Assembly: GCF_011059135.1 (NCBI RefSeq)
Contig: NZ_JAALGD010000020.1
Span: 1 to 64,000 of the forward strand
Source: Brevibacillus sp. SYP-B805
GTDB lineage: Bacteria; Bacillota; Bacilli; Brevibacillales; Brevibacillaceae
Reading direction: 5' to 3'
Length of the DNA: 64,000 bases
Shown here piece by piece: positions 1-64,000 of this stretch. How positions within the stretch are numbered: the first letter of the stretch is position 1; each line of letters opens with the position of its first letter. Made by a program: the position numbers and the translations under genes. Below the pieces are notes generated by a model. That model saw nothing but the letters and a program-made list of their open reading frames with translations. It was not told where the DNA came from and ran no database searches.

Positions 1-84
1 CGGCTACCGCCATTCTACACCTTTACTCATGAAAAAAGGTCAATCAGATGTTACTCTGATTGACCTCATAATACGGAAACACCC

Positions 85-190
85 AGATGTTGAGCCCCCT
101 GCCCGCGTCGCGTTTCGGAGCGGACACGGCAAACTTCCTCGCGGGTCGTCAAGAGAGCGAGCAGGAACCATCATCCATGACCTCTCCTTT
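85..190 (+). repeat. Truncated copy (3' ~105 nt) of the ~190-nt dispersed structured repeat (copy A).
   Basis: Sequence tgagccccctgcccgcgtcgcgtttcggagcgga...cgcgggtcgtcaagagagcgagcaggaaccatcatccatga is near-identical to the repeats at 3181-3290, 27135-27245 (reverse complement) and 34283-34378. Six-frame translation differs between copies, so it is not protein-coding. Confidence 0.6.
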
Positions 191-283
191 TCATTGACAG
201 CGAATGATTTTCATTATACCATTACATTGTGAGTGATAATCAGTATCAATTGCGTGAAATCGGTCAGACATCAGGAGGTTCGC

Positions 284-754
284 ATGCGCTATCAGATTAA
301 CGGTTTCACGGATATGTACACGGTCATCGCCAACGAGCGAAAAATCGGCGGCGCGCTGGAAGCAAGCAGGATCCGGCTGCGTTCGGGCGAAGAGTATGCC
401 AATGTGGTGCTGACGCGCCTGGAAATGGCGGGCGGCACTTTCTGTTCGCTGGGCTTTGTCACCGAGGACGGGAAACGTCTGATCGTGCATGTCCAGGAGA
501 TCAGCATGATTGTTGAAGCCAGACATGTCAACGTGTGTGAGCTTGCCAACGCTCTCATGCGGGAAGAAAAGACGGCAGAGCGGTTGACCCGCCTGAAGCG
601 CTTGTGCGAGCTGAATGAGGGATGCCTCACGCCGCCGTTTGTCGAGGAAGCGGCGCTCCTGGCCGAAGATATCGGCTATGAACTGGCATGCCGGCACGTG
701 AATCTTTCCTTCCTGCCCCACAAGGATCTTGCGCGCAGCGTGAAGATCGCATAG
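284..754 (+). CDS. Hypothetical protein (156 aa), convergent with the encapsulin gene.
   Basis: ATG at 284 is preceded by AGGAGG (273-278). The open frame runs to the stop at 752-754. I recognise no domain. Confidence 0.45.
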   Translation: MRYQINGFTDMYTVIANERKIGGALEASRIRLRSGEEYANVVLTRLEMAGGTFCSLGFVTEDGKRLIVHVQEISMIVEARHVNVCELANALMREEKTAERLTRLKRLCELNEGCLTPPFVEEAALLAEDIGYELACRHVNLSFLPHKDLARSVKIA

Positions 755-855
755 ATGCGGCGGACAAAAGTAATCCGCCTTCCCATGCAAAATACCTGGT
801 CCGTTATGCGGGCCAGGTATTTTGCGTAAAATGAAAAAGTGACGAAGAACGTTTA

Positions 856-962
856 GGGCCCCCGCCGACACCAGCAAGTGACCCCACTCGGCAAAGCATT
901 AGCGATCGCCGAGTGGGTGGATCGTTCGCTTGGGTCGGCGGGGTTATTTTTCCGCTTCTTCC
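856..962. repeat. Nested GC-rich palindromic repeat (REP/terminator-like family, copy R1).
   Basis: gggcccccgccgac...ccactcggcaaagc...gccgagtgg...gtcggcggggtt then a T-run. The outer arms cccccgccgac/gtcggcgggg enclose an inner hairpin ccactcggc/gccgagtgg. It lies between convergent genes, and the encapsulin stop (944-946) sits inside its right arm. Confidence 0.7.
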
Positions 963-1792
963 AGCGTGCAGATGGCGCTGGGGCGCTTGATGCGCAGCAC
1001 AACGCATTCATACACGCGGAAGACGCTGTTCATCTGTTCGTCCTCCATAAACGCAGTATTGAAATCTTCCGCGATGGCCAGATCGAGATTGTGGCGGCCG
1101 CACGACACCAGCACGCCGGCACGACCCTGGATGGCTGGCGTTTGGTAGACGCCCTCTGTCACCAGGCTGCGGATATGTTCGATTTCCAGGACGTTGGTTC
1201 CCTGATGCACACGATGGAGGAGCGAATACAGCTCCGGGGAGACCGCCAGTGCGTAAGGGCCGCTGTGCCCCATCTTCAGCAGCTTGTTGCGGGCTTCCAC
1301 GATATCGGCGAACGCATTGCCCGACTCCATCCAGTCGCTTTTCAGGTGGGTGAGCCTGCCTGTCACGTTCATCAAGCCGGGCAGCTCGAACGCCGGGGAA
1401 CCATTGAAGATGAGATCGTCCTCCAGGAGCGCGCACCCGGCGGCGGCATTGGCCGCCCCGCTGAAGTCGAGGGGAATGCCGAGCGTCCGCGCTTGCGAGA
1501 TGTCGCGCCAGTAAAGAACAAAATCGTTGTAGAGGATCGGAATCGTCAGGCTGACCCGCCGGCTGGGCTGGGTAAGTTCAAGGCCTTCGCCGCGCAGGTT
1601 TAACGCGCCGACACGCGATTCCTCATAGAGATCGTTGCTGATCGCCTGGATTCCTTCCCCCAACGGGCCGTAGATGTCAATGAACCGGCGGCCCACCAGC
1701 TGGCGCCGGGCCATCTCGACAACCGTTTCGTCAAGCTGGCGCCATTCGTCGGGGGAGAGGGGGGCGTCCGGAAATTTGTGATGCTTCTCCAT
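944..1792 (-). CDS. Family 1 encapsulin shell protein (linocin M18-like), 282 aa.
   Basis: Translation from the ATG at 1792 reads MEKHHKFPDAPLSPDEWRQLDETVVEMARRQLVGRRFIDIYGPLGEGIQAIS, the conserved family-1 encapsulin N-terminus. GGAGG lies 6 nt upstream (gaatGGAGGtatcatATG). The rest aligns with the HK97-fold shell protein through ...VFRVYECVVLRIKRP. Confidence 0.85.
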   Translation of the reverse strand: MEKHHKFPDAPLSPDEWRQLDETVVEMARRQLVGRRFIDIYGPLGEGIQAISNDLYEESRVGALNLRGEGLELTQPSRRVSLTIPILYNDFVLYWRDISQARTLGIPLDFSGAANAAAGCALLEDDLIFNGSPAFELPGLMNVTGRLTHLKSDWMESGNAFADIVEARNKLLKMGHSGPYALAVSPELYSLLHRVHQGTNVLEIEHIRSLVTEGVYQTPAIQGRAGVLVSCGRHNLDLAIAEDFNTAFMEDEQMNSVFRVYECVVLRIKRPSAICTLEEAEK

Positions 1793-2380
1793 ATGATACC
1801 TCCATTCCAAGCGTGATGAGCGTAGACTGCCAACGGCCAGCCCTTTTCCGGCGGGGAAACGGGGAGGAGGCTGCCTCCTTGCCGAAGCCAGCAGATGGTC
1901 CACCTGATGGATCGCGTGCCCTTCATCGTGATCCTCGACGGAAATGACGGCGCCGTGGTCGGACAAGCGTTCGCTCAGGGCTGCCATGATCTCCTTGACG
2001 GTCAGGTAATCGCTTTGGGTCTCTTCGCGCGTCCGGTTCAACCATTCTCGTTTCTCCGGATCGGTGAACTCATAGAGAGACAGCTCCAGATGCTCGCGAA
2101 AATTGTGCAGGCCGAAGCGTTCCAGATTGATGTCGGAAAGCAGGCGCGACAGCTCCCGGTCGCTCAGCTGCTCGCTGCCGGCAGTCAGGGAACGCAGATA
2201 GGGCAGCAGCTCGTTTAGCCGGCCGAGGCGCTGCTCTTCTTCTTCCATGATATGGTGGTAATAAAGACGCGTATGTTCATCCTGCGCATGGTCGACGATC
2301 GGCTGCAGCAGGGCGAGGAAACCGCCGATCGCTTCCCGGGTGCGGGTGAGGATGCTTTCAAGCTGCGAGAAGGCTTGCAA
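1793..2380 (-). CDS. Putative ferritin-like/IMEF-type encapsulin cargo protein with a C-terminal targeting peptide. It reads through in frame into the encapsulin ORF with no stop codon.
   Basis: The ORF starts at TTG 2380 (GGAGG 9 nt upstream). It is acidic and helical (DHAQDEHTRLYYHHIMEEEEQRL...EHLELSLYEF) and ends ...FPAGKGLAVGSLRSSRLEWRYH, which matches the encapsulin targeting-peptide consensus (G-x-L-x-V/I-G-S-L-R/K). The same frame continues into Met-1 of the encapsulin. I re-translated the junction by hand and found no stop. Confidence 0.6.
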
Positions 2381-2439
2381 CGGGACATACCTCCTTTACA
2401 TTGCTATTTTGTACCAAAAATCCAAAAGTTATTAGGGGA

Positions 2440-2475
2440 GAGTATTGTCAAGTTTAATTGGGAATGATAATATTT
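2440..2475 (+). promoter_or_regulatory. Candidate sigma-A promoter in the divergent intergenic region.
   Basis: TTGTCA (2446-2451), then a 17-nt spacer, then TAATAT. It faces the DUF2325-like gene. The -35 hexamer is palindromic with TTGACA on the minus strand. Confidence 0.35.
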
Positions 2476-2501
2476 ATCAATGAGAATGGTTTTCATTATT
2501 A
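2465..2501. promoter_or_regulatory. Two adjacent Fur/PerR-type 7-1-7 boxes.
   Basis: TGATAATATTTATCA (2465-2479) matches the TGATAATnATTATCA consensus at 14 of 15 positions. The next site, TGAGAATGGTTTTCATTATTA, matches the classical 19-21-bp Fur box at about 15 of 21. Both overlap the putative -10 between the cargo/encapsulin operon and the DUF2325 gene. Confidence 0.5.
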
Positions 2502-2558
2502 ATTGGCAACCTGAGAAGAAGTACATAAAACATCGGAACCGCGAAGGAGGAATATTTC

Positions 2559-2840
2559 ATGGCATCCATTTTGGTGGTTGGAGGAGACAGACTGGGCAAC
2601 ATCGTGGATTTGCTGCAAAACCAGGGGTTTCAGGAGGTGCATCATGTAAGCGGCCGGAAAAGCTCGCAGACCGGCATCAAGATTCCAAGCGGCGTGGATG
2701 TGATTTTGGTGCTGACCGATTTCATCAACCATAACCTGGCGAAAACCATCAAGCAGCAGGCGAAAGACAGGTGTCTGCCCATCCTGTTCTGCAAACGGTC
2801 GTGTGCCGCCATAGCCAAAGCCTTGTACCAGGTGGCCTGA
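2559..2840 (+). CDS. DUF2325-like small protein (93 aa).
   Basis: MASILVVGGDRLGNIVDLL...VILVLTDFINHNLAKTIKQQAK resembles the DUF2325 family of Firmicutes. RBS gaaggagg lies upstream of the ATG at 2559. Confidence 0.5.
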   Translation: MASILVVGGDRLGNIVDLLQNQGFQEVHHVSGRKSSQTGIKIPSGVDVILVLTDFINHNLAKTIKQQAKDRCLPILFCKRSCAAIAKALYQVA

Positions 2841-2900
2841 GCATACGGACGCTTGTACCCGGGCAGGATAAAAATATCCTGCATCAACCGGGAGGCCGAC

Positions 2901-3050
2901 ATGGAAAAGAAAAATCGTTTGGATGAATTGCCGATCGCCTCGCTGACCGAAGAGCAGCTCCGGCGCCTGAAACAGGCGGAGGACCAGCTCAATCAGGAGG
3001 GAAACGGCATCTATCTGATTGCGCTGCAAAAAGAAACCCCGTCGTCGTAA
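2901..3050 (+). CDS. Small hypothetical protein (~49 aa, MEKKNRLDELPIASLTEEQLRRLKQAEDQLNQEGNGIYLIALQKETPSS).
   Basis: Internal ATG of the 2853-3050 ORF, with GGGAGG nearby. I recognise no family. Confidence 0.3.
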   Translation: MEKKNRLDELPIASLTEEQLRRLKQAEDQLNQEGNGIYLIALQKETPSS

Positions 3051-3074
3051 CGGGGTCAGACTGATGACAAACGT

Positions 3075-3275
3075 ATGTTTGGGGTATGGCGTAATGGGGC
3101 CAGGCGAGCTCCTTTGACGACCGACGAAGCGGAGAAACAAAGACGCGGGGGCCACAGGGGGCGTGAGTCTCACATCCCTGAGACGCCCGGATGTTGAGCC
3201 CCCTGCCCGCGTCGCGTTTCGGAGCGGACAAAAGCCCACTTCCTCGCGGGTCGTCAAGAGAGCGAGCAGGAACCA
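3075..3275 (+). repeat. Full-length copy (B) of the ~190-nt structured repeat.
   Basis: atggcgtaatggggccaggcgagctcctttgacgaccg...gggcgtgagtctcacatccctgagacgccc...tgagccccctgcccgcgtcgcgtttcggagcgg...cgggtcgtcaagagagcgagcaggaaccat. The 5' segment gagctcctttgacgaccg is complementary to the 3' segment cgggtcgtcaagagagc, giving a long closing stem. There is an internal hairpin gggcg-tgag-tctca/tgagacgccc. Confidence 0.65.
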
Positions 3276-3367
3276 TTACCCAAGATCGACCGACCATATC
3301 TGCACATGGACCCCGTTGTCATAACGGGGTTTTTGCCGTTGAGCATCGCTTACGTAGGCGGGGTTAT

Positions 3368-3610
3368 TTAATCCAGAACCAGCCGGGCCAGATGCGGTTT
3401 CAGTGAATTAATGCCGATCGCAAAGCCCAGGCATTGGCTGGATTGAATGATAAAGGCGTTTAAGCCGACCACCTCCCCGTGCAAATTGATGAGCGGACCG
3501 CCGCTGTTGCCCGGATTGATCGCCGCATCGGTTTGAAAAATCTCTTCATAGTGGCGTTTGGCCACCTGCAGACGCCGGTTTTTGGCACTGATGATGCCGG
3601 CCGTGACCGG
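3368..3610 (-). pseudogene. C-terminal fragment of a trypsin-like (S1C/HtrA-type, no PDZ) serine protease gene, separated from its 5' half by the ~8.6 kb insertion.
   Basis: Minus-strand translation reads ...[58 protein letters not shown]..., which is the catalytic-Ser motif GNSGGPL. The frame is closed by TAG immediately upstream at about 3611. The N-terminal half (His/Asp region) is at 12195-12734. Confidence 0.75.
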
Positions 3611-3625
3611 ATTCTCACGTAAAGC

Positions 3626-5233
3626 CTAAAACGGCGGACGGAGATGCAGCTGACCGTTCAGGCGGAACGCGACCTCCAGGGTAAAGGGCGTGATGCGGCT
3701 GCCGGTCTGTTTTTCCCGGCGCGTGAGCCGCACCGATTCGATGAGGAAGCGCAGCAGCCTGTTTTTCTCCGCCTTGCCGCTCAAGGCGTGATAAACGGCG
3801 GGGAACGATTGGAGCCGCTCGGCGAGCCGTTCTTTTTGCCCATCATCCAGCTGTTGGGGAGACGGCTGTTTTTCTTTAAGGAGCATGTTCAGCCTGCCCA
3901 ATTGATCGGATATCTCTGACCGTCTCCGGATAAACTCCTCGGAAGTGTATACCCCGGTCTCAAAGCCGTGGTAGACGGCGGCCAGCTGTTTTTGCAGGGA
4001 TGTCCGCTGCCTGGACAGGGCGGCGGCGGATCGGTCGGCTGGGGAGGCTCGGCGCTGCTTTCCGGCCGCTGCATGGGCAGCGATCATGCGGCGGATCCGC
4101 TCCGGCGCGGGCGGCTCGACGCAGGCGAGAAAGGAGAGAAGCATCTCTTCCACGGCCCGGTACTTCACATAGGTGCAGCCTGCGGTTGTGCACCAGAGCA
4201 TCTCCTTTTCATAGACGCTCACGCTGCCGTCCTTTTTGCGATAGGTACAGCGGGAAGCCTGCCGCACCATCTTTTTGCCGCACAGTCCGCAGCGGATCAG
4301 GCCGGATAGTTCCGACGGGCTCTGGTCGAGAGGGATGGAGGGGCGGCGGCGCTGCCGTTTGTGATGCACCTGCTGGTACACGTCGGGAGAGATGATGGGG
4401 GGATGGGCATTTGGTACGATGATCCATTCGTCCGGCGGCCGTCTCGCGCGTTTCCGCTGTGTCTCAACCGTCGTGCTGTAGCGGATCTCCCCGATATATA
4501 CCGGATTGTGCAGGATTTTTTTAACCGCAGAGGCATTCCATTCCGGTAGCCCGGTGGGGGAAGGAATGCCGCTGTTGGTCAGGAGGGAGGCGATGGTCCG
4601 GCAGCCCAGCTCTCTCCCGTTCAGGCCCTCCAGGTACAGCCGGTAGATCAGCCGGACGACTTCCGCTTCCCCTGGCTCGATCACCAACCGCTGTGTCCTC
4701 GGATTGGTCCGGTAGCCGTAGGCGGGCCTGGAGCCCATGAAGCGTCCCGACATGGCGTAGGCGTATTTGGCCCCCTGCATCCGTTCGCGAATGGTTTCAA
4801 ATTCCTCGCGGGAGAGAAACATTTCGAAACGGATCTGCCGCAGATCGTTGACATTTTTGGGATCATACAGCCGGTAGGGGGTCAGGATGAAGATCCGTTT
4901 CCGACGGATCAGCTCGTAGACCCGTCCGTAATCCTGAAAATCGCCCCGCGTCAGCCGGGAGATTTCTTTCACGGCGATGCAGTCGTACCTGCCCTCCTCC
5001 AGATCAGCCAGTACCTGGCTGAAGACGGGCCGGGATTCGATCTTGTCGCCGCTGCCGATTTCCTCTGCGAGGTCGTAGGGAATGCCGTACTCGCCCAACA
5101 CGCGTTCCATGACGCTCCGCTGCATGGCGATGGTATCCTCGCCGGTCCGTTTTTCCCGTTCCGCATCTTCCCGGGAACGGCGGAGGTAGCTGACGATCCG
5201 CCTGATTCTTGCGCCTGCCGGCAGTTTGTTCAT
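3626..5233 (-). CDS. Large serine recombinase (535 aa; resolvase catalytic domain, recombinase domain, zinc ribbon).
   Basis: N-terminus ...IVSYLRRSREDAE...RPVFSQVLADLEEGRYDCIAVKEISRLTRG is resolvase-like. The central part PAYGYRTNPRTQRLVIEPGEAEVVRLIYRLYLEG...IPSPTG...WNASAVKKILHNPVYIG is recombinase-like. CGLCGKKM...C..GC is a zinc ribbon, followed by a C-terminal coiled coil. Confidence 0.85.
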   Translation of the reverse strand: MNKLPAGARIRRIVSYLRRSREDAEREKRTGEDTIAMQRSVMERVLGEYGIPYDLAEEIGSGDKIESRPVFSQVLADLEEGRYDCIAVKEISRLTRGDFQDYGRVYELIRRKRIFILTPYRLYDPKNVNDLRQIRFEMFLSREEFETIRERMQGAKYAYAMSGRFMGSRPAYGYRTNPRTQRLVIEPGEAEVVRLIYRLYLEGLNGRELGCRTIASLLTNSGIPSPTGLPEWNASAVKKILHNPVYIGEIRYSTTVETQRKRARRPPDEWIIVPNAHPPIISPDVYQQVHHKRQRRRPSIPLDQSPSELSGLIRCGLCGKKMVRQASRCTYRKKDGSVSVYEKEMLWCTTAGCTYVKYRAVEEMLLSFLACVEPPAPERIRRMIAAHAAAGKQRRASPADRSAAALSRQRTSLQKQLAAVYHGFETGVYTSEEFIRRRSEISDQLGRLNMLLKEKQPSPQQLDDGQKERLAERLQSFPAVYHALSGKAEKNRLLRFLIESVRLTRREKQTGSRITPFTLEVAFRLNGQLHLRPPF

Positions 5234-5318
5234 GGACTCACCCCGCTCGAACCAGGATAAGGAGAGCGCCCTTGTCAGGAGCGTCTCCTTGTTATCCAGT
5301 TTATTCGGCGATCCGTGA

Positions 5319-5795
5319 TTAATCCCAGATCAGGGGCCGCTCAAGCCCCGCCATCCGCATGTACTGCAGGAACTGGCCGGTATGCACCGCATCGTGGTAA
5401 GCGATGCGCAGCAGCATGTCACCCAGGGGGCGCTGATACCCGACATCGCTGCGGTCGATGATGCGCGTGTCCAGTTCGTCTTCATCCAGCGTCCGTATAT
5501 AGGCAAGGAACGCCTCAAACAGCGGTGTGCCCAGCGCGATTTCCCGTTCGACCGAGACGATCGGCTCCTCCTTGTAAGGAGCATCAGGGATCGCCGCATG
5601 GGCCGAACCGTTATGGAGAAGGATCTGATGGTACTCGAAGGTGGCCGTACACACATGACGGATCATTTCGCCAAAAGAGTAGGCTTCCTTGTCCGGCCTC
5701 CAGCCCAGCCACTCATCGGGCAGGGCTCGCCACGCAAGGATGGATCGGCGTCTGGTTTCTTGAAAATGAAGAATGATGGCATCGATGGCATTCAT
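5319..5795 (-). CDS. DinB/YfiT-like (DinB_2) metal-dependent hydrolase family protein (158 aa).
   Basis: ATG at 5795 with GAAGGAGG upstream. MNAIDAIILHFQETRRRSILAWRALPDEW...HDAVHTGQFLQYMRMAGL is typical DinB_2. The longer six-frame ORF (to 6407) is a GC-driven extension overlapping arsR on the other strand. Confidence 0.7.
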   Translation of the reverse strand: MNAIDAIILHFQETRRRSILAWRALPDEWLGWRPDKEAYSFGEMIRHVCTATFEYHQILLHNGSAHAAIPDAPYKEEPIVSVEREIALGTPLFEAFLAYIRTLDEDELDTRIIDRSDVGYQRPLGDMLLRIAYHDAVHTGQFLQYMRMAGLERPLIWD

Positions 5796-5861
5796 GGAAT
5801 AACCTCCTTCGCTCTGAATATCCCCATTGTACTGCATGAATGATTCGGTTATGATCGAAGT

Positions 5862-6563
5862 ATGAATGCATATCCTGATTTTGCCTATGTTGCCGGATTG
5901 ATCGGGGATCCCACCCGGGCGGCGATGCTGGACAGCCTTTTGGACGGCCGCGCTTTGCCGGCGAGTGAACTGGCTTATCTGGCCCGGGTATCGCCCCAGA
6001 CGGCCAGCGCCCATCTTGCCAAATTGGTCGAAGGGAAGCTGCTCGCGGTGGAGACGCACGGCCGTCACCGCTATTACCGTCTGGCCGGCGCGCATGTCGC
6101 CCAGGTGCTTGAGGCGCTGACCACCCTGGCGCCGCCCGTGCAGGTTCGGTCGCTCCGGCAGTCCGATCGGCTGAAGGAAGTGCGCCATGCCCGCACCTGC
6201 TATGACCATCTGGCCGGCCAGCTGGGGGTGGAGCTGACCCGGACGTTCGTGACGCGCGGATTCCTGCGGGAAGCGGATCGGGAGTACCGGATCACCGAGG
6301 TAGGGAAGCGCTGGTTTTCCGACTTTGGCATCGATGTGGAAGCGATCCGCCAAAAACGGCGCTCGCTTGCCCGTCCATGCCTGGACTGGAGCGAACGGCG
6401 CCACCATTTGGCGGGAGCATTGGGAGCCGCGCTTGCCAGCCGGCTGTTTGAGCTCGGCTGGATCGTTCGCGTCCCGTCAAGCCGCGCCGTGCGCATCACG
6501 GAGAAAGGGAGGGAACATTTGGCCCACCAGTTGGGCATCGAAACAGCAGGCCGGTTGACATAA
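5862..6563 (+). CDS. ArsR-family winged-helix transcriptional regulator with a C-terminal extension (233 aa).
   Basis: GLIGDPTRAAMLDSLLDGRALPASELAYLARVSPQTASAHLAKLVEGKLLAVETHGRHRYYRL is an ArsR/SmtB HTH. It is divergent from the DinB-like gene. Confidence 0.75.
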   Translation: MNAYPDFAYVAGLIGDPTRAAMLDSLLDGRALPASELAYLARVSPQTASAHLAKLVEGKLLAVETHGRHRYYRLAGAHVAQVLEALTTLAPPVQVRSLRQSDRLKEVRHARTCYDHLAGQLGVELTRTFVTRGFLREADREYRITEVGKRWFSDFGIDVEAIRQKRRSLARPCLDWSERRHHLAGALGAALASRLFELGWIVRVPSSRAVRITEKGREHLAHQLGIETAGRLT

Positions 6564-6847
6564 GACAATCCGCCGCTCACATACCCTTTTGGCGAGGGGG
6601 GAGCGAGGTGGAGCAGACGGCGCTGCTTGTCGTGAGAGGATCGTATGGGGAGATTCGCGTCACCCAGCCCGAAGCGCCTGCGCGCGAGTCTGAACTGGAG
6701 GAGCTGTATGCCTTTTTGATCGAAGCGCTGCTTCGGCAAGCGGACGGGGAACCGTCCGGCTAGCGTCTGCCGGCCAACTGCCCGGCAGGCTTTTTTTGTC
6801 AGAGAAGAAAGCTTAGTTCCTTAAAGTGATAAAGTGACAGGGAAAGG

Positions 6848-6896
6848 CTGGGGGCCCCGCCCGGCGCAGCGATAGCTCAAGCCGGGTGGGTTTTTT
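6848..6896. repeat. Short member of the GC-rich palindromic repeat family (R5).
   Basis: gggggccccgcccggcgcagcgatagctcaagccgggtgggtttttt, preceded by the family-typical AT-rich flank ttaaagtgataaagtgacag. Confidence 0.55.
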
Positions 6897-6985
6897 ATGC
6901 CCGCAGCGCATAATTACCGTTGTTCGATGGACTATATAACTGTCGATCTCTTCATCGTGGAGAAAAAGGCAGAAGGAGGTGAGCG

Positions 6986-7195
6986 GTGATGACGGTCGCC
7001 ATGCAGGTAAAGCAGACGCTGGCCAGCCTGAAAAGCGCCCAGGCCAACCTGGAAATGTTTGCGCTGGAAACGCAGAACAAGCAGGCGAAAGAGATGTACA
7101 CAAAGGCGGCACAAACGGCGAAAACCATCTGCGACACGCTGGAGAAGCGCGTTACGGAATTGGAGTTTGAGGAGCCGCAGTACAAAGGGTTTTGA
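6986..7195 (+). CDS. DUF1657 protein (69 aa), first gene of the spoVA2mob-type operon.
   Basis: MMTVAMQVKQTLASLKSAQANLEMFALETQNKQAKEMYTKAAQ... matches the DUF1657 family. GAAGGAGG lies upstream. Confidence 0.8.
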   Translation: MMTVAMQVKQTLASLKSAQANLEMFALETQNKQAKEMYTKAAQTAKTICDTLEKRVTELEFEEPQYKGF

Positions 7196-7227
7196 TTGCA
7201 GTGCGGGTATGTTAAGGAGGTTCATCC

Positions 7228-8088
7228 ATGCCGGGTTGGCTCACGATCATCATCACGTCCTTTGTCTCTCTGGCCTATCTCTTTACCCTGGCGAGGCTGA
7301 TCGGGAAACGGCAGATGTCCCAGCTGTCCTTCGTCGATTTCATCGTCGCGATGACGATCGGCTCGATTGCCGCTGAAATGGCCACCAATATCGACGGTTC
7401 CATCATCCATGGCATGATCGCCATGACCATGTTCGGCCTGTTTCCCATTGTCTCCGAATGGCTGGCAATGAAAAGCAAGGTGATGCGCAATTTTTTTGAA
7501 GGGAGCGCTACCGTTCTGATCAAGGACGGCAAGATCCTGGAAGACAATCTGAAGCAGGAGCGGCTGAATCTGGAAGACTTGATGGATATGCTGCGCAACA
7601 AGAACGTGTTCAAAGCGGCCGATGTGGAATTTGCCGTCATGGAACCGAGCGGCAAGCTGAGCGTGCTGTTGAAAGCGGAAAACCAGCCGTTGACGGCCAA
7701 ACAGTTGGGGCTGCAGGTCGCCCCGGCGGAAGAGCCGCAAAACGTGATCATGGACGGTCAGATCATGGATGAACCGCTGGCGACCATCGGCTTGAACCGC
7801 GCATGGCTGAAGGCGGAGCTGGAGAAAGCGGGCGTTGCGCTGGAAAATGTGTTTTTGGGCCAGGTGGACAAGGGCGGCCAGCTGTATCTCGATCTGTATG
7901 ACGACAAGATTCAGGTGGCCCAGCCGACGGCGATGAAGCTCACCTTTGCCACCCTGAAAAAATGTCAGGCGGATCTGGAGCTGTACGCGCTGGCCACCCA
8001 AAGCGAAAAGATGAAGAAGACCTATGCGGTGGAAGCCAAACGGTTGAAACAGCTGATTGAAAAAATGGAGCCGCATTTGATGCGGTAA
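7228..8088 (+). CDS. DUF421 (YetF-like membrane domain) fused to a C-terminal DUF1657 (the '2Duf' protein of spoVA2mob operons), 286 aa.
   Basis: The N-terminal TM region has the YetF-like core ...LLKAENQPLTAKQLGL.... The C-terminal 60 aa (MKLTFATLKKCQADLELYALATQSEKMKKTYAVEAKRL) repeats the DUF1657 motif. RBS AAGGAGG. Confidence 0.8.
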   Translation: MPGWLTIIITSFVSLAYLFTLARLIGKRQMSQLSFVDFIVAMTIGSIAAEMATNIDGSIIHGMIAMTMFGLFPIVSEWLAMKSKVMRNFFEGSATVLIKDGKILEDNLKQERLNLEDLMDMLRNKNVFKAADVEFAVMEPSGKLSVLLKAENQPLTAKQLGLQVAPAEEPQNVIMDGQIMDEPLATIGLNRAWLKAELEKAGVALENVFLGQVDKGGQLYLDLYDDKIQVAQPTAMKLTFATLKKCQADLELYALATQSEKMKKTYAVEAKRLKQLIEKMEPHLMR

Positions 8089-8102
8089 GGAGGGTGTGAG
8101 GG

Positions 8103-8579
8103 ATGGCTGACCACAAAAAGAAAAGGTTGACGCCTGTCCAGCTGCAGTACCAGGAGCTGGCCAAGCGGCATGAACCGCCCCGTCCGCTCGCCCGCAACTT
8201 CCTCCGCGCGTTTCTCGTCGGGGGGGTCATCTGCATCATTGGGCAGGCCATTCAAGAGATCTTTATCCGCTTCTTCCACTTTACGGAAAAAACGGCAAGC
8301 AATCCGACAGTGGCCGTCCTGATTCTACTTTCGGTGCTCCTGACCGGCTTTGGGGTTTATGACCGGATTGCCCAGTGGGCGGGAGCGGGAACAAGCGTCC
8401 CTGTCACCGGCTTTGCCAATTCGATCGCCTCCGCGGCCATCGAGCATCGAAGCGAAGGATACGTGTTGGGCGTGGGGAGCAACATGTTTAAACTGGCCGG
8501 GTCGGTCATTGTGTTCGGCGTTTTTTCCGCATTCGTCATCGGGGTGATCAAGGCGATCTGGAAAATGGGGTGGCAGTAG
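8103..8579 (+). CDS. spoVAC: Stage V sporulation protein AC (SpoVAC), 158 aa.
   Basis: ...FLRAFLVGGVICIIGQAI...IAQWAGAGTSVPVTGFANSIASAAIEHRSEGYVLGVG is characteristic of SpoVAC. RBS GGAGGG. Confidence 0.9.
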   Translation: MADHKKKRLTPVQLQYQELAKRHEPPRPLARNFLRAFLVGGVICIIGQAIQEIFIRFFHFTEKTASNPTVAVLILLSVLLTGFGVYDRIAQWAGAGTSVPVTGFANSIASAAIEHRSEGYVLGVGSNMFKLAGSVIVFGVFSAFVIGVIKAIWKMGWQ

Positions 8580-9584
8580 ATGCTGACAGGCCATCAAACC
8601 TGGGTATTTGCAAACAAACCGGTCATCGTCGGGTCGTCGGCCATCGGGGGCCCTTTTGAAGCAAAAGGACCGCTTGCCGACGATTTCGATACGACGCACG
8701 GCGACCTGATGCTGGGGCAGGACAGTTGGGAAAAGGCGGAGAAGGTGCTGTTCGAGGAAGCGAGCGACAAGGCGATCGAAAAAGCCGGATTGACCAAGGA
8801 GAAGATCCGTTTCCTGATCGGCGGCGATCTGCTGAACCAGCTCATATCCGCCAGCTTTGCCGCCCGCACGCTGGCCATCCCTTATCTGGGGGTGTTTGGC
8901 GCGTGTTCGACCGCCATGGAAAGCTTGGCGCTCGCCGCCCAGCTGGTCGATTCCCAGGCGGCCGATTATGTGTTGGCCGTCACGGGCAGCCACAACGGCG
9001 CGGCGGAAAAGCAGTACCGGTATCCGACCGAGTACGGTTCGCAAAAGCCCCCCACGGCCCAGTGGACGGTGACGGGGGCGGGGGCTGCCGTGGTGGCAAG
9101 AGAGGGCAGCGGCCCGCGGATCACGTCCGCCACGATCGGACGGGTCGTGGACATGGGGCTGTCCGATCCGTTCAACATGGGGGCGGCGATGGCACCGGCG
9201 GCGCTCAGCACCATTGAGGCTCACTTTCGCGACAGGCAGCTCGACTTCTACCATTACGATCTGATCGTGACCGGGGATCTCGCGCGGGTAGGCCACGCCA
9301 TCCTGTCCGAACTGCTGCCCAAGCACAATATCAAGATTCCGCTGGAGCGCTATGTGGATTGCGGCATGCTGATCTACGGGGACAACCCTGCCGTTTGGGC
9401 CGGGGGAAGCGGCTGCGGCTGCTGTGCCACCGTCACCTACGGCCATCTGCTGAACCGGATGCGGGAAGGCAAATGGCACCGCATGCTGGTGGTGGCGACC
9501 GGGGCGCTGCTGTCGCCCATGTCGTATCAGCAGGGCGAAAGCATTCCCTGCATCGCGCACGCCGTCTCCATCGAAAACGAGTAA
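8580..9584 (+). CDS. spoVAD: Stage V sporulation protein AD (SpoVAD), 334 aa.
   Basis: The thiolase-like fold with GDLLNQLI...GVFGACST...ERYVDCGMLIY matches SpoVAD. Its start abuts the spoVAC stop. Confidence 0.9.
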   Translation: MLTGHQTWVFANKPVIVGSSAIGGPFEAKGPLADDFDTTHGDLMLGQDSWEKAEKVLFEEASDKAIEKAGLTKEKIRFLIGGDLLNQLISASFAARTLAIPYLGVFGACSTAMESLALAAQLVDSQAADYVLAVTGSHNGAAEKQYRYPTEYGSQKPPTAQWTVTGAGAAVVAREGSGPRITSATIGRVVDMGLSDPFNMGAAMAPAALSTIEAHFRDRQLDFYHYDLIVTGDLARVGHAILSELLPKHNIKIPLERYVDCGMLIYGDNPAVWAGGSGCGCCATVTYGHLLNRMREGKWHRMLVVATGALLSPMSYQQGESIPCIAHAVSIENE

Positions 9585-9597
9585 GGGAGGACGAAAG

Positions 9598-9948
9598 ATG
9601 ACGTTTCTCTGGGCGTTTCTCGTCGGGGGAAGCATCTGTTTGCTGGGGCAGTTTTTGATGGATGTGGTAAGGCTTACCCCTGCGCATACCATGTCTGCAC
9701 TGGTCGTGGCCGGGGCGATTCTGGACGGTCTCGGCCTGTACGAGCCGCTGATCGATTTCGCCGGAGCGGGGGCGACCGTACCGATTACCAGCTTCGGCAA
9801 CGCCTTGGTGCACGGGGCGATGGCCGAGGCGGAGCGGCATGGTCTGGTCGGCGTCATCACCGGCATTTTCGAAGTGACCAGCGCGGGGATCTCGGCGGCG
9901 ATCGTCTTTGGCTTTTTTGCCTCGCTGGTGTTTCGTCCCAAAGGATAA
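9598..9948 (+). CDS. spoVAEB: Stage V sporulation protein AEb (SpoVAEb), 116 aa.
   Basis: MTFLWAFLVGGSICLLGQFLMD...FAGAGATVPITSFGNALVHGA. RBS AGGGAGG. Confidence 0.85.
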   Translation: MTFLWAFLVGGSICLLGQFLMDVVRLTPAHTMSALVVAGAILDGLGLYEPLIDFAGAGATVPITSFGNALVHGAMAEAERHGLVGVITGIFEVTSAGISAAIVFGFFASLVFRPKG

Positions 9949-10031
9949 TGGCAGGGAACGTGGCAACACGGCCGTGACCGAGTTTTCCAAACCAAGCGGA
10001 GAACCGCCTGCATCCATAGGGCTGCATGGGG

Positions 10032-11465
10032 CTAGTGAAACTCAATGCGCGTGATGGCAGGAGGGCGGCTTTCCGCCTGTATGTTTTTCACCAGGATGGT
10101 GATGAGCTGTTTTTTTTCCCGAATGGTGGCAAACGGCCACACCCGCGTCCAGTCGGTGAGGAGGGGAACAAGCTCTCCGCCGCGCGGGGAACGGCCGGCC
10201 TGCGCCGCCAACAGGGAGCGCAAAGCCGCTTCCTGCTCGCCGGCCTCCTCCATCCGCTCCCGAAAACGTTCCAGCGTGAGGGCCCCTTCCGCATAGGCCT
10301 GTTCCCACCGCGCCACCATCTGCTGCAGTTTTTCCAACTGTCCCTCCAGCAGGCGGCCAGGAAGGGAGAGCGTGCGCGTTTGCAGCGCTGCTTCGGCCAG
10401 GTCGGCTGCGCTGGCAACCCGCGTCAACCATGGCAGAAACAGCGCTTCCAGGCGGTCTTCCCGGATGGAGGCGGACGGACAGCTTTTTCGTTTCCGGTTT
10501 TGGCAGACGTAATACCGGTTGGTGTAGCGCTTTCCCGTCTGGTTGCGCGTGCGGATCGTTTTGCCGTACATGGGGGCCTCGCAATCGGCGCAGAAGAGGA
10601 CGCCGGAAAAGGGAAAATCGGAAGCCAGCGCGCGGGGATGCTGCCGGGTCCGCGCCTGCTGCAGCCGTTGGACGAGAAGAAACGTCTCTTTGTCGATGAT
10701 GGCGTCGTGCGTCCCCTCCCGGATGATCCAGCTGTCCGGGCTGTTTCTTTTTTGGCCGCCCTCGGCGTAATTCCAGCGCAGGGCGCCATAATAGACCGGA
10801 TTTTTCAGCATATGGGAGAGGGTCGTTTGATTCCACGGGCCGCCCGTCCGGCTCCGGAAGCCAAGGCGGTTCAGCTCGTCGGCAATGCCGCTGATCCCGA
10901 CCCCCGCGAGATATCTGGCGAAAATCAGGCGGACGAGATCCGCTTCCATCGGCTCCACATGCAGGACGCCATCCTGCAGCCGATACCCATAGGGGGGCGG
11001 GCCGCCCGGCCGTTTCTGCTCGCGCGCCATCTGCCCCATGCCCAGTTTGACGCGTTCCGCCAGATTTTCCCGCTCCCACTGTGCCAGCGCCGCCACCAGG
11101 GTGATAAAGAGGCGGCCGATCGCCGTTGTGGTGTCGTACACTTCCGTGCAACTGCGAAAGGAGACGCCATGCCGCTCCCATTCTTCCAGCAGGGAATAGA
11201 GGTCGAGCACGGACCGTGTCAGCCGATCCAGCCGATATACCAGGACGACATCGACCGCCCCCCTGCGTACATCGCGCAGCAGGCGCTGCAAGGCGGGACG
11301 GTCCGTATTTTTGGCGCTGTATCCCTCATCGATGTAGCAATCGTGAATGTGCATCCCCTGCGAACAGGCGAACCAGGTCAGCTTCTCCCGCTGGGCGGAG
11401 ATGGAGAAGCCCTCTTTGGCCTGTTCCTCGGTGCTCACGCGGATATAGAGCGCGGCCCTGTTCAC
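10032..11465 (-). CDS. Large serine recombinase (477 aa).
   Basis: GTG start with GAGGTGA upstream. (M)NRAALYIRVSTEEQAKEGFSISAQREKL... is the catalytic Ser motif. It has a recombinase domain, zinc ribbon (CADCEAPM...C) and coiled coil. Confidence 0.9.
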   Translation of the reverse strand: MNRAALYIRVSTEEQAKEGFSISAQREKLTWFACSQGMHIHDCYIDEGYSAKNTDRPALQRLLRDVRRGAVDVVLVYRLDRLTRSVLDLYSLLEEWERHGVSFRSCTEVYDTTTAIGRLFITLVAALAQWERENLAERVKLGMGQMAREQKRPGGPPPYGYRLQDGVLHVEPMEADLVRLIFARYLAGVGISGIADELNRLGFRSRTGGPWNQTTLSHMLKNPVYYGALRWNYAEGGQKRNSPDSWIIREGTHDAIIDKETFLLVQRLQQARTRQHPRALASDFPFSGVLFCADCEAPMYGKTIRTRNQTGKRYTNRYYVCQNRKRKSCPSASIREDRLEALFLPWLTRVASAADLAEAALQTRTLSLPGRLLEGQLEKLQQMVARWEQAYAEGALTLERFRERMEEAGEQEAALRSLLAAQAGRSPRGGELVPLLTDWTRVWPFATIREKKQLITILVKNIQAESRPPAITRIEFH

Positions 11466-11516
11466 GGCATCATCACCTCACGATTCGCGGATTATCCTGC
11501 TAGATCGGAAAGTAAG

Positions 11517-11610
11517 GCTGGGGCCCCCGCCGACAACAGCAAGGGCCACACTCGGCACAGCGATAGCTATCGCCGAGTGGGTGGAGACTCAGCTTAAGTC
11601 GGCGGGGTTA
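11517..11610. repeat. Nested GC-rich palindromic repeat (R2).
   Basis: ggggcccccgccgacaacagcaagggccacactcggcacagcgatagctatcgccgagtgggtgga...gtcggcggggtta. Confidence 0.7.
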
Positions 11611-11715
11611 GTTAATTTGATCATACAGGGATGGGACGCCGCATATGCCTTTATCGGGCACAAAAAAGCCTCATCCTCCTGTCGATCGATCGGACAAGGA
11701 AGGATCAGGCGTCCG

Positions 11716-12045
11716 TTACATCCATTTATGGCTCCATTCTTCAATGGATTCTATCACAGGCCGGAGATCCGTACCTTTCTGCGTCAGCTGGTATTCGATG
11801 CGCACCGGCGTTTCCGGGTATACTTTCCGTTCGATGATGCCTTCTTCTTCCAGTTCCTTCAACCGCTCTGACAGCATCTTGTCGCTCATCTGCGGGACGA
11901 TTTCCCTGACATCCTTGAAACGGACGGGACCTCCCAACAGGACGCGGATGATCAGCCCGGTCCAGCGTTTGCCCAGTATGCTGATCGCCGCTTCGTATTT
12001 CGGACACATTTGCGATTTCGGATTCGATTGGTCCATGCGGCACAC
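11716..12045 (-). CDS. HxlR-family (MarR-like) transcriptional regulator (~105 aa).
   Basis: CPKYEAAISILGKRWTGLIIRVLLGGPVRFKDVREIVPQMSDKMLSERLKELEEEGIIERKVYPETPVRIEYQLTQKG is the HxlR signature. Confidence 0.8.
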   Translation of the reverse strand: MCRMDQSNPKSQMCPKYEAAISILGKRWTGLIIRVLLGGPVRFKDVREIVPQMSDKMLSERLKELEEEGIIERKVYPETPVRIEYQLTQKGTDLRPVIESIEEWSHKWM

Positions 12046-12194
12046 TCCTGTACTTCTGTTCTACCTCTTTACTGTACCATAATAACTTGACAAAAGTAAG
12101 TGGCGGATTCCAGGCATTCCTGCTGACGGGCTTCCCGCACGGCAGGCGCGGCCGCCACGCGGGGGAAACATATGGCTTGCAGCCCTATGCCGCA

Positions 12195-12734
12195 AGTCGG
12201 CGAACCGATGCTTACTACCCATTCGCCCACTTTCGTTTCAGCGGAATCGCCGAGTGGGAGCGGCTTCAGCAGGGTGTTGGCGTTTATTTTGAGTACCGCA
12301 TAATCCCGCGTACGATCGCTTGCGATCCGTTCCGCCTCGAAGACCCGGCCGTTGTAAAGCTTGACGAGGGTCGATTTCGATTTGCCGATGACATGTTCGC
12401 TCGTCAAAATGTAACCGCGCGGATGAAAGATAAAGCCTGAGCCAAAACTGCGCTCCGTTGTATATGTTTCAATCGAAGGCTGAGTCACGAGAAAATCGCG
12501 CAGGAACTGGTCGAGCGGCCCGCCGTTGGACTTGTCTTCCGACACGATGGAGACGACCCCCTCTTTCACCTGTTCGACCAGAGGGACGAAAAAATTGAAC
12601 GGATGCAAACTGCTGCTCACCGGATAATTTTTCCTTACATATGCGGACCATTTTCGATGTTTCATCCACAGATCCTCCCACAGCAGATAGGTATGTATCA
12701 TTCTATGGCTGAGGGGGGAGGGAGGGACGCCCAA
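12195..12734 (-). pseudogene. N-terminal portion of the interrupted trypsin-like serine protease gene.
   Basis: ...GSGFIFHPRGYILTSEHVIG...DYAVLKINANTLLKPLPLGDSAETKVGEWVVSIGSP contains the catalytic His and Asp regions. After SIGSP the frame runs into unrelated sequence, the element junction, and stops at 12069. Confidence 0.7.
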
Positions 12735-12891
12735 TTATTGTCAGGCGGTCATGTGTAACCATGGCTATCATTGATACAGAAATAGTATTGGTATAATAAA
12801 ATTTTTCATTTTATAATAAAAATGAACAGGAGGCTATTTTTTTTGTACTTGTTGAGTTTGAGCTTGCAGAGGCTAGTCTGGAGGATGCTGT

Positions 12892-13428
12892 ATGGACGTG
12901 AAAACAATCATTTTGGGCTTTCTGAACGAGGGGGAAATGAGCGGTTACGACCTCAAACAGGCGTTTTCCAACTGCATCGGGTTTTTCTACGATGCAAGCT
13001 TTGGTGCGATATATCCTTCCCTGCGCAAGCTGGAAGAGGACGGCTGTGTCACGAAGCGGGAGGTCATTCAATCGGGCAAACCGAATAAAATCCTGTATCG
13101 GATCACGGAAAAGGGAAGGGAACTGTTCCATCAGGAAATGATGAGCCCGATCCTGCCGCCGGTGTTGCGCTCCGACATGCTGGTCAAGTTCTTTTTTGCC
13201 GGCGGGCGTTCGGAAGAGGAGCAGCGCGAATTGTTGAACAACGGTCTCCAGATGCAGAAAAACCTGCTGAGCAAAAGCAAAAAGGCTTATGTTCAAATGG
13301 CCGATTCGTTTAATGACTTTCAAAAATTTTGCTGGCAGTATTCCCTGCACCATTTGGAGTCGACCATCCATTTCCTGGAGAAGAATGCGCCGGAATTGCT
13401 GAAGCAGACGAAAACACTGAACGTGTAA
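12892..13428 (+). CDS. PadR-family transcriptional regulator (178 aa).
   Basis: ILGFLNEGEMSGYDLKQAF...GAIYPSLRKLEEDGCV...KILYRITEKGRELF is the PadR wHTH. Confidence 0.8.
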   Translation: MDVKTIILGFLNEGEMSGYDLKQAFSNCIGFFYDASFGAIYPSLRKLEEDGCVTKREVIQSGKPNKILYRITEKGRELFHQEMMSPILPPVLRSDMLVKFFFAGGRSEEEQRELLNNGLQMQKNLLSKSKKAYVQMADSFNDFQKFCWQYSLHHLESTIHFLEKNAPELLKQTKTLNV

Positions 13429-13545
13429 CCGGATACCGCGTCCCCGTGTGGAACCAAAAAAGCGAAATTCCCCCGCACATTTCGCTTTTTGTTTGGCAGA
13501 TCGGAAATTTAAAGCTGTTTAAAGTGATAAAGTGACGAAGAAAGT

Positions 13546-13594
13546 TTGGGGGCCCCCGCCGACACCAGCGTTAGCCAAAGTCGGCGGGGTTATT
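13546..13594. repeat. Minimal GC-rich palindromic repeat (R3). It probably acts as a bidirectional terminator between convergent genes.
   Basis: gggggcccccgccgacaccagcgttagccaaagtcggcggggttatttt, preceded by the flank aaagtgataaagtgacgaagaaagttt. Confidence 0.6.
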
Positions 13595-14702
13595 TTAGAT
13601 TTTCGGGATTGAGGCACTCCAGTTCCGGAACGACGAACCGGCCGTCCTTGCGAATCAGGCGGTCATCAAAATAGATCTCTCCTCCGCCCCACTCCGGCCG
13701 CTGGATGCAGACGAGATCCCAGTGGACGGCCGACTGGTTGCCGTTGGGCGCTTCATCATAGCACTGGCCGGGAGTGAAATGAAAGCTGCCGTCGATCTTT
13801 TCGTCAAACAGAATGTCCTTCATCGGATGCTGGATGTGCGGGTTGACGCCGATCGCGAATTCGCCCACATACCGCGCTCCTTCGTCCGTATCGAAGATCC
13901 GGTTGATCCGCTCCGTATCGTTGGCGACCGCGTCCACGATCCTGCCGTCCCGGAAGGTCAGCTTGACCTGATCAAACGTGAAGCCCTGATAAGGGGAGGG
14001 CGTATTGTACGTAATGACGCCGTTGACGGAATCCTTGACAGGCGCTGTAAACACCTCACCGTCCGGAATGTTGTACTCGCCGGCGCATTTGATGGCCGGA
14101 ATCCCTTTAATGGAAAAGGTAAGATCGGTGCCCGGACCGGTAATCCGCACCTTGTCCGTCTTCTCCATCAGCGCCACGAGGTTCTCCATGGCTTTGGCCA
14201 TTTTGCCGTAGTCAAGCGTGCATACCTTGAAATAGAAATCTTCAAAGGCCTCTGTGCTCATATTGGCCAACTGGGCCATGGAGGCGTTGGGATAACGCAG
14301 GACGACCCAGCGGGTGTGGGGCACGCGCACATCCTGAACGGGGCGCTGCAGCAGGCTGGTATACAGCTTCATTTTATCTCCGGGTACATCGGCATACTCG
14401 TTGATGTTGTCGCCGCTGCGGATTCCGATGTAACAATCCATCTTTTTCATAAACGCGACTTCCGCTTCACGCATGACCGCCAACTGCTCCTCATTGGTTT
14501 GCAGCATGAGTTCGCGCAGAATGGACGGCTGCACCAACTGCACATAAGGATGTCCGCCAGCGGCGTATACCTGCCGGATGACGGCTTTCACGAGTTCATT
14601 GACATCGCCAATCGCGTAGATGAGGACGTTTTCCCCCTTTTGCACGCGGGTGGAGTAGTTGACCAACACATCGGCAAGCTGGTCCAGACGGGGATCTCTC
14701 AT
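13590..14702 (-). CDS. Aminopeptidase of the M29 (AmpS/PepS, thermophilic metalloprotease) family.
   Basis: ATG at 14702 with AAGAGAGG upstream. MRDPRLDQLADVLVNYSTRVQKGENVLI...EGARYVGEFAIGVNP...DGSFHFTPGQ is typical of the M29 family. Confidence 0.75.
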   Translation of the reverse strand: MRDPRLDQLADVLVNYSTRVQKGENVLIYAIGDVNELVKAVIRQVYAAGGHPYVQLVQPSILRELMLQTNEEQLAVMREAEVAFMKKMDCYIGIRSGDNINEYADVPGDKMKLYTSLLQRPVQDVRVPHTRWVVLRYPNASMAQLANMSTEAFEDFYFKVCTLDYGKMAKAMENLVALMEKTDKVRITGPGTDLTFSIKGIPAIKCAGEYNIPDGEVFTAPVKDSVNGVITYNTPSPYQGFTFDQVKLTFRDGRIVDAVANDTERINRIFDTDEGARYVGEFAIGVNPHIQHPMKDILFDEKIDGSFHFTPGQCYDEAPNGNQSAVHWDLVCIQRPEWGGGEIYFDDRLIRKDGRFVVPELECLNPENLK

Positions 14703-14860
14703 GCATGTACCTCTCTTTCGATGATGTTCGAAGTTATTGTACACAAAATCAAAAAGAACAGCCACCCTAGCCGGAGGGTAGCTGTGGTGGCTGCACGCGC
14801 AATGCAGGATTCGGTTATACATCTATACGCGCGATCGGCGCGATTGTGACTAGAATGCGA

Positions 14861-14953
14861 TCAGTTTTCTGCTGCCCCAACGATTACCAGCAGGATAAAC
14901 AGTACGAGAATCAAGGCGAAATCGTCAAAATCCCCATTGAAAATGCTGCTCAC
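14861..14953 (-). CDS. YjcZ-family small sporulation peptide (30 aa), tandem copy 1.
   Basis: GTG start with AAGGAGG 8 nt upstream. (M)SSIFNGDFDDFALILVLFILLVIVGAAEN has the hydrophobic LVLFILLVIVGA core typical of YjcZ-like peptides. Confidence 0.5.
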   Translation of the reverse strand: MSSIFNGDFDDFALILVLFILLVIVGAAEN

Positions 14954-15056
14954 GTTATCGTCCTCCTTTTATTTGTTCAAGCTGGATTGCACATGGTGAA
15001 TGTACCGGATGTATCTGGCCCCGCCAGGAGAAGCGCACACTCCCGGCAGGAAATCG

Positions 15057-15149
15057 TCAATTTTCCGCTGCGCCCACGATGACGAGTAGAATGAACAGAA
15101 CGAGCACCAGTACAAAACCATCGAAATCGCCGTTAAAAATGCTGCTCAT
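15057..15149 (-). CDS. YjcZ-family small sporulation peptide (30 aa), tandem copy 2.
   Basis: ATG with GGAGGAGG upstream. MSSIFNGDFDGFVLVLVLFILLVIVGAAEN is a paralogue of copy 1, ~80% identical at nucleotide level. Confidence 0.5.
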   Translation of the reverse strand: MSSIFNGDFDGFVLVLVLFILLVIVGAAEN

Positions 15150-15315
15150 GAATAACATCCTCCTCCGTTTGTCAGTCTCTTGTGCTTACATCCATAAGAT
15201 ATGGGGGCGGGCAAAGAGACGTAACGGCAGATGCCTATTTTTGACGACAATGTTTATTATTCAGAAAACATGGAAAAGCTGGAGGAAAGGAAAGAACGCA
15301 TAGCGAAAGGATGGC

Positions 15316-15555
15316 ATGAACATGCGCAGAGCAATCTCCGTACCACTGCACGAGGAGCTGTCGATCACGATCAGCGTCGGGGAGGATTTCAAGGCGATTG
15401 TGTGGAAAGCCCAATATGACATGGATTTCAATACCGAGTGTCTGTTTTGCTTTTCCGAAAAGATCACCGGTTACCGGGTTGAAGACGAGTTCGGACAGGC
15501 CGGCAAGGTCGCGGTTTGTCCCCATTGTGAAAAAGTAAACGCCATTTATGCATAA
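15316..15555 (+). CDS. Small hypothetical protein with a CxxC...CxxC zinc-ribbon-like motif (79 aa).
   Basis: ECLFCFSEK...VCPHCEKV. Weak RBS (aaagga). Confidence 0.3.
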   Translation: MNMRRAISVPLHEELSITISVGEDFKAIVWKAQYDMDFNTECLFCFSEKITGYRVEDEFGQAGKVAVCPHCEKVNAIYA

Positions 15556-15725
15556 GGACGGATGGACCACGAGGATCATCCGCTGGGAAGGGAGCACGGC
15601 CAAAGGCCTGCTCTTTTTTTCTGCCAGTTCATCCACCATGTACCACCCATTCATCGGCAGGAGTTTCTCTTGTTTTCACGAATTTTAGCAGGGTTGAAAT
15701 GCGGGTGAAATGGTGAGGTGAATTC

Positions 15726-16127
15726 ATGAATAAGCGTTGCAGCCGCTGTGGCAGCGAGATGCGCATCATGCTGCGCAATGTCGTCTACCGCAGCAAGGTA
15801 AGGATCAACCATGTTCCGGTTCATGTATGCCAGAATGAATACTGCTCTCATTCCCAGGTAGTAGACATCATAAAGGATGATTTGAAGAAGCTGATGAGCG
15901 ATTTGGGAACCCATCCCACACGGCAAGCCATAGAGTTCAAGGACATCTCCGAGTTTTCCAATGCACTTGTGCTGGTGGCCAATGAGCCGGAGGGGAGCAC
16001 CGCCAGAATCGTGATTGAAGAGCGGATCAATGAACTGCTGGATCTGTTTCTGCTGGCCCAATCCCTGGGTGACGAGGATTGGATCATGGATATCCGCAAA
16101 CGGCTAGTAGAGATCCAGTACGTGTAG
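15726..16127 (+). CDS. Hypothetical protein with N-terminal CxxC...C.....C zinc-binding motifs (133 aa).
   Basis: MNKRCSRCGSEM...HVCQNEYCSH. GGTGAGGTG upstream of the ATG. Confidence 0.35.
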   Translation: MNKRCSRCGSEMRIMLRNVVYRSKVRINHVPVHVCQNEYCSHSQVVDIIKDDLKKLMSDLGTHPTRQAIEFKDISEFSNALVLVANEPEGSTARIVIEERINELLDLFLLAQSLGDEDWIMDIRKRLVEIQYV

Positions 16128-16343
16128 CGATCGATCGGGCACCGTCCATACAGAGCAGCCATGCCCCCTGTCAGGCTGGCTGCTTTTGGTGTGCAAGCGT
16201 GTGAGGAAAGCGCTCCCGCGCCGGCATAACCGGAGCGTTTGGCGCTCTGCCGGGAGAGTGCTTTTTTTTGTTGGCCGCATGCGATATCTTTATACTGAGA
16301 AATCACATGCAGTGTTTGAAAGGGAAAGTGAGGAGAAAGCGCC

Positions 16344-16673
16344 ATGGCAACCATCAAGGAATTGCATTCAATCGACGAACTGGATGCTTTTGTGAGCGGG
16401 CCGGGAAAACGGCTGCTGTTCAAGCACAGCACGATTTGCCCGATCAGCAGCGCGGCCTACGAAGAGTTTCAATCGTTCCTGAACAGCCATGAGATGCCGG
16501 CGGCGGTCATTCTTGTCCGCGAAGATCGGCCGGTGTCCAACGAGGTCGCGGAGCGGTACGGCATCAAACATGAATCGCCGCAAATCTTTCTCTTGGAGGA
16601 TCAAGCGGTCAAGTGGCACACGTCGCACTGGAAGATCACCAGGGACGCGATCGCCCAGGCATTGGCCGAATAA
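16344..16673 (+). CDS. ytxJ: Bacillithiol-system thioredoxin-like protein YtxJ.
   Basis: ...LLFKHSTICPISSAAYEEFQ...ESPQIFLLEDQAVKWHTSHWKITRDAI contains the YtxJ TCPIS motif. The neighbouring aroA/ccpA synteny matches B. subtilis. Confidence 0.8.
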   Translation: MATIKELHSIDELDAFVSGPGKRLLFKHSTICPISSAAYEEFQSFLNSHEMPAAVILVREDRPVSNEVAERYGIKHESPQIFLLEDQAVKWHTSHWKITRDAIAQALAE

Positions 16674-16833
16674 GGAGGAGACATGCGGCTGGCGAAAGCG
16701 TTCCATGAGCTTTTTGAACAGGGAGACGCGGAATGATCGATCCGGTGTCCGCACGACCGGAACCGCCGATGCAGTAACAACCCGCCCGATGCGCCGGGCG
16801 GGTTGTTACATCATAAAGTAACCAAGAAAGTTT

Positions 16834-16948
16834 GGGGGCCCCCGCCCACACAATTTTTACAGGGGTCCCCAAAAAGTACTCGGATTAAGCTTCGAAGGTC
16901 AACGTCATTATTTGGGGTTTAGCCTAGCTTAAGTCGGCGGGGTTATTT
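16834..16948. repeat. GC-rich palindromic repeat with a type-II insert (R4).
   Basis: gggggcccccgcccacac...ggggtccccaaaaag...aagcttcgaagg...taagtcggcggggttattt. The insert is shared with the copy at 41950-42070. Confidence 0.6.
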
Positions 16949-19124
16949 ATTCCCAGAAGAGTTCCAGCTTGTCCCCGTTTTTCAATTCCGTTTGGAAAGA
17001 GGCGGGCTCGCCGTTGATCAGCGTCGTCAGCCGTGAAACACCCTCTCCTCTGGGCTTTTCAAGCGAGACATCCACATAGCGGAACACATCGCTGAACAGC
17101 GGGGCTTTCTCCCCCGGTGTTACTTTTACCGTGATGACCGCGCCATCATGGATCACCTCATCGGCAGAGACCGCCTTGCCATCCATGGTGATGGCGACTT
17201 GGGCGGTAGGCAGCGTCACGGGAATGCCGTTGAAGTGGACTTTGATCTCTTCCTGTACCCATTCTTCCGGCGGAATAATCTCTCTGACCGTCGGCAGCGG
17301 GAGCGCTTTGACCGCAAACGCCAGATGATCGCCCGAACGCACGCGCTCCGTGAAGGAAGCGGGACTGCCGTTCACCGACAGCTGGATGTCGCAGCGCGGC
17401 AGCGCGTAGTCCCGGCCGTTCAGGGTAAAGCGGACCTGGCTTGCGGAGGAATCCAGTTCGGCGGTATGGCCGGTTTCCCGCAGCACCTCTTCCACCGTGC
17501 GTGGCATCCGGATCTCCACAATATCCCGGTCCTGCAGCGGTGTGGAGAGCGGACACGCCTGGCCGTTGACCAGCGCGATCGGTCCCAGCCGGTGCGATTC
17601 CCCATTGATGAAGCATTCAAACAGCTCTTCTTCGTCGAGGAGGTCGCTGACCTGGACCCTGGCCTCGTCCCCGTCCCTGCCCGGCACCACCACGATGCTG
17701 TCGTTGTCGGCGATGGGGGTGTCCAGCGCGGCTGTTTCCCCGTTTCTGGTGATAATGGGCGGGGTGCCGTGGCCGCCGGGAATGATCTTCATGCGGCCGT
17801 TCACCGTCAGGGTCATCGCCAGACCCGGTCTGCCGTACAGGCGGCGAATATCCAGACCTGCCGCGATCAGGGCATCGCCCAGCGTCATTTTGCGCAGGTC
17901 GAAGATGCGGATCGGCGTCTCATTGACCGTCACCGTCACATACCTGATCGGATGGCGGCGGGCGGCGACGGCAATCCCGACAGGCGTCACGAACTCCGGT
18001 CCGTTGATAAGAGGATGGGTATCGACGAACTGCTGGATGGCATCGGCGCCGCGCACCGCGACGCGGTTTGCCGGAATCTCCAGCATGCCGGCCACCTTTT
18101 CGGTCAGCTTCGGTGTCTGGCTGCCGCCGCCGATCAGCATGACCGCTTGCGGGGGCTTGCCGTTCAACTCCAGGATTTTTTCGGCAATTTTTTGCGCCAG
18201 TTGGGTAATGTCGCTGTCAATGGCCGCTACGACCTCGGTGGAGGAGAGGGTGTGTTCCATTCCGAGAATATCCCGGAAGGTGACCGACTCGTGGGCAGTC
18301 AGCGCCCGTTTCACTTCCTCCGCCATGGGGAAGTCGAGCAGGAAGGCATTCATCAGGGCGTCCGTGATCTCGTCGCCGGCGACCGGCACCATGCCGTATG
18401 CGGTGATCGCCCCTTCCTCGGTAAGGGCGATGTCGGAAGTGCCCGCGCCGATATCGACCAGCGCGATGTTGAGCCGGCGCATGGTTACCGGGATCAAGAC
18501 GTTGATGGCGGCAATCGGCTCCAGGGTAAGGGCCTGCATGTCCAGACCGCAGCGTTTCAGCGCAGCCAGGAGCGAATCCACGACCACGCGCGGCAGGAAG
18601 GTGGCGATCACATCGATGGCCGCTTTCTCTCCGCGCTGGTCGATCAAGCTGCCGATCAGCTCGCCGTCCAGATAATAGTTGACCACGCTGTAGCCCACAC
18701 AATAGTAGCGGGTAACATCTTGTTCGTTCAACTCCTGGGCCAGCTGCGCCTGGGCCTCCTGCACGGCGGAAAACTCCAGGGTGAGCACGTCCTCCTTGCT
18801 GAAGGCGGTTTGCTTGGCGATCTCCATCTCCATGCGGACGCGGCGGGTCCTCAGCGAGCGTCCCGCGGCGGCGACGGCCACCCTTGTGAGCGGACCGTGC
18901 TTTTCTTCCAGGCGGGCTTTTACCTGGGAGATCACCTTGGCCACGGCCACCACATCGTGAATCTGTCCATCCAGCATGGAGCGTTCGCTGTGTTCCTGGA
19001 TGGCGCAGTCAATCACGCGAAACTTGTCGCCCACAGGCTCCACGATCAAGCCCACGACACTGCGGGTCCCGATATCTAAAGCAAATATTCTCTCTTGCGA
19101 ATCTTCTCGCGCGTCGTGTGACAA
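16947..19124 (-). CDS. Actin-fold ATPase of the FtsA/PilM/EutJ type with a long beta-rich C-terminal extension (725 aa).
   Basis: The N-terminal ~380 aa has ALDIGTRSVVGLIVE, DIGAGTSDIAL and IGGGSQTPKL, the ASKHA phosphate-1/2 and adenosine motifs. The C-terminal ~340 aa contains repeated ~80-aa segments. TTG start with AGGAGTGA upstream. Confidence 0.6.
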   Translation of the reverse strand: MSHDAREDSQERIFALDIGTRSVVGLIVEPVGDKFRVIDCAIQEHSERSMLDGQIHDVVAVAKVISQVKARLEEKHGPLTRVAVAAAGRSLRTRRVRMEMEIAKQTAFSKEDVLTLEFSAVQEAQAQLAQELNEQDVTRYYCVGYSVVNYYLDGELIGSLIDQRGEKAAIDVIATFLPRVVVDSLLAALKRCGLDMQALTLEPIAAINVLIPVTMRRLNIALVDIGAGTSDIALTEEGAITAYGMVPVAGDEITDALMNAFLLDFPMAEEVKRALTAHESVTFRDILGMEHTLSSTEVVAAIDSDITQLAQKIAEKILELNGKPPQAVMLIGGGSQTPKLTEKVAGMLEIPANRVAVRGADAIQQFVDTHPLINGPEFVTPVGIAVAARRHPIRYVTVTVNETPIRIFDLRKMTLGDALIAAGLDIRRLYGRPGLAMTLTVNGRMKIIPGGHGTPPIITRNGETAALDTPIADNDSIVVVPGRDGDEARVQVSDLLDEEELFECFINGESHRLGPIALVNGQACPLSTPLQDRDIVEIRMPRTVEEVLRETGHTAELDSSASQVRFTLNGRDYALPRCDIQLSVNGSPASFTERVRSGDHLAFAVKALPLPTVREIIPPEEWVQEEIKVHFNGIPVTLPTAQVAITMDGKAVSADEVIHDGAVITVKVTPGEKAPLFSDVFRYVDVSLEKPRGEGVSRLTTLINGEPASFQTELKNGDKLELFWE

Positions 19125-19352
19125 ACGGCGTCACTCCTAACCAAACAGGGTTTGCATCTGCCTAATTATTCTACCTTTGTGCGGCAGAATCCTGTCGAAT
19201 GGCGGCGGTAACTTTTCCGGAGATTGAAAGCGCTACAAAATTCTTTACAATACACTTTCGCGCTTTTTGGTGCTAAAATACTGACAAAGACGTTGCCATT
19301 TACTATAATAATCACAACTTTTTGATGAGACATGAGAGAGGTGGAGAGACAG

Positions 19353-20450
19353 ATGAGCCATGATCAAATCGAGAGCTTGCGCAGGCAGGTGGACAGCATC
19401 AACCTGCAGATTCTCGAACTGGTGAACAAGCGCGCCGAGCTGGTGCAGGAACTGGGCAGGGAGAAGCTGAAGCAAGGTATCAACCGTTTCGATCCGGAGC
19501 GGGAGCGCCAAATGCTGAACCTGCTGGTTGAACATAACAAGGGGCCGTTTTCCGACAACACCATTCGCCATCTGTTCAAGCAGATTTTCCAGGCGTCCCT
19601 TGATCTGCAGAAGGATGACAACAAGAAGGTGCTGCTTGTCAGCCGCAAGAAGAAGGCGGAAGACACGGTCATTACCGTCAAGGGCGTGGAGTTTGGCGGT
19701 GCCGCTCCCATCCTTATCGCAGGGCCGTGTTCGGTGGAAAGCTACGAACAGGTAAGAGCGGTGGCGGAAAACCATGTCAAGCGCGGACTGCGTGTGCTGC
19801 GCGGCGGCGCATACAAACCGCGGACCTCGCCGTACGATTTCCAGGGACTCGGCGTGGAAGGGCTGGAGATCCTGAAGCGGATCGGCGACGAGTTCAACCT
19901 CGTGACGATCAGCGAGATCGTTACGCCGGCGGATCTGGAAATGGCGACCCAGTATATCGATGTCATCCAGATCGGCGCCCGCAACATGCAGAACTTTGAA
20001 CTGCTGAAAGCCGCAGGCCGTCTGAATCATCCGATCCTGCTGAAACGCGGGCTGTCGGCAACGATTGAAGAGTTTATCTACGCCGCCGAGTACATTCTGG
20101 CGGAAGGCAATACACAGGTGATGCTGTGCGAACGCGGCATTCGGACCTATGAAAAGGCGACCCGCAATACGCTGGATATCTCGGCGGTGCCGCTCCTGAA
20201 ACAGGAGACGCACCTGCCGGTTTTCGTGGACGTCACCCATTCCACCGGCCGCCGCGATCTGCTGCTGCCGACCGCAAAAGCGGGCCTGGCCGTCGGTTCG
20301 GACGGCATCATGGTGGAGGTGCACCCCGATCCGGACGTAGCCCTCTCCGATGCCAAACAGCAGCTGAACATTCCGCAGTTCAACGTGTTCCTGGATGAGC
20401 TGCTCAAATCCGGGCTGTACAAGGCGGAAACGCTTGCCTCCACCCGGTAG
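19353..20450 (+). CDS. aroA: Bifunctional chorismate mutase / 3-deoxy-7-phosphoheptulonate (DAHP) synthase (AroA(G) type).
   Basis: The N-terminal AroQ chorismate mutase helix pair has [23 protein letters not shown]. It is followed by the DAHP synthase I-beta domain (IAGPCSVES...[10 protein letters not shown]...KRGLSAT). Its position upstream of ccpA matches B. subtilis. Confidence 0.85.
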
Positions 20451-20577
20451 GGAAGCGGGCCATTGACCATACAGGCTTTCTTGTCAAAAGAAAGCCTGTA
20501 TTTTTTTGCGGGGCTTCTGATATACTAGAGGGGGGTATTATGCAATCGTTTGATCATCCATCCGGGAGGGAGCGCGC

Positions 20578-20922
20578 ATGCCAGGCGAACAGCTGGAAGA
20601 GATGCAGGACATGGAGGAATGCAGCCACTGCGGCACCATGCATCTGAAGTCAACACCGCATTCCGACAAGGTGAAGGCCAATCTGACCGCACGGCTGAAC
20701 AGGATCGAAGGTCAAATCAGGGGAATCAAGGGCATGATTGAGAAGGACGTCTATTGCGACGATATCCTCAACCAGATTGCGGCGGTTCAATCCGCCCTCA
20801 ATTCCGTAGGCCGGATGCTGCTGGAAGGCCACATGAAAAGCTGTGTCATCGAGAGAATCCAGCAGGGCGATCATGATGTGATCGACGAACTGTTGAAAAC
20901 CATGCACAAGCTCATGAAGTAA
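20578..20922 (+). CDS. CsoR/RcnR-family metal-sensing transcriptional repressor.
   Basis: ...RLNRIEGQIRGIKGMIEKDVYCDDILNQIAAVQSALNSVGRMLLEGHMKSC has the C..H..C metal-binding triad. The true start may be an internal Met. Confidence 0.7.
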   Translation: MPGEQLEEMQDMEECSHCGTMHLKSTPHSDKVKANLTARLNRIEGQIRGIKGMIEKDVYCDDILNQIAAVQSALNSVGRMLLEGHMKSCVIERIQQGDHDVIDELLKTMHKLMK

Positions 20923-21079
20923 GGAGGATCCCCTTCGTCCGAGAGGCAGAAGGGGATTTTGCCTGTTTTGAAGTGAAAGGAAACGCTTGCAACGGCCAAA
21001 AGCTTGTCGTATCATATTTGCTATACATTTATGAAAATAAAAATGAAAGCCAGAAATTGGAAGAAAGTGAGGTATCGCG

Positions 21080-22081
21080 ATGCCGGTAACAATCTATGAT
21101 GTAGCAAGAGAAGCGGGCGTTTCCATGGCGACGGTTTCCCGGGTGGTGAACGGTAATCCCAACGTGAAACCGACGACCCGCAAGAAAGTCATGGCTGCCA
21201 TCGAACGGCTCGGCTATCGCCCCAATGCAGTGGCCCGGGGATTGGCAAGCAAGCGAACGACGACGGTCGGGGTCATCATCCCGGATGTTTCCAGCCTGCT
21301 GTATTCCGAATTGGCGCGCGGTATTGAGGATATCGCGACCATGTACAAATACAACATCATCCTCTGTGACTCCGACCAGCGTCTGGAGAAAGAGCTGCAG
21401 CTGATCAACACCCTGCTGGAAAAGCAGGTGGATGGCCTTCTGTTCATGGGAGCGGAGGTAAAGGAGGATCACCTGCACGCCTTCTCCACCGCCACCGTTC
21501 CCACCGTGCTTGCGGCCACCAGAGACCCGGACAATATCCTGCCGGCCGTCTCGATCGATCACTTCCAGGCTGCCTATGATGCCACCCAAGCGTTGATCGC
21601 GCGCGGCCACAAGCGCATCGGCATGATCGCGAGCCCGCCCAGCGATCCGCTGGGCGGCCTGATGCGGCTTGAGGGGTACAAGAAAGCGCTGGCGGACGCC
21701 GGCATCCCCGAGGACGAGGAACTGATCGTCAGCGGCAACTACCGCTATGATTCCGGCCTGCGGGGGATGGCGTCGTTTTTGAAGCTGTCCGCACCGCCAA
21801 CCGCTGTTTTTGCGGCCAGTGACGAGATGGCGATCGGCGCGATCCATGCGGTTCAGGACGCGGGGCTGTCCGTGCCGGATGATATCGAGATCATCGGGTA
21901 TGACAACATTCGTCTGGCCGAGATGGTGCGCCCGCGGCTGACCACGGTCGTCCAGCCGATCTACGATATCGGGGCGGTCGCAATGCGCCTGCTGACCAAG
22001 TACATGAACAATGAGCATGTGGAAGAGCATGTTGTCCTGCTGCCGCATCGGATCGAGTTCCGGGAGAGCACGCGCAATTGA
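21080..22081 (+). CDS. ccpA: Catabolite control protein A (LacI family).
   Basis: [37 protein letters not shown] is near-identical to the CcpA HTH. The full periplasmic-binding-protein fold follows. Context is aroA upstream. Confidence 0.9.
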
Positions 22082-22096
22082 GGAGGAGGCTGTCAA

Positions 22097-23017
22097 ATGC
22101 GAGTTGGCATTATCGGCGCGATGGATGAAGAGATCGCGCTTTATCTGGAAGGCATGCAGGAGACGAAGGCTGTCACGAAGGCCGGTATTACCTATTATGA
22201 AGGGACGTTGGAAGGCCGGGACGTGGTGCTGTGCAAATCGGGCGTGGGCAAGGTGAACGCCAGCGTCTGCACCCAAATCCTGATCGACCATTTTCAGGTG
22301 GAGAAAGTGATTTTCACCGGTGTGGCCGGGGCCGTCCACCCTGCGCTCAACATCGGCGATATCGTGGTGTCGAGGGATTGTCTGCAGCATGATATCGATG
22401 TGACCGCGCTGGGCTTCCAGCCGGGCCAGATTCCGTTTACCGACCGCTGGATATGGGAAGCGGATCCGGAGTTGATCCAGCTTGCCGTCCGGGCGGGCGA
22501 ACAGGTGGATGAAGGGGTAAGCATCGTCACCGGCCGCATCCTGTCGGGCGACCAGTTCGTCGCCGACAGGGAGAAGGTGCAGCGGTTTTACGAGCAGTTC
22601 GGCGCCCACTGCACCGAGATGGAAGGGGCCGCGGTGGGGCAGGTATGCGCCATGAACGGTATTCCGTTCGTCGTAGTCCGCTCCATGTCCGACAAGGCGG
22701 ATGGTTCCGCCCACGTCAATTTCGTCGAATTTACCAAGCTGGCATCCCAGCGTTCGTATGCGATCGTGGTAAACATGCTGCGCCATCTCGCGGCAGGGGC
22801 GATCGTCTACTCGACCCAAGGGTGCATCGAATGCGACATGGTGAAGAAATGGCTGACGGAGAAAGGGATCGCCTTCGAAGTGCGGGACGTGATGGCAAGC
22901 AGGGCCTACCAGGAAGAGGTGGAGCGCTTCGGCTTCCTCGGCGTGCCGGTCACCGTGGTTGGGGAGAAGGCGGTCAAGGGCTTCGATCCGCAGGAATTGG
23001 AGAAGTTGTTTGCATAA
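22097..23017 (+). CDS. mtnN: 5'-methylthioadenosine/S-adenosylhomocysteine nucleosidase fused to a C-terminal glutaredoxin/NrdH-like domain (306 aa).
   Basis: MRVGIIGAMDEE...TEMEGAAVGQVC...VVRSMSD is the MtnN fold (residues 1-230). It is followed by IVYSTQGCIECDMVKKWLTEKGIAFEVRDV...GVPVTVVGEKAVKGFD, a CxxC thioredoxin-fold domain. Confidence 0.8.
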   Translation: MRVGIIGAMDEEIALYLEGMQETKAVTKAGITYYEGTLEGRDVVLCKSGVGKVNASVCTQILIDHFQVEKVIFTGVAGAVHPALNIGDIVVSRDCLQHDIDVTALGFQPGQIPFTDRWIWEADPELIQLAVRAGEQVDEGVSIVTGRILSGDQFVADREKVQRFYEQFGAHCTEMEGAAVGQVCAMNGIPFVVVRSMSDKADGSAHVNFVEFTKLASQRSYAIVVNMLRHLAAGAIVYSTQGCIECDMVKKWLTEKGIAFEVRDVMASRAYQEEVERFGFLGVPVTVVGEKAVKGFDPQELEKLFA

Positions 23018-23188
23018 GAGGCATGAAAGGCTCTTGCCGCGATGGCAGGAGCCTTCGTGTATAGCCAAGGTCGGTCCGTCATGGGGAGCTAAACAGCCCA
23101 GTATGAGCGATCCGATTGTAAGGAAGCAGCTCCTGGATCGGTAAGAAAAGAACTGTCAAACTATAATGAAAAATGGAAGGGATCGAAG

Positions 23189-24280
23189 ATGTTCGAGAGG
23201 AAAATACGTTTCGCGGTCGTAGGATTGGGCAATATCGCCCGCACGCATGTGGTGGCGCTTCGGGCGCTTCCTATCATCAAGCAGCTGCCGTATCTGCCTG
23301 TGCTGGATACCCTGGTGACCCGCCATGTGGAGGCCAACCGGGAGCAGGCACTTGCCATGGGATTCGCCCATGTGACCGATTCGCTGGAAGACGCGTTGGC
23401 ATCCCGGGAACTCGATGTGGTTGACATCTGTACCCCCAATGCCCTGCATCTGGAAGCGGCGCGGGTTGCGTCCGCCTACGGCAAAGCCATCTACTGTGAA
23501 AAGCCGCTTGCCGACACAGTTGAGCGTTCGCGCATCCTGGCGGAAGGGGCGGCGGCGGGCATCCCGCATCAAGTGGCGCTCGTCTATCGCTACCATCCGG
23601 CCGTGATCCGCATCCGGGCCGCCCTCAAGCAAGGTTTGATCGGCGATGTGCTGCAGTGCCGCGCCTCCTATCGCCGCTCCGGGTATTTGTCCCTTGACCG
23701 GCCGATCAGCTGGCGGCTGGAGAGCGGCTTGTCCGGCGGCGGTGCCCTCACCGACTTGGGCGTGCATGTGCTGGATCTGATCCGCCATCTGCTGGGGGAG
23801 GCGGCGGCGATTTCAGGCCGGACCCATACTTTTGTCAAGAAGAGGCCGAAGAACCGGGAAAGAACGGAATGGGTGGAGATGGAGGTGGACGACTGGGCGC
23901 AGATGCATCTGACGCTTGCCACGGGCGTGGAGGCGATCGCCGAAGTATCGCGCATCGCCTGGGGGGCGGAAGGCTTCGATCTGGAGATCATCGGTACGGA
24001 GGGCAGCATCGTGTGTGATCTGGAGAAGTCGTATCGGCCCACGGTCAAACGGTTGGACGGCAGTACGCCCCCTCTGCCGAATCCACCGGAGCTGGCCTTG
24101 TGCCCCGACGAGAAAACCACCATGGGCATGGGCGTCGATTGCCATCTGGCCGCCTTGAACCATTTCCTGCATCGCCTGATGGGAGAGGACCGCTGGGGGA
24201 ACGGCTTGGCACCCGGCTTGGAAGATTGTTTGCGGGTGGAGGAATGGATCGAACAGGTGACCCAACACAACCCGGCGTAG
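23189..24280 (+). CDS. Gfo/Idh/MocA-family NAD(P)-dependent oxidoreductase.
   Basis: IRFAVVGLGNIARTHV...VVDICTPNALHLEAA...AIYCEKPLA. Confidence 0.8.
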   Translation: MFERKIRFAVVGLGNIARTHVVALRALPIIKQLPYLPVLDTLVTRHVEANREQALAMGFAHVTDSLEDALASRELDVVDICTPNALHLEAARVASAYGKAIYCEKPLADTVERSRILAEGAAAGIPHQVALVYRYHPAVIRIRAALKQGLIGDVLQCRASYRRSGYLSLDRPISWRLESGLSGGGALTDLGVHVLDLIRHLLGEAAAISGRTHTFVKKRPKNRERTEWVEMEVDDWAQMHLTLATGVEAIAEVSRIAWGAEGFDLEIIGTEGSIVCDLEKSYRPTVKRLDGSTPPLPNPPELALCPDEKTTMGMGVDCHLAALNHFLHRLMGEDRWGNGLAPGLEDCLRVEEWIEQVTQHNPA

Positions 24281-24340
24281 CTTAACCGCCGGGTTGTCGA
24301 ACGTTTCCATTCTGTAAAGCGCCAAAACGAAGTTGGAAAA

Positions 24341-24545
24341 TCTGGGGATGGTTGGGCCCCCGCCGACAACAGCAAGAGACTCCGCCTGGCAAAGCGTTCG
24401 CTGGCACCGAGTGGGGTGGAGCGTTAGCATTAAGACGGCGGGGTATGGTAGGGGGCCTACCCGGCGCAGGGAGGGACCCCACTCGGCAAAGCATTAGCTG
24501 GCGCCGAGTGGGTAGAGCGATAGCTCAGGCCGGGTGGGGTTTCTT
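24341..24545. repeat. Two tandem nested palindromic repeats of the GC-rich family (R6).
   Basis: gggcccccgccgacaacagcaag...ggcaaagcgttcgctggcaccgagtgggg...gacggcggggtatgg, then gggggcctacccggcgcaggg...ccactcggcaaagcattagctggcgccgagtggg...caggccgggtggggtttc. It lies between convergent genes. Confidence 0.6.
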
Positions 24546-25698
24546 ATCCCTGCGGCGCGTGCAGCAGCGCCCGTTCCGCCATGATGCGGTTTTTCTCCGT
24601 GATTTCCCGGCGGCGTGGAATCACCGGCAGCTGCTCCGCATCATCGAACAGGCGCTCGGGCAGGGGAACATCGCTCTCCTGCGACCAGCGCTCCCGCCAT
24701 CCGGCGGGCAGCGGCCCGTCTTCCAGCGGCTGGTCCGTCATTTCGCTCCACAGCAGCGTCCAAGCCCGCGGAACCACCCGCCAAATGTCATAGCCGCCTC
24801 CTCCTACGGCGATCCACCTGCCGCCGCACAGCTCATGGGCCAGCTGGTGAGCCAGGCGGGGGATTTGCTGGTAGATGCCGATCGAACAGGAGAGGTGGGT
24901 CAGCGGATCGTAGGCATGGGCATCGCAGCCGTTTTGCGTCACGATCACATCCGGCTTGAACCCGCGAGCCACCTTGGGCACGACTTCGCGGTACACCTCC
25001 AGAAACGAGTCATCCTCGGTAAAGGCATCCAGCGGTACATTGACCGTATAGCCGTAACCTTCCCCCGTTCCCCGCTCGGACAGGTCGCCGGTACCCGGGA
25101 ACAGATACTTGCCGGTCTCATGAATGGAGACGGTAAGCACATGGGGGTCATCGTAAAACGCCCACTGGACGCCGTCCCCGTGATGGGCGTCCGTATCGAT
25201 GTAGAGCACGCGCGCGTCCCAATGTTTGCGCAGGTAGGCGATGGCGACGGAGCAGTCATTGTAGATGCAAAAGCCGGATGCCCGTCCGCGGAAAGCGTGA
25301 TGCAGCCCGCCCGCCGGATTGAACGCATGGTCGGCTTCCCCGTTCATGACAAGATCGACCGCCTGCAGCGTCCCTCCGACGATCAGCGAGGCCGCTTCAT
25401 GCATCCGGGGAAAGCAGGGGACATCCTCCGTGCCCAGGCCGTGGCTCGCCGCTGTGGGCAGTTCGCTTGCGCTGTGTCCCTGCGCGCGCACCGTCTCGAT
25501 ATACTGGCGGTCGTGGATGAGGGCCAACTCCTCGTCGGTGGCAGAGCGGGGAGGCACGATGTCCTCCGCGCGCAGCAGCCCGTAACGGGTGAGCAAATCA
25601 TGGGTCAAGATCAGCCGGCGCTGGTTGAAAGGATGTTCTTTGTGAAAATAGTAGGCGGTATAGTCGGGTGAGTAGATCAGGCGGGAGCGTCGGCTCAA
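24544..25698 (-). CDS. acuC: Acetoin utilization protein AcuC (histone deacetylase-family deacetylase).
   Basis: ...DTDAHHGDGVQWAFYDDPHVLTVSIHE... is the HDAC fold. It is the third gene of acuABC. Confidence 0.85.
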   Translation of the reverse strand: MSRRSRLIYSPDYTAYYFHKEHPFNQRRLILTHDLLTRYGLLRAEDIVPPRSATDEELALIHDRQYIETVRAQGHSASELPTAASHGLGTEDVPCFPRMHEAASLIVGGTLQAVDLVMNGEADHAFNPAGGLHHAFRGRASGFCIYNDCSVAIAYLRKHWDARVLYIDTDAHHGDGVQWAFYDDPHVLTVSIHETGKYLFPGTGDLSERGTGEGYGYTVNVPLDAFTEDDSFLEVYREVVPKVARGFKPDVIVTQNGCDAHAYDPLTHLSCSIGIYQQIPRLAHQLAHELCGGRWIAVGGGGYDIWRVVPRAWTLLWSEMTDQPLEDGPLPAGWRERWSQESDVPLPERLFDDAEQLPVIPRRREITEKNRIMAERALLHAPQG

Positions 25699-26339
25699 GG
25701 CCGCATTCCCCCTTCCGCCGGGCCGCAGACGGAAAAGCCTTTTGCGGTCAAAAGGTCGAGCAGCGGGCGCGGATCAATGGTCTGCACGCGAAAGACGAGA
25801 ATCTTCTTCTGGGGCGCCGAACCGGGAGTGACGATGACGCTGCATACATTGACTCCCGCCTCGCGGAACACCTGGCTGACTTCCGCCAGTGACCCGGCGC
25901 GGTCTTCCACCTCCACTTCCAGATGCGAGCTTGGCTTGTGGACGCCGAACATTTCCACCAGACAGTTTAAAATGTCCGACTCCGTCACGATCCCCACCAG
26001 CCGGCCGCCATCCAGCACGGGCAAGGACCCCACCTTGTACTCGTACACGGTTTTGGCCGCGTCTTCGATAAAATCGAGCGGATGGGCGGTGATCACCCGC
26101 CTGGTCATGATCTCGCTCACCGTTTTGTGCAGTACCTGGCTGTCATCCTCATGGGTCAAGAGGGAGGAAGGCAGGGCATCGCGCAAATCCCGATCGGAGA
26201 CAATGCCGACGAGCTTGCCGTCTTCCAGCACGGGGAGATGGCGGATGCGGTTGCCCCGCAGAAGCGACAGGGCTTCTCCGATCGTGGTCGCGGTCGAGAC
26301 GGTTACCACCCGTTTGCGCATGATATCTTCGAGTCGCAT
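25695..26339 (-). CDS. acuB: Acetoin utilization protein AcuB (tandem CBS + ACT domain).
   Basis: CBS pair IMRKRVVTVS...HLPVLEDGKLVGIVSDRDL. It overlaps acuC by 4 nt. Confidence 0.8.
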   Translation of the reverse strand: MRLEDIMRKRVVTVSTATTIGEALSLLRGNRIRHLPVLEDGKLVGIVSDRDLRDALPSSLLTHEDDSQVLHKTVSEIMTRRVITAHPLDFIEDAAKTVYEYKVGSLPVLDGGRLVGIVTESDILNCLVEMFGVHKPSSHLEVEVEDRAGSLAEVSQVFREAGVNVCSVIVTPGSAPQKKILVFRVQTIDPRPLLDLLTAKGFSVCGPAEGGMRP

Positions 26340-26357
26340 GACAAACTACTCCCCTCG

Positions 26358-26990
26358 TTAATAGAACCTTCGATTCTGAAAGCGCATGGCGTCGAAGGCG
26401 GCGACGCTTTCCGCCGGAACCCGCTTGCCGATGCGGGCCATCAGGCAGTTGGCCGGATGGGCGCAAATTTCCGGATCATCGGTCGCCATCCAGACCATGC
26501 CGACGCTGCCCATCACTTTTTCCATCACTTTGCGGTACTGCCAGACGTCAAGCCCTGTGCCTTTCAAATCCCAATGCCAGTAATACTCGGTCGTAATGAC
26601 GATGTAATCTTCCATCGCGTCATCGAGAAACGAGACGTGCAGCAGCGTTTTTGCCACACCGCCACTCCGCACCTTGGCGCTTACCTCGATGGCTCCCAGC
26701 TCCAGCAGATTCTCCAGCTTTGCCTGCGACCAGCGCTCCAGCGGGTCGGGATGGAGAAACGTGACATAGCCCAGGACCAACTCCCCATCGCGGGCCACGA
26801 CAATCCTTCCCTCGGGCAGCCCGGCGATCTCCACCAGCGCCTTTTGCTGCTGTTCGGGCGGCCGGAATGCTGTCAGCCCGTCGTCAAAGCGCATGGCCGC
26901 CAAGCGCTCCGGCTCCACCGGTCCTTCCACCAGCAGGGATCTTCCGCCAGCTTCCATTTCGTGGGAATAATATCGCTTGGTGTGAATCAT
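26358..26990 (-). CDS. acuA: Acetoin utilization protein AcuA (GNAT protein acetyltransferase).
   Basis: ...GELVLGYVTFLHPDPLERW...LLELGAIEVSAKVRSGGVAKTLL...YYWHWDLKG. It is first in acuABC. Confidence 0.8.
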   Translation of the reverse strand: MIHTKRYYSHEMEAGGRSLLVEGPVEPERLAAMRFDDGLTAFRPPEQQQKALVEIAGLPEGRIVVARDGELVLGYVTFLHPDPLERWSQAKLENLLELGAIEVSAKVRSGGVAKTLLHVSFLDDAMEDYIVITTEYYWHWDLKGTGLDVWQYRKVMEKVMGSVGMVWMATDDPEICAHPANCLMARIGKRVPAESVAAFDAMRFQNRRFY

Positions 26991-27132
26991 GCAGGTGATT
27001 CACCTCGGTTTCCTTGAGATTCCTTCCACTTTCATTATAACGGAGCGGTGCGCTTTTCACTCCATGTCCGTTTGACAACTTTTTGCCCAGAGAGGAGCCA
27101 TCTTCTCATTGTATAGACAAAGTCTGTCCTGT

Positions 27133-27325
27133 CATGGATGATGGTTCCCGCTCGCTCTCTTGACGACCGGCGAGGAAGTGGGCTTTTGTCCGCTCCGAAA
27201 CGCGACGCGGGCAGGGGGCTCAACACATCCGGGTGTCTCAGGGATGTGAGACTCACGCCCCCCGTTTCCCCGCGTCTGCGTTTCTTCGCTGAGTCGGTCG
27301 TCAAAGGAGCTCGCGTAGGCCCCAT
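27133..27325 (-). repeat. Full-length copy (C) of the ~190-nt structured repeat, reverse orientation.
   Basis: Its reverse complement aligns with copy B over ~190 nt (catggcgtgatggggcctacgcgagctcctttgacgaccgac...gaaccatcatccatga) with about 10 substitutions, including compensatory-looking changes in the stem. Confidence 0.65.
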
Positions 27326-27556
27326 CACGCCATGACTCGAACGCTTCTGCAACTTCGTGAAAAGGGGGAGGAGCTCCCGTTCCTTTCTGGAACCTCCATG
27401 ATAGAGAGCATTGCAAAAAAGTTGCGAAGCATACCAAAATCACCTTGACAACAAAGCGAAGCAAAAAAGACGCCTCCGTTTTCCCATGAACGGAAGCGCT
27501 TTGCAATCCTTTTATGACGTAAAAGCCATCTCCTGTGAGGGGAGGATTCCGCCTTC

Positions 27557-30500
27557 CTATTCCGCACGGTATCCTGCCACGTTTTGGCTGGGCGGCGATT
27601 CCCCGTAGCTGTTGACGGCGGTCACATAATACCAGCCGTCCGCCGCTGCGTTTTGATGCACATAGCTGGTATCGGGCAGCGTTTCCAGCAGGATGAACCC
27701 GTTGACGGGATCGGGCGTGTAATAGACGTTGTAGGCGATCACATGCTCCTTCGCCGGATTTGCCTTCCACTGCAGCTTCAGGCCGCCGCTTACCTTTTTG
27801 ATCTTCAGGTCCTGCACAGCGGACGGTACGCCGGTCAGCGTGTCATCAGCAGGCTGCTCCTCGTGCTGAACGTCATCGCCATCCTGACCGGGGAGCGTCC
27901 CGTTTCCGGACGGTTCGGTCGGCGGAGTTTCCGGCAGCTGCCAATCGCTGAACGAGCCTGTCGACACGATGGCGGAAGGTGCGGACTCATGGCCGGCGAC
28001 ATCGACGGCCGTCACGTAGTAGCCCGTCTCCGACAAGGCTGCGGTCGTATCCGTAAAGGTCAGGGTGGCCGGGTTTTTCACTGTTGCCAGATGGCCGAAT
28101 CCGCTTTCCGCATTGGCCCGGTAGATCCGGTAGCCGAGGAGGTCGGGCTCCCCGCCCGATTTCCATGTCAGCACAACCCCTGCCGGCGATTTGCTGACGG
28201 TCAAGCCGCTCGGAGCAGCCGGAGCACCCGGTTGATCGGTGCGCGGATCCTCCAGCTCCGGCAAACGCTGATCCCAGTCCGGCGGGCGGATCGGCACATT
28301 GAGGTTCAAAGCCTTGATCTGCTCGGCCGTTACCAGCTGCGGGTCAGGGCTGCGGAAAAAGATGCCTTCCGTAACAAAATCGGCCGGTGTCCCTTCTTTC
28401 GCCAGGTAGCGGTTGTCGCCCACGACCACCACGCGCGCTTTTTGATGGCTGTCGTCCGTTTTCGTCGGCACGAATTTGCGGTTGAACAGATCGGTGATCA
28501 GGTGTTTCGCTTCCTTCGACAGCTCGCTGGGCAGCAGGCCGGATTTGCTGTCCACCGTCATGCTGACGATGCCGTCCGGTTTGGCAAACACGGCCGTCGG
28601 CGGGGAGAGGGACGGTTTCTTTTCCATCACCGCTTTCATCACTTTGCCCCAGACGGTCATCGGCCGGTACTTCTCCGAGTCAGGCATCGGCCGCGGCTCA
28701 TCGTACCCGACCCAGATGCCCATCGACACCTCGGGCGTGTACCCGACGAACCAGAGGTCATTGGATTGGTTGGTTGTCCCGGTTTTGCCCGCTACATCAA
28801 CGCTGCGTGGGACATACTTGCGAATGTGGGTACCGGTTCCCGCGTTCACCACGGTTCGCATCATGTCGGTCATCAGATAGGCGGTCTGCTCGCTGAATAC
28901 CGGTACCGGCTGGATCTCGTGCCGGTAAATCACCTTGCCGCTGCTGTCTTCGATCCGGTCAATCATGTACGCGTCGACAAACGACCCATGGTTGGCAAAG
29001 GTGGCGTAGGCATTGGTAATCTCCTCGGCAGTCAGTCCGTACGTAAGGCCGCCGATCGCCCCCGTGGCCGCGTAATTATCCTCTTCGACCAGCGTGGTAA
29101 CGCCCATTTTCTTGACATACTCCAGAGCGGTCGGAATGCCCACTTTCAGGTAGGTCTTGATGGCGGGCACGTTCCACGACATGCGCAGGGCTTCCCGCGC
29201 GCTCATGATGCCGTGAAACTTCTTGTCCCAGTTGAGCGGCAGATGGCTGCCCTTTTCGCCGTCCGCCAGCAGCAGCGGGGAATCGTCGATGGGAGAGCCC
29301 GGCTGCAGATACCCCAGTTCAAACGCGGGGGCATAAGCGGCAAGGGGCTTCATCGCCGATCCGGGCTGGCGCGGTACGGTGGCATGGTTGGTCTGTTCCA
29401 CATGGAAGTCACGGCCGCCGATAAAGCCCAGAATGGCGCCGGTCTTGTTGTTGATCATCATGCCGCCGACTTCTTCCAGCGCATTCTCGATCCGCTCCGT
29501 TTTTCCGTTGGAGCGGCGGACGGTGTAGGAGACGGGCTTGGCGAAGTTGGACGGATCGCTCGCCACGTCCTGCATGATCTGCTGAACATCCTTGTCGATG
29601 GTGGTGTAGATTTTATAACCGTTGCGCAGAATCTCCCTGCGCTTCTCTTCGACCAGCTGGCGGTATTCATTGTGGTCAACCGTGGACTTGTCCCGTCCTT
29701 CCTGCGCAAGCTGGGTGTCCACCAGGGCTTCCGCCGCGCGTTCCTCCAGCTCCATCATCAGGTACGGATGGCTGTTGTAGGCACGGGGGGAAGGTTTGGC
29801 CAGCGCCGCTTTCAGATTGGCATTCAGGGCTTCGTCATACTGGGCCTGATTGATATACCCGTTCTCCAGCATGCGGTCCAGCACCATCTTTTGCCGCTCT
29901 TTCCCGCGCTGATACCCGGCGGCGGAAAACGGATTGTAGTTGCCTGGATTCTGGATCATCCCGGCGATATAGGAGGCTTCCGACAGGTTCAGGTCTTTGG
30001 CATCCTTGTCAAAAATCCCTTTGGCGGCGGCTTGTACCCCGTAGATGTTGGTGCCGTTGGCGCTTTTGCCGAAATACACTTCGTTCATGTACGCTTCGAG
30101 GATCTGATCCTTGGAAAACATGCGCTCGATGCGCAGCGCATTGAAAATCTCCTTTGCTTTCCGCTTGTGGCTGACCTCCGGCGTGAGGATGGTCAGCTTG
30201 ACGAGCTGCTGGGTCAGCGTGCTGCCGCCGGTGACGATCGGCTGGTTGGTGAAGTCCTGATAGGCACCCCGCAGCGTCGACAAGGGAGATACGCCGTGGT
30301 GGGTGAAGAAATTCTTGTCCTCCGTGGCGATGATCGCATTGATCAAATAAGGGGAAACGTCCGATTTTTTCACCAGCCGGCGGTCTTCATCGGGCGTCCG
30401 CAGCTGGCCGATCAGCGTGTTGTCATTGTAGTACGCGAAGCCCGTCAAATCGTTGCTGAAGATTTTCCTATGTATTTCATCATAACTGCGCACAGGTTCG

Positions 30501-30688
30501 TCTTTGACGAGAGAGGCGACGTAACCGGTCACAATCCCTCCGGCAAGAAAGATGGCCATAAACCCGAGAAGCAGGATCAGCTGCAGGACCAGGAAGACGG
30601 TCCGTCTCCTGCTGTTCCGGCGCCGCTTTTTTTTCGGCGCGTCCGAGGTAGGCGAATGGTTGTTTGGCATATGAGTACGACCCCCCAT
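27557..30688 (-). CDS. ponA: Class A penicillin-binding protein (PBP1A/1B; glycosyltransferase + transpeptidase) with C-terminal fibronectin type-III repeats (1043 aa).
   Basis: An N-terminal TM segment is followed by the GT51 motifs (ATEDKNFFTHHG, RIERMFSKDQILEAYMN). The transpeptidase has SAMKP...SWN...KTGTT. The C-terminus has two FN3-like repeats. Confidence 0.85.
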   Translation of the reverse strand: MGGRTHMPNNHSPTSDAPKKKRRRNSRRRTVFLVLQLILLLGFMAIFLAGGIVTGYVASLVKDEPVRSYDEIHRKIFSNDLTGFAYYNDNTLIGQLRTPDEDRRLVKKSDVSPYLINAIIATEDKNFFTHHGVSPLSTLRGAYQDFTNQPIVTGGSTLTQQLVKLTILTPEVSHKRKAKEIFNALRIERMFSKDQILEAYMNEVYFGKSANGTNIYGVQAAAKGIFDKDAKDLNLSEASYIAGMIQNPGNYNPFSAAGYQRGKERQKMVLDRMLENGYINQAQYDEALNANLKAALAKPSPRAYNSHPYLMMELEERAAEALVDTQLAQEGRDKSTVDHNEYRQLVEEKRREILRNGYKIYTTIDKDVQQIMQDVASDPSNFAKPVSYTVRRSNGKTERIENALEEVGGMMINNKTGAILGFIGGRDFHVEQTNHATVPRQPGSAMKPLAAYAPAFELGYLQPGSPIDDSPLLLADGEKGSHLPLNWDKKFHGIMSAREALRMSWNVPAIKTYLKVGIPTALEYVKKMGVTTLVEEDNYAATGAIGGLTYGLTAEEITNAYATFANHGSFVDAYMIDRIEDSSGKVIYRHEIQPVPVFSEQTAYLMTDMMRTVVNAGTGTHIRKYVPRSVDVAGKTGTTNQSNDLWFVGYTPEVSMGIWVGYDEPRPMPDSEKYRPMTVWGKVMKAVMEKKPSLSPPTAVFAKPDGIVSMTVDSKSGLLPSELSKEAKHLITDLFNRKFVPTKTDDSHQKARVVVVGDNRYLAKEGTPADFVTEGIFFRSPDPQLVTAEQIKALNLNVPIRPPDWDQRLPELEDPRTDQPGAPAAPSGLTVSKSPAGVVLTWKSGGEPDLLGYRIYRANAESGFGHLATVKNPATLTFTDTTAALSETGYYVTAVDVAGHESAPSAIVSTGSFSDWQLPETPPTEPSGNGTLPGQDGDDVQHEEQPADDTLTGVPSAVQDLKIKKVSGGLKLQWKANPAKEHVIAYNVYYTPDPVNGFILLETLPDTSYVHQNAAADGWYYVTAVNSYGESPPSQNVAGYRAE

Positions 30689-30759
30689 TTAACGACCTCA
30701 TTATACCATATCTGCCATAAGGGGGATATACAAACTCCCTCGCGGAAAGAGGCGGTGCC

Positions 30760-31050
30760 ATTGACAGAGCGGGTTTCGCTGTGTTACATATATGGCGAAT
30801 GGATGTTGGAAAACAGGGCGTTGAAAGACGAGAGTAGCAGGGCAGATCGCCATGAAGAGAGCTGGTGGATGGTGCAAACCAGCGGCGCCGCCTTTGTGAA
30901 TTACACGTCTGGAGCCAGCCGGACCCCACCGGACGGATCAGGCCGTTATCCTGTCGAGCGGAAAAGGTGCAGCGCGCCTTTTCAACTAGGGTGGTACCGC
31001 GAGAGCAATCTCGTCCCTATAGGGGGCGGGATTTTTTATTTTCAAGAAAA
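30760..31050 (+). promoter_or_regulatory. T-box riboswitch leader of tyrS (Tyr specifier UAC).
   Basis: AGAGA/GA-motif region around 30825. Specifier loop gaatTACAcg (UAC at 30902-30904, followed by a purine). Conserved T-box AACTAGGGTGGTACCGCG at 30983-31000. A hairpin plus T-run sits at about 31013-31045. Confidence 0.8.
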
Positions 31051-31113
31051 GTGTGCCCCGTCCGACTTCCCGAAGGCTTTCGGCGGGCGGGAAAAAAGGA
31101 GTGGACAGCCAAC

Positions 31114-32385
31114 ATGGAACAAGAGATCAAGACCGAAACCTACAACCTGACGCCCGAGCAGCAGCAGGAGGTGGAGCGTCAGCTCGCCATTCTCAAAAGA
31201 GGGGTGGTGGAGATCATCCCGGAAGACGAACTGCGCCGCAAGCTGGAGCGGTTCGTGGCTACCGGAAGGCCGCTGAAGGTGAAGCTGGGCCTCGACCCGT
31301 CCGCCCCCGACATTCACGTCGGGCATACGGTCGTGCTCCAGAAGCTGCGCCAGTTCCAGGAGCTGGGGCATCATATCCAGCTGTTGATCGGCGACTTTAC
31401 CGGCCGGATCGGCGACCCTACCGGAAAGTCGGAGACGCGCAAACAGCTGAGCGAAGAGCAGATCAAGGTAAACGCACAAAGCTATGTGGAGCAGTTCGGC
31501 AAGGTGCTGGACACGAGCAAGGTGGAGGTCGTGTTCAACTCGACGTGGCTTGCGCCGCTCACCTTTGCCGACGTGGTGCAGCTGGCCGCCAAGACGACGG
31601 TGGCCCGGATGCTGGAGCGCGACGACTTCGAGAAGCGCTACCAAAGCGAGCAGCCCATCTCGCTGCATGAATTCTTCTATCCGCTGATGCAGGGGTACGA
31701 TTCCGTGGCGCTGGACTGCGACGTGGAGCTGGGCGGAACGGATCAGAAATTCAACCTGTTGATGGGCCGCCATCTGCAGAAGGAGTACGGGCAGGAACAG
31801 CAGGTGATCATTACGATGCCGCTGCTGGAGGGGCTTGACGGCGTACAGAAGATGTCGAAGAGCCTGGGGAACTACATCGGCGTCAACGAACCGCCGAATG
31901 AAATTTACGGCAAGGCGATGTCCGTGCCGGATGAGCTGATGCTGCGTTATTTTGAATTGGCTACCGACCTTTCCGCCGACGAGCTGGAGGCGTTGAAGAA
32001 GGGGCTTGCCGACGGGACGATTCATCCCCGCGACGCCAAAATGCGCCTGGCCAAAACGTTTGTGCGGATGTTTCATGGCAGCGAGCAGGCGGAAGAGGCG
32101 GAAGAATACTTCAAGACGGTCTTCCAACAGCGGGCCCTGCCGACCGATCTGCCGGAAGCAACGCTCGCTCTCTCCGCCTATGAGAATGGGGAAGCCAATA
32201 TCGTCAACCTGCTGTTTGATCTGAAGCTGGCCGACTCCAAAGGGGAGGCCCGCCGCATGGTGCAGCAGGGGGCCGTGAAAGTAAACGAGGAAAAAATCAC
32301 AGACATCCATGTTGCGGTGAAACTGGAAGAGGGCATGGTGGTCCAGGTAGGGAAGCGCAAGTTCGCAAAGGTGAAGTTGTCCTAA
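31114..32385 (+). CDS. tyrS: Tyrosyl-tRNA synthetase.
   Basis: HIGH motif region ([10 protein letters not shown]) and KMSKS ([11 protein letters not shown]). There is a C-terminal S4-like domain. AAAGGAG RBS. Confidence 0.9.
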
Positions 32386-32411
32386 AGGGATTATGACCAG
32401 GAGGGGACAGG

Positions 32412-32876
32412 ATGAAAGCGTTGATCGCCGAGTATGGAAGAGGATACGACTTGCTGCGGGAAGCAATCGACGGCTTGAGCGAGGAGGAGCTGCGCTTCAA
32501 GCCGGCACCGGACAAATGGAGCATTCACGAGATTCTTGTGCACGTGGCCGATGCGGAAGTGGTGGGGGTGCAGCGGATGAAAAAGGTATTGGCGGAAGAG
32601 AAGCCCCTCCTCACCTCCTTTGACCAGGACGCATGGGCCAACGGCTTAACCTACGAGCAGCTGGATCGCGAACAGTATCTGCAGCTCTTCAAATTGCTGC
32701 GGGAGAGCATGCAGCCCATCCTGGCCAGGCTGACGCCCGAACAGTGCGAACGGGTCGGCATTCACGACGAAGCGGGACCGCTCACTTTCCGCCAACTGCT
32801 GGAACGGTATGTCAACCACGTCCGCGATCATCTGGGACAGATCGAGCGGGTGAAGAGAGCCTGCCGGGAGAGATGA
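32412..32876 (+). CDS. DinB/YfiT-family protein (154 aa).
   Basis: ...WSIHEILVHVADAEVVGVQRMKK...RYVNHVRDHLGQI is a DinB_2 four-helix-bundle signature. Confidence 0.65.
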   Translation: MKALIAEYGRGYDLLREAIDGLSEEELRFKPAPDKWSIHEILVHVADAEVVGVQRMKKVLAEEKPLLTSFDQDAWANGLTYEQLDREQYLQLFKLLRESMQPILARLTPEQCERVGIHDEAGPLTFRQLLERYVNHVRDHLGQIERVKRACRER

Positions 32877-32973
32877 TCCAGGTGATGGAGGGCGGAGAAG
32901 CGAAGAGGGGAGGAATCCGCAGAAAACGGACTCCTCCCCTCTTTTTGCGCTTAAGACGACGGAGTTATTTCCT

Positions 32974-33303
32974 TCACAACGATTGCAAGAATTGATGCAG
33001 CCGTTCCCTGGCCAATTTCCGGTCCCCCTGGATCTTAAACAGGATATCCAGGTGGCTTCGGTCCCCCAGTGCCAGCCGGGTGGAGTGATACAGCGTGGGT
33101 TTCTCCGCTTGCAGCGAGATCATGACTTCGGAAGTAGGAGGGATCACGACCCGCACGCGCAGAAGCCGGTGCAGATAAACCGCCAATTGCCGGATGGTGG
33201 GGAGATCGTCCGTGTCCGGCATATTCATGATGGACTCGATGAGCCGCTTTACTTCCTTCTTCTTTTCTTCCGTCAAGTCGGTGTAGGATTCTTTCATCGC
33301 CAA
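32974..33303 (-). CDS. Hypothetical protein (109 aa).
   Basis: ORF with a plausible start. I recognise no family. Confidence 0.35.
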   Translation of the reverse strand: MAMKESYTDLTEEKKKEVKRLIESIMNMPDTDDLPTIRQLAVYLHRLLRVRVVIPPTSEVMISLQAEKPTLYHSTRLALGDRSHLDILFKIQGDRKLARERLHQFLQSL

Positions 33304-33437
33304 TCGCCTCTACTCGAAGTCTTCTCTCTTCTCTCTTCTCTATTCGTTATACCATATTTTTCTCAATTTTTGGAACAGGGGAGCAAAAAAAGAAGCAGGG
33401 CCCATGGAGAACCCGGCTTCTTTTACGCTTCTGTCGA

Positions 33438-34034
33438 TTAACGGCTGTAGAACTCGACGATCAGCTTTTCGTTGATTTCAGCAGGCATTTCTTCACGGTC
33501 AGGCAGACGGGTGAAGGTGCCTTCCATTTTGTTGTCATCGAAGCTGATGTAGTTCGGCAGGAAGGTGCGTGCTTCCAGGGATTCTTTCACGATCGCCAGG
33601 TTGCGGGATTTCTCGCGCAGGCTGATCACATCGCCCGGCTGCACACGATAGGAAGGAATGTTTACCTTCTTGCCGTTTACGAGGATATGCGCATGGCTTA
33701 CCAGTTGGCGGGCTGCCGGACGGGTAGGTGCGAAGCCCATGCGATATACCACATTGTCCAGGCGGGATTCAAGCAGTTTCATGAAGTTTTCGCCATGTAC
33801 GCCCGGCATTTTGGAAGCCTGCTCGAACGTGCGGCGGAATTGCTTCTCGCTAACGCCGAACATATGGCGCAGTTTTTGTTTCTCTTGCAGCTGGATCCCG
33901 TACTCGCTCAGCTTGCGGCGGTTGTGGCCATGCTGACCGGGGGGGAAGTTGCGTTTCAGATCTTTGCCTGTACCGTCGAGAGAGATGCCCAGACGGCGAG
34001 CCAGTTTGTGGCGAGGACCAGTGTAACGTGCCAT
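33438..34034 (-). CDS. rpsD: 30S ribosomal protein S4.
   Basis: [19 protein letters not shown]...GQHG...[13 protein letters not shown]... is canonical S4. Confidence 0.95.
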
Positions 34035-34200
34035 GAATTCATTCTCCTTTAAAGTAAGATTCTCAGGTGTTTACTTCCGGAAGGCTAGTTCCATCTTTGC
34101 CTACACGAACTTCGGACGGTAGCGTTTCCGCATCGTGCTCCTCATGGGGATTCAGCCGCTGCCCATAAAGGGATGAAACTACGAGGGTCGACCTCCCGTT
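34035..34200 (-). promoter_or_regulatory. rpsD 5' leader, a probable S4 autoregulatory leader region.
   Basis: A long structured untranslated region lies upstream of rpsD, as in Bacillus. I have not modelled it in detail. Confidence 0.3.
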
Positions 34201-34282
34201 TTTACCTGCAATCATTGCTACCCTGTACACATACAGTCAATATTATAGCGCCGAAGGGAGCAAAGTCAAGAGAAAATCTTGG

Positions 34283-34378
34283 GTGAGCCCCCGCCCGCGT
34301 CGCGTTTCGGAGCGGAGACTGCCAACTTCTTTGCGGGTCGTCAAGAGAGCGAGCAGGAACCATCACCCATGATCGACG
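34283..34378 (+). repeat. Truncated copy (D) of the ~190-nt structured repeat.
   Basis: tgagcccccgcccgcgtcgcgtttcggagcggagactgccaacttctttgcgggtcgtcaagagagcgagcaggaaccatcacccatga. The internal loop region diverges from the other copies. Confidence 0.6.
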
Positions 34379-34424
34379 GATTTTGTCTGCACACTGGGGT
34401 TTTCTAAGTATATCGAAAGGTTTA

Positions 34425-34512
34425 AATCCTTTAAAGCAATAAAGCAAAGTAACTAAGGTTGGGGGCCCCCGCCGACACCAGCGTTAGCTTGAGTCGGCGG
34501 GGTTTCTCTTAT
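34425..34512. repeat. Minimal GC-rich palindromic repeat with an AT-rich flank (R7).
   Basis: ctttaaagcaataaagcaaagtaactaaggttgggggcccccgccgacaccagcgttagcttgagtcggcggggtttc. Confidence 0.6.
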
Positions 34513-36773
34513 TACTTCGCAAACGGTTGACGGTTATCCTGCAGTTCGCTCCGTTTTTCCAGGAAGCGGTAGAAGGCGAGTGCGGCATCTGCGCGCGAGA
34601 CGGTGTCACCGGGGTGGAAACGGTTTCCGTCGGCAGGCATGATGCCGAGGGAGTTGACGATCGCGATCGCGCCTTTTACCTTGGAATTCTGGATGTCAGT
34701 CAGTTCAGAGCGGAACATGTCGTCATGCTGGGAAAGCTTCTTCAGTCCGAGCGCCCGCACGATCATGTCGGCCAGTTCTTCACGGGTGATGGCGTCATCC
34801 GGATGCAGCGTCTTCGAGGATTTGTCCAGGATGCCCTGATCGACGGCCGCTTCAACGGACGCGAAGTAGCGGGAGCCGCTGGCCACATCCTGATAGGAAG
34901 CTTTCCGCTGGGCATAGGCGCCCGAGAAAAAGCGGCCGCGGTTCATGGAAATCATCAGCATCTCGATCATCTCGCCGCGCGTAATGGCCCTGTCGGGAAG
35001 CACCTTGCCGTCGATCAGAGAGATGGCATCGTACTCGTACATCAGCATCAGCGCCTTCTCCGCCGGATGACCGGAGATATCGGCCGGCACGGGACGATGG
35101 ATCATGGCCACATCGCCGTTCGCTTCGTTTCGCCATTCGCCGGTGACGGCATCAAGCACATACGGCTGCTCATACGGCGTGGTGCTGATCCGGTAGACCA
35201 GTTCCGCCTGGCGGACCGGTATCTCGACATTCCCTCTGCTCTTGGCCTCGCGCACCAGCTTCGGGTCAAGCGGCGGCACCAGATAGACCAGCTCGATCTC
35301 GGCTTCCTTCAGCCAGGCGGCCATTGCCTCCTCGGCCGACTTGTGGGCGGGAAGCGAGGGCGGGTAAGTCTCCCGGCCGATCTCCAGATTGTAATTCACC
35401 AGCTCTCCGGTAACGGTGTCGAACGAGACGCTGGCAGAGCCGGTGGCGGATGGAATGCCGTTTACGTAGCGTTTGAACGCAAAGGTGGCGCGCGTGTCAT
35501 CGGCACTGTACGGCTCGGCATCCGCCTGTGTCGTCAGATAGAACTGCGGGGCCAGCGTAGGTGTCCAGCGGCGCAGGCTTTCGATCGCTTTTGCTTTCAG
35601 ATCATCCGCTGTCCATTTCGGTTTGGCCGCTTGCGTGACGGGACGCTTCTCCCTGGAAAAACTGTAGACATCGCCTGTCTGGGCGTCGATGGAAAGAAAG
35701 AGGTAGCCGGGGGTGATGGCTTTATCCTTTGCTTCAAATTCCAGATTCCAGACAGGACGGTTGCCGCGGTAATCCTTCTCGTTGTAATTGGCCCCGCGCA
35801 GTTCATACAGGGACAGATCAAACAGCTTCTGGGCAAGGCGAACGGCCATCTCCTGGCTGAGAGGATTGCCCTGGTAAAGCGGGGCGAGCGGTTTGGTGCT
35901 GACGGGTATCGGGCCGCTCTCATTGCTGCGCGGCTTCAGGGAAAGAGTAAGCGGCTTGCCCGTTTTGGCGTCCAGGTAAAACGTGAACGGATTGCGATAG
36001 ACAAGATAGAGTTCGTTCTGGCCGTTATCCGCTTTTTCCCATGGGATCATGTAGGACAGACCCGCCTGTGCCTGTGCCTGAAAGGCAGCCAGCGCCTTTT
36101 CCCTTGACAGGATCGAATCGGTCCGGGGGAGCGTGATCCGATCGTTCCATTCCATATGCATACCGGTAACTTTTCCTTCGCCGTTCACCACGATGTCGAC
36201 ATAATTGTCGGGGAAGAGAACGCCATCCACCAGCCGCACATAATGGAAGGTATAAAACGCATTGCTGTCCAGCGGGGGCTTCGCCTGCGGCAGATCGCGA
36301 TCATACAGACGCATTTTCCCTACCTTGGCGGGCAGGACTTGCGCGAAAAAACGGTCTGCTACCTGTTGAGCCTCTTCGCGGGAGATCTGAGAAGCGAAGG
36401 CCGGCGCACTCTGCTTCTCTTCAAAATAATTGTAGTTGGTCAGCTCGCCGGTATCGGCATTGATGCTGACATTGATGTTTGTGGAGGTTTCGCCGTTCTC
36501 TTTGCCTTGTTTCCCCCAGGTAAACGACCACTCGGGAATCGGCCGCCACACATCAGCGCTGCGGAAGTACGCGTTTTCCAACTCCACATCGCTTGGCAGA
36601 CTGATCAGGGAAGCGGCCCTTTGCAAAGCGGCTTCTCTGGAAAATTTGGCGTTGACGGCGGCTGCGGCTGCGTACTCGGGGGCAGGCTGTTTCCATGCGG
36701 CCGCAGCGGGAGTTACAGGGGCAAGCAAGCTGGCGGACAGAAGAATTAGCCATGATCGTTTGGCTGCAGTCAT
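34512..36773 (-). CDS. Secreted S-layer-homology (SLH) domain protein with N-terminal PepSY/YcdB-like repeats (753 aa).
   Basis: Signal peptide MTAAKRSWLILLSASLLAPVTPAAAA. There are internal repeated ~100-aa modules and three C-terminal SLH motifs (...ITRGEMIEMLMIS..., ...ITREELADMIVRAL..., ...VSRADAALAFYRFL...). Confidence 0.7.
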   Translation of the reverse strand: MTAAKRSWLILLSASLLAPVTPAAAAWKQPAPEYAAAAAVNAKFSREAALQRAASLISLPSDVELENAYFRSADVWRPIPEWSFTWGKQGKENGETSTNINVSINADTGELTNYNYFEEKQSAPAFASQISREEAQQVADRFFAQVLPAKVGKMRLYDRDLPQAKPPLDSNAFYTFHYVRLVDGVLFPDNYVDIVVNGEGKVTGMHMEWNDRITLPRTDSILSREKALAAFQAQAQAGLSYMIPWEKADNGQNELYLVYRNPFTFYLDAKTGKPLTLSLKPRSNESGPIPVSTKPLAPLYQGNPLSQEMAVRLAQKLFDLSLYELRGANYNEKDYRGNRPVWNLEFEAKDKAITPGYLFLSIDAQTGDVYSFSREKRPVTQAAKPKWTADDLKAKAIESLRRWTPTLAPQFYLTTQADAEPYSADDTRATFAFKRYVNGIPSATGSASVSFDTVTGELVNYNLEIGRETYPPSLPAHKSAEEAMAAWLKEAEIELVYLVPPLDPKLVREAKSRGNVEIPVRQAELVYRISTTPYEQPYVLDAVTGEWRNEANGDVAMIHRPVPADISGHPAEKALMLMYEYDAISLIDGKVLPDRAITRGEMIEMLMISMNRGRFFSGAYAQRKASYQDVASGSRYFASVEAAVDQGILDKSSKTLHPDDAITREELADMIVRALGLKKLSQHDDMFRSELTDIQNSKVKGAIAIVNSLGIMPADGNRFHPGDTVSRADAALAFYRFLEKRSELQDNRQPFAK

Positions 36774-36966
36774 GTTCCGATCCCTCCATGATGGAATGTC
36801 TACTCAAAAGCTGTGACGAACAGGAAAAGAGCGGCGTTTCATCCGCTGCCGCAAAATATCTTTTACAGCTGGAAAAATGTACACTCTATTACGAAGATTA
36901 TGGCATGATCGGTTGTGATCATTTATAATAGAATCGTATGAAAATGGCTTCGGGGGATTTTGCACA

Positions 36967-37554
36967 ATGGCAACCCTACTCTACCTGATCCGCCATGGCG
37001 AGACCGAATGGAACAAGGCCAAACGCATTCAGGGACACAGCGATATTGCGCTGAATGCATCCGGCATCCTTCAGGCGGAGCGATTGGCTGAATGGTACAA
37101 AACGCACGCTTTTCATGCGATCTATGCCAGTGATCTCGAGCGGGCCCGACACACCGCTCTCCTATTGGCAGAAGCAATCGGCATATCCGTCCGCACACTG
37201 CCTTCCCTCCGCGAACGCTGTTACGGCGAATGGGAAGGTTTAACTTATGAGGAGATCCGTGAACGATTCCATGCCGTGGATCCGAATCAGTCGCTCTACG
37301 GCATCGAATCCTTTGCGGCCATGCAGCAGAGAGCCGCTGCATGCCTGACGCGGCTGGCGGCAGCGCACGCCAACGAAATGATTGCGGCGGTCAGCCACGG
37401 CGGATTCATCAATGCGTTTCTTCACCTTGTAACCGAAGGCAAACAGGGAACAGGCATATCCCGTATCGATAATACGGGCGTATGCGTGTTTCGTTATGCG
37501 GATGATCGCTGGGAAGTGCTGAAAGTGAATGACACCGCGCATTTGCAATTGTGA
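36967..37554 (+). CDS. Histidine phosphatase family (phosphoglycerate-mutase-like) protein.
   Basis: LIRHGETEWN...RIQGHSD is the RHG catalytic motif. Confidence 0.8.
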   Translation: MATLLYLIRHGETEWNKAKRIQGHSDIALNASGILQAERLAEWYKTHAFHAIYASDLERARHTALLLAEAIGISVRTLPSLRERCYGEWEGLTYEEIRERFHAVDPNQSLYGIESFAAMQQRAAACLTRLAAAHANEMIAAVSHGGFINAFLHLVTEGKQGTGISRIDNTGVCVFRYADDRWEVLKVNDTAHLQL

Positions 37555-37575
37555 AAAGGAGAGGGAAATTCAAAA

Positions 37576-39843
37576 GTGGCGAGCAAAATGCTGGGTAAAT
37601 TGGAAACTGTATTTTCATACATGGCCCACTTTTTTTTGCAGTCCTGGCCGGTGCATCGCCCGGGAATCCTTTTCCTGGCAGATCATGCAGGCCGTCTGCT
37701 GAAGATCATCCCTCTCCAGGACAGGCAAACGTGGTGTCCCTCCTGTTTTCCGTATCTGGAGGGAGATACCATCGCCGATGATTCCGCTGCTGTTCCGATG
37801 CGGGCATTGCGAACCGGTCAAATAACGACAGGGGAAGCGGACTGCCCGGATGGCACGGTTCGCTTGGGCGCATTCCCGGTAAAAGAGAATGACGGCACGG
37901 TGCGGGCGGTGATCGGGCTGATCTATCCCGCAGCCGATTCCGATCTGGATCTGCATTCCTATCTGCATGGACTGGAACCGTTGATCCTGATGGGATATGA
38001 CGCGTATATCCAGCATGCGACAAGCGAAATCGTGATGAATGTAAACCGCTATGACCGCAGCGGAGCGCTGATCAAAAGCTTGATTAAGCAGATTGCCGCC
38101 ATCATTGACAAGGGCTACTGCTCTGCGGTCAAGCTTTCGGACAATGGCACCCTGCTGCCGCAGGAACGGTTGACCACGGAGGGGCAGGAGAAGAACGCCA
38201 CCCATCTGGCGCAAATCCTGCCGCGTTTTTTGGATAAGCCGATCAAGCCGATGGTGCTGGATGACGATCGGACCGTGATTTTCCCTGTGTATTGCGAAGG
38301 CAGGCCGCTGACCGCCCTTTTCCTTCACATTCCGCCGGAAGAAGCGGACTGCAGGTATGATGTGCGGGATGTCGCTTTTTTGCAGGAGGTGGGGGAGAAG
38401 GTCAGCTACTCGATCCTGCGTGCGGCGATTGCGGATGAACTGCGGCATGATGCCCGCAAGAAAGATCTGCTTTATCAATTGACGAAAAAGATTCAGGCTT
38501 CGATCGATGTCAACGATGTGCTGGAAGAAATCATGAACAGCATCCATCAGTTTTATCCCTATCTGGATGCCGAACTGTTCCTGACGGTGGAAACCAACAC
38601 GACGCTGCCGGTCAAACCGCTCTCCTTTCAGTCGGGAGAATCTGATGTGAGCGTGCAGGCGTATCTGGAAGGACGGCTGGTTGTCTCCAAGAACGACGCG
38701 CAGGGCCGCCCGATGGTCGTGATTGCCGCCCCTCTTCTGGGGAAGCAGGGGATATACGGCGTGCTGCAGTTGACAGCCAACGAGCTGGTGAGCGTCAGCG
38801 ACAATGAAACGGCCTATATCTCGATCCTGGCCGAAACAGCGGGGACGGCTTTTGAAAACGCGCAGCTCTACCAGCAATCGCGCAATCTGATCCGGGAGCT
38901 GCGCCTGATCAACCAAATGGCGCAGCAGTTGAACCGCAGCTTGAATCTGGACGAGATACTTCAGTTTGTGACCAAAACGCTGCTGGAAACCTTTGCGGCC
39001 GAATACTGTGCCATTTTGCGCCGAATGGACGACGATACGGACAAGCTGGTGGTCATCTCGTCATCAACACCGGAGCATGTGGGCAAAGTCGTCTCTTCCC
39101 AGGAGGGGCCCTTGGCGGACATGTTCTGCAGCAAGCAGGCGATGATCCTGGCTCAGCCGGAGATAACCCCGTTTTCGCTCGTGCCGTACACGTCGCTGAT
39201 GGCGGTTCCGCTCCTGCGGGAAGCGGAAGTGACGGGAGTCCTGTTGGTAAGCGATTCGCGTCCGCATTATTTCAGCTTCGATGATTACAAGCTGCTGGAA
39301 ATTTTCGGCCAGCATACGAGTTTGGCCATCACCAATGCGATGCTGCACAATGAAGTGGAGCGGATGGTCATCACCGACAACCTGACGGGCCTCTACTCCC
39401 GCCGCTATCTGAACGACCGGATGCGCCAGTCGCTGGAGCAGGATCCGTTCGGTTCGCTGATCCTCATCGACATCGATTTCTTCAAAAATGTGAACGACAC
39501 CTACGGGCATCAGGTGGGAGATGAAGTGCTGGTGCAGGTGGCCAATGTGATCAAACACTGCATCCGGGAGACGGATATCGCCGCGCGCTGGGGCGGGGAA
39601 GAATTGGCTGTCTACCTGCCCCGCGTCGATATCCCCAGCGCCTTGATGATTGCGGAGCGCATCCGTTCCCATGTCGAGAAGGAAACCGTGCCGACGGTAA
39701 CCATTTCCAGCGGACTTTCCAAATGGGACCGGCAATATAATCACAATATGAGCGTGGAGAACATTTTCCACCATGCCGACATCGCGCTGTATGAAGCGAA
39801 AAAAAGAGGCAGAAACCAGATCAGATTGGCATCGCACGGGTAA
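37576..39843 (+). CDS. Sensor diguanylate cyclase with GAF domains and a C-terminal GGDEF domain (755 aa).
   Basis: The C-terminus has ...DNLTGLYSRRYL...RWGGEELAV (GGEEL active site). Upstream there are at least two GAF-like modules. Confidence 0.8.
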   Translation: MASKMLGKLETVFSYMAHFFLQSWPVHRPGILFLADHAGRLLKIIPLQDRQTWCPSCFPYLEGDTIADDSAAVPMRALRTGQITTGEADCPDGTVRLGAFPVKENDGTVRAVIGLIYPAADSDLDLHSYLHGLEPLILMGYDAYIQHATSEIVMNVNRYDRSGALIKSLIKQIAAIIDKGYCSAVKLSDNGTLLPQERLTTEGQEKNATHLAQILPRFLDKPIKPMVLDDDRTVIFPVYCEGRPLTALFLHIPPEEADCRYDVRDVAFLQEVGEKVSYSILRAAIADELRHDARKKDLLYQLTKKIQASIDVNDVLEEIMNSIHQFYPYLDAELFLTVETNTTLPVKPLSFQSGESDVSVQAYLEGRLVVSKNDAQGRPMVVIAAPLLGKQGIYGVLQLTANELVSVSDNETAYISILAETAGTAFENAQLYQQSRNLIRELRLINQMAQQLNRSLNLDEILQFVTKTLLETFAAEYCAILRRMDDDTDKLVVISSSTPEHVGKVVSSQEGPLADMFCSKQAMILAQPEITPFSLVPYTSLMAVPLLREAEVTGVLLVSDSRPHYFSFDDYKLLEIFGQHTSLAITNAMLHNEVERMVITDNLTGLYSRRYLNDRMRQSLEQDPFGSLILIDIDFFKNVNDTYGHQVGDEVLVQVANVIKHCIRETDIAARWGGEELAVYLPRVDIPSALMIAERIRSHVEKETVPTVTISSGLSKWDRQYNHNMSVENIFHHADIALYEAKKRGRNQIRLASHG

Positions 39844-39989
39844 ACGTCTTTGCAGGAGGGGCATCCGCCCCTTTTTCTGTTAGGTAATGCGTTTGGGGGG
39901 CAGAGGGTTTGCAGCCGGGAAAGGGGGCGGGACCCCGTCCTGCAGCGCTGGCGAGCGCCGGGCGCCTTTTCGAGAATGGAGGAGTGGAC

Positions 39990-40991
39990 ATGAATACAAG
40001 CGATCATCAACAAGCGGGCAGCGTTCAAGAAGCGGCACCGGGGGTGTATCTGATCGAGATTCCCACCCCGTTTGCCGTCGGACCGGTGAATGTTTATCTG
40101 ATAGCGGGGGAAGCGTTGACCCTGGTCGATGCCGGCCCGCTGACACCGGAGGCCTGGGAGGCGCTGAAGCGGGGGATCGAGTGGACGGGACACCGGATGG
40201 AGGAGATTGAACAGGTGGTGCTGACCCACCATCACGTGGATCACTGCGGCTTGCTGGCCAAGGTGCGCGCCGTTTCCGGGGCGCAGGTTTATGCGCATCC
40301 GCTGGCGGTTCCTTACGTGGAGCAGGACGAGGCTTTCATGCAGTTTCACGACCGGTTTTTCTACGAACTGTACCGGGAGTGCGGCGTGCCGGAAGAGAAA
40401 TTGATGATCATCCGGAAATATCATCAAAAAGTGCTTACCTTTGCCGAACCCTGCCGGATCGACGGGCACTTGAAACATGAGCAAACCGTTCCCCGCCTGT
40501 CGGATTGGCAGGTGCTGTATACGCCGGGCCATTCCCAAAGCCATCTCTCCCTGTATCGGGCCAAGGACAGGGTATTGATCGCGGGCGACCATATCATCAA
40601 GCGGATTTCCTCCAATGCCTTCATCGAACCGCCGCGTGACCAGTCGCACACCAGGCCGCTGACGCTGGTTCAGTACCGGACCGCTTTGGAGATGTGTGCC
40701 GCCAAGGAGATCGACCTGGTCCTGGCCGGCCACGGCGAACCGGTGACCAATCACCGGGAATTGATTACCCAGCGGCTCCAGCGCAACTGGGAGCGGACAA
40801 ACACGCTGCGCAGCTTTCTCCGGGAAGGAGAGAAGACCGCTTACGAGCTGACCACCCTGCTCTTTCCGCAGATCTTTGAAAAGGAGCTGCCGCTGACGCT
40901 CTCCGAAACGCTGGGCCATATCGATCTCCTGATGATCCTGCATCAGCTGGAGACCAGAAGACGCGACGGGGCCATCTACTATTCCCTGTAA
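39990..40991 (+). CDS. MBL-fold metallo-hydrolase.
   Basis: THHHVDHCG is the HxHxDH motif. Further downstream there are His/Asp ligands. Confidence 0.75.
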   Translation: MNTSDHQQAGSVQEAAPGVYLIEIPTPFAVGPVNVYLIAGEALTLVDAGPLTPEAWEALKRGIEWTGHRMEEIEQVVLTHHHVDHCGLLAKVRAVSGAQVYAHPLAVPYVEQDEAFMQFHDRFFYELYRECGVPEEKLMIIRKYHQKVLTFAEPCRIDGHLKHEQTVPRLSDWQVLYTPGHSQSHLSLYRAKDRVLIAGDHIIKRISSNAFIEPPRDQSHTRPLTLVQYRTALEMCAAKEIDLVLAGHGEPVTNHRELITQRLQRNWERTNTLRSFLREGEKTAYELTTLLFPQIFEKELPLTLSETLGHIDLLMILHQLETRRRDGAIYYSL

Positions 40992-41057
40992 ACCTTTGAC
41001 GGAAATGGAATAAGCCCTCCCTTCCCCGGAAACCCTAACGGGGAAGAGGAGGGAATC

Positions 41058-41948
41058 GTGATGAAACGGATGTACAGCGCCCTGATCGGTTCATGTCTGG
41101 CGATCCTGTGTACGGCGGCAGTCGGCTGCACCCGGGGGCAGACGGCGCAAACGACGCAAACCGCGCAAACGGCTGCGGCCCAGTATGCCAAGGTGCGCGA
41201 CAATTTTCTCGCCCAGCAGAGTTACGCTTTTTACGGTTCAACCAAACTGTTGGCCGGGGAAACGGCAAACGGCAATGTGGTCAGCTTCTCCGGCCAAAAA
41301 AACGGCAATGATACCTTTCTGAATGTGAAATTGTCGTTTCCCGACCAGAAACGGGTCGACTCCATGTCGCTGCTCTCGAAGAGCCGGCAGCTGTATGCCA
41401 GATTCGATGACAAGGAAGCCTGGCAGCCGGTAGACAAGCGGGATCGCGCGCTGGAGCAGGAATTGGCCAACTGGCATCCCGATATCAGCTTTCAGCAGAT
41501 GGATGAAATGAAATCCCGTATCATTCCGCTGCAGGATACCAATCCGTCGGACAATCTGGAAGCGTTCCGGGTAACCCTGGATTCGAACAAACTGAAATCC
41601 TGGCTCGCCCGCCAAATGAAGTCCCAGGTGGGCGGCCAGGTCCAGTCGACGCATGCACCCAGGCTGAAGCTGGCGATGCAGCTCTCTGACGGAGAGTGGG
41701 CGGACATGGTAAGGGGAGCCCGCATCCAGGCGGCGCAAACCAGGAAGCAGATCGATGAGATCATCGACCATATGGAGGTTGATGCCGAGTATACGGTCTA
41801 CTACGACCGGCACCGGATGCTGCCGACAAGCCTGGTGATGAACATCCGGTCGGAATACGATCTGGATGACCAACGGGTTCATGAATACTCCAGGGTGGAG
41901 ACGTTCCTGCAGGATTACGGGAGGGAGAAACCGCTGCCGCATCCGTAA
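41058..41948 (+). CDS. Hypothetical lipoprotein (296 aa).
   Basis: Lipobox LTAAVGC (signal peptide MMKRMYSALIGSCLAILCTAAVGC). No recognised domain. Confidence 0.55.
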   Translation: MMKRMYSALIGSCLAILCTAAVGCTRGQTAQTTQTAQTAAAQYAKVRDNFLAQQSYAFYGSTKLLAGETANGNVVSFSGQKNGNDTFLNVKLSFPDQKRVDSMSLLSKSRQLYARFDDKEAWQPVDKRDRALEQELANWHPDISFQQMDEMKSRIIPLQDTNPSDNLEAFRVTLDSNKLKSWLARQMKSQVGGQVQSTHAPRLKLAMQLSDGEWADMVRGARIQAAQTRKQIDEIIDHMEVDAEYTVYYDRHRMLPTSLVMNIRSEYDLDDQRVHEYSRVETFLQDYGREKPLPHP

Positions 41949-41949
41949 A

Positions 41950-42070
41950 AACACCCCGCCGACTTAGCTGTGCTTAACCTCAAACAGTGACGTTTGCTTT
42001 CGAAGCTTATGCCGAATCCTTTTCGGGGACCCCTCAACAAGCTGTGTCGACGGGGGCCCCGCCCCCCTTA
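41950..42070 (-). repeat. GC-rich palindromic repeat with a type-II insert, reverse orientation (R8).
   Basis: The reverse complement reads gggggcggggcccccgtcgacacag...ggggtccccgaaaagg...aagcttcgaaag...ctaagtcggcggggtg. Confidence 0.55.
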
Positions 42071-42477
42071 TACGCAGCGCAGCAGAACCACCCGGCACCA
42101 GCCATGGCTGCTGTCGGGGTGGTTGGGGGAGCGGTATCCGAAATACGACCGGCTCGTAAGCAGCAATCCCGTCAGCCCCCGCACATCATGCCGAAATAGT
42201 CGAACTGTTCCGGCCGTTTCGCATGCGGCAGCCCCTGGACGTTTTCTTCCCGCCTCCCGTTTTCATACTTTCATGATCGGTGGCTGCGGTTGGCAGGAAA
42301 TCTGGAAAACATTGTCGAATTTACCGCAGAGAACGCTTTTTCTTGGCGGATGGTCTGTACTATAATTAGAAAATGCCAGCCGAAATTTGCCAGCCGGCAT
42401 CGGCAAGGGATTCAAGAGAGCCTGGTGCGTCTGCTCTCCTTCCGCTTCACCTGGTGTAACGTGGGGAGTGAACATGA

Positions 42478-43128
42478 GTGGGAGAAAGAGATCGGGAACC
42501 GAACAACAAATCCTCGCATCCAACCAGGAAGCGTATCCTGGAAGCGGCGGCGAAGCTGTTCGACGCACAGGGCTACAACGGCACAACCGTCCGTCAGATT
42601 GCCGAGGAAGCCAAGGTGAATGTCGCGCTGATTTCCTATTATTTCCAGGGGAAACAGGGAGTTCTGGAGGTTTTGATCTCCCATTACTTTGAAACGTTCT
42701 TTCGCCTGCTGGCCGACGACGCGCTGAAGGAGCGGCAGCTGTGCGCATTCGACAAGCTGCTTGCGGTGGTTCGGCTTTATGTTTTTTTCCAGCGGGATCA
42801 CGCGGCGATCTCCCGGTTGATCCAACGGGAGCTGAGCGTGGAATCCATGCTCGCCCGTGAAGTGATGACGCTGTATATTAATCGGTGGAAACATGAATTC
42901 GCCATCATTCTGGAAGAGGGAATGAATGCGGGAGAATTTGCAAAAATTCCTGTGGAACATGTGCTGCTGGCCATGTCCAGCATGCTGATATACCCCTACC
43001 TCAACCCGCAGTTCGTCCGTGAAGTGTTTTACCTCGAACCGGCTTCGGACGAATTCTGCGAATGGTTGGTGGCATCCGTATCGGAATTGCTCCGGTCCCT
43101 GCTGTTGTCCTCCCATACCCGAAAGTAA
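42478..43128 (+). CDS. TetR/AcrR-family transcriptional regulator.
   Basis: TRKRILEAAAKLFDAQGYNGTTVRQIAEEAKVNVALISYYFQGK is the HTH. GTG start. The N-terminus is uncertain; see finding. Confidence 0.7.
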   Translation: MGERDREPNNKSSHPTRKRILEAAAKLFDAQGYNGTTVRQIAEEAKVNVALISYYFQGKQGVLEVLISHYFETFFRLLADDALKERQLCAFDKLLAVVRLYVFFQRDHAAISRLIQRELSVESMLAREVMTLYINRWKHEFAIILEEGMNAGEFAKIPVEHVLLAMSSMLIYPYLNPQFVREVFYLEPASDEFCEWLVASVSELLRSLLLSSHTRK

Positions 43129-43151
43129 GAATCCAAAGGGGTTGTCCAATC

Positions 43152-45557
43152 GTGAAGAAGAAATTCATGCTTCTCTGCATGGCAAGCCTGCTCTGCTTCA
43201 GCACGCCGGCAGGGGCTGTCCCGTTCCCGGAGAAAACAGACGAGGTTGTCCAGGACAAGGACGGATATCTGCCTGCTGATGACCACGAACATTTCGCCCA
43301 GTTTGTGAAGGAATTTCCCAATGCGTACAAACTGGTGGTGGTGGAGAGCACCCAGCCCGAAGCGCAGACAGCGGACGAATACGCGCAGAAGCTGTATGAC
43401 AATTACAATTTGAGCGACGATACCCTGATGATCGTCCTGGACATCGATACGCAGCAATTGGGGGTTTACCCGGGCCCGGCGCTGCAGCAGAAAGGCGCCA
43501 ACCTGGAGATGCTCCATGAAAAAATCACCTCCTATTACGAACCGTTTCGCAATCAAAAGGAATACATAAAAGGGATCGAACTGTTCATCTCGGAAGTAAA
43601 CGCCGAGCTTTCCCGGATGGGCAAAAAGAACGGCCCCGCCGGCAGCACGGCGGCAGCTGACCCGGCCAAAGCGCCGCAGCCGGCAGAAACCGCGGAGAAA
43701 TCGCTCTGGCTCTCCCTGCCGTGGTGGCTGTATCTGATGGGCCTCCTGTTCGCTGCCCTGCTTGCGGCGCTCCTCTATTCCTATTTCCGCCGGCGCCACG
43801 TGTTCGCGCAGGTGGATGACGTGGAGGACTGGAAAGACGAGCTGGTCGAAAAACTGCAGATGATTGAAGTGGACAAATCGCTGCGCCGCTCGTCCGGCAC
43901 GACGGAAGAACGGTACGTCGAACTGGCCAACCGCAAGGAAAACATCATGCGCATGCGCGTGCCGGATGTGGAGATGATCATTCTGGAAGCAGAGGAAGCA
44001 TGCGACCGGTTCCGTTTCCAGATGGCGCTGGGGCTGCTTGACGAAGCCCGCGAGCTGCTGACCGAGATCGAGCAGGAGATGGCCGAACTGAAGGCCGATG
44101 TGGCCAAAGTGGTGCAGACCAAGAAGGAGAACAAGGCGGTGCTGCCGGAGATCGGCAAACTGGTGGAGACCGCGGAACGGAAGCTCAGCCACGCCCGGCT
44201 GGAATACGGGCTGCCCTTTCATGAGCTGAAGGTGAAGCTGGATGACGTAGAGGCCATGCGCGGGACCGTCAAAGAGGCGCTGGCGATGGGCGACGATGTG
44301 AAGGCGCACGAGACCACGCTGAAGGCCCAAGCAATTCTGAACGGGATGCTCAGTGATCTGGAACAAATCCCCGGTTTGGTCAAAACGGTGCAAATGGAGC
44401 TGCCGGAAGAGCTGAAAGAGATGGAAGAGGGCATCGCAGCGGTGATTGACGGCGGCTACGAGTTGAGCCAGGACCAGCTCGACACCGCCATGCTGCAGGC
44501 CAAACAGCTGCTGACCGCCGCCCGCAACGCGCTGGAGGAAGGCAGCCTGGAGCTGGTGAGAACCCATGTGAAAGCATTCCGGGTTCAGATGGATGCCATG
44601 TTCCAGAGCATCGAGCAATCCGTCATGCAGCAGCGGGAATTGGCGGCGCAGGCGAAGCAGCCGGTTCAGGAGAAGGAGGGTCTTCCGATGCAGCCGGTGC
44701 AGGCGGCGATGGCTGACGAGGAAGGCGAGCCGGACGAGCTGCCGGAGCATCCGTACGAACCGGAACCGGCGGAGGAACCGGAGCAGGAGCAGAGGGTGGA
44801 ACCGTTCGACGTGCAGGAGGAATCGCGGCTGGCTATGGCGGAGGCCGCTATTGCGGGAGAAGCGGCAGCGGCCATGGATGCGCCGGGGAAGCCCAAGGAG
44901 GGGGCGGATCGGTCGGCGCTTTCCGTGGAGGAACGGGAGGAGCTGGGGATCACGGCGAAGGCGGCTCACCCCGAAGACGCGGAGCCTCGCGAGGAAGAGG
45001 AAGTCGAGTACGAATTGGTGATTCCCAAGCAGCCGGCCGCCGCGGTGGAACACGAGCAGCCCCCCCGCCAGCTGGTGGTGGAGACGGAAGACGACGTGCT
45101 GAATGAGCTGGAGCGTATCTCCGGCATTCTCATGCGAGTCCGGCAGCAAATCAAAAGAAGCTACCTGCCCGGCATCCCCGATCAATTGAAATATCTGTTC
45201 GATCGTTCCGTGCAGCTGTTGGGCCAGATCAAAGCGGCCCTGGAACAATATCGGTATGAAATGGATGAGGTGGCCGCCCTGCTGCAGGAAGCCCATGAAT
45301 TTGTCCATGAAACGGAAAAAATGGCCGAGAAAGTGATTGAAAGCTGCCAGAAGGCCGAGGGCGCGATCCAATACACCAATCGCTACCGCCGGCAAAACCG
45401 GCAGGTGAATGAACTGCTGCAAAAGGCGGAGCAGGCGTTTCGGCAGCTTGCCTTCCAGGAGGCGTACCAGATGGCGGAGGAAGCCCGTCTCCTCGTGGAG
45501 GGGGAGCGGGAGGAACCGGATGGCCGTTGGATGCTGCGCCGCAAGAAGAAGGGGTAG
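43152..45557 (+). CDS. ezrA: Septation ring formation regulator EzrA homologue with an N-terminal extracytoplasmic TPM domain (~801 aa).
   Basis: Signal-like N-terminus, then a TPM-type domain (DGYLPADDHEHFAQFVKEF...LMIVLDIDTQQLGVYPG), then a TM segment (LWLSLPWWLYLMGLLFAALLAALLY). Long coiled coils follow, ending with the EzrA QNR patch (YTNRYRRQNRQVNELL). It lies next to rpsD as in B. subtilis. Confidence 0.7.
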   Translation: MKKKFMLLCMASLLCFSTPAGAVPFPEKTDEVVQDKDGYLPADDHEHFAQFVKEFPNAYKLVVVESTQPEAQTADEYAQKLYDNYNLSDDTLMIVLDIDTQQLGVYPGPALQQKGANLEMLHEKITSYYEPFRNQKEYIKGIELFISEVNAELSRMGKKNGPAGSTAAADPAKAPQPAETAEKSLWLSLPWWLYLMGLLFAALLAALLYSYFRRRHVFAQVDDVEDWKDELVEKLQMIEVDKSLRRSSGTTEERYVELANRKENIMRMRVPDVEMIILEAEEACDRFRFQMALGLLDEARELLTEIEQEMAELKADVAKVVQTKKENKAVLPEIGKLVETAERKLSHARLEYGLPFHELKVKLDDVEAMRGTVKEALAMGDDVKAHETTLKAQAILNGMLSDLEQIPGLVKTVQMELPEELKEMEEGIAAVIDGGYELSQDQLDTAMLQAKQLLTAARNALEEGSLELVRTHVKAFRVQMDAMFQSIEQSVMQQRELAAQAKQPVQEKEGLPMQPVQAAMADEEGEPDELPEHPYEPEPAEEPEQEQRVEPFDVQEESRLAMAEAAIAGEAAAAMDAPGKPKEGADRSALSVEEREELGITAKAAHPEDAEPREEEEVEYELVIPKQPAAAVEHEQPPRQLVVETEDDVLNELERISGILMRVRQQIKRSYLPGIPDQLKYLFDRSVQLLGQIKAALEQYRYEMDEVAALLQEAHEFVHETEKMAEKVIESCQKAEGAIQYTNRYRRQNRQVNELLQKAEQAFRQLAFQEAYQMAEEARLLVEGEREEPDGRWMLRRKKKG

Positions 45558-45563
45558 ATTGCG

Positions 45564-45770
45564 ATGAAACTGGGGCTTCCGCTTTTTCTGCTGGCGGTCG
45601 GATTGATCGTGATGTGGCAGCCGCGTACACGCCGCTGGCAAAGCCGCCTGCGCGCACACCTGAAGGGGGACGAGCGGCGGATCAGGCAGCGGGCCAACAC
45701 GTTTTTTCTGCTTGGCTTCGCCTTTGTTATGGCCGCGCTGGCGCTTCTCTATCGGATCGGCACCACATAA
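45564..45770 (+). CDS. Small two-TM membrane protein (68 aa).
   Basis: GAAGGGG RBS. It has two hydrophobic helices. It immediately follows ezrA. Confidence 0.4.
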   Translation: MKLGLPLFLLAVGLIVMWQPRTRRWQSRLRAHLKGDERRIRQRANTFFLLGFAFVMAALALLYRIGTT

Positions 45771-46003
45771 GGGAAAAAATGCACCCGGCGAGCGCACTCC
45801 TTCGCCGGGTGTTGTCATAGAAAAAAGGGAGCGCCGCCAGCACAGCGCTCCAAGGGATAAAGGTGATAAAGGGAGTAGAGGTGTGAGAATCAGCAACCTA
45901 CTATATGGGGGAGTAGGGTCCTGATACACTCTTTGAAAAAAGAGCACCTACCTAAATGCTACCCGTTTCCGAAAAGATCAAACCTCTTTTTCGAAAAAAA
46001 TGT

Positions 46004-47296
46004 TCAGCTGTCCGCTGCCGACCGGGACAACGCCGCCTGCGCGCCGTGAAGCCCGGCGACATGACCGGTGGAGAAGGCGATGGTGATGTTGTACCCGCCC
46101 GTGTGCGCATGCACGTCCATCACTTCACCGGCAAAAAAGAGGCCGGGCATCCGTTTGGACTGCATGGTGCGGGGATCGATCTCTTTGACATGTACCCCGC
46201 CCCCTGTGATGAACGCTTCCTCCAGCGAGAGCGTGCCGGTAATGGTGAGGGGGAATGCCTTGGAGAAGGCAGCAAGCGACTGCCATTTCTGTTTGGGGAC
46301 GTGGCTCGCCGTTGTCTCCTCGGCTATTCCGGCCATGGTCAGCAGCAGCGGGATCAGCCGTTCCGGAAAGAAGCCCTTCAGCACGTTTTTCACCGTCTTC
46401 TTCGGTTGGGACGCCAACAGGTCCCAGCTCTCCCGGAAAATCTCGTCCACCGGCCGCAGCGGCATGAGGTCAATCGTCAGGCGCAGCGGCTGTTTGCCGT
46501 ATTTGCGCTGCGCCACCGAGACATAATGTCCCATGCGCAGGGCGGCCGGACCGGAAATGCCGAAATGGGTAAAAATCATGTCGCCTTCCTGCGTGCTGAT
46601 TTTTTTGCCGTCGGGAGCGTGGAGCGTCAGCGCAACCTCGCGCAGGGAGAGGCCCATGAGGGATTTGTCGCGGATGAAGGGGTCGCTTGCGGTAAGCGGC
46701 ACCTCCGTCGGGTAGAGATCGGTGATCGTGTGGCCGGCCTCTCTGGCCCATTGATAGCCGTCGCCGGTGGAGCCCGTCTGCGGGACGGAACAGCCGCCGA
46801 CCGCGATCACCACACAGGGGGCCGACAGCTCTTCGCCGCTCTTCAACCGGACGCCCCGGCAGCCGCCTTCCCCGTACAGCACGCGCTCCACCGGACTGTT
46901 CAGCCGTATCTCGACTCCCTGCTCCTTCAACCTGCCAATCAGGGCGTTGGCGACGGTGATCGCCTTATCCGTGACGGGAAACATCCGTCCGCGATCCTCT
47001 TCCTTCAGGGCGACGCCGAGGCCGGTAAAAAAGTCGATGATATCCCGGTTGCTGAACTGCGTCAAGGCGCTGTACAGGAAGCGGCCGTTGCCGGGCATCT
47101 CCTTGATCAGCTCGTTCAGCTCCTTGGCATTGGTCACATTGCAGCGGCCGCCGCCCGAGATGATCAGCTTGCGCCCCAATTTTCCTCCTTTTTCCACCAG
47201 GCAGACGCGGGCCCCCTGGGCGGATGCGGCGATGGCGGCCATCAAGCCGGCCGGGCCGCCGCCGATGACGATGACATCAAACTGTCTCTGTTCCAT
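46004..47296 (-). CDS. HI0933/aminoacetone-oxidase-family FAD-dependent flavoprotein.
   Basis: MEQRQFDVIVIGGGPAGLMAAIAA...GGGRCNVTN is the Rossmann plus HI0933 signature. Confidence 0.8.
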   Translation of the reverse strand: MEQRQFDVIVIGGGPAGLMAAIAASAQGARVCLVEKGGKLGRKLIISGGGRCNVTNAKELNELIKEMPGNGRFLYSALTQFSNRDIIDFFTGLGVALKEEDRGRMFPVTDKAITVANALIGRLKEQGVEIRLNSPVERVLYGEGGCRGVRLKSGEELSAPCVVIAVGGCSVPQTGSTGDGYQWAREAGHTITDLYPTEVPLTASDPFIRDKSLMGLSLREVALTLHAPDGKKISTQEGDMIFTHFGISGPAALRMGHYVSVAQRKYGKQPLRLTIDLMPLRPVDEIFRESWDLLASQPKKTVKNVLKGFFPERLIPLLLTMAGIAEETTASHVPKQKWQSLAAFSKAFPLTITGTLSLEEAFITGGGVHVKEIDPRTMQSKRMPGLFFAGEVMDVHAHTGGYNITIAFSTGHVAGLHGAQAALSRSAADS

Positions 47297-47374
47297 CTGA
47301 GTTCCGTCCTTTGCCAGTAAGATCATCCCATCTATCATAGCGGAAAATGGAGCGCGATGCCATGCAGCGAACGC

Positions 47375-48481
47375 TCACCGATACGTCTCGCTTGCCAGCG
47401 TACACGCATCGAGCCGCCGCCGGTCGACGCGATACCCGATGCCGGGGGACTCCGGTACTTGAATGAACCCGTTTTCCACCGTTACTTCCGGTTCGATGAT
47501 GTCGGCGTGCCAGTACCGGTTGGAACCGGATGTATCGCCGGGCAGCACAAAGCCGGGCAGGGTGGTGATCGCGATATTGTGGGCGCGGCCGATGCCCGAT
47601 TCCAGCATGCCGCCGCACCAGACCGGCACATTCCGGGAGGCGCACAGCTCCTGGATTTGCTTGGACAGGCTCAGGCCGCCCACGCGTCCCACCTTGATGT
47701 TGATGATCCGGCAGCTTCCCAGATCGAGGGCCTTGCGGGCATCTTCCACCGTATGGATGCTCTCGTCCAGGCAGAGCGGGGTTTCCAGCTGGCGCTGCAG
47801 CGTTGCATGATCCACGATATCGTCGTGGGCAAGCGGCTGCTCGATCATCATCAGGTGAAACGCATCCAGCTTCTTCAGGTGCTCCGCATCCTTCAGGGTA
47901 TAGGCCGAATTGGCGTCCGCCATCAGCGGAATGTCGCCAAACTCCCGGCGGATCGCAGCGATCACGTCAACATCGAAGCCGGGCATGATCTTCACTTTTA
48001 TCCGCTGGTACCCTTCGGCGAGGAAGCGCTCCACCTGCTGCAGCATGCCGGTGATATCCGGCTGGATGCCGATGCTGACCCCCACCGGGATCCGTTCCTT
48101 GACGCCGCCCAGCGCCCGGGCAAGGGAGAGACCCTCCCGTTTGGCGTACAGGTCCCAGATGGCCCCCTCCATCGCCGCCTTGGCCATCATGTTGCGCCGA
48201 ATGGGGGCAAACAGCTCCACGCACTCGTCCGGATGCGCGAACGTATTGTTCAGCACCAGCGGTATCAGGTAATCGCGCAGCAGATGGTGGTTGCTTTTCA
48301 AGGTTTCTTCGTTGTAGTAAGGGTCGGTCATCGCCGTGGACTCGCCGTAGCCGACGACCCCGTCCTCGTCGTATGCTTCCACCAGCAGGAATTCCTTCTC
48401 GGTCGTCGTGCCAAAGCTTGTCTTGAACGGCGCCTTCAGCTTCATGCCGACATGGCGCAGGACAACGCGTGCGATCTTCAT
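47375..48481 (-). CDS. Enolase-superfamily o-succinylbenzoate synthase / N-succinylamino acid racemase (MenC/NSAR subgroup).
   Basis: KxK general base (RIKVKIMPG), metal ligands (DANSAY, EQP, LDES) and the second Lys ([10 protein letters not shown]) follow the OSBS/NSAR pattern. Confidence 0.75.
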
Positions 48482-49302
48482 GACAGGTCAGCTCCTTTTT
48501 GCAAGAGGTAGCATACAAGCGGTTCCGCATCGCTTCGCATCACGTCCACCACCGCATAGCCGCAGGCAAAATAATGGAGGAAAAGCTCGCGGGTGACGGT
48601 GCGCCATGCGGCAGCGGCCCCCATGTCGGCCTTTTTCAAATGCTGGAAGTGGGCGGGGACGGGAAGCAGCAGCATCTCTTCCCCGGCATTCAGGCGATGG
48701 GCAGCCGGTCGCGGATGGCCGTCAGGGCCGATCTTGCAGGTGAGTACCCGGGGAATGCCGTCCGTGGGGATTTGGCGCCGCTGTTGATTTGCGTGCCGCT
48801 CCGCCACCCGCCGGCTGGTCAGCAGCCATTCCACCAGGAAGCGGTCGGTCGGCAGCCCTTTGTTCATGTCATCGTTCAATTCCCCGTAGCAGTTGGGCAG
48901 ATACTGCCTGACAATTCCCCCCAGCTTGGCGATATTGAGCGTCGCATTAACCGTTTCCAACGGATCGTAGGTCCAGGTGATGCGGGTATGCCCCATGCGC
49001 AGGGCCTCTTCCCGCTGCAGCCATTTCATCTGCACACCCAACCCGCGTTTGCGGTAAGCCGGCAGGAATCCGAGCATATGGGAGCAGAGATGGGGCTTTC
49101 CGTCGGTAAAGCCGGGAAAGCTGTAGAGAAAGCCGATCATCTCGTCGCCGTCAAACGCGCCGAGAAACAGTCCCCCGAATTTGCTCACCGTCAGCGTCAT
49201 GTGCAGGGGGATCACCGAATCTTTGCTCCATACCGCCGCTTCGAGGCGTTCCAGGTCGTGCAGTTCATGTTTCTCCGTCAATTTGCGAAAAGTGATGCTC
49301 AT
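48478..49302 (-). CDS. GNAT-family acyltransferase (274 aa), translationally coupled to the NSAR/OSBS gene.
   Basis: An acyl-CoA binding motif region ([11 protein letters not shown]) lies within a GNAT fold. Its stop overlaps the NSAR start (ATGA). Confidence 0.65.
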
Positions 49303-49462
49303 GCGGGCGGGTCACCTCACCGGAAAAGGTACGAATATAGCTACTATTCTGTGGATTGCGCCGCCGTCTGTCAAGGGAAACGGTTGCAAACGGCCTGCGC
49401 CCTGAACGATAATAGAAAAGAATTTGTGGCAGCGTGAAGCGTACATCCAAGGAGGAAGCAGC

Positions 49463-50539
49463 ATGTCCGATACCTTTCAACTGGAGCTGTGGAAAAAGCT
49501 GACGGAAGCGCCCGGAGCGCCCGGCTTTGAAGGGCCGGTGCGGCAGATCATGCGGGAGTATATCACCCGGTATACCGATGAGATCGTGCATGACCGGCTG
49601 GGCAGCATTTTTGGCGTGAAGCGGGGGAACGAGCAGGGGCCCCGGATCATGGTGGCAGGCCATATGGACGAAGTCGGCTTCATGGTGACCCGCATCTCCG
49701 ACAAAGGCTTCCTCTCCTTCCAGACCCTCGGCGGCTGGTGGGGGCAGGTGCTGCTGGCCCAGCGCGTTCAGGTGATGACCGACGCAGGGCCGATCGAGGG
49801 CGTGATCGGCTCCATTCCGCCCCACTCCCTCAGCGAGGAACAGCGGAACAAGCCGATGGACATCAAGAACATGTATATCGACATCGGCGCCGATTCCAGG
49901 GAGGAGGCGGAAAAGCTGGGCGTTCGCCCCGGCCAGCCGATCGTGCCCGTCTCTCCGTTTACGGTGATGGCCAATGGGAAAAAGCTGATGGCCAAAGCGT
50001 GGGACAATCGCTACGGCTGCGCGCTGGCGGTCGAATTGCTGAAAGAGCTGAACGAGCATCCCGACCATCCCAATGTGGTATACGCCGGCGCCACCGTGCT
50101 GGAAGAGGTGGGAGCGCGGGGGGCCAAAACGTCCGCCCATCTGATCGATCCCGATCTGTTCTTCGCGCTGGATACCAGTCCGGCGGGCGATGTGCCGGGG
50201 TCCAAAGAGACGTTTGGACGCTTGGGAGGCGGCCTGCTGATGCGCATTTTCGACCCCACGCTGATCATGATGCCGGGGCTGCGCGATTTTCTGATCGATC
50301 TGTGCGAGAAGGAGAACATTCCCTACCAGTTTTTTGTAGCCAGAGGAGGAACGGATGCGGGGCAGGCGCATTTGCACGGCAAAGGGGTTCCGGCGGCGGT
50401 TATCGGCATCCCCGCCCGGTATATCCACAGCCATGCGGCCATCATTCATCGCGATGACTATGAAGCGGCCAAACGCCTGCTGATTGCGGCCGTCAAGCGG
50501 TTGGACCGCTCCGCCCTGGCAGCCATCATGGCGCGATGA
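49463..50539 (+). CDS. M42-family glutamyl aminopeptidase (YsdC/FrvX/CelM-like).
   Basis: ...[14 protein letters not shown]...AWDNRYGCA...EEVGARGA... AAGGAGG RBS. Confidence 0.8.
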
Positions 50540-50554
50540 AAGGAGGGGGACCGG

Positions 50555-51067
50555 ATGCAGCGCATCGTCTTTTACCGGCATGAGAAGGACGGGGAGGCTT
50601 TCTACGAATACAACTTCTATGATCATCAGTTTGCCCCGACCAATCTGGTGGTGCGGAAAATCCTGATGGCGATGCTGGAGTCCGTGAGGGAGCAGCTCAC
50701 CCATCTGGAAGTGGAATACAACGACAAGATGCTGGCAGACAAACTGGGGAAACGCGCCGGCGAGCTGCTGCGCTTCCTCGGAGCTGCAAGGGAGAATCTG
50801 CAGGAAAACAGGAGCGGCGATGTGGTCGTCAGCCGGCAGTTTCGCGCGGAGCTGACCCCGGAGCGCTACGATTACTTCTATCAGATGAAAGACGTCTCCG
50901 AGCTCTCCCATTATCGGCTGCTGGCCGGGGAGCGGGAGCGAATCGTGTTTTACTTTAACCGCTATCTGCTGCTGCAGCTTCCCATCGGGGACGAAGAACG
51001 CTTTTATGCGGCGCTGACGGAACGGCAGGTGCCCTACAAGATCGAGGCCGTCAGCCCCCCGATATAA
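50555..51067 (+). CDS. Hypothetical protein (170 aa).
   Basis: GGAGGGGG RBS. I recognise no domain. Confidence 0.4.
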   Translation: MQRIVFYRHEKDGEAFYEYNFYDHQFAPTNLVVRKILMAMLESVREQLTHLEVEYNDKMLADKLGKRAGELLRFLGAARENLQENRSGDVVVSRQFRAELTPERYDYFYQMKDVSELSHYRLLAGERERIVFYFNRYLLLQLPIGDEERFYAALTERQVPYKIEAVSPPI

Positions 51068-51126
51068 GAATCAATGCCCCTCAACCAGACAGCAAGGCTG
51101 CCGGGTGAGGGGCGGTTTTCTTACGC

Positions 51127-52518
51127 TTAGACGCGGTGGGTGGCCGCCTGCTGGAGCGGCTCCACCGACCTTTCGTCGATCCGCTCCAGCAGCAGGTCAT
51201 CCACACGGGTGATTTGATGGGCATGGAAAAAGGTTTCTTCCGTCACGCTCTGCATGAAGGCTTCCACCACCTGCGGGCAGAACTGGGTCCCGGCATGGGT
51301 CTGAATCTCCAGGCAGGCTTTGGAAAAGGAGAGTCCCCGCCGGTAGGCCCGATTGGACGTCATGGCGTCAAAGGAGTCGGCTACAGCCGCGATGCGGGCG
51401 ATGAGCGGAATCTCTTCCCCAGCCAGCCGGTCCGGGTAACCGCGGCCATCGAAGCGCTCATGGTGGGAGCGCGTGATGGTCAGGATGGCGTTCACCTTGT
51501 CGCGGTCATGTCGGTCGGTCTGGGCGTACAGCTTCTTCAGCAGCGCTTCGCCGCGCACCGGATGGCTCTTGATGCCTTCGTATTCGTCCGGCGTCAGCTT
51601 GCCGGGTTTCATCAGGATGCTGTCACCGATCCCGATTTTGCCGATGTCGTGGAGGAGTCCGCCTGTATAGATGGTATCCAGCATCTCCTCGGAGAAGCCC
51701 ATCTTTTGGGCGATGACGCGCATATAGTAGGCGACCCGCTGGGAATGGCCCGATGTGTAGGCATCGCGTTCTTCCAGCGCCACGGCAAGCGTTTTCAAGA
51801 TACTCTGGTTGGTTTGCGCCAGCTGTTGGCTGACATGCTCCTTGTAGCGGAGGTCCCGTTCTTTCCGGAGCGCTACCCAGTAGAGAATGCCGGTGATGAT
51901 ATAGCTGCCCAGGACGAGCAGGATCAGCAGATACTTGATTTTGCTGAAAGGACGGTAAAAATTCTCTTCATAGGTGGAAATGCCTACATACCAGTCCCAG
52001 GCGGGGAAATAACGGATGATCGACAGTTTCGGACGCGGTTGAGCGTCCGTCGGATTTTGCCATTCATAAAAAAGCGTTTGATTCGGCTGGCTGATCATCT
52101 CCTGGACGATATACCGGCCTTCTGCGTTTTGGTAGTGGTATAGATTTTTCCCTTCCAGCTCCGGATGCATCACCAGATTCCCTTTGGAATCGAGAATGAA
52201 TAGATAATCGCCGGGGCCGAGCGTCAGGTCAACCGCCGAGAGATCCCTGGTGCCGTTGCTCTTCATCGGTCCGGAAAGAAGCTCCTTGATCCGGTTCATC
52301 GCCTCTTCCGCGTTGAGGTGTCCGGCTTTTACCGCATGATGATAGATCGAGATCAGATGGAACACCGCGTTCATCTGCCGGTCCAGGTCGCGGATGCCTG
52401 CTTCCCGGTACTGCTGCTTTGCTTGGGAATAGCCGATATAGATAATCCCTGTGAAGAGGATGGGTAGCAGAATCAGAAACAGCGTATAGGTGAAGGATTT
52501 TGTCGTTTTTTGTGGCAA
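51127..52518 (-). CDS. HD-GYP c-di-GMP phosphodiesterase with an N-terminal membrane-anchored Cache-like sensor (463 aa).
   Basis: HD-GYP region ...GGLLHDIGKIGIGDSILMKPGKLTPDEYEGIKSHPVRG.... The N-terminus has two TM segments flanking a ~150-aa periplasmic domain. TTG start. Confidence 0.75.
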   Translation of the reverse strand: MPQKTTKSFTYTLFLILLPILFTGIIYIGYSQAKQQYREAGIRDLDRQMNAVFHLISIYHHAVKAGHLNAEEAMNRIKELLSGPMKSNGTRDLSAVDLTLGPGDYLFILDSKGNLVMHPELEGKNLYHYQNAEGRYIVQEMISQPNQTLFYEWQNPTDAQPRPKLSIIRYFPAWDWYVGISTYEENFYRPFSKIKYLLILLVLGSYIITGILYWVALRKERDLRYKEHVSQQLAQTNQSILKTLAVALEERDAYTSGHSQRVAYYMRVIAQKMGFSEEMLDTIYTGGLLHDIGKIGIGDSILMKPGKLTPDEYEGIKSHPVRGEALLKKLYAQTDRHDRDKVNAILTITRSHHERFDGRGYPDRLAGEEIPLIARIAAVADSFDAMTSNRAYRRGLSFSKACLEIQTHAGTQFCPQVVEAFMQSVTEETFFHAHQITRVDDLLLERIDERSVEPLQQAATHRV

Positions 52519-52809
52519 GGCGCGACGTCCTTTCAGCTATTGATGAATGCTTGTTTTCATAATAGGCGAAATTTCCTGATCGTTCAACTCCTCTCCCCTT
52601 TATTCCCATAACTTTTTCGCAATAGGAAATATTTCGACATAATATGGCGGAGGAAGGGAGCCTTCCGTCCGATCAGGTGGAAGGCCGATTGGGACCTTCC
52701 AGCTTTTTATCGCCGTATCCCGGCCGGTCATCCTGCGCGGCGGCCGGCTGCCTGTTTTTCCCGGGATGGGGATGCCGTATGCGCGGATTCATGGTTGTAC
52801 GCTGATCAC

Positions 52810-54063
52810 TCATTTGCTTTTCTCCTTTCGTGCCAGTATCAAAGGGGATGGTGACGCGGGGTTGCCGCGCCGATGACGGGCCATCGCGTAGATGGCAAAC
52901 AGGCCGAGCATGGACGCAAACAGGATGGTGACGAACCCATAGACGAACCAGGGGGCGGGACTCGCCACTCCCCCCAACCGCTCCACCATGCTGCCGCCGA
53001 TGCTGGTGCCGACGGCCGCACCGATGCCGGAAACGAAGTTGGAGATGCCGAAATAGATGCCGAGCAGCTCTTCGCGGGCGAAATACCCTACCAAACTGTC
53101 CAGCACAGGCATGAACAGCATCTCGCCGACAATAAACAGGATGGAGGAGGCGCACAAGGTGAGGAAGCGGTCGGCCCAGCCGAGACAGAAAAGTCCCAGG
53201 CCCAGCAGGAAGGTCCCCGCCACCAGCGACAAATACGGATTGATCCGCTCGAGGACGAAACGGGAGATGGGTCCCTGCAGCAGCACGACGCTGACCGAGT
53301 TGAAGGTCCAGATCAGGCCGACGAGCTTGTCCGTCTCCAGAACATGGCCCGCCCGCAGCGGCATGACCAGCCCGAACTGGGCATACAGGGCCCAGATGAG
53401 CATGGTGATGGCCGAGAAGAGGAGAAAGCTCCTGTGGGACAACAGCTGCTTGTATTCCACAAGCGATACCGATTGGCACTCGCTTCCCCGGCAGCGGTCG
53501 TTCGGCAGGCCGAACAGGGCGACGGTTGCAAGCAGGAGAAAAAAGGCGGCGGCGATAGTAAAGAGCCGCTGGCGGGCGATGGCGAGCCAGGAGACGAGAA
53601 GCCCCGCGATAATGATGCCGCTGTGGGCGATGATGCCCCGCCAGGAGAATGCCTTGGTCCGGACATCCGCGTCCACGGCATCCGCGATCATCGCTTTGAG
53701 GGTCGGCGCCAGCAGCCCGATCCCCAGCCCGTTGACGGCAGCAAAGACCAGATAGAGGCCGTATGTGGAACTGGTGGCATATCCGACCATCCCCACGCCC
53801 TGGGTCAAGGCTCCCGCGATCAGCACGTTTCGTTTCCCCAACCGGTCGGCCAGCACGCCGCCAAGGAGGCTTCCGCCCTGATACGCGATGCTGCTCATCC
53901 CGAGGATGATGCCCACCTGACCGATGGAGAACAGCCGGGTATTCTGCAGGAAAATGGGAAAGATCGGAATCACCAGATAGGAAGCGAGGTGCATGAGAAA
54001 AACGACGGCAAGCAGATACAGGTAGATCCGGTTCTTGAACAGGGCCGAGGCCGCTTCACGCAT
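52810..54063 (-). CDS. MFS transporter (417 aa).
   Basis: 12-TM topology with the MFS motif around GVLADRLGKR. Confidence 0.75.
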   Translation of the reverse strand: MREAASALFKNRIYLYLLAVVFLMHLASYLVIPIFPIFLQNTRLFSIGQVGIILGMSSIAYQGGSLLGGVLADRLGKRNVLIAGALTQGVGMVGYATSSTYGLYLVFAAVNGLGIGLLAPTLKAMIADAVDADVRTKAFSWRGIIAHSGIIIAGLLVSWLAIARQRLFTIAAAFFLLLATVALFGLPNDRCRGSECQSVSLVEYKQLLSHRSFLLFSAITMLIWALYAQFGLVMPLRAGHVLETDKLVGLIWTFNSVSVVLLQGPISRFVLERINPYLSLVAGTFLLGLGLFCLGWADRFLTLCASSILFIVGEMLFMPVLDSLVGYFAREELLGIYFGISNFVSGIGAAVGTSIGGSMVERLGGVASPAPWFVYGFVTILFASMLGLFAIYAMARHRRGNPASPSPLILARKEKSK

Positions 54064-54286
54064 GGATTCCCCTCCTCTGCAGTGGTGATGTTTCGGGCTG
54101 TAGCCGGGTCATCTTATTTTGGGGGAAAAGGGGCAAGGTTATGCGCCTGCCTGGGCGAACGCGGATTTTGCTTCAGCCTACGGGCATCTGTCCAAACACA
54201 ACAACTGCCCTCGACATATACCTATAACTGTAATCGCATGTAGGCGAATGGCGGTTCCAACATCCAGAGAACAGGAGGGTCAGACG

Positions 54287-54385
54287 ATGGGGAGATTCAT
54301 AGACAATGACGGATTTGAGCTTGTCATCTGGATTCTGCTGATTATCTTTCTCATCTCCATTTTCTTTGACGAAGGGATCGATTAA
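54287..54385 (+). CDS. Small hydrophobic peptide (32 aa; MGRFIDNDGFELVIWILLIIFLISIFFDEGID).
   Basis: AGGAGGG RBS 7 nt upstream. It has a single TM helix. It is a possible YjcZ-like or other small sporulation peptide. Confidence 0.35.
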   Translation: MGRFIDNDGFELVIWILLIIFLISIFFDEGID

Positions 54386-54387
54386 CG

Positions 54388-54600
54388 ATGAAGCCAATAC
54401 GGCAGTTGAACCGTTATTATAAAGAGAATCCCGGTTTTCAGCAGTGGATTCAGGCCAACGAGCGATGGCTGCGGGAAAATCCGCGGGTGTTCCGTCAGCT
54501 GCTGCGGAACCCCAACATGCTGAACCTGTTTATGGACCTGATGGTGCTGAACTCATCCAAGATCGAACGCAAATTGAAGCGGTGGGAAAGGAAGAAATGA
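54388..54600 (+). CDS. Hypothetical basic small protein (70 aa).
   Basis: ORF immediately after the small peptide gene. No family recognised. Confidence 0.3.
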   Translation: MKPIRQLNRYYKENPGFQQWIQANERWLRENPRVFRQLLRNPNMLNLFMDLMVLNSSKIERKLKRWERKK

Positions 54601-54753
54601 GAGAGCGGCATGCGGCGTCGGGCATGCCGCTTTTTCTGCGGCCTTTCCCCTTTGGTTGAGGCGTGCCGCCGTTTTGGGGCCGACCATCGACATCATATTT
54701 TGCGGACAAGTAGCGTAGGGATAAGCATACACGGTCACAAGGGGTGTAATGCG

Positions 54754-55065
54754 ATGGCACAGGTTATCCTGACGCTGTTTGTCGCCTACGGCATCGTTGT
54801 CGGCGGAGCCGTTACGGGTGGGATCGGTGCAATGTTGACGGAGAAACCGCCTCTCTTGTATATGGCCGATCTGGCCGATCAATTGAAAATCTGGGGGCTT
54901 GTCGGCGCGCTGGGAGGCACGTTTGATTCCTTTATGCAGATCGAGAAGCTGTTCGTCGGCAATTTCTCCCCGGTGGCGAAGCAGCTAATCATGATTTTTG
55001 CGGCGTTTGCGGGCGCCCATGCCGGTTCCATGTCGGTTCATTGGCTGGTGCAGGTGCGTCCATGA
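54754..55065 (+). CDS. ytrH: Sporulation membrane protein YtrH.
   Basis: MAQVILTLFVAYGIVVGGAVTGGIGAMLTEKPP...IWGLVGALGGTFDSF. It is followed by ytrI. Confidence 0.7.
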   Translation: MAQVILTLFVAYGIVVGGAVTGGIGAMLTEKPPLLYMADLADQLKIWGLVGALGGTFDSFMQIEKLFVGNFSPVAKQLIMIFAAFAGAHAGSMSVHWLVQVRP

Positions 55066-55568
55066 CCGGCGGGGCGGAGAAGCGGAGGCGGCGGGAGCGT
55101 TACCTCGCCATCTTCCTGCTCGGGATCGTGGCTGGCGGAAGCGGCGCGCTGCTGTATATGGGGCACGGGATGGAAGACCTGATCCTGCAGAATCGCAATC
55201 TGAAGCTGCTCTATGAAGAAAAAAGGGAAGAAGTGGAGGAACTGAAGCAATCGCAGCGGGTGGCCCGCAAGAAGCAGGAAACGGTGGTGGAGGAGATTCG
55301 CGTGACGGTGATGGAACCGCGGCCGCACGGCTATGAGTATATCGAAACGCAGGTGATCCACTATATTGAAAAGGATTTGGCCCCCTTGAAAGGAAAGCGG
55401 ACGGAGCAGGTGGCGGAGATGCATGAAATTCTGCACGAATTGCTGCTCAGGCGCGAGTATGTGATGGAAGACAAAATGGTGGAGGTGCGCCTGAAAACCG
55501 TCCACATCTCCCGCATCCTGCATGTCTTTGTCACGGTGCAGGTAAAACCGCTCGAAACCGGAACTTGA
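55062..55568 (+). CDS. ytrI: Sporulation membrane protein YtrI.
   Basis: An N-terminal TM helix, then a coiled-coil region (ILQNRNLKLLYEEKREEVEELKQ). Its start overlaps the ytrH stop. Confidence 0.6.
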   Translation: MTGGAEKRRRRERYLAIFLLGIVAGGSGALLYMGHGMEDLILQNRNLKLLYEEKREEVEELKQSQRVARKKQETVVEEIRVTVMEPRPHGYEYIETQVIHYIEKDLAPLKGKRTEQVAEMHEILHELLLRREYVMEDKMVEVRLKTVHISRILHVFVTVQVKPLETGT

Positions 55569-55633
55569 TGAAACGCATGCGCCGTTTTTGCGTATATCCA
55601 GATGTACGCAAGAAAGAGGAGGTTGTCACAACC

Positions 55634-56410
55634 ATGTCCATGTTCAAAAAACTGCTCGCCAGCGTCGGGATCGGTTCGGCCCAGGTGGACGCCAGATTGG
55701 ACAAGGATTCCCTGATTCCCGGCGAGATCGTGCGGGGGGAGGTTCATCTGACGGGAGGGGACGTCAGCCAGGTGATCGATGAGATCTATATGTATGTGAT
55801 CACCCATTATGAGCGGGAAGTGAACGATGCCAAGGTAAAGGAAGAATGCATCCTCTTAAAGCATCGGCTCACCGAGCGCTTCACCCTGCAGCCGAATGAA
55901 CAGAAGGTGGTTCCGTTCGCGTTCCGTCTGCCGTATGAAACACCCCTGACCATGGGCCGCCAGCCGGTCTATCTGCGCACGGGGGCGGACATTAAAAATG
56001 CCATTGATCCCGGCGATTCGGACTTTATCGAGGTGCTGCCGCACCCGTTGATGGCGAAAGCGCTGGACGCGGTAAAGGAGCTTGGCTTCCAGCTTTATAA
56101 AGTGGACTGCGAGTTTAACCGCCATCTGGGGCGCACGTATCCGTTCGTGCAGGAGTTTGAATTCCGGCCGACCGGGCAGTACCGCAGCCGCCTGGAGGAG
56201 CTGGAAGTGATCTTTGATCTGCGCGAAGACGAGTGCGAAGTGCTGCTGCAGGTTGACAAGCGGGCGCGCGGCTTTCTGGGGGCGCTGGAGGAAGCGTTCG
56301 ATCTGGATGAACGATACACCCGCTTCCGGCTCGCCGCTGCCGATCTGAACCGGCCGACGGCAGAGATCGCCGGGTGGATCGATGAGTTGATCCGCCGCGC
56401 GATTCGCTGA
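55634..56410 (+). CDS. spo0M: Sporulation-control protein Spo0M.
   Basis: MSMFKKLLASVGIGSAQVDARLDKDSLIPGEIVRGEVHLTGG closely matches the Spo0M N-terminus. AGAGGAGG RBS. Confidence 0.85.
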   Translation: MSMFKKLLASVGIGSAQVDARLDKDSLIPGEIVRGEVHLTGGDVSQVIDEIYMYVITHYEREVNDAKVKEECILLKHRLTERFTLQPNEQKVVPFAFRLPYETPLTMGRQPVYLRTGADIKNAIDPGDSDFIEVLPHPLMAKALDAVKELGFQLYKVDCEFNRHLGRTYPFVQEFEFRPTGQYRSRLEELEVIFDLREDECEVLLQVDKRARGFLGALEEAFDLDERYTRFRLAAADLNRPTAEIAGWIDELIRRAIR

Positions 56411-56554
56411 CCCCATGCGCAACCGTTAAATCACACATCACCCGGCAATCGTTTTGATTGCGTGGGTGATTTTTTTATGGGCACGCAGGTATGAAGCCAT
56501 ATTTTTCTGACAATACTGGGGGCTAGACAAATATTTGAGGGAGGAAATTTCTTC

Positions 56555-57331
56555 ATGAATTTGCTGGAAAAAACCAGAAAAATCAATGTGATGCTGCAAA
56601 AAACCATGGGGGGAAGCGGTGTAACCTATCCGGATCTTGCCAAGCTGCTTTCCGAAGTCATCAACGCCAACGTGTATATCATCACGGCGGACGGGAATCT
56701 GTTGGGAAGCGGGTTTTCCCAGGAATTTACCCTGCAGGAGGAAGGGCGCTTTGCCAGCCTGCTGCCGGAAGGGTATCATGAACGGCTGCTGCAGGTCGGG
56801 CAATCGCTGGCCAATGAAGGGGTGATGAGTCCGTACAGCATGGTGCCGAAAGAGTGGGTCAACCTCTTTCCGCAGATGGTGACCACCATCGTGCCGATCA
56901 ATGCCGGCGGCAGCCGCCTCGGCACACTCATCCTGCTCCGTGCCTACGGACACTTTGAGACGGAGGATCTGATCCTGGCCGAAATCGGGGCGACCGTGAT
57001 CGGGATGAAGATCGTCCGCCATCGTACGGATCAGATCGAGAACGAGGTGCGGGACAAGACATTTGCCAAGATCGCCCTCTCGTCGCTCTCCTATAGCGAG
57101 CAGATTGCGATTGAAAAGATCATGGAGCAGCTGGATGCCAAGGAAGGGCTGCTGGTGGCAAGCCAGCTGGCCGATCAGGCGGGTCTCACACGCTCCGTCA
57201 TCGTCAACGCCCTGCGCAAACTGGCCAGCGCCGGCGTGCTGGAATCCCGTTCGCTCGGGATGAAAGGCACCTACATCCGCGTGCTGAATGACAAGTTCCA
57301 GTCGGAATTGCAAAAACTGAAATCATCCTGA
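56555..57331 (+). CDS. codY: GTP-sensing pleiotropic repressor CodY homologue.
   Basis: LLEKTRKINVMLQ..., GAF-like domain, ...SSLSYSEQIAIEKIMEQLDAKEGLLVASQLADQAGLTRSVIVNALRKLASAGVLESRSLGMKGTYIRVLN is the CodY wHTH, near-identical to B. subtilis CodY. Confidence 0.85.
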   Translation: MNLLEKTRKINVMLQKTMGGSGVTYPDLAKLLSEVINANVYIITADGNLLGSGFSQEFTLQEEGRFASLLPEGYHERLLQVGQSLANEGVMSPYSMVPKEWVNLFPQMVTTIVPINAGGSRLGTLILLRAYGHFETEDLILAEIGATVIGMKIVRHRTDQIENEVRDKTFAKIALSSLSYSEQIAIEKIMEQLDAKEGLLVASQLADQAGLTRSVIVNALRKLASAGVLESRSLGMKGTYIRVLNDKFQSELQKLKSS

Positions 57332-57451
57332 GAAGGAAGGAGCCGATCCCTGCCATGCTTGGGCAGGGATTGGTTTTTTCATCCTGTCCCTGTCACAAAA
57401 GCGCGTACCTGATCGTCATGTGATTGAACATGATGAGAGGGAGTGGTGTTT

Positions 57452-58747
57452 ATGAAATGGGACGTGACTGTCATTGGCGGAGGCTTGGCTGGATTGGTTT
57501 CGGCCGTTTGGCTTGCACGGGCGGGCCAAAGCGTGCTGCTGGTCGAGCGCTCCAATCAATTGGGCGGTCGTGCGGCGACGGAGGAACAAGCCGGATGTTT
57601 CTTTAACCGAGGAGCGCACGCTTTGTACAACAAGGGAGCGGGGCGCAAGATTCTTGAAGAACTGGGCGTTGTGATCGATGGTGGAGCGGCAGGCACCAGG
57701 CTGCAGTTCATGCATGAGGGGAATCTTGAAGTGTTTCCGGGCTCGCCGTTGGCTTTCCTGACATCCAGGTTTTTCTCCTGGAAAGAGAAAAAGGCGTTTG
57801 TCCGTCTGATGATGCAGATCTCCAACCTCAAAGCCGATGAAAGCAACCATCTGAGTCTGGCCGATTGGGCGTGCGAAAATGTTGAAAATGAAAAGGTGAG
57901 AAAGGTGTTTCTCGCCCTCTGTCGGCTGGCAACGTATTGCAGCCAATTGGATATCGCGAGTGCCGGGGCAGTTATCCGGCAATTTCGGCGATCGTTGGGT
58001 GGCGTCACGTATCTGCACGGCGGATGGCAATCCTTGATTGACCAGTTGAGAGTCAAAGCTGTAGAGGCCGGCGTAACCATACGGGTAAATCACAGTGTGG
58101 TGGAGATCAGCGGAACTTATCCTGACATGGTGGTGGCCTTTGCCAATCAACAGGCGGTCACGACCCGCCATGTGATTTCCACAGCTGATCCAAAGAGTAC
58201 CTGCAGGTTGGTGAAACATGCAGCCGGAACACAGCTCGCAGCACTGGCGGATGCGTTGGTCCCGGTCAAGGCCGCTTGTCTCGATCTTGCGTTGAAGCGC
58301 TTGCCTGAACCCGCATGTGTGTTTGTGCTTGATCTGGATCGGCCGTATTACTATTCCAACCACTCCAGCGCCGCCAGGCTGACCCGTGATCCAGCACATG
58401 CCGTGATTCATCTGGTGAAGTACCTTGATGCGGAAAGTGAACATGAGCCGGTAAAAAACAGAGCCGAACTGGAAGCGTTTCTTACAGCCATCCAGCCTGG
58501 CTGGCAGAAGGAGGTTATCGGACAGCAATACCTGCCTGCGATGACCGTTTCCCATGGAATCGTCACTGCCAGGAAGCTGCCATGGGGAAACAAAGGATCG
58601 GCTGTCGCTGACATTCCCGGATTGTATGTGGCGGGTGATTGGCTGACCTATGACGGCATGCTGGCAGACGCTTCTCTCTCCAGCGCGAAAGCAGCGGCGC
58701 TGTCCATCATGGAAAAAGAAAGCGGGAAGGAAGCGGTGCTGACGTAG
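57452..58747 (+). CDS. FAD-dependent oxidoreductase (amine-oxidase/phytoene-desaturase-like).
   Basis: MKWDVTVIGGGLAGLVSAVWLARAGQSVLLVERSNQLGGRA is a Rossmann dinucleotide motif. Confidence 0.75.
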   Translation: MKWDVTVIGGGLAGLVSAVWLARAGQSVLLVERSNQLGGRAATEEQAGCFFNRGAHALYNKGAGRKILEELGVVIDGGAAGTRLQFMHEGNLEVFPGSPLAFLTSRFFSWKEKKAFVRLMMQISNLKADESNHLSLADWACENVENEKVRKVFLALCRLATYCSQLDIASAGAVIRQFRRSLGGVTYLHGGWQSLIDQLRVKAVEAGVTIRVNHSVVEISGTYPDMVVAFANQQAVTTRHVISTADPKSTCRLVKHAAGTQLAALADALVPVKAACLDLALKRLPEPACVFVLDLDRPYYYSNHSSAARLTRDPAHAVIHLVKYLDAESEHEPVKNRAELEAFLTAIQPGWQKEVIGQQYLPAMTVSHGIVTARKLPWGNKGSAVADIPGLYVAGDWLTYDGMLADASLSSAKAAALSIMEKESGKEAVLT

Positions 58748-58804
58748 ATGCCAAAGGGATCATGCCTGTGCATGCAAAGGGCGCCGCTTTTCTTTCGCTG
58801 CCGT

Positions 58805-60100
58805 TCAGGAGGGGACGGGTTGATCGGACGCCTGATCTCTTGTTTGCCTAAGGGTTTTTTGCCACTCCGGATGTTCTTCCAGGCGGCGGAAATCACGGAA
58901 AAGAAGCAGGCTTAACCCGAGAAGCGCCATCGTCACCCCGCCCAACCCAAATATCTCTCGTTGGGAGAGGAGATGGTGATCCAGCAGATAGGAAGTTACC
59001 GCAAAACTGACCGGATTGAAACCCAGCGATACCAGCGTTAGGAGGGAGAAGACCCGTCCCAGCTTCCGGGGATCGACAATGGTTTGAATATAGGTATTCA
59101 TTGGGATATTGACCATGCTGATCGCGCTGCCGGCCAGCAGCATCGCAAAAAGACCAAACGGTAGCCCGGTCATGAAGGCAATCATGGCAACGGCCGTTCC
59201 CAGGCAGCAGATGAAGACGGCGACCAGGGGCAAATAACCGCGAAAGCCGTTCAGATAGCCGGTAATGGCGCTGCCGATGATGGCTCCAAACCCGAGCGCT
59301 CCCAGCATATAACCGAAGGCGCTGCCATTCCACCCCAACAGCTTGATCAGGGAAGGCAGCGCAATGTTGATGGGACCGGAAAACATCATGTTCACGAACA
59401 GGGCGGTGCACATCATCAATGTCAGCACGCGTATGCGGCATACATAACGGATGCCGTCTGCCAGTTCCGGAAAAAAGGATCTGCCGACAGAGGGAACCGC
59501 CGTTTGCGCCTGATTATGAGACAAGCGCATCGGAAGGATTGCCACCATGCTGAGGAAGAAGAGGGAGGCGATCACGGTGAATATGAGTGGATAGGAAGAG
59601 AGCCCTAGCAGCAGGGAGGCCGCCAGCGAACCCAGCACCGTGCTGATTTGCTGGGAGGATTCCATGAGGCTGTTGGCTCTGGGAAGCGCTTGTTTGTCCA
59701 CGATGAACGGCATGATCGAACTGCGGACCGGCCAGAAAAAGGCGTCCACCAAGCCAAATACTACCGCCACCAGATACAGAGTGGGAGACAGCCCCGTGAC
59801 GGCACCGCGGAGCATGAGACTGAAAATCAGGAGAACTGCGCCGCGCGCCAACAACGAGAGCGACATGATGGTTTTGCGGTTAAAGCGGTCTGCCGCGATG
59901 CCCCCGGCGAGCATAAACACCAATCGGGGGAGAGACATGGCCAACAGGGCGCCTCCAATCGCTCCTTCCGAACCTGTAACCTCGATCACGTACCAGGGAA
60001 GCAGGATGTAAAAGGCATTATCCCCTAAGGTGGACAGCACCGTTCCGAACCACAGCCGCACAAAGTTGACATTGCGCCAAACGGACGGATGAGCGGCCAA
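58805..60100 (-). CDS. MFS transporter (431 aa).
   Basis: 12 predicted TM segments. MFS motif around GGIAADRFNRK. Confidence 0.75.
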   Translation of the reverse strand: MAAHPSVWRNVNFVRLWFGTVLSTLGDNAFYILLPWYVIEVTGSEGAIGGALLAMSLPRLVFMLAGGIAADRFNRKTIMSLSLLARGAVLLIFSLMLRGAVTGLSPTLYLVAVVFGLVDAFFWPVRSSIMPFIVDKQALPRANSLMESSQQISTVLGSLAASLLLGLSSYPLIFTVIASLFFLSMVAILPMRLSHNQAQTAVPSVGRSFFPELADGIRYVCRIRVLTLMMCTALFVNMMFSGPINIALPSLIKLLGWNGSAFGYMLGALGFGAIIGSAITGYLNGFRGYLPLVAVFICCLGTAVAMIAFMTGLPFGLFAMLLAGSAISMVNIPMNTYIQTIVDPRKLGRVFSLLTLVSLGFNPVSFAVTSYLLDHHLLSQREIFGLGGVTMALLGLSLLLFRDFRRLEEHPEWQKTLRQTRDQASDQPVPS

Positions 60101-60290
60101 CTGTATCCCTCCTTTTTTCCAAAAATCGAAGAAATTATAGCATTATTTGGGAACTATCGGCAATGCAACATCAAAATGGATAACGGGAAGCAGCACTCCT
60201 GCAGCCGAAAACGGCTCCAGTGTTTTTCGTTAAGAAGCGTCCTTGAACAGAAAAAGCCGCCAAAGCGGCTTTTTCTGTTCCCGACGTATA

Positions 60291-60557
60291 TCATTTGCTT
60301 TGGAGCTCCGCCAAAAAGTCGGCCAGTTGGTCCCAGGTTTCGGTTATGCCCTGAATTACGCCCATATCCAGCACAGACTTGAGCGCTTCTTCCATCGCGT
60401 ATTGCGTACGGCTGATCAACTTAGTCTTGCCGTCATGTTCGACGAATTCCAATGTTACCCGTGCCTCCGGCATGTTCTCGTTGACGTTGCCTTCCGCATC
60501 GAGAAGAGCAAGAAACGAACAGAGATCGAGCGGCAGCTCTGGTTTCAGGATCTGCAA
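60291..60557 (-). pseudogene. C-terminal fragment of an SRPBCC/AHSA1-like domain protein gene. It appears 5'-truncated.
   Basis: ...TLEFVEHDGKTKLISRTQYAMEEALKSVLDMGVIQGITETWDQLADFLAE resembles the C-terminal half of Aha1-like SRPBCC proteins. The N-terminal half is missing where the IS-like fragment begins. Confidence 0.4.
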
Positions 60558-60710
60558 CGCTATCGCGCGGCAGGTGAAGCAAAAATCAGTTTGCTTAAAC
60601 GCAAGTACGGCCTCGGTCGAAGCTGTTACCGGGGCCTTGCCGGCTCAACAACCTGGGTAGGCCTCGGAATCTGGATTCATAACCTCAGAAAAGCCGCCCA
60701 AATGTCCTAG
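60520..60710 (+). mobile_element. Remnant of an IS transposase gene (C-terminal end only).
   Basis: The translation ...LQRYRAAGEAKISLLKRKYGLGRSCYRGLAGSTTWVGLGIWIHNLRKAAQMS resembles the C-termini of IS5/IS1182-group DDE transposases. There is no catalytic domain and no inverted repeats. Confidence 0.4.
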
Positions 60711-60888
60711 TAAGAGCGAAAAGGCTACATCAGGATGGCCTCGACTCCCATCGATCACCTCCGAGTGGGATGACATTTTTCAGAATTGAATGTATCAGGA
60801 GTAACTAATTAATCAATATAAATATTGAATAAATTTAGAAAATAGCATATAGTACCAATTGAAGCGAGAAAAAGGAGGACAGATTGCC

Positions 60889-62127
60889 ATGCAGCAGATC
60901 TGGAAGCAGCCCGCCTTCCGCTGGTATTGGACGGGCCTTTTTCTCTCCGGACTGGGGGATCAGTTCGGGTGGCTGGCCTTGACCTGGTTTGTGATGAAGA
61001 AGACGGGGTCTTCCGTGGCGATGGGGGGCGTGGTGCTCACCTACTTCTGGTCGCAGGTGGCGGCGGGGCTTGTGGCCGGGGTGCTGCTTGACCGCTTCGA
61101 GCGCAGGAATCTGATCATCATGGATAATCTCCTGCGGGGAGCCATCTATCTGGGCTTGGTGGCCCTGCTGCAGGGAAACGGGCCGCTGTGGCCTGTTTTT
61201 CTGCTGATCGCCCTGGCCGGCATGCTGGCGCCCCTCAGCAATGCGGGATCGCAAGCGTTGCTGCCGCGGCTTGTGCCGGACAAGGAGATGCTGCTGAAAG
61301 CCAACAGCTTGATGGAAAGCCAATGGCAAATCGCCTACCTGCTTGGGCCGGCCCTGGCAGGTCTGCTCGTCTCCTGGTACGGGGAAGCGCAGGTGTTGAT
61401 CCTCGATGCCATCAGTTTTTTTGTCTGCGCGGCTTGTTTTTTCTTTATTCCGAAAGCGGCTGCCCAACCGGACCGGAATCCGGACGGGAGCAGGGAGGAG
61501 ACGGTGCCGCAGACTGCCGCCTTCTTTCAGGCCCTGCTGTCCGATCTGCGGACGGGCTACCGTTATCTCTTCGCCAGGCCGATCCTGTTATGGCTGATCT
61601 TTTTCGTTTTTTTGTTCAATATGGCGTACGGCCCGGTGGAAGTGGCGCTGCCGTTCTATGCCAGGGATGCGCTGCAGGGGGAAGCCGTATCGCTGGGCAT
61701 GCTATGGATGGCGCTGGCGGTCGGCTCCCTGTGCGGTTCGCTGCTGTTTTCCTTCCTGGAGTGGCGGATTCCCACAGGGTATACCTTGGCGGGGATTATC
61801 GTGCTCTGGGGAATCGCCACCCTGCCGCTGGGGTTGTGCAGCCGCCTGGATATCGCGCTCCTCTCCATGGCATTGGCCGGTCTGGCGTTTGCGCCGTTCG
61901 GAGTGCTGTACCGCACCTATTTGCAGCGGCAGGTGCCCGAAGAGCTTCTGGGGCGCGTCTTCACCTCGATCCGTACGATCACCGGCACAGGGATGCCGTT
62001 CGGTGCCTTTGTGTCCGGCCTGCTGATTCCGGAACTCGGGGTCAATCGGCTGCTGCTGTTGGGAGCGCTCGTATGCATGCTGGCAGGCGGTGTGGCTTTC
62101 CGGCAGCTCCGGGGAATCCGGCCTTGA
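60889..62127 (+). CDS. MFS transporter (~412 aa).
   Basis: MQQIWKQPAFRWYWTGLFLSGLGDQFGWLALTWFV. 12 TM segments. Confidence 0.75.
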   Translation: MQQIWKQPAFRWYWTGLFLSGLGDQFGWLALTWFVMKKTGSSVAMGGVVLTYFWSQVAAGLVAGVLLDRFERRNLIIMDNLLRGAIYLGLVALLQGNGPLWPVFLLIALAGMLAPLSNAGSQALLPRLVPDKEMLLKANSLMESQWQIAYLLGPALAGLLVSWYGEAQVLILDAISFFVCAACFFFIPKAAAQPDRNPDGSREETVPQTAAFFQALLSDLRTGYRYLFARPILLWLIFFVFLFNMAYGPVEVALPFYARDALQGEAVSLGMLWMALAVGSLCGSLLFSFLEWRIPTGYTLAGIIVLWGIATLPLGLCSRLDIALLSMALAGLAFAPFGVLYRTYLQRQVPEELLGRVFTSIRTITGTGMPFGAFVSGLLIPELGVNRLLLLGALVCMLAGGVAFRQLRGIRP

Positions 62128-62239
62128 TCGCCTGCGGTTGATGAGGGATGAATGACAGGTAATTCCCTGGGGAAAGTTGGTAAGCATCTGTATAACGTAC
62201 AGCCATCTGGTGAAGGATAGCCCTAGGGGGTGATCCAAC

Positions 62240-62455
62240 ATGCCGATTGTGAAATGCTCCGTCTCCAATTGTGAGTATTGGGCGGAAGGCAATGACTGCG
62301 TTGCCGACACGATCATGGTGGAGATCGACAAACACGCCAAGGCCAATTTCCGGACAGAATTTGCTGACGAATTCGCATATGACAGCGAACATCAGGATAC
62401 GGCCGCAACCTCTTCCAATACCTGTTGCCACACCTTCAAACCTAAGAAGAAATAG
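62240..62455 (+). CDS. DUF1540 domain protein (71 aa).
   Basis: VKCSVSNCEYWAEGNDCVADTIMV is the Cys-rich DUF1540 motif common in spore-formers. Confidence 0.65.
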   Translation: MPIVKCSVSNCEYWAEGNDCVADTIMVEIDKHAKANFRTEFADEFAYDSEHQDTAATSSNTCCHTFKPKKK

Positions 62456-62499
62456 GTCGGAAAAAAGACGTATCTCTGGAGGATACGTCTTTTTCCGCC

Positions 62500-63078
62500 T
62501 CATCGGAAGGCATGAATCGCCTCGTGCACTTCCTGCCAGGAATATATCCGACGGACAAGGGGCGGCAATGCGCCTTGGTTATAGGGGGTATCGAACAGAA
62601 AAACGGGTATCTGCAGTTCTGCCGACAGCTGCAGGGCATTTTCCAGCCGGTCCTCCAAAAAAAGGTCCACCCGCCATTTTTGGGCCGCCTGCAGCTTGTC
62701 GTGGGAGCCGATCAGATCGATTTCGTGGTACGGGATCCGGTTGCGCTTGAACCACTCCAGCGTGACGTTCAGATGCTTCTCCTCCCGGGCGCTGATGTAG
62801 ACCAAACGATGCTGCCCCTCCCGATGCCAGCAGCGGAGTATTTCGTCCGCATTGCCATGGACAGGCGCTTCCCGGTAGAGGCGGCTGCCGTATTCGTCCA
62901 GCCATGACAGGAATTGTTCGTCGCTGATGTTGTATACGCTCGCCAGATTGTAGTCCGTACAATCGGCGTAGGATAAATTCTTGCCAAACGCCTCGTTCAT
63001 CAGCGGCACGATACTGCCGGGATCGGTTACGGTCCCGTCAATATCAATGCCAATTGTTAGTGCCTTTCTCGGTCTCAT
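62500..63078 (-). CDS. HAD-superfamily 5'(3')-deoxyribonucleotidase (NT5C-like).
   Basis: IGIDIDGTVTD is the DxDGT HAD motif I. The overall NT5C-like length is 192 aa. Confidence 0.7.
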   Translation of the reverse strand: MRPRKALTIGIDIDGTVTDPGSIVPLMNEAFGKNLSYADCTDYNLASVYNISDEQFLSWLDEYGSRLYREAPVHGNADEILRCWHREGQHRLVYISAREEKHLNVTLEWFKRNRIPYHEIDLIGSHDKLQAAQKWRVDLFLEDRLENALQLSAELQIPVFLFDTPYNQGALPPLVRRIYSWQEVHEAIHAFR

Positions 63079-63172
63079 CCTCTCGCCTCCAGTTTAAATT
63101 GTACACCGAAAACAGAAAATAAGGCTACTTCCTTCAACACAATCCTTCTTGCGAAAAGGGGACTGAGCGAAC

Positions 63173-63775
63173 ATGACGTACGATCGGTCAGAACGGATGG
63201 ATGCTGGGCAGAAGGAAGTACAACCCGATCAAACCACCAATGGTGCCGTAAAGACGTTTGGCGGGGAAGCCGATACGGAATTTGACGCCGACTCACGGAC
63301 GACGGACGTCTTTCAACCCTTGACGTACCGGCGCTCCGGGGAAACGATCACGTACGACCCGCATACGCAGACAGAGAGATATCAAGGCGACGGGCGCCTC
63401 GATGGCGAATCGGTGGTTCCTCCCCTGCGAGGAACGGACGGCCGCAAACGGGCAGCCCGACGGACCATCATTGACGATGACGTCGAAACGGCTGCGGAGA
63501 TCACGCCAGACTGGCATACGCGGGTGGAGCCGCGCTCGCCGGTATCTGAACCGGCCCGGAAAGGCAACGCCGGCAGCGGAATGGGGTTCACGGGTATCGG
63601 CTTGTCCATTCTTTCCCTGTTTCTGCTTCCGTATTTGCTCGCGCCCATCGGCATTGTGCTGGGCTATCTGGCCTTTCGCCGCGGTGCCCGCACAACAGGC
63701 GTGTGGGCGATGGTGGTTGGCGCGGTCGCGATACTGGGAGCCATTTTGATCTATCCGTATTTTGTCGCCCGATAG
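63173..63775 (+). CDS. Hypothetical membrane protein (200 aa) with a disordered N-terminus and a C-terminal TM hairpin (DUF4190-like).
   Basis: GFTGIGLSILSLFLLPYLLAPIGIVLGYLAFRRGARTTGVWAMVVGAVAILGAILIY. Confidence 0.5.
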   Translation: MTYDRSERMDAGQKEVQPDQTTNGAVKTFGGEADTEFDADSRTTDVFQPLTYRRSGETITYDPHTQTERYQGDGRLDGESVVPPLRGTDGRKRAARRTIIDDDVETAAEITPDWHTRVEPRSPVSEPARKGNAGSGMGFTGIGLSILSLFLLPYLLAPIGIVLGYLAFRRGARTTGVWAMVVGAVAILGAILIYPYFVAR

Positions 63776-63820
63776 ACAAAAGACGGAAAACCTCTCCGGT
63801 GTGGAGAGGTTTTTTCCTTG

Positions 63821-63893
63821 GTAGATAGGCCCCCCGCCGACACCAGCGAGGGCCCCACTCGGCAAAGCGTTGGCTGGCGCCGGGTGGTTTTTA
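63821..63893. repeat. GC-rich palindromic repeat (R9). It is truncated at the right-arm position and ends in a T-run.
   Basis: ggccccccgccgacaccagcgagggccccactcggcaaagcgttggctggcgccgggtggtttttat. Confidence 0.55.
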
Positions 63894-64000
63894 TGCATAC
63901 AGGTTGGAATGAAACGGCGTCAGAGCGGCGATCACCGCTTCGCTGAACACGTTGGCGCGCCGGATGCGATCGTTCGTAAACAAGGCATAGGCGCCGCCCC

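Follow-up and report, generated by a model that had tools for sequence, protein, structure and literature searches.

In the 64,000-nt stretch of the Brevibacillus sp. SYP-B805 genome analyzed here (the window), positions 944..2380 of the reverse strand form a single open reading frame (ORF) of 478 codons, which begins with TTG (2380..2378) and ends with a stop codon at 944..946. From 5' to 3', this ORF encodes an IMEF cargo, an encapsulin targeting peptide, a nine-codon junction, and a family 1 encapsulin shell (Table 1). The junction reads ...PAGKGLAVGSLRSSRLEWRYHMEKHHKFPDAP. A preliminary description of this DNA had proposed that no stop codon interrupts the cargo frame before the first Met of the shell, and that this Met has its own GGAGG 6 nt upstream; the extent of the ORF, our reading of the junction, and the positions of GGAGG (1803..1799) and ATG (1792..1790) agree with both statements. 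The part preceding the shell, given there as 195 aa, comprises 196 aa. The predicted fused product has a mass of 54.2 kDa and the shell produced from the internal ATG alone 31.5 kDa, which refines the earlier figures of ~54 and 32 kDa. The 27-nt spacer between the two halves lacks a stop codon in all three frames (read by hand) and contains no homopolymer run longer than 2 bases.

Table 1. Features of the fused cargo-shell locus, with window coordinates
Feature	Position	Strand	Basis
Fused cargo-shell ORF	944..2380	-	ORF list, Pfam, NCBIfam
Shine-Dalgarno AGGAGG, 9 nt 5' of TTG	2390..2395	-	Sequence; spacing identical in relatives
IMEF four-helix-bundle domain, aa 7-138	1967..2362	-	PF24309, TIGR04536, PDB 6N63
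Tether, predicted disordered, aa 141-177, from IMEF domain to targeting peptide	1850..1960	-	pLDDT <50 (both AlphaFold models)
Targeting peptide GKGLAVGSLR, aa 178-187	1820..1849	-	Motif, relatives
Nine sense codons SSRLEWRYH, aa 188-196	1793..1819	-	Sequence, relatives
Internal Shine-Dalgarno GGAGG	1799..1803	-	6 nt (TATCAT) before internal ATG
Internal ATG (Met-197)	1790..1792	-	NCBI shell start of WP_165215131.1; residue 1 of 6NJ8
Family 1 encapsulin shell, 282 aa	947..1792	-	Pfam, NCBIfam, 6NJ8
Two adjacent Fur-box-like palindromes	2465..2495	.	Consensus likeness, near-invariant block
DUF2325 gene, 93 aa, divergent	2559..2840	+	Neighbor kept in closest relatives

The cargo half was assigned by profile, sequence, and fold comparison. 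It matches TIGR04536 (NCBIfam) over aa 2-187 and nearly the whole model (1-193 of 194; 2e-68, 230 bits against a cutoff of 100) and PF24309 IMEF_Flp (Pfam) over aa 7-138 (3.6e-49, 166.5 bits against a cutoff of 27), and it retrieves PDB entry 6N63 by sequence (4.3e-35). In Pfam, IMEF_Flp was the sole match, with none to EncFtn-like, Rubrerythrin, or Ferritin. AlphaFold places four helices at residues 2-30, 35-67, 74-102, and 108-141 (pLDDT of ~83 to 98), and the only significant PDB match of this fold is IMEF 6N63 (TM 0.86). Both the suggestion that the upstream half is a ferritin-like or IMEF-like protein and the proposed structural check for a four-helix bundle in the N-terminal part were thus borne out. 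The cargo gene lies directly 5' of the shell gene, in the order and on the strand seen in all relatives and in synteny with three loci (L081 to L083). No second cargo with a targeting peptide was found in the window; two other LxVGSL-like matches lie inside long ORFs in locally membrane-like stretches (judged by eye) and were dismissed as cargo.

Relaxed selection on the cargo half was considered and rejected. In a comparison of 99 cargos, the SYP-B805 sequence agrees with the family at every column with at least 95% conservation, consistent with retained metal-binding residues, and its divergence relative to that of the shell is not accelerated (residual of +7 points above the clade regression). 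By these measures, the cargo half is not decaying.

The shell half is equally complete. It matches NF041155 encap_f1 (NCBIfam) at aa 205-473, covering model positions 5-261 of 261 (1.4e-87, 293 bits against a cutoff of 100), and PF04454 Linocin_M18 (Pfam) at aa 204-460 (8e-75, 252 bits against a cutoff of 24.3). Residues 1-281 of the Quasibacillus thermotolerans shell (6NJ8) align end to end with aa 197-477 (E = 2.6e-118), such that Met-197 falls on residue 1 of 6NJ8. Identity to the nearest relatives is 86 to 88%, and the shell half of the AlphaFold model has a pLDDT above 90. The full-length profile matches and the 6NJ8 alignment uphold the earlier assignment of the downstream half as a canonical family 1 encapsulin. 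Such a shell would be predicted to self-assemble into an icosahedron, with T=4 expected for IMEF systems.

Between these two halves lies a targeting peptide in an unusual position. The preliminary description called it a typical C-terminal targeting peptide; the motif does occur, in the form LAVGSLR, at an internal position with 291 residues following it and with Ala in place of Thr. The first motif residue is Thr in 74 of 78 loci and Ser in 3, so that the exchange to Ala is unique to this locus (1/78). In relatives, the cargo ends 0 to 9 residues past the position of the Arg that closes the peptide in SYP-B805; at the site of the SYP-B805 junction they have 0 to 9 codons, a stop codon, and then an untranslated spacer. 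The tether varies among relatives in both length and sequence. In the AlphaFold model of the fusion, for which the alignment consisted of shell sequences only and the cargo half had no alignment, the internal peptide is not docked on the shell and residues 149-194 have a pLDDT below 50. A targeting peptide need not be terminal, as indicated by the relatives with up to nine extra residues and by the N-terminal TVGSL peptides reported on ferredoxins (PMC8346489). The exchange of Thr for Ala fits relaxed constraint on a peptide that tethering would have made redundant.

The control elements of the locus appear to have been preserved. Upstream of the cargo gene are two Fur-box-like palindromes, TGATAATATTTATCA with 1 mismatch and TGAGAATGGTTTTCA with 3 mismatches. 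They lie in a block that is near-invariant across relatives and overlap hexamers resembling promoter elements of the cargo gene and of its divergent neighbor, the DUF2325 gene. The locus appears to be iron regulated through these Fur-like boxes. As judged from sequence, no damage is seen in the promoter, in the Fur-like boxes, or in either ribosome-binding site. The spacing of the cargo Shine-Dalgarno (SD) sequence is the same in relatives. Cargo genes of the clade start with a non-ATG codon (GTG or TTG) in 36 of 40 loci, and shells start with ATG, from which translational tuning is probably already a family trait. At the internal start, GGAGGTA is invariant in the closest relatives and the ATG is kept. 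Folding of the junction mRNA predicts an unpaired SD sequence in the centroid structure and, overall, less structure than in shuffled controls (z = +1.6). These properties make the internal ATG plausible as a translation start in the fused context, where ribosomes arriving from upstream may reduce initiation. A consensus scan for a sigma-70-like promoter inside the cargo gene, which could give a shell-only transcript, found none.

We then placed the junction among related loci, restricting the count to those with an identifiable targeting peptide and an identifiable shell start. An intervening stop codon is present in 96 of these 97 loci, and SYP-B805 is the sole exception; the comparison of related cargo/shell pairs suggested in the preliminary description therefore returned a stop before Met-1 in 96 of 96 other loci. 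All 57 cargo protein clusters are of 215 aa or less. In 23 loci (17 genomic and 6 metagenomic), one stop codon is all that separates the pair from the same fusion. When 1.84 billion representatives were searched exhaustively with HMMER, no protein matched both halves; the 478-aa product has no exact database match, and a metagenome scan for contigs of the same species gave nothing closer than 64% identity among the matches listed. The fusion is known from one draft assembly of one strain. NCBI annotates the 282-aa shell alone (WP_165215131.1), beginning at the internal ATG, and a protein search returned no cargo protein for the SYP-B805 genome; because only the shell is listed, the fusion is hidden in public annotation.

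All neighboring genes match their counterparts in the syntenic locus L081 in length. At the junction, L081 carries TGA in place of the window's GAA and has 5 additional nt in its spacer. A TCATCAC word is common to the spacers of the window and of B. thermoruber, a hint of deletion. Reconstruction of the exact mutation was dropped, as the spacers are too diverged for reliable alignment. Farther out, 115-nt direct repeats bracket the locus near a serine recombinase. Their interpretation as att-like sites of a cassette was rejected because they are not specific to the locus, a third copy being present at ~27.2 kb on the opposite strand. The repeat matches nothing in Rfam, and its predicted fold does not surpass that of shuffled sequence.

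Among the closest known systems is the T=4 iron-storage IMEF encapsulin (shell 6NJ8, cargo 6N63), which occurs in Quasibacillus thermotolerans and in further Bacillota. The SYP-B805 locus shares with it the protein families, a cargo gene 5' of the shell gene, a TVGSL-type peptide following a disordered linker, and an iron-related setting, here with Fur-like boxes. In the IMEF system, however, cargo and shell are separate and are joined noncovalently through a C-terminal peptide, whereas in SYP-B805 there is no stop codon and the peptide is internal with Ala for Thr. In B. laterosporus, a 25-kDa cargo and a 31.4-kDa shell are separate proteins that copurify (PMC10313851). Archaeal Flp-fusion encapsulins, such as that of Pyrococcus furiosus (PDB entries 2E0Z and 5N5E), likewise carry a ferritin-like, iron-oxidizing domain on the N-terminus of a family 1 shell, so that assembly brings the cargo into the interior (PMC8346489, PMC11202242). 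These fusions are conserved across archaeal clades and have a two-helix EncFtn/Flp domain that forms decamers, a linker of ~8 aa, no targeting peptide, and a T=3 shell; SYP-B805, in contrast, has a four-helix IMEF domain, a ~56-aa tether containing a targeting peptide, and a shell with its own SD sequence and ATG, in a bacterium and in a single genome. A true Flp fusion in our protein set (P0183) matches Rubrerythrin and EncFtn-like. IMEF is reported to form dimers.

Fusions of N-terminal cargo to a family 1 shell also occur in bacteria, namely, in anammox Planctomycetes, and a protein of this type was recovered (P0064; 377 aa, with CxxCH motifs). The anammox cargo differs in being a diheme cytochrome with a signal peptide, its linker has no targeting peptide, and there is no sign of an internal start. 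Ferritin-like fusions have been described only with the EncFtn/Flp type in archaea, alongside the cytochrome fusion of anammox bacteria (PMC8346489, PMC11202242). The view that the SYP-B805 arrangement is distinct from both targeting-peptide loading and the known Flp-encapsulin fusions accordingly held, with no IMEF-shell fusion among the representatives searched.

In its proposed use of two starts, the locus is reminiscent of nested in-frame genes. Phage lambda C/Nu3 (protease and scaffold), IF2 alpha/beta, and CheA long/short each yield two products of different length with a common C-terminus, in a ratio that follows start strength, and the lambda C/Nu3 pair serves capsid assembly in an HK97-fold system. 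The long ORF of SYP-B805 contains GGAGG, a 6-nt gap, and ATG, which are kept in relatives and predicted to be unpaired. The established nested pairs are conserved and shown by experiment; the SYP-B805 arrangement would be a by-product of a lost stop codon in one genome, with dual expression predicted from sequence.

From these observations we propose a mechanism to which we assign about an even chance: a real loss of the stop codon that leads to a 54.2-kDa cargo-shell protein and, from the internal start, a 31.5-kDa free shell, which coassemble. In SYP-B805, the cargo gene would have lost its stop codon, along with part of the short spacer that precedes the shell gene, so that cargo and shell now share a frame. 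Ribosomes initiating at the cargo TTG would then continue across the targeting peptide and nine junction codons and on through the shell, and the product would be an iron-mineralizing four-helix domain hung on the shell N-terminus by a flexible tether of ~56 residues. The N-terminus of family 1 shells faces the lumen. Independent initiation at the retained GGAGG and ATG would most likely also give the ordinary 31.5-kDa shell. Since both proteins share the whole shell domain, fused and free subunits should coassemble, with cargo loaded covalently; that an N-terminal cargo fusion can be tolerated is suggested by the archaeal Flp fusions and the anammox cytochrome fusion in natural family 1 shells. 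The amount loaded into each shell would depend on the initiation ratio, weak TTG versus internal ATG, and not on peptide binding alone. That the ratio of fused to free protein sets cargo loading is a reasonable inference.

A broader version of this proposal is more tentative, and we consider it possible but somewhat short of even: a hybrid system of tethered and free subunits, with stoichiometry fixed by the two start sites and a targeting peptide that is drifting. Such a system would be the first IMEF fusion and the first ferritin-like cargo fusion in Bacteria, as well as a snapshot of how the archaeal fusions may have originated from operons of two genes.

Three other explanations were weighed. 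The stop loss may be real but an evolutionary accident, arisen recently in the lineage or in culture and either neutral or harmful, such that the 54-kDa protein assembles incorrectly or is broken down, the strain uses free shell from the internal start or has in effect lost the system, and loading follows no designed mechanism. We regard this as rather unlikely, although several observations speak for it: the fusion is a singleton in 97 loci, the internal targeting peptide is undocked in the AlphaFold model built on the shells-only alignment, and the separate cargo and shell proteins of B. laterosporus indicate that the genus norm is unfused (PMC10313851). In addition, none of the 23 loci that are one stop codon away is fused, which suggests purifying selection against read-through; fusions are perhaps selected against, and the SYP-B805 fusion may thus be recent and harmful. 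An accident of this kind is harder to reconcile with a cargo half under no relaxed constraint, with an apparently intact promoter, Fur-like boxes, and ribosome-binding sites, and with natural family 1 shells elsewhere that do assemble with N-terminal cargo fusions. A tether of this length and flexibility should, moreover, let the IMEF domains of neighboring subunits dimerize. Alternatively, upstream translation might block the internal start altogether, in which case the fusion would be obligate, every subunit would carry IMEF, and no free shell would be made. Elongating ribosomes can occlude internal ribosome-binding sites. Archaeal fusion shells consist entirely of fused subunits (PMC11202242). 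Against an obligate fusion stand the retained ATG with its strong SD sequence at optimal spacing, the predicted openness of the local mRNA, and the weak upstream TTG, which should keep traffic across the junction modest. By a rough volume estimate, 240 tethered domains of 22.8 kDa would also fill about one-quarter of a T=4 lumen, leaving less room for mineral. We judge this arrangement improbable.

Least probable, by a narrow step, is a sequencing or assembly artefact, in which case the true genome would have a stop codon or frameshift behind the targeting peptide, and cargo and shell would be encoded separately as in every relative. The reliance on a single draft assembly (a 71.6-kb contig), the stop codon in every relative, and the NCBI annotation of the shell alone speak for such an error. 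The junction itself argues otherwise. As the 27-nt spacer is free of stop codons in every frame, the erroneous gain or loss of one base could not account for a missing cargo end; correcting it would instead carry the cargo deep into the shell gene in the wrong frame, which is open down to position 1600. The spacer has no homopolymer longer than 2 bases. Only a specific substitution error would suffice, and such errors in consensus assemblies are rare. The flanking genes are intact, with lengths matching those of L081, and the unique Thr-to-Ala exchange in the peptide would have to be a second, unrelated oddity. On balance, this indirect evidence favors a real sequence.

Encapsulins serve as model organelles and engineering scaffolds, for which the cargo load per shell is central yet poorly controlled, and the IMEF encapsulin is the largest known protein-based iron store. 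For annotation, the locus is a caution: such fusions are invisible to protein-level surveys, which may explain why none has been reported. If the fusion is an error or a harmful accident, the stop codon retained by 96 of 97 loci would still be of use, pointing to selection against fusion in IMEF systems. If the locus is real, SYP-B805 would offer a natural experiment comparing tethered with peptide-mediated loading and a design for setting loading through start-site strength. It would also suggest a simple route by which the archaeal fusions could have evolved, namely, the loss of one stop codon in an in-frame operon.

The fused open reading frame joins an IMEF cargo, its targeting peptide, nine junction codons, and a family 1 encapsulin shell in a single frame; the stop-free join is as the preliminary description had read it from sequence. 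The upstream half, proposed there to be ferritin-like or IMEF-like, matches the IMEF cargo equivalog TIGR04536 from NCBIfam (residues 2-187, model positions 1-193/194, 2e-68) and the Pfam family IMEF_Flp (residues 7-138, 3.6e-49). For the downstream half, the proposed family 1 assignment is borne out by the shell equivalog NF041155 (residues 205-473, 1.4e-87), Linocin_M18 (residues 204-460, 8e-75), and the solved T=4 shell of Quasibacillus thermotolerans (PDB entry 6NJ8, 2.6e-118). The junction reads ...PAGKGLAVGSLR-SSRLEWRYH-MEKHHKFPDAPL; GKGLAVGSLR, the targeting peptide of the IMEF cargo family, lies inside the open reading frame, and the 27-nt spacer is free of stop codons in all three frames. 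The shell also keeps its own Shine-Dalgarno (SD) sequence and ATG. The fusion has a predicted mass of 54.2 kDa, against 31.5 kDa for a shell made alone. The original observation is right on every material point.

Features of the fused gene and its surroundings (window coordinates)
Feature	Position	Strand	Remarks
Fused ORF	944..2380	-	Single open reading frame, 478 codons
Start codon of fused ORF (TTG)	2380..2378	-	AGGAGG 9 nt upstream
Internal SD (GGAGG)	1803..1799	-	6 nt ahead of internal ATG
Internal shell start (ATG, Met-197)	1792..1790	-	Aligns to residue 1 of 6NJ8
Fur-box-like palindrome 1	2465-2479		One mismatch to TGATAATNATTATCA
Fur-box-like palindrome 2	2481-2495		Adjoins palindrome 1
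Dispersed repeat, copies 1 and 2	65-180, 3169-3285	+	About 115-150 nt
Dispersed repeat, copy 3	about 27120-27260	-	Core 87-100% identical among the three copies
65-aa ORF	3368-3565	-	Similar only to the C-terminal end of trypsin-like peptidases' domains
Large serine recombinase gene	3626..5233	-	Adjoins the repeat-bracketed segment
T-box leader	30812-31021	+	Rfam RF00230, 110 bits, E = 1.9e-23; unrelated to the fusion

This IMEF-encapsulin fusion is an in-frame singleton, concealed by public annotation. At 100% identity, the shell half corresponds to WP_165215131.1/NGQ97228.1 of Brevibacillus sp. SYP-B805 (draft assembly, 71.6-kb contig), a 282-aa protein beginning at the internal ATG. Cargo homologues include no record from this genome, the best match being 70% identical, so a protein record seems to be lacking for the 196 codons upstream, which leaves the fusion hidden at the protein level. 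A cargo query returned 57 protein clusters, all of 115-215 aa and none fused, and when 1.84 billion cluster representatives were searched exhaustively with HMMER, using the 478-aa product as query, no protein matched both halves. A handful of the shells listed were extended at the N terminus, by a cytochrome domain, a segment resembling a signal peptide, His-rich tails, or a rubrerythrin/EncFtn domain. For comparison of loci, we used one genome per species and three metagenome contigs reached via the closest protein hits, counting 77 other loci in which the positions of targeting peptide and shell start could both be assigned, and a metagenome scan supplied 19 more. When these orthologous pairs were inspected for a stop between the peptide and the shell start, a check suggested in the preliminary description, all 96 contained at least one. 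No second assembly or metagenome contig of the same species was found. In the searchable literature, ferritin-like fusions are described only for the EncFtn/Flp type in archaea, a cytochrome fusion is described in anammox bacteria, and IMEF appears as a protein in its own right whose peptide is C-terminal (PMC8346489; PMC11202242). From Brevibacillus laterosporus, an adjacent 25-kDa hypothetical protein and a 31.4-kDa shell were recovered as two distinct proteins (PMC10313851); the IMEF cargo of that species (protein hit P0050, 215 aa) is about the size of the former.

The cargo half shows no signs of decay. It has no departures from columns conserved at ≥95% among 99 other cargos, and the shell half has two, K89N (LYKDF to LYNDF) and T231C, a number that falls in the normal range. 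At each of these positions, 89 of 90 other shells agree (shell at 947-1792, minus strand). Divergence of cargo versus shell reveals no acceleration; the window sits 7 points above the regression for the clade, an offset to which its short variable linker contributes. The structure prediction proposed earlier for the N-terminal part gave four confident helices, with IMEF (PDB entry 6N63; TM 0.86, 41% identity) as the only significant PDB match, and the shell half was also modeled confidently. Residues 149-194, which include the targeting peptide, were predicted to be disordered and were undocked in the AlphaFold run that gave the shell model; this run had no cargo alignment and is uninformative on docking.

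The block between the cargo and the divergent DUF2325 gene (2440-2500) is nearly invariant across relatives. Two Fur-box-like palindromes there overlap promoter-like hexamers, an arrangement that fits iron-responsive expression of the fused gene and suggests coregulation of the cargo and DUF2325 genes by iron. A third Fur-like box with one mismatch (TGATAATCAGTATCA, 234-248) lies at the start of a convergent, encapsulin-proximal ORF (233..754, plus strand) placed like a 156-aa gene without a Pfam hit in three syntenic relatives (L081-L083).

Two copies of a dispersed repeat bracket a 3.1-kb segment with the fused gene and the DUF2325 gene. The repeat has no Rfam match, folds no better than shuffled sequence, and is absent from 108 related loci. 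The 65-aa ORF looks like a gene remnant; a 61-aa counterpart occupies the same place in L081 and L082, beside a serine recombinase in the former. L081, the closest syntenic relative, has the same HTH, DinB, serine recombinase, trypsin-fragment, and DUF2325 neighbors. Its junction reads GSLRQQFS-TGA, followed by 17 nt and then ATG; the window has GAA in place of TGA and a spacer 5 nt shorter. The spacers are too diverged for the mutational event to be reconstructed. Elsewhere, three loci from Anaerobacillus and Aquibacillus (L038, L055, and L061) have a cargo ORF that continues 7-10 residues beyond the targeting motif and a cargo stop overlapping the start of the shell gene (-1, -8, and -4 nt, respectively), with out-of-frame translational coupling of the two genes; here, too, cargo and shell would be fused by a frameshift of one base. 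Three Neobacillus and related loci (L070, L075, and L093) have unusually long spacers (220-280 nt) that contain, between cargo stop and shell start, tandem copies of TTGGCG[GA]AAT spaced about 22-24 nt apart.

Translation from the TTG necessarily gives an IMEF-tether-shell protein, since the sequence dictates it directly. The internal SD and ATG come from the ancestral shell gene. GGAGGTA does not vary among the closest relatives, and shuffled controls are more structured than the junction mRNA, whose centroid fold leaves the SD unpaired. Free shell is therefore probably made beside the fusion; given this retained start, exclusive production of the fusion is quite unlikely. Cargo genes of the Brevibacillus clade (L001-L036 and L081-L087) start with GTG (33), TTG (3), or ATG (4), i.e., GTG/TTG in 36/40, and the shell genes nearly always start with ATG; start codon strength thus seems to give less cargo than shell. 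With the same asymmetry in the window, free shell would predominate and the fusion would be the minority subunit. Because the family 1 shell N terminus faces the lumen in established structures and natural N-terminal fusions assemble (PMC8346489; PMC11202242), coassembly would put IMEF inside. The ∼56-residue tether should let IMEF domains of neighboring subunits dimerize, and the targeting peptide, though internal, may still dock: relatives tolerate up to 9 residues past the site of its terminal Arg, and ferredoxins with TVGSL peptides at the N terminus have been described (PMC8346489). The fusion would operate much as the archaeal Flp-fusion encapsulins do, yet it falls outside their group, because its cargo family differs (IMEF), its tether is long and still contains the targeting peptide, the internal start is kept, and the fusion is unconserved.

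The shell ATG is in the frame of the cargo in 32 of the 77 genome loci, 17 of which have a single intervening stop codon, and 6 of the 19 metagenome loci are likewise in frame with one stop; a single substitution would therefore create a fusion in about a quarter of species. As the fusion is seen only once, it represents an innovation of a rare kind, an accident of recent date, or an error. Indirect evidence favors a real sequence. An indel error is no explanation, as the other two spacer frames are also stop-free, one of them open down to 1600; a shift into either would carry the cargo frame a long way into the shell gene, out of register with it. Moreover, the longest homopolymer run in the spacer is two bases, neighboring gene lengths agree with those in L081, and the locus has a second unique feature, Ala as the first targeting-motif residue (Thr in 74 loci, Ser in 3); we thus consider a sequencing or assembly artifact very unlikely. 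A real but nonadaptive or harmful mutation deserves more credence, if still on the unlikely side: its singleton status speaks for it, the intact cargo half against. A functional fusion made alongside free shell is the likeliest reading. The Ala might be expected if tethering relaxed constraint on the peptide. That a fusion so readily reached is yet seen once fits selection normally keeping the two proteins separate.

Follow-up and report, generated by a model that had tools for sequence, protein, structure and literature searches.

Four repeats of one intergenic sequence lie within positions 1 to 64,000 of contig NZ_JAALGD010000020.1 of Brevibacillus sp. SYP-B805, the whole of which is referred to here as the window, and the question they raise is whether they are genes for a structured RNA or the remains of something that moves. 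A first-pass annotation, made from the letters alone, had described a dispersed element of ~190 nt with a long closing stem and had left both readings standing. The evidence given below indicates that all four derive from a mobile element of ~340 bp that carries no gene, of which they are worn or shortened copies, and this element is very probably a non-autonomous DNA transposon (MITE) of thermophilic Brevibacillus and related Paenibacillaceae. Its targeting of terminator hairpins, together with the duplication of the whole hairpin, is an unusual habit for an otherwise ordinary kind of element.

A blastn search with positions 3041-3300 against the whole window returns exactly four copies, with all remaining matches at E > 0.5. 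Besides the self match of copy B (3041-3300, +), these are copy C (27333-27132, -; 90.1% over 203 nt), copy A (76-180, +; 89.6% over 106 nt) and copy D (34284-34380, +; 88.9% over 99 nt). An nhmmer profile made from 42 copies in relatives finds the same four only, at E-values of 3e-57 to 4e-25. The first-pass count of four is therefore borne out by both methods, with no fifth copy in the window, although the identity between copies, which had been put above 90%, is about 89-90% by blastn. Copies B and C are separated by indels of 1, 1 and 2 nt, and indels of this size argue against coding, which the first-pass annotation had also denied.

Alignment of copies together with their flanks reveals conservation beyond the element as first delimited, by ~130 nt on the upstream side and 25 nt on the downstream side. 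What had been taken for full copies, at 3075-3275 and 27133-27325, are parts of a unit of ~340 bp whose ends lie beyond those coordinates. As defined by 42 distinct full-length copies in relatives, the complete element is 318-348 bp long and has no ORF. It begins with a 5' inverted repeat, CAGACTGAWGACAAAC, followed by a 5' region of ~100 nt with two small hairpins, a rod of ~200 nt (bounded by CATGGAGTGATGGG and ATCACCCATG), and a 3' inverted repeat, GGACTTTGTCTACACRCTG. The 5' end reads CAGACTGA(A/T)GACAAAC and the 3' end GGACTTTGTCTACAC(G/A)CTG. The terminal inverted repeats (TIRs) are imperfect, with 12/16 matches between the 5' end, CAGACTGAAGACAAAC, and the reverse complement of the 3' end, CAGCGTGTAGACAAAG; the consensus is CAGMSTGWWGACAAA. 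The family shows the small size (318-348 nt) and want of coding capacity (indels of 1-2 nt, no conserved ORF) of a MITE, many dispersed copies at unrelated loci, and terminal inverted repeats; within the window, the 5' repeat is clean in copy B alone. The copies in the window and their parts are placed as follows.

74-181 (+): copy A, a fragment consisting of the 3' half of the rod only (blastn, alignment, nhmmer)
3036-3056 (+): left target hairpin of copy B, ACCCCGTCGTCGTAACGGGGT, 19/21 identical to 3310-3330, with a minus-strand terminator score
3057-3309 (+): copy B, a 253-bp deletion derivative (alignment to full-length relatives; nhmmer envelope 3055-3309)
3057-3072 (+): 5' TIR of copy B, CAGACTGATGACAAAC, an exact match to the family consensus
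3085-3284 (+): inner rod of copy B, ~200 nt, corresponding to the element of the first-pass annotation (folds, consensus structure, pair counts)
3291-3309 (+): degenerate 3' terminal repeat of copy B, CGACCATATCTGCACATGG, 11/19 matches to the consensus GGACTTTGTCTACACGCTG
3310-3335 (+): right target hairpin of copy B, ACCCCGTTGTCATAACGGGGT, then TTTTT, a plus-strand intrinsic terminator (sequence; pairing in the fold)
about 27107-27410 (-): copy C (blastn, alignment; nhmmer 27108-27360, envelope to 27397)
34273-34396 (+): copy D, an internal-deletion or 5'-truncated derivative (blastn, alignment, nhmmer)

Copy B is made up of a 5' TIR, the inner rod and a degenerate 3' end; the 5' region of ~100 nt is missing, with the 5' repeat joined almost directly to the rod, and the two ends of this copy match each other poorly (6/16). 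Copy C is nearly full length: its rod lies at 27133-27334, its 3' repeat ends at 27107, most, though not all, of the 5' region remains, and its 5' TIR is degenerate; its flanks hold no recognisable duplication. What survives in copy D is one half of the rod, on the 3' side, and a good 3' TIR, TTTTGTCTGCACACTG, ending at 34396, with a possible remnant of the 5' region at 34255-34283, and copy A has neither terminal repeat. Only B, among the four, combines a recognisable 5' TIR with a duplication of the target. The window copies are old, as seen from the 19/21 duplication and degenerate ends of B and the fragmentary state of A and D. At the 3' end of copy C (27135-27108, -), mutations have created an outward-facing sigma-70-like promoter, ATGACA-16-TACAAT (10/12), and this putative promoter, absent from the other copies, points at the ORF at 26358-26990.

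The duplication is the feature that identifies the target. Each complete copy is followed by a hairpin whose sequence differs from copy to copy, and the same hairpin stands directly upstream of the 5' repeat, in direct orientation. A direct repeat abutting the element on both sides (score >= 14) was found at 26 of 35 distinct full-length loci, as against 5 of 500 mismatched flank pairs, and a recognisable duplication is absent at the other nine. The duplications are 16-38 nt long (median 25), 14 of the 26 are perfect, and 23 start with A. All of the repeats fold, each into a hairpin specific to its locus, and at 21 of the 26 the left copy is preceded by an A tract, the right copy is followed by a T tract, or both, as in terminators. 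At one locus (L013) the two hairpin copies score as terminators on opposite strands. In the case of copy B, the order is AAAAAGAA-ACCCCGTCGTCGTAACGGGGT, element, ACCCCGTTGTCATAACGGGGT-TTTTT, where AAAAAGAA is the A-rich tract before the left hairpin, and the stop codon of a small ORF (2853-3050) sits in the loop of that left hairpin. Since the same hairpin is found on both sides, the target of copy B was a bidirectional terminator that was duplicated upon insertion. The first-pass annotation had named flanking duplications and terminal inverted repeats as the marks of a MITE; both exist, but are visible only after the element is extended and compared with its relatives.

A tracts before the left hairpin (19 loci) outnumber T tracts after the right one (11 loci) among the 26 duplications, with 10 loci having the A tract only and two the T tract only. 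This asymmetry hints at a preferred orientation of the element relative to the terminator, and is too weak to build on; a crude count based on neighbouring genes gives 14 sense and 15 antisense insertions, without clear bias. The neighbours of the window copies are a serine recombinase, PBP1A, ribosomal protein S4 and an SLH-domain protein. The large serine recombinase (Resolvase, Recombinase and Zn_ribbon_recom domains; 3626-5233, -) lies beside a DinB-family protein (5319-6407, -), and the region may be the edge of an integrated element. The earlier suggestion of a link between copy B and this recombinase element finds no support; B is located in the terminator of ORF 2853-3050.

Dispersed copies are present in relatives of the host. 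When one genome per species was scanned with the invariant 18-mer GTCGTCAAGAGAGCGAGC, in a set that does not include the genome of the window itself, 15 exact-anchor copies came from Brevibacillus aydinogluensis PDF25, eight from a Paenibacillaceae MAG and one from B. thermoruber, in addition to chance hits; these copies are 73-92% identical to B. A metagenome scan with the 3' repeat added 88 loci, among which many further copies were found. Pairwise identity among the 42 distinct full-length copies ranges from 0.75 to 0.997. Internal-deletion derivatives that keep both ends occur at L017, L029, L044, L074 and L102, and copy B is another of them. Some copies form tandem arrays with a period of 370 nt, that is, element plus hairpin. 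L056 (13491-14346) holds at least two complete tandem copies and a third cut by the end of the locus, separated by the duplicated hairpin, and L050 has two copies in tandem. Some contigs start or end inside copies (L011 and L035, for example). Among the fetched loci, all of which were fetched through the element itself, there is no empty site; the only difference seen is one of copy number, between the three copies of L056 and the single copy at the same locus in B. aydinogluensis (L005:3044-3398). The mobility of the element is inferred from its anatomy.

The same ends are used by other small elements. MITE types of 43 to 305 nt in other Firmicutes carry the same terminal repeat, related element types have perfect 19-bp repeats, and in metagenome loci unrelated small elements with the same 19-mer are also placed between duplicated hairpins. 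A 305-nt type (type 2) lies next to a copy in L033 and occurs again in L091, further types with this repeat and with duplicated hairpins are present in L048, L061 and L079, and 43-nt repeat-loop-repeat palindromes, which are perfect hairpins of two terminal repeats, stand alone in L061, L079 and L096. A low-GC Bacillaceae genome from a metagenome holds an unrelated MITE of 158 nt (L098:2146-2303) with a perfect 28-nt terminator duplication; at least eight copies of it (L098, L077, L106, L116, L118, L120, L121 and L038) are 95-99% identical, and from this identity it looks to have been recently active. A 1187-bp element (L061:2269-3455) has composite inverted repeats of ~75 bp built from the same 19-mer, and its passenger ORF encodes a 204-aa secreted barnase-like ribonuclease, with no transposase. 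A 3' terminal repeat followed by a terminator hairpin is seen in Peribacillus sp. R9-11 plasmid pA (L126:3003-3022) and in B. laterosporus B9 (L127:3008-3026), in regions that the records leave unannotated or label 'hypothetical protein'. Beside a MITE copy in L107 there is a low-GC insert (5985-7520) whose two small ORFs encode 218 and 190 aa. A direct repeat of 66 nt flanks this insert and takes in a terminator hairpin as well as the 3' end of the gene next to it; the insert has neither a transposase nor inverted repeats.

The part of the element that first drew attention, the rod, consists of a long closing helix, a three-way junction and an apical hairpin, and the closing helix and inner hairpin fold as the first-pass annotation described. 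The minimum free energy is -122 kcal/mol, with z-scores of -4.9 (B) and -7.7 (C), and none of the shuffled sequences reaches so stable a fold; being a palindrome, the sequence folds just as stably on the reverse strand. So stable a fold, with ~40 conserved nucleotides upstream of it and a different hairpin, often with a T-run, behind every complete copy, could belong to stand-alone genes for small RNAs, each making a rod-shaped transcript of ~200-250 nt from a promoter in the conserved 5' region and ending at a terminator of its own. In an alignment of 18 copies, 98.3% of cells are indeed paired, and three of 60 pairs have changed on both sides, namely 53-159, which splits by lineage, 82-138 (in L027 and L030) and 9-216 (in B), a number reached by 2 of 500 shuffles. 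The covariation score, 0.061 against 0.047 for shuffles, is accompanied by 35 of the 60 pairs that never vary, and helix 2 (16 pairs) is invariant in these copies; in a wider set of 46, a subfamily of ~20 copies has one helix-2 pair broken and uncompensated. The covariation for which the first-pass annotation had proposed an analysis of aligned copies amounts to the three two-sided pairs, set against the 35 invariant ones and the uncompensated break, and of the differences between B and C that had been placed on both sides of stems, one is compensatory (pair 9-216, G-C to A-U) and the others are not.

Genes for a free-standing RNA are nevertheless improbable. The downstream hairpin is repeated upstream and so comes from the target, not from the element, for which reason the hairpins were also rejected as covarying terminators of small RNAs. 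No sigma-70-type promoter was found in the full-length copies L004 and L013, insertions in sense and antisense are nearly equal in number, and shared one-sided changes of the G.U and A.C kinds stand at only 7:5, without a clear strand signal. The invariant G.U pairs, considered as a mark of a transcribed strand, were likewise set aside, being inherited from the ancestral sequence. Rfam, searched at gathering and at permissive thresholds with the window and with a full-length relative, has no family for the element; the best sub-threshold matches are unrelated (E >= 0.04). This agrees with the first-pass statement that no match to tRNA, tmRNA, RNase P, SRP or T-box features could be recognised. 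The only Rfam match in the window is an unrelated T-box leader (30812-31021, +; RF00230, 110 bits, E 2e-23), with an ORF starting ~30 nt downstream of it, at 31053. With no Rfam match, no sigma-70-type promoter, no clear orientation bias and little covariation, the first-pass reading as a free-standing structured RNA is not upheld.

The pattern of substitution in the rod is more readily understood at the level of the element. Nucleotide diversity is 0.051 in paired and 0.249 in unpaired columns (p = 3e-9), a fivefold lower variability in stems than in loops. Private variants, found in a single copy, are about as frequent in stems as in loops (0.23 and 0.34 per column, not significant), whereas shared variants, present in at least two copies, are 3.4 times rarer in stems than in loops (0.25 versus 0.86 per column); the contrast between private and shared variants has p = 0.015. 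Among stem variants, 14 of 25 shared ones preserve pairing as against 8 of 30 private ones (p = 0.05), a difference that would also suit a functional RNA. Because private variants are unbiased and shared ones are depleted in stems, the constraint acts on the element that propagates and not on each inserted copy. We read this as neutral decay of inserted copies, with stems retained in the lineages that keep multiplying. Gene conversion between the two arms was considered as a source of stem conservation and rejected, as the changes on both sides are too few. Most likely, the rod serves the element's own mobility or tolerability, for instance by way of subterminal binding sites or of a folded single-stranded form, and a host function at the individual loci is unlikely. 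Since relatives with terminal repeats alone have also multiplied, the enzyme does not strictly need the rod, and for the same reason its strong conservation is not explained by a minimal MITE model.

A MITE depends on a transposase supplied from elsewhere, and searches of the fetched loci, about 1.1 Mb in all, revealed neither a transposase for these ends nor an autonomous partner. No large ORF adjoins any copy. Pairs of inverted terminal repeats 0.4-4 kb apart flank purA, purU or the barnase-like passenger gene, without a transposase; direct repeats of hairpins 0.5-3.5 kb apart yield only the transposase-less low-GC insertion of L107; and an all-against-all megablast of the loci for bounded repeats of 0.6-4 kb returns nothing IS-like. 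A phmmer search with the IS30 transposase InsI, covering 2667 ORFs of the window and of every locus, gave no match at E <= 10. A tblastn search of InsI against plasmids confirmed the query sequence and reached no Bacillales partner. A plasmid collection gave no match to the full element or to its 158-nt relative, and a search with short TIRs gave isolated ends only, with no transposase. Viral contigs scanned with both terminal repeats gave one chance match and then none. An IS30-type DDE transposase was not detected by phmmer among the ORFs of the loci and the window, and a partner may lie elsewhere in the genome.

The closest known behaviour is that of IS1630, an IS30-family element of Mycoplasma fermentans whose insertion sites are inverted repeats, variable both in sequence and in length, which it duplicates. 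Calcutt et al. are said to have traced these inverted repeats, in 1999, to rho-independent terminators. A long, variable duplication of terminator-derived inverted repeats is likewise what the present loci exhibit. Passages on IS1630 in two later papers give its unusually long and variable target duplications as 19-26 bp (PMC2853133) and 16-26 bp (PMC3317919), and the title of Calcutt et al. 1999, as cited in both, speaks of long variable duplications. IS1630 differs in being an autonomous mollicute IS of 1.4 kb, with an IS30-type transposase and 27-bp repeats, whereas the element described here has no ORF and carries a conserved 200-nt rod. Membership of the element in the IS30 family is not established; the ends of IS30, TGTAGATTCAAT..., and of the element, CAGCGTGTAGACAAAGTCC, have only the hexamer TGTAGA in common, at an offset of 5 nt. 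A literature search covering Brevibacillus MITEs, ISs that duplicate terminators and the terminal-repeat sequences themselves found no description of the element and nothing beyond IS1630.

Class C group II introns also prefer to insert beside the stem-loops of intrinsic terminators. They are ribozymes of at least 600 nt with domains V/VI, detectable by Rfam, and have no inverted repeats and leave the hairpin unduplicated; the present element has both repeats and duplication, none of these intron features, and ends in CAG...CTG where a group II intron has GUGYG...AY boundaries. No intron model matches it in Rfam, in keeping with the first-pass statement that no group II intron boundaries were found. 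Cas1-Cas2 and casposons make staggered attacks that flank a palindromic repeat and duplicate the whole repeat. The likeness is one of mechanism only, as the element has no cas1 gene, CRISPR array or fixed repeat. Among classical bacterial MITEs, Correia/CREE, ERIC, RUP and BOX are, like the present element, small, without ORFs, multicopy and intergenic, with TIRs and long hairpins (PMC10969869). Such MITEs have short, fixed duplications such as TA, in contrast to the whole hairpin of 16-38 nt duplicated here, and none of those listed in PMC10969869, which makes no mention of Bacillus-type hosts, is reported to target or duplicate a whole terminator hairpin.

Other routes of movement can be weighed against the same anatomy. 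REP sequences and REPINs, with their RAYT enzymes, are also extragenic palindromes near the 3' ends of genes that form hairpin doublets, and a possible likeness is that a single-copy mobilising enzyme stands in place of an IS partner. By this account, which we consider improbable, the element would be moved as single-stranded DNA by a domesticated single-copy HUH enzyme (RAYT or IS200/IS605-type), not by a DDE transposase, with the terminal repeat and the 43-nt repeat-loop-repeat palindromes as REP hairpins. The free-standing 43-nt palindromes of other Firmicutes fit, as do the GTAG within the terminal repeat, the want of an IS-like partner in any locus, the conservation of one 19-mer over hosts of very different G+C content, and the foldback form of the whole element with its stems constrained in propagating lineages. 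On the other hand, IS200/IS605 elements and REPINs leave no target duplication, whereas one of 16-38 nt is present at 26 of 35 loci here, and in REPINs the hairpin is the repeated unit, in contrast to the flanking hairpins here, which differ from one locus to the next; no RAYT gene was seen in passing. A full copy of an IS200/IS605 element has no inverted repeats, inserts 3' of a fixed tetra- or pentanucleotide and has tnpB or iscB adjacent to it. An OMEGA relic, which the first-pass annotation had offered as an option, or an IS605 relic (a PATE, a TnpB/IscB omega-RNA) is ruled out by the TIRs, the target duplications and the lack of an adjacent TnpB/IscB gene.

Less probable still, and in our view hardly to be expected, is a SINE-like retroelement, copied from RNA by target-primed reverse transcription at nicked terminators. 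Copies that consist of the 3' part only (A and D in the window; L009, L011, L014 and L035) and the variable length of the duplication would be natural products of such a process. The excess of 3' fragments, however, is largely an effect of ascertainment, since both database scans were anchored on 3' sequence, and the duplications extend symmetrically about the hairpin. The element has terminal inverted repeats, both ends survive in deletion derivatives, and neither a reverse transcriptase nor an A-tail or internal promoter was found.

The reading of these repeats as a non-autonomous DNA transposon can be put into a sequence of steps. A transposase supplied in trans would recognise the terminal repeats and take a palindromic or cruciform terminator as its target. 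The two strands would be cut symmetrically, with a stagger, at the base of the stem, a position suggested by the 23 of 26 duplications that start with A, and with cuts so placed, repair of the gaps would copy the entire hairpin. Each side would then keep half of a bidirectional terminator, by which termination of the neighbouring genes would be preserved. The element itself would be transcribed only as an extension of a 3' UTR. After insertion, the proximal hairpin has lost its T-tract, so that transcripts are expected to read through the element and to stop at the distal hairpin. The result would be a 3' UTR longer by about 340 nt, with a very stable rod in either orientation. Classical MITEs are transcribed along with the genes beside them and can influence how the mRNA is processed, and Correia and ERIC elements provide precedents for RNase-mediated effects of such structures (PMC10969869).

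A bolder proposal, which we put forward as a long shot though a somewhat better one than the RNA-gene or REPIN-like accounts, is that the copies belong to an undescribed transposition system widespread in Firmicutes, in which an enzyme, possibly the product of a single-copy host gene, would read terminator hairpins by shape and not by sequence and attack them symmetrically at the base of the stem, with the rod as a required folded single-stranded cofactor or assembly site. If this were true, the terminator would be duplicated and gene expression preserved, and the rod would be no passive filler.

For annotation, elements of this kind yield spurious 'sRNA' and 'riboswitch' candidates, broken assemblies, tandem arrays and what are predicted to be long structured 3' UTRs. 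The transposase, once identified, would be a tool for structure-directed, gene-sparing integration. Stem constraint that acts only in propagating lineages illustrates cleanly how selection can operate on the element itself. In the Bacillales (Brevibacillus, Peribacillus and other Bacillaceae) and in Firmicute-like metagenome contigs, there appears to be a superfamily of elements with one conserved 19-bp end inside duplicated terminators. To rebuild the terminator on both sides is a strategy of harmless insertion, documented so far mainly for one mycoplasma IS.

Follow-up and report, generated by a model that had tools for sequence, protein, structure and literature searches.

Two recombinase-bearing elements divide a serine protease gene of Brevibacillus sp. 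SYP-B805 and may be excised during sporulation

In Brevibacillus sp. SYP-B805, the two ends of a serine protease gene lie 8.6 kb apart on the minus strand, with genes for large serine recombinases (LSRs) between them. Is the intervening DNA one element or several, and can the gene still be made whole? We addressed these questions in a window of 64,000 nucleotides (contig NZ_JAALGD010000020.1, positions 1 to 64,000), for which a sequence-only reading had proposed a single intervening element of the skin or SPβ type. Our analysis indicates a gene in three pieces, interrupted by two elements whose excision is probable and would most likely take place in the mother cell during sporulation.

A gene in three pieces and the ends of two elements

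The view that one trypsin-like gene is split here holds, as protease sequence lies at both ends and uninterrupted orthologues of ~238 aa occupy the same synteny, for example in Brevibacillus sp. H7. The product is an S1C (HtrA-like) protease that lacks a PDZ domain and a signal sequence, and its gene consists of three pieces (Table 1). Piece 1 ends in ...VGEWVVSIGS, contains catalytic His91 and Asp121, and matches positions 1-104 of the Pfam Trypsin_2 profile. The N-terminal half had been placed at 12195-12734; the protease match stands, but genuine sequence extends only from the ATG at 12665 to ~12202, and in the integrated state the frame continues across the junction and meets a stop within element A at 12069. 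The C-terminal half with the GNSGGP serine lies where it had been reported, from 3597/3609 to 3368, and matches profile positions 98-144. Between these parts, directly after the LSR2 stop codon, GSPLGLENSVTA (10000-9969) encodes LGLENSVTA and constitutes a micro-exon. When both elements were removed in silico, a 241-aa reading frame resulted with the His-Asp-Ser triad restored, and the joins were identical to the orthologue consensus over the 21-residue junction stretch.

Table 1. Features of the interrupted protease locus (window positions)
Feature	Position	Strand	Description
Protease piece 1	12202..12665	-	ATG 12665; residues 1-~155; from Pfam Trypsin_2, orthologue alignment and in-silico join
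Protease piece 2 (micro-exon)	9969..10000	-	32 nt; (..S)PLGLENSVTA; contains element B core
Protease piece 3	3368..3597	-	GIISAKNRR...GNSGGPL...stop; catalytic Ser197; Pfam Trypsin_2
Element A	10001..12201	-	2,201 bp; HxlR-family regulator and LSR2
attL of element A	12181..12225	-	CGGTTC 12202-12207 common to attR_A; predicted crossover dinucleotide TC 12202-12203
HxlR promoter/operator (putative)	12071..12102	-	TTACTT-N17-TGnTACAGT; overlaps palindrome ACTTACTT-N5-AAGTnAnT
HxlR-family winged-helix regulator	11716..12045	-	Pfam HxlR, E 2.5e-32
REP-like hairpin repeat copy	11510..11616	-	Between HxlR and LSR2; repeat search
LSR2	10032..11465	-	477 aa; YIRVSTEEQ catalytic motif; Pfam Resolvase, Recombinase, Zn_ribbon_recom
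attR of element A	9985..10030	-	P arm contains GCAGCCCTATG; shared CGGTTC 10001-10006
Element B	3598..9968 (equivalently 3610-9980)	-	6,371 bp; direct repeat search, spacing 6371
spoVAEb	9598..9948	+	NCBIfam TIGR02839, 170.9 bits (cut-off 131.1)
spoVAD	8580..9584	+	Pfam SpoVAD, E 2.4e-155; above NCBIfam cut-off
spoVAC	8103..8579	+	NCBIfam TIGR02838, 205 bits (cut-off 164)
2Duf-type protein	7228..8088	+	286 aa; YetF_N, DUF421, DUF1657 (Pfam)
DUF1657 protein	6986..7195	+	Pfam DUF1657, E 2.4e-21; first gene of spoVA2-type operon
Promoter-like motif (tentative)	6908..6938	+	GCATA-N19-CTATATA; upstream of spoVA2 operon
51-aa ORF	6608..6763	+	Motif G.YGEIRV..P....EL..LY.FL
sigmaE-like promoter motif (predicted)	6558..6587	+	ACATAAG-N15-CATACCCT; 20 nt upstream of 51-aa ORF
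ArsR/HTH_20-type regulator	5862..6563	+	233 aa; Pfam HTH_20; divergent from DinB and LSR1
DinB_2 superfamily protein	5319..5795	-	158 aa; Pfam DinB_2, E 6.6e-17
LSR1	3626..5233	-	535 aa; YLRRSRED; SprA/YokA-family large serine recombinase
attR of element B	3585..3635	-	Core 3598-3609

Element A interrupts the GSP motif at its Ser codon. The P' arm of its attL contains CATAGGGCTGC, of which GCAGCCCTATG in attR_A is the inverted partner. attL and attR are identical over CGGTTC in the window and, in a JGI metagenome locus (L084), over TCCCCGC; the sole overlap of these blocks is TC, where crossover is predicted, and a position further downstream is excluded because attL_A has an extra A after CCG. 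Two direct copies of CGGTCACGGCCG, at 9969-9980 and 3598-3609, bound element B, which is inserted at the Val-Thr codons of ENSVTA. Crossover would fall within GTCAC, and comparison of the shared cores in five B elements gives CAC as their common overlap. Dyad symmetry relates the P arm at attR_B, GGCTTTACGTGAGAAT, to the P' arm at attL_B, TTGCCACGTTCCCTGCC. Both LSR genes terminate against their own attR: 17 nt separate the LSR1 stop codon from the attR_B core, and the LSR2 3' end adjoins attR_A, an internal att site. The recombinase genes stand as first described, at 3626-5233 and 10032-11465, but not each immediately inside an outer junction, for the HxlR gene separates LSR2 from the N-terminal one. 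The micro-exon provides the B' half-site for LSR2 and also the B half-site for LSR1.

Judged by its sequence and by comparative loci, then, the 8.6 kb comprises two independent elements whose insertion points are 26 bp from each other, and the proposed single element falls. Could it still be one composite element, in which a recombinase occupies either end and which is excised as a unit through the outer junctions at 12197 and 3610? Two-recombinase cassettes such as SCCmec, with CcrAB, do exist, and joining the outer halves at a shared CTT (12194/3621) happens to preserve the frame across a 16-residue junction stretch. That join, however, swaps the conserved LGLENS for TLRENP. Moreover, the outer sites, earlier paired as att partners at 3560-3630 and 12170-12220, are not dyad partners; each part is flanked by a separate attL/attR pair that shares a core of its own; a genuine protease micro-exon sits between the parts; and each occurs alone at its own site in other species. 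We regard a composite element as highly improbable.

Contents and distribution of the elements

Element A holds no conserved ORF besides HxlR and LSR2. The latter matches the TP901-1 integrase N-terminal domain in the PDB (8.8e-32) and is less conserved than HxlR, which is 72-85% identical among A elements. The sequence upstream of HxlR, kept in four A elements, resembles a sigmaA-like promoter with an extended -10 and an operator. The hairpin between the two genes is a host-wide repeat with at least 6 copies in the window.

In element B, LSR1 is a homologue of SprA, the SPβ recombinase that acts in sporulation, with 38% identity to SPβ yokA over 97% of its length and a match to PDB 9dxh (E 7.5e-118); a protein of Brevibacillus sp. 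SYP-B805 is 100% identical to it. A DinB homologue of 158 aa is also present in another locus (L087), and the ArsR-type regulator scores 54.8 bits against the HTH_metalloreg cut-off of 55 in NCBIfam. The cargo ends with the spoVAEb stop codon ~20 nt from attL_B. All genes of the operon first reported (DUF1657, DUF421-DUF1657, spoVAC, spoVAD, spoVAEb) are present, and the three SpoVA calls pass NCBIfam equivalog cut-offs. Its identification with spoVA2mob did not survive: the Tn1546 operon has seven genes in a different order (PMC5133452), and the cargo, although it shares parts with that operon, differs in gene order and lacks the YhcN/YlaJ gene. Its order, DUF1657-2Duf-C-D-Eb, is the ordinary five-gene chromosomal spoVA2 layout of B. 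brevis, and homologues of the 2Duf protein, 63-67% identical to it, are present in almost every Brevibacillus species. As SpoVAD divergence tracks that of host genes, the cargo seems to be an operon of the lineage itself, captured by the element, rather than the foreign heat-resistance module first envisaged. The promoter-like motif upstream retains GTATA and TATA in B. migulae, and its GnATR -35 box tentatively fits forespore sigmaG/F promoters.

Each element also occurs separately. Within the same synteny, B. brevis has only element A, B. dissolubilis and sp. B_LB10_24 have only element B, and the window shares the presence of both with B. migulae, B. fluminis and a JGI metagenome. The HxlR-LSR unit occupies the same site in B. 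brevis (L081), the JGI locus (L084), B. migulae (L088) and B. fluminis (L090). Cargo of B-type elements varies by species, being spoVA2, kdp, Tad pilus, or YheCD with NlpC/P60. Among the best 120 protease clusters, 42 break after GSP and 3 after LGLENSVT, so the split gene is the usual condition in Brevibacillus. The rank order of divergence is the same for element genes and for host flanking genes, and both elements contain REP repeats of the host, which together point to long vertical residence.

Selection on the interrupted gene

Between interrupted genomes, dN/dS is 0.04-0.15 across both protease halves and 0.04-0.12 for the promoter-less C-half, with synonymous sites near saturation. The C-halves of the 8 interrupted loci that were examined contain no stop codon and no frameshift. 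The micro-exon (~27-32 nt) remains in frame as LGLENSVTA/T in the window, L084, L088 and L090, its changes mostly synonymous. By these substitution patterns both halves are under purifying selection, some of which could be older than the insertions, should these have happened recently and independently. Since selection keeps the pieces intact, the elements are probably cut out again.

Two other accounts of the pieces bear on this conclusion. Ordinary integrative islands may have killed a dispensable gene, with no programmed excision and with halves that are young pseudogene fragments. The protease is not among the recognised essential or sporulation genes; neither reconstituted attB nor circular attP junctions were found in JGI metagenome assemblies, a weak test; and the C-half of B. 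dissolubilis is inverted, which means that this copy is not rebuildable by simple excision and is compatible with decay. Nevertheless, the low dN/dS of a C-half without a promoter, the intact frames in all eight loci, the in-frame micro-exon, the split as the majority state in the genus and the co-divergence of the elements with the host make a dead gene unlikely. Alternatively, the fragments might be separately translated and assemble into active protease. Selection does persist on both large fragments, but the C-half begins without a ribosome-binding site or start codon (the first in-frame start, of GVG type, is 14 codons in), the 9-residue micro-exon lacks any way of being expressed, and the break falls within the second beta-barrel of the chymotrypsin fold. 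Such assembly is hardly tenable.

Excision and its control

The preferred explanation, which we consider reasonably probable as a whole, is that two elements in a three-piece gene are removed by their own recombinases, with element B under mother-cell control. Each recombinase would join its own attL and attR, and the full 241-aa frame would arise only after both had acted; the 26-32 bp between the crossovers would leave just one recombinase half-site per side. We infer the occurrence, timing and cell type of excision, the role of a directionality factor and the trigger for element A.

For element B, the candidate recombination directionality factor (RDF) for LSR1 is the ~50-aa protein, a homologue of which is encoded in 7/7 B-type elements, independent of cargo. 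Searches of Pfam, PHROG and PDB with the 51-aa ORF gave no match, and it resembles neither SprB nor any known RDF in sequence or fold; its model is a beta-hairpin plus helix (pLDDT 75). A kmATrrG-N14/15-CATAnnnT pattern, which we read as sigmaE-like, precedes the start codon by 20-30 nt in all seven elements; the pattern has 2 matches in the window against 1.15 expected. This arrangement parallels that of SPβ, in which a mother-cell promoter lies immediately upstream of sprB and transcription starts 20 nt before the start codon (PMC4191935). By analogy with SprB, the gene of the small protein would be transcribed in the mother cell from a sigmaE-type promoter, and element B would be excised in the terminally differentiating mother cell. 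The forespore chromosome would retain both elements, and the spoVA2 operon would be expressed there, where element B stays integrated. Element A contains no candidate RDF besides HxlR, which has a vegetative-type promoter.

Excision might instead be regulated outside the sporulating mother cell, as a reversible switch responding to HxlR, ArsR or PadR signals or at a low stochastic rate, and regulated gene integrity is documented outside sporulation (PMC7192596). Both elements carry a sensor-type transcription factor (HxlR of redox/electrophile type in A, ArsR type in B), and HxlR, with its predicted sigmaA-like autoregulated promoter, lies directly upstream of LSR2. A PadR gene is divergent from the protease gene, with conserved operator-like repeats between them. 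No sporulation sigma factor could be assigned to the protease promoter, at which only a conserved CATACCTA box was found, and PadR may control the gene instead. However, the small-ORF promoter has a mother-cell CATA-type -10 and a kmATA-type -35 rather than a sigmaA shape, the closest characterised relative of LSR1 works in sporulation, and an element that does not replicate would disappear if excised in dividing cells, whereas these elements are stably and vertically inherited. We give such a switch a real but minor chance, and favour excision in the mother cell.

The likeness to skin and SPβ is thus retained in the LSR-bearing DNA, the in-frame rebuilding and the SprA homologue, and lost in the one-element layout. 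Skin elements comprising two genes in 2.6 kb, the recombinase placed at the edge, have been described (bioRxiv 10.1101/2022.02.25.481979), and sporulation intervening elements as such are already known. The locus described here would be a variant of them, in which two elements, 26 bp apart, occupy one protease gene.

The divided protease gene

The protease halves, the two large serine recombinase (LSR) genes and the spoVA-type operon named in the sequence-only reading were all found in the window by Pfam and NCBIfam searches. The other genes between the protease halves encode DinB_2, an ArsR/HTH_20 regulator, HxlR, DUF1657, a YetF_N-DUF421-DUF1657 protein (2Duf), SpoVAC, SpoVAD and SpoVAEb. 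The catalytic residues of the protease are divided, with His and Asp present only in the N part and Ser only in the C part, and read-through of the N part terminates in unrelated sequence. The coding region is therefore separated into non-functional fragments, as it is by the intervening elements of sporulation genes.

The sequence-only reading had placed one 8.6 kb element between the halves and had paired the outer junctions as att partners. Neither proposal held, as there are two elements (A and B) with a protease piece between them, each element occurs alone elsewhere, and the outer sites do not belong together. On the minus strand the LSR2 stop codon is directly followed by GGTTCTCCGCTTGGTTTGGAAAACTCGGTCACGGCCG, which encodes GSPLGLENSVTA; this is a third piece of the protease gene, a micro-exon, and the sequence after it diverges into the 3' end of spoVAEb. 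Joining the three pieces in silico gives a 726-nt ORF of 241 aa whose product matches the orthologue consensus exactly at both joins. Splicing the outer halves, the check proposed earlier, thus does rebuild the gene in frame to an orthologue match, provided that the micro-exon is included and two joins are made. A single join across the outer junctions, at a chance shared CTT, was rejected: it is in frame but yields GSPTLRENPVT, changing the conserved LGLENS, and it skips the internal micro-exon and pairs non-partner sites.

Comparative loci settle the two-element structure, because they show A only, B only, and both. In B. brevis, which has A only, the N-half is followed by YheCD, HxlR and LSR genes and then by GSPLGLENSVTAGIIS... 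and the C-half. In B. dissolubilis and Brevibacillus sp. B_LB10_24, which have B only, the N-half continues through ...LGLENSVT before it breaks, and a SprA-like LSR adjoins the C-half. The window, B. migulae, B. fluminis and a JGI metagenome organism carry both, with the micro-exon between. We hold with high confidence that two tandem LSR elements divide this gene into three pieces. The intervening-element interpretation first offered for the locus accordingly stands for the split coding region and its in-frame rebuilding, and falls for the single element and for the identity of the cargo as spoVA2mob.

A search with the joined protease recovered the uninterrupted orthologues, full-length proteins of ~238 aa, in several Brevibacillus species and in related spore-forming genera, and close matches of the family came from spore-forming Bacillales only. 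An intact gene is present in Brevibacillus sp. H7, where its neighbours match those in the window (M29 peptidase, PadR, protease, small ORF, DUF2325, IMEF cargo and encapsulin). Split genes are common in Brevibacillus: of the best 120 protease clusters, 42 end right after GSP, with A present, three show the B-only break after LGLENSVT, and only ~17 close relatives have an intact gene. A motif-pattern scan of the genome collection, derived from the protease alignment, returned generic HtrA proteases of every phylum and no Brevibacillus locus, and no literature on this protease was found.

Upstream of the protease gene lies a conserved CATACCTA box, with the PadR gene divergent. Five orthologous upstream regions were searched with patterns for sigmaE, K, G, F and A promoters, and the only matches were loose sigmaK-like ones in two of the five. 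Two conserved blocks also occupy the protease/PadR intergenic region, and the protease may be under PadR control.

In the same neighbourhood, the window encodes the IMEF-type ferritin-like cargo and the Linocin_M18 encapsulin shell as one ORF. In B. brevis, sp. H7 and B. fluminis cargo and shell are two genes, of ~199 and ~282 aa, and the single ORF reflects either a true fusion of cargo with shell or a stop codon lost through an error of sequencing. Just downstream of the protease stop codon lies one copy of a second intergenic repeat family, whose copies are 87-94% identical and which has no match in Rfam.

Features of the window and, where a locus is named, of comparative loci
Feature	Position	Strand	Details
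Protease piece 1 (N-half)	12665-12202	-	
Protease piece 2 (micro-exon)	10000-9969	-	LGLENSVTA
Protease piece 3 (C-half)	3597-3368	-	
Protease N part, as ORF	ending 12069	-	Pfam Trypsin_2 profile positions 1-104
Protease C part, with GNSGGP	3368-3622	-	Pfam Trypsin_2 profile positions 98-144
Protease/PadR intergenic region	12700-12890		conserved blocks TTATACCAATAnnATTTCTnTATTATATCAAT and CCATAnAATGATACATACCTATC
Element A	12201 to 10001		2,201 bp
Element B flanks	9969-9980 and 3598-3609		12-bp direct repeat CGGTCACGGCCG; spacing 6,371 bp; repeat search, family D19
LSR1	3626-5233	-	in element B
LSR2	10032-11465	-	in element A
Predicted attB_A joint			...ATCGGTTCTCCGCTTGG...
Predicted attB_B joint			...CTCGGTCACGGCCGGCATC...
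HxlR promoter, sigmaA-like, extended -10	12071-12102	-	TTACTT-N17-TGnTACAGT
51-aa ORF	6608-6763	+	
SigmaE-like motif	6558-6587		ACATAAG-N15-CATACCCT
REP-like hairpin repeat, ~100 nt	845-952, 11510-11616, 24354-24444, 24472-24541, 63826-63887		GGGGCCCCCGCCGAC...GTCGGCGGGG; full copy in element A
REP-like repeat, partial copies	6852-6891, 13538-13569, 16926-16949, 34455-34504		partial copy in element B downstream of the 51-aa ORF
Second intergenic repeat family, ~110-160 nt	76-180, 3130-3285, 27132-27288 (-), 34284-34393		
IMEF-encapsulin ORF, 478 aa	944-2380	-	Pfam IMEF_Flp residues 7-138, targeting-peptide-like end LAVGSLRSS; Linocin_M18 residues 204-460
T-box leader	30812-31021	+	Rfam RF00230, 110 bits; only Rfam match in window
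YheCD-type ATP-grasp gene, B. brevis (locus L081)	10497-11621		in element A
YheCD-type ATP-grasp gene, B. migulae (L088)	2657-3760		in element A
YheCD-type gene, sp. B_LB10_24 (L092)	7563-8669		in element B
Extra cargo genes, relative in JGI 3300061214 (L087)	1-3577		in a B-type element
Inverted protease C-half, B. dissolubilis (L089, VCNA01000008)	11736-11965		

Recombinases and attachment sites

LSR1 has the Resolvase, Recombinase and zinc-ribbon domains of the SprA family (Pfam), is 38% identical to the SPβ integrase yokA over 97% of its length (tblastn, E 3e-113), and matches the solved SprA structure, PDB 9dxh, over residues 9-526 (E 7.5e-118). Its catalytic Ser motif is YLRRSR.D, and Y16-L17-R18-R19-S20-R21 is invariant among 15 homologues. 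Element B has neither the 16-bp SprA core ACAGATAAAGCTGTAT with its central AA nor the SprB partner, and LSR1 belongs to the SprA family, with a site and a candidate partner of its own, without being the SPβ orthologue. LSR1 and 2Duf are each 100% identical to a protein of Brevibacillus sp. SYP-B805. A phage origin of the Brevibacillus LSR1 clade was considered and rejected: the clade (at least 50% identity) is absent from IMG/VR, where no SprA-family relative exceeds 45%. LSR2 is a generic LSR with a TP901-1-like N-terminal domain and the motif YIRVSTEEQ. Both LSR2 and LSR1 score below the XisF model cut-off (181 and 87 bits versus 375) and far below the NCBIfam Ccr cut-offs. Upstream searches of the two recombinase genes found no conserved or assignable promoter.

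The recombinase gene sits at the edge of each element, as is typical of sporulation intervening elements, with 17 nt between the LSR1 stop codon and the attR_B core and ~25 nt between the LSR2 stop codon and the attR_A core. In each element attL and attR share a core (CGGTTC for A, the 12-bp repeat for B), and the in-silico joins at these cores restore a frame that matches uninterrupted orthologues. The block common to attL_A and attR_A varies among genomes: the window has CGGTTC and the JGI locus TCCCCGC, and the blocks of B. brevis and B. migulae are 11-12 bp long. Their only overlap is TC, with which the Ser codon of GSP begins. The attL_A of the window has one additional A behind CCG, so that a crossover at any point further downstream would break the frame, and the reconstructed attP_A contains a dyad, GCAGCCCTATG...CATAGGGCTGC, centred on the same TC. 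The common cores of five B elements (CGGTCACGGCCG, GTCACAGC, GTCACG, TCCGTCAC and CACAG) overlap at CAC, inside the Val-Thr codons, and an ACGTG-type box lies on both P arms in inverted orientation. The A and B crossovers are 26 bp apart. As SprA requires an attB of 44 bp, or 22 bp per half-site (PMC5499854), the length of the micro-exon barely suffices for its two roles, those of B' half-site for LSR2 and B half-site for LSR1. The two excisions could take place in either order.

One departure from this arrangement was seen in B. dissolubilis, where the protease C-half runs opposite to the N-half and the SprA-like recombinase, and the DNA at the 5' end of the inverted C-half resembles the P' arm of the N junction. 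The inversion looks recombinase-mediated, between attR and a secondary site, and would prevent simple reconstitution of the gene in that genome.

Contents of the elements

HxlR and LSR2 are the only conserved genes of element A. All ORFs of at least 25 aa were compared by tblastn with three other A elements, and only alternative frames of HxlR and LSR2 were recovered; no candidate recombination directionality factor (RDF) other than HxlR emerged from element A. Overlapping the HxlR promoter is the palindrome ACTTACTT-N5-AAGTAAGT, probably an autoregulatory operator; the B. migulae version is perfect. B. subtilis YheC and YheD are spore-coat-associated proteins, and YheCD-type genes occur in the A elements of B. 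brevis and B. migulae and in the B element of sp. B_LB10_24; the window's element A lacks one.

Element B has two constants across species, the LSR and a ~50-aa ORF, present in all seven elements. The small protein carries the motif G.YGEIRV..P....EL..LY.FL. It has no relative in Pfam, in PHROGs or in a PDB profile search that included a SprA-SprB fusion chain, and its AF2 model, a beta-hairpin and helix with pLDDT 75, has no Foldseek match in the PDB. The pattern kmATrrG-N14/15-CATAnnnT lies 20-30 nt before the start codon in seven of seven elements, and its shape fits the sigmaE consensus, approximately ZHATAxx-N14-CATACAHT; in the whole window this pattern has only two matches versus 1.15 expected by chance. 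In SPβ, excision is controlled by sprB, which has a mother-cell sigmaE/K-type promoter directly upstream and a transcription start 20 nt before the start codon, and sprA is expressed constitutively (PMC4191935). Given the sigmaE-like motif and the sprB parallel, we propose the small protein as a candidate RDF for LSR1 that would be made in the mother cell.

The cargo of B-type elements varies from species to species. The window, the JGI organism and B. migulae carry a spoVA2 operon, B. dissolubilis has a Tad pilus cluster, B. fluminis has kdpFABC-D, and sp. B_LB10_24 has YheCD with NlpC/P60. The B-type element of the closest metagenomic relative contains an extra 529-aa protein, a PadR gene and three small ORFs that the window lacks; cargo thus differs even between elements that carry spoVA2.

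SpoVAC, SpoVAD and SpoVAEb of the window pass the NCBIfam equivalog cut-offs. The operon had been taken for spoVA2mob, the Tn1546-borne form of B. subtilis, B. licheniformis and B. amyloliquefaciens, with which it shares DUF1657, 2Duf (DUF421+DUF1657), SpoVAC, SpoVAD and SpoVAEb. That identification is not sustained: spoVA2mob on Tn1546 has seven genes, DUF1657, YhcN/YlaJ, spoVAC, spoVAD, spoVAEb, DUF1657 and 2Duf (PMC5133452), whereas the window has five, in the order DUF1657-2Duf-C-D-Eb and without YhcN/YlaJ. The vehicle differs as well, a Tn3-family transposon for spoVA2mob and an LSR element with att sites here, and no transposase gene is present in the element. B. brevis has the same genes in the same order in an ordinary, non-mobile chromosomal context (locus L093), and 2Duf homologues occur in nearly all Brevibacillus species. 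SpoVAD of the window shares 92/87/80% identity with its counterparts in the JGI organism, B. migulae and the B. brevis core, in line with the host M29 peptidase (92/87/81%). The non-mobile operon and the host-like divergence argue that this is probably the resident spoVA2 of the genus and not an imported extra copy. The simplest reading of the sequence is that the lineage's own operon lies inside element B, between the small ORF and attL_B. It is possibly the only copy, and among the matches of a 2Duf search neither SYP-B805 nor B. migulae was represented by a further 2Duf. The extreme wet-heat resistance conferred by spoVA2mob depends mainly on 2Duf, and homologues are found in about half of spore-forming Bacilli (PMC10126465). 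A GCATA...TATA motif upstream of the operon is compatible with a forespore promoter, though it cannot be assigned. Were excision limited to the mother cell, the operon would be retained in the forespore.

Probable programmed excision and its precedents

Between interrupted genomes, dN/dS is 0.04-0.15 for both protease halves, with synonymous sites near saturation, and differences in the micro-exon are mostly synonymous. The C-half, which lacks a start signal of its own, is free of stop codons and frameshifts in all eight interrupted loci. The element proteins diverge in the same rank order as the host neighbours (LSR2 70/65/52% and LSR1 70/63% identity versus 92/87/81% for the M29 peptidase and 80/73/67% for PadR), and copies of the host-wide REP-like repeat lie inside both elements. 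Together, these data argue for long vertical residence with continued selection on the protein; the gene must then be reassembled somewhere. Counted against reassembly by excision are the unclassifiable protease promoter, the inverted C-half of B. dissolubilis, and the lack of an excision product in metagenome contigs, where exact searches for the attP_B junction predicted, and the attB_B rebuilt, for the JGI relative had 0 matches in what was an uninformative test. On balance, programmed excision of some kind appears likely from the sequence data, whereas excision specific to the mother cell, with the ~50-aa protein as RDF, is favoured only slightly over its absence.

Intervening elements have been described for sigK, spsM, spoVFB, spoVR, gerE and yabG. 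The closest counterpart of element B is SPβ in spsM: LSR1 is a homologue of SprA with the same three-domain build and the motif YLRRSR(E/Q)D, a coding region is likewise split, the identity between attL and attR extends over a long core (12 bp in B, 16 bp in SPβ), and the likely excision switch is a small gene whose sigmaE/K-type promoter lies ~20 nt ahead of its coding sequence. The two differ in that SPβ is a 134 kb active prophage and element B has 6.4 kb without phage genes. They also differ in core (CGGTCACGGCCG, with an inferred CA/AC centre, versus ACAGATAA/AGCTGTAT with AA), in target (an S1C protease gene versus spsM), in the small protein, which has no detectable similarity to SprB, and in cargo, which in B consists of variable host-type operons.

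Outside the spore formers, the heterocyst elements of Anabaena and Nostoc (nifD, fdxN/XisF and hupL) are removed from genes by programmed excision in a terminally differentiated cell, and some cyanobacterial genes carry more than one element. These belong to another phylum and cell type, and XisF needs XisH and XisI. SCCmec also places two LSR genes, ccrA and ccrB, in one inserted stretch, but CcrA and CcrB act jointly on a single att pair, while the LSRs of the window each have their own. A CcrAB-type cassette is contradicted by the A-only and B-only genomes and by the two distinct att pairs.

Element A resembles the skin element of sigK (recombinase SpoIVCA) in having two genes, an LSR at the edge adjoining att, and wide, seemingly vertical inheritance in its lineage; minimal two-gene skin elements of 2.6 kb (10.1101/2022.02.25.481979) are a precedent for a unit this small. 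It differs in its target gene and its HxlR-family companion, and no RDF candidate such as Skr was found in it. The gin element in gerE of Bacillus cereus is non-phage, like B, and its excision pair, like the one proposed for B, is an LSR, GirC, and a tiny, unannotated protein without a family, the 42-aa GirX; additional recombinase genes are present and take no part in excision (PMC5595907). Gin is a single element with three recombinases, whereas the window has two elements with separate att pairs in one gene. In the literature, of which our coverage is incomplete, there was no intervening element in a Brevibacillus protease and no case of two elements in one gene of a spore former, and spoVA2mob was reported only on Tn1546.

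The most far-reaching reading of the locus is as follows. Across the genus Brevibacillus the gene would exist in three pieces, and production of a cytoplasmic HtrA-like protease would require that two unrelated serine-recombinase systems had both acted in the mother cell, a genetic AND gate. The second system would use a previously unrecognised family of ~50-aa RDFs under sigmaE control. The SprA-type element would act as a platform for cargo (spoVA2, kdp, a Tad pilus, coat- or wall-related genes) that is kept in the germ line, the forespore, and discarded from the soma, the mother cell. In the SYP-B805 lineage the platform would house a spoVA2 spore-protection operon that is the organism's own and possibly its only one. 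Taken jointly, the three-piece gene, the two-recombinase mother-cell gate, the new RDF family and the germ-line-kept cargo platform form a tentative proposal that we consider less likely than not.

The locus would add a new intervening-element target, interrupted in most of a genus, and a gene that needs two independent excisions by two different recombinases in a spore former, a case absent from the literature covered. It would also define a family of small non-phage elements with swappable cargo and a candidate new RDF for SprA-type integrases, enzymes of practical interest as genome-engineering tools. For the organism, the attractive reading of a Tn1546-type mobile module gives way to another: the operon is most likely the resident spoVA2, lying in an element that would have to stay in the forespore chromosome.
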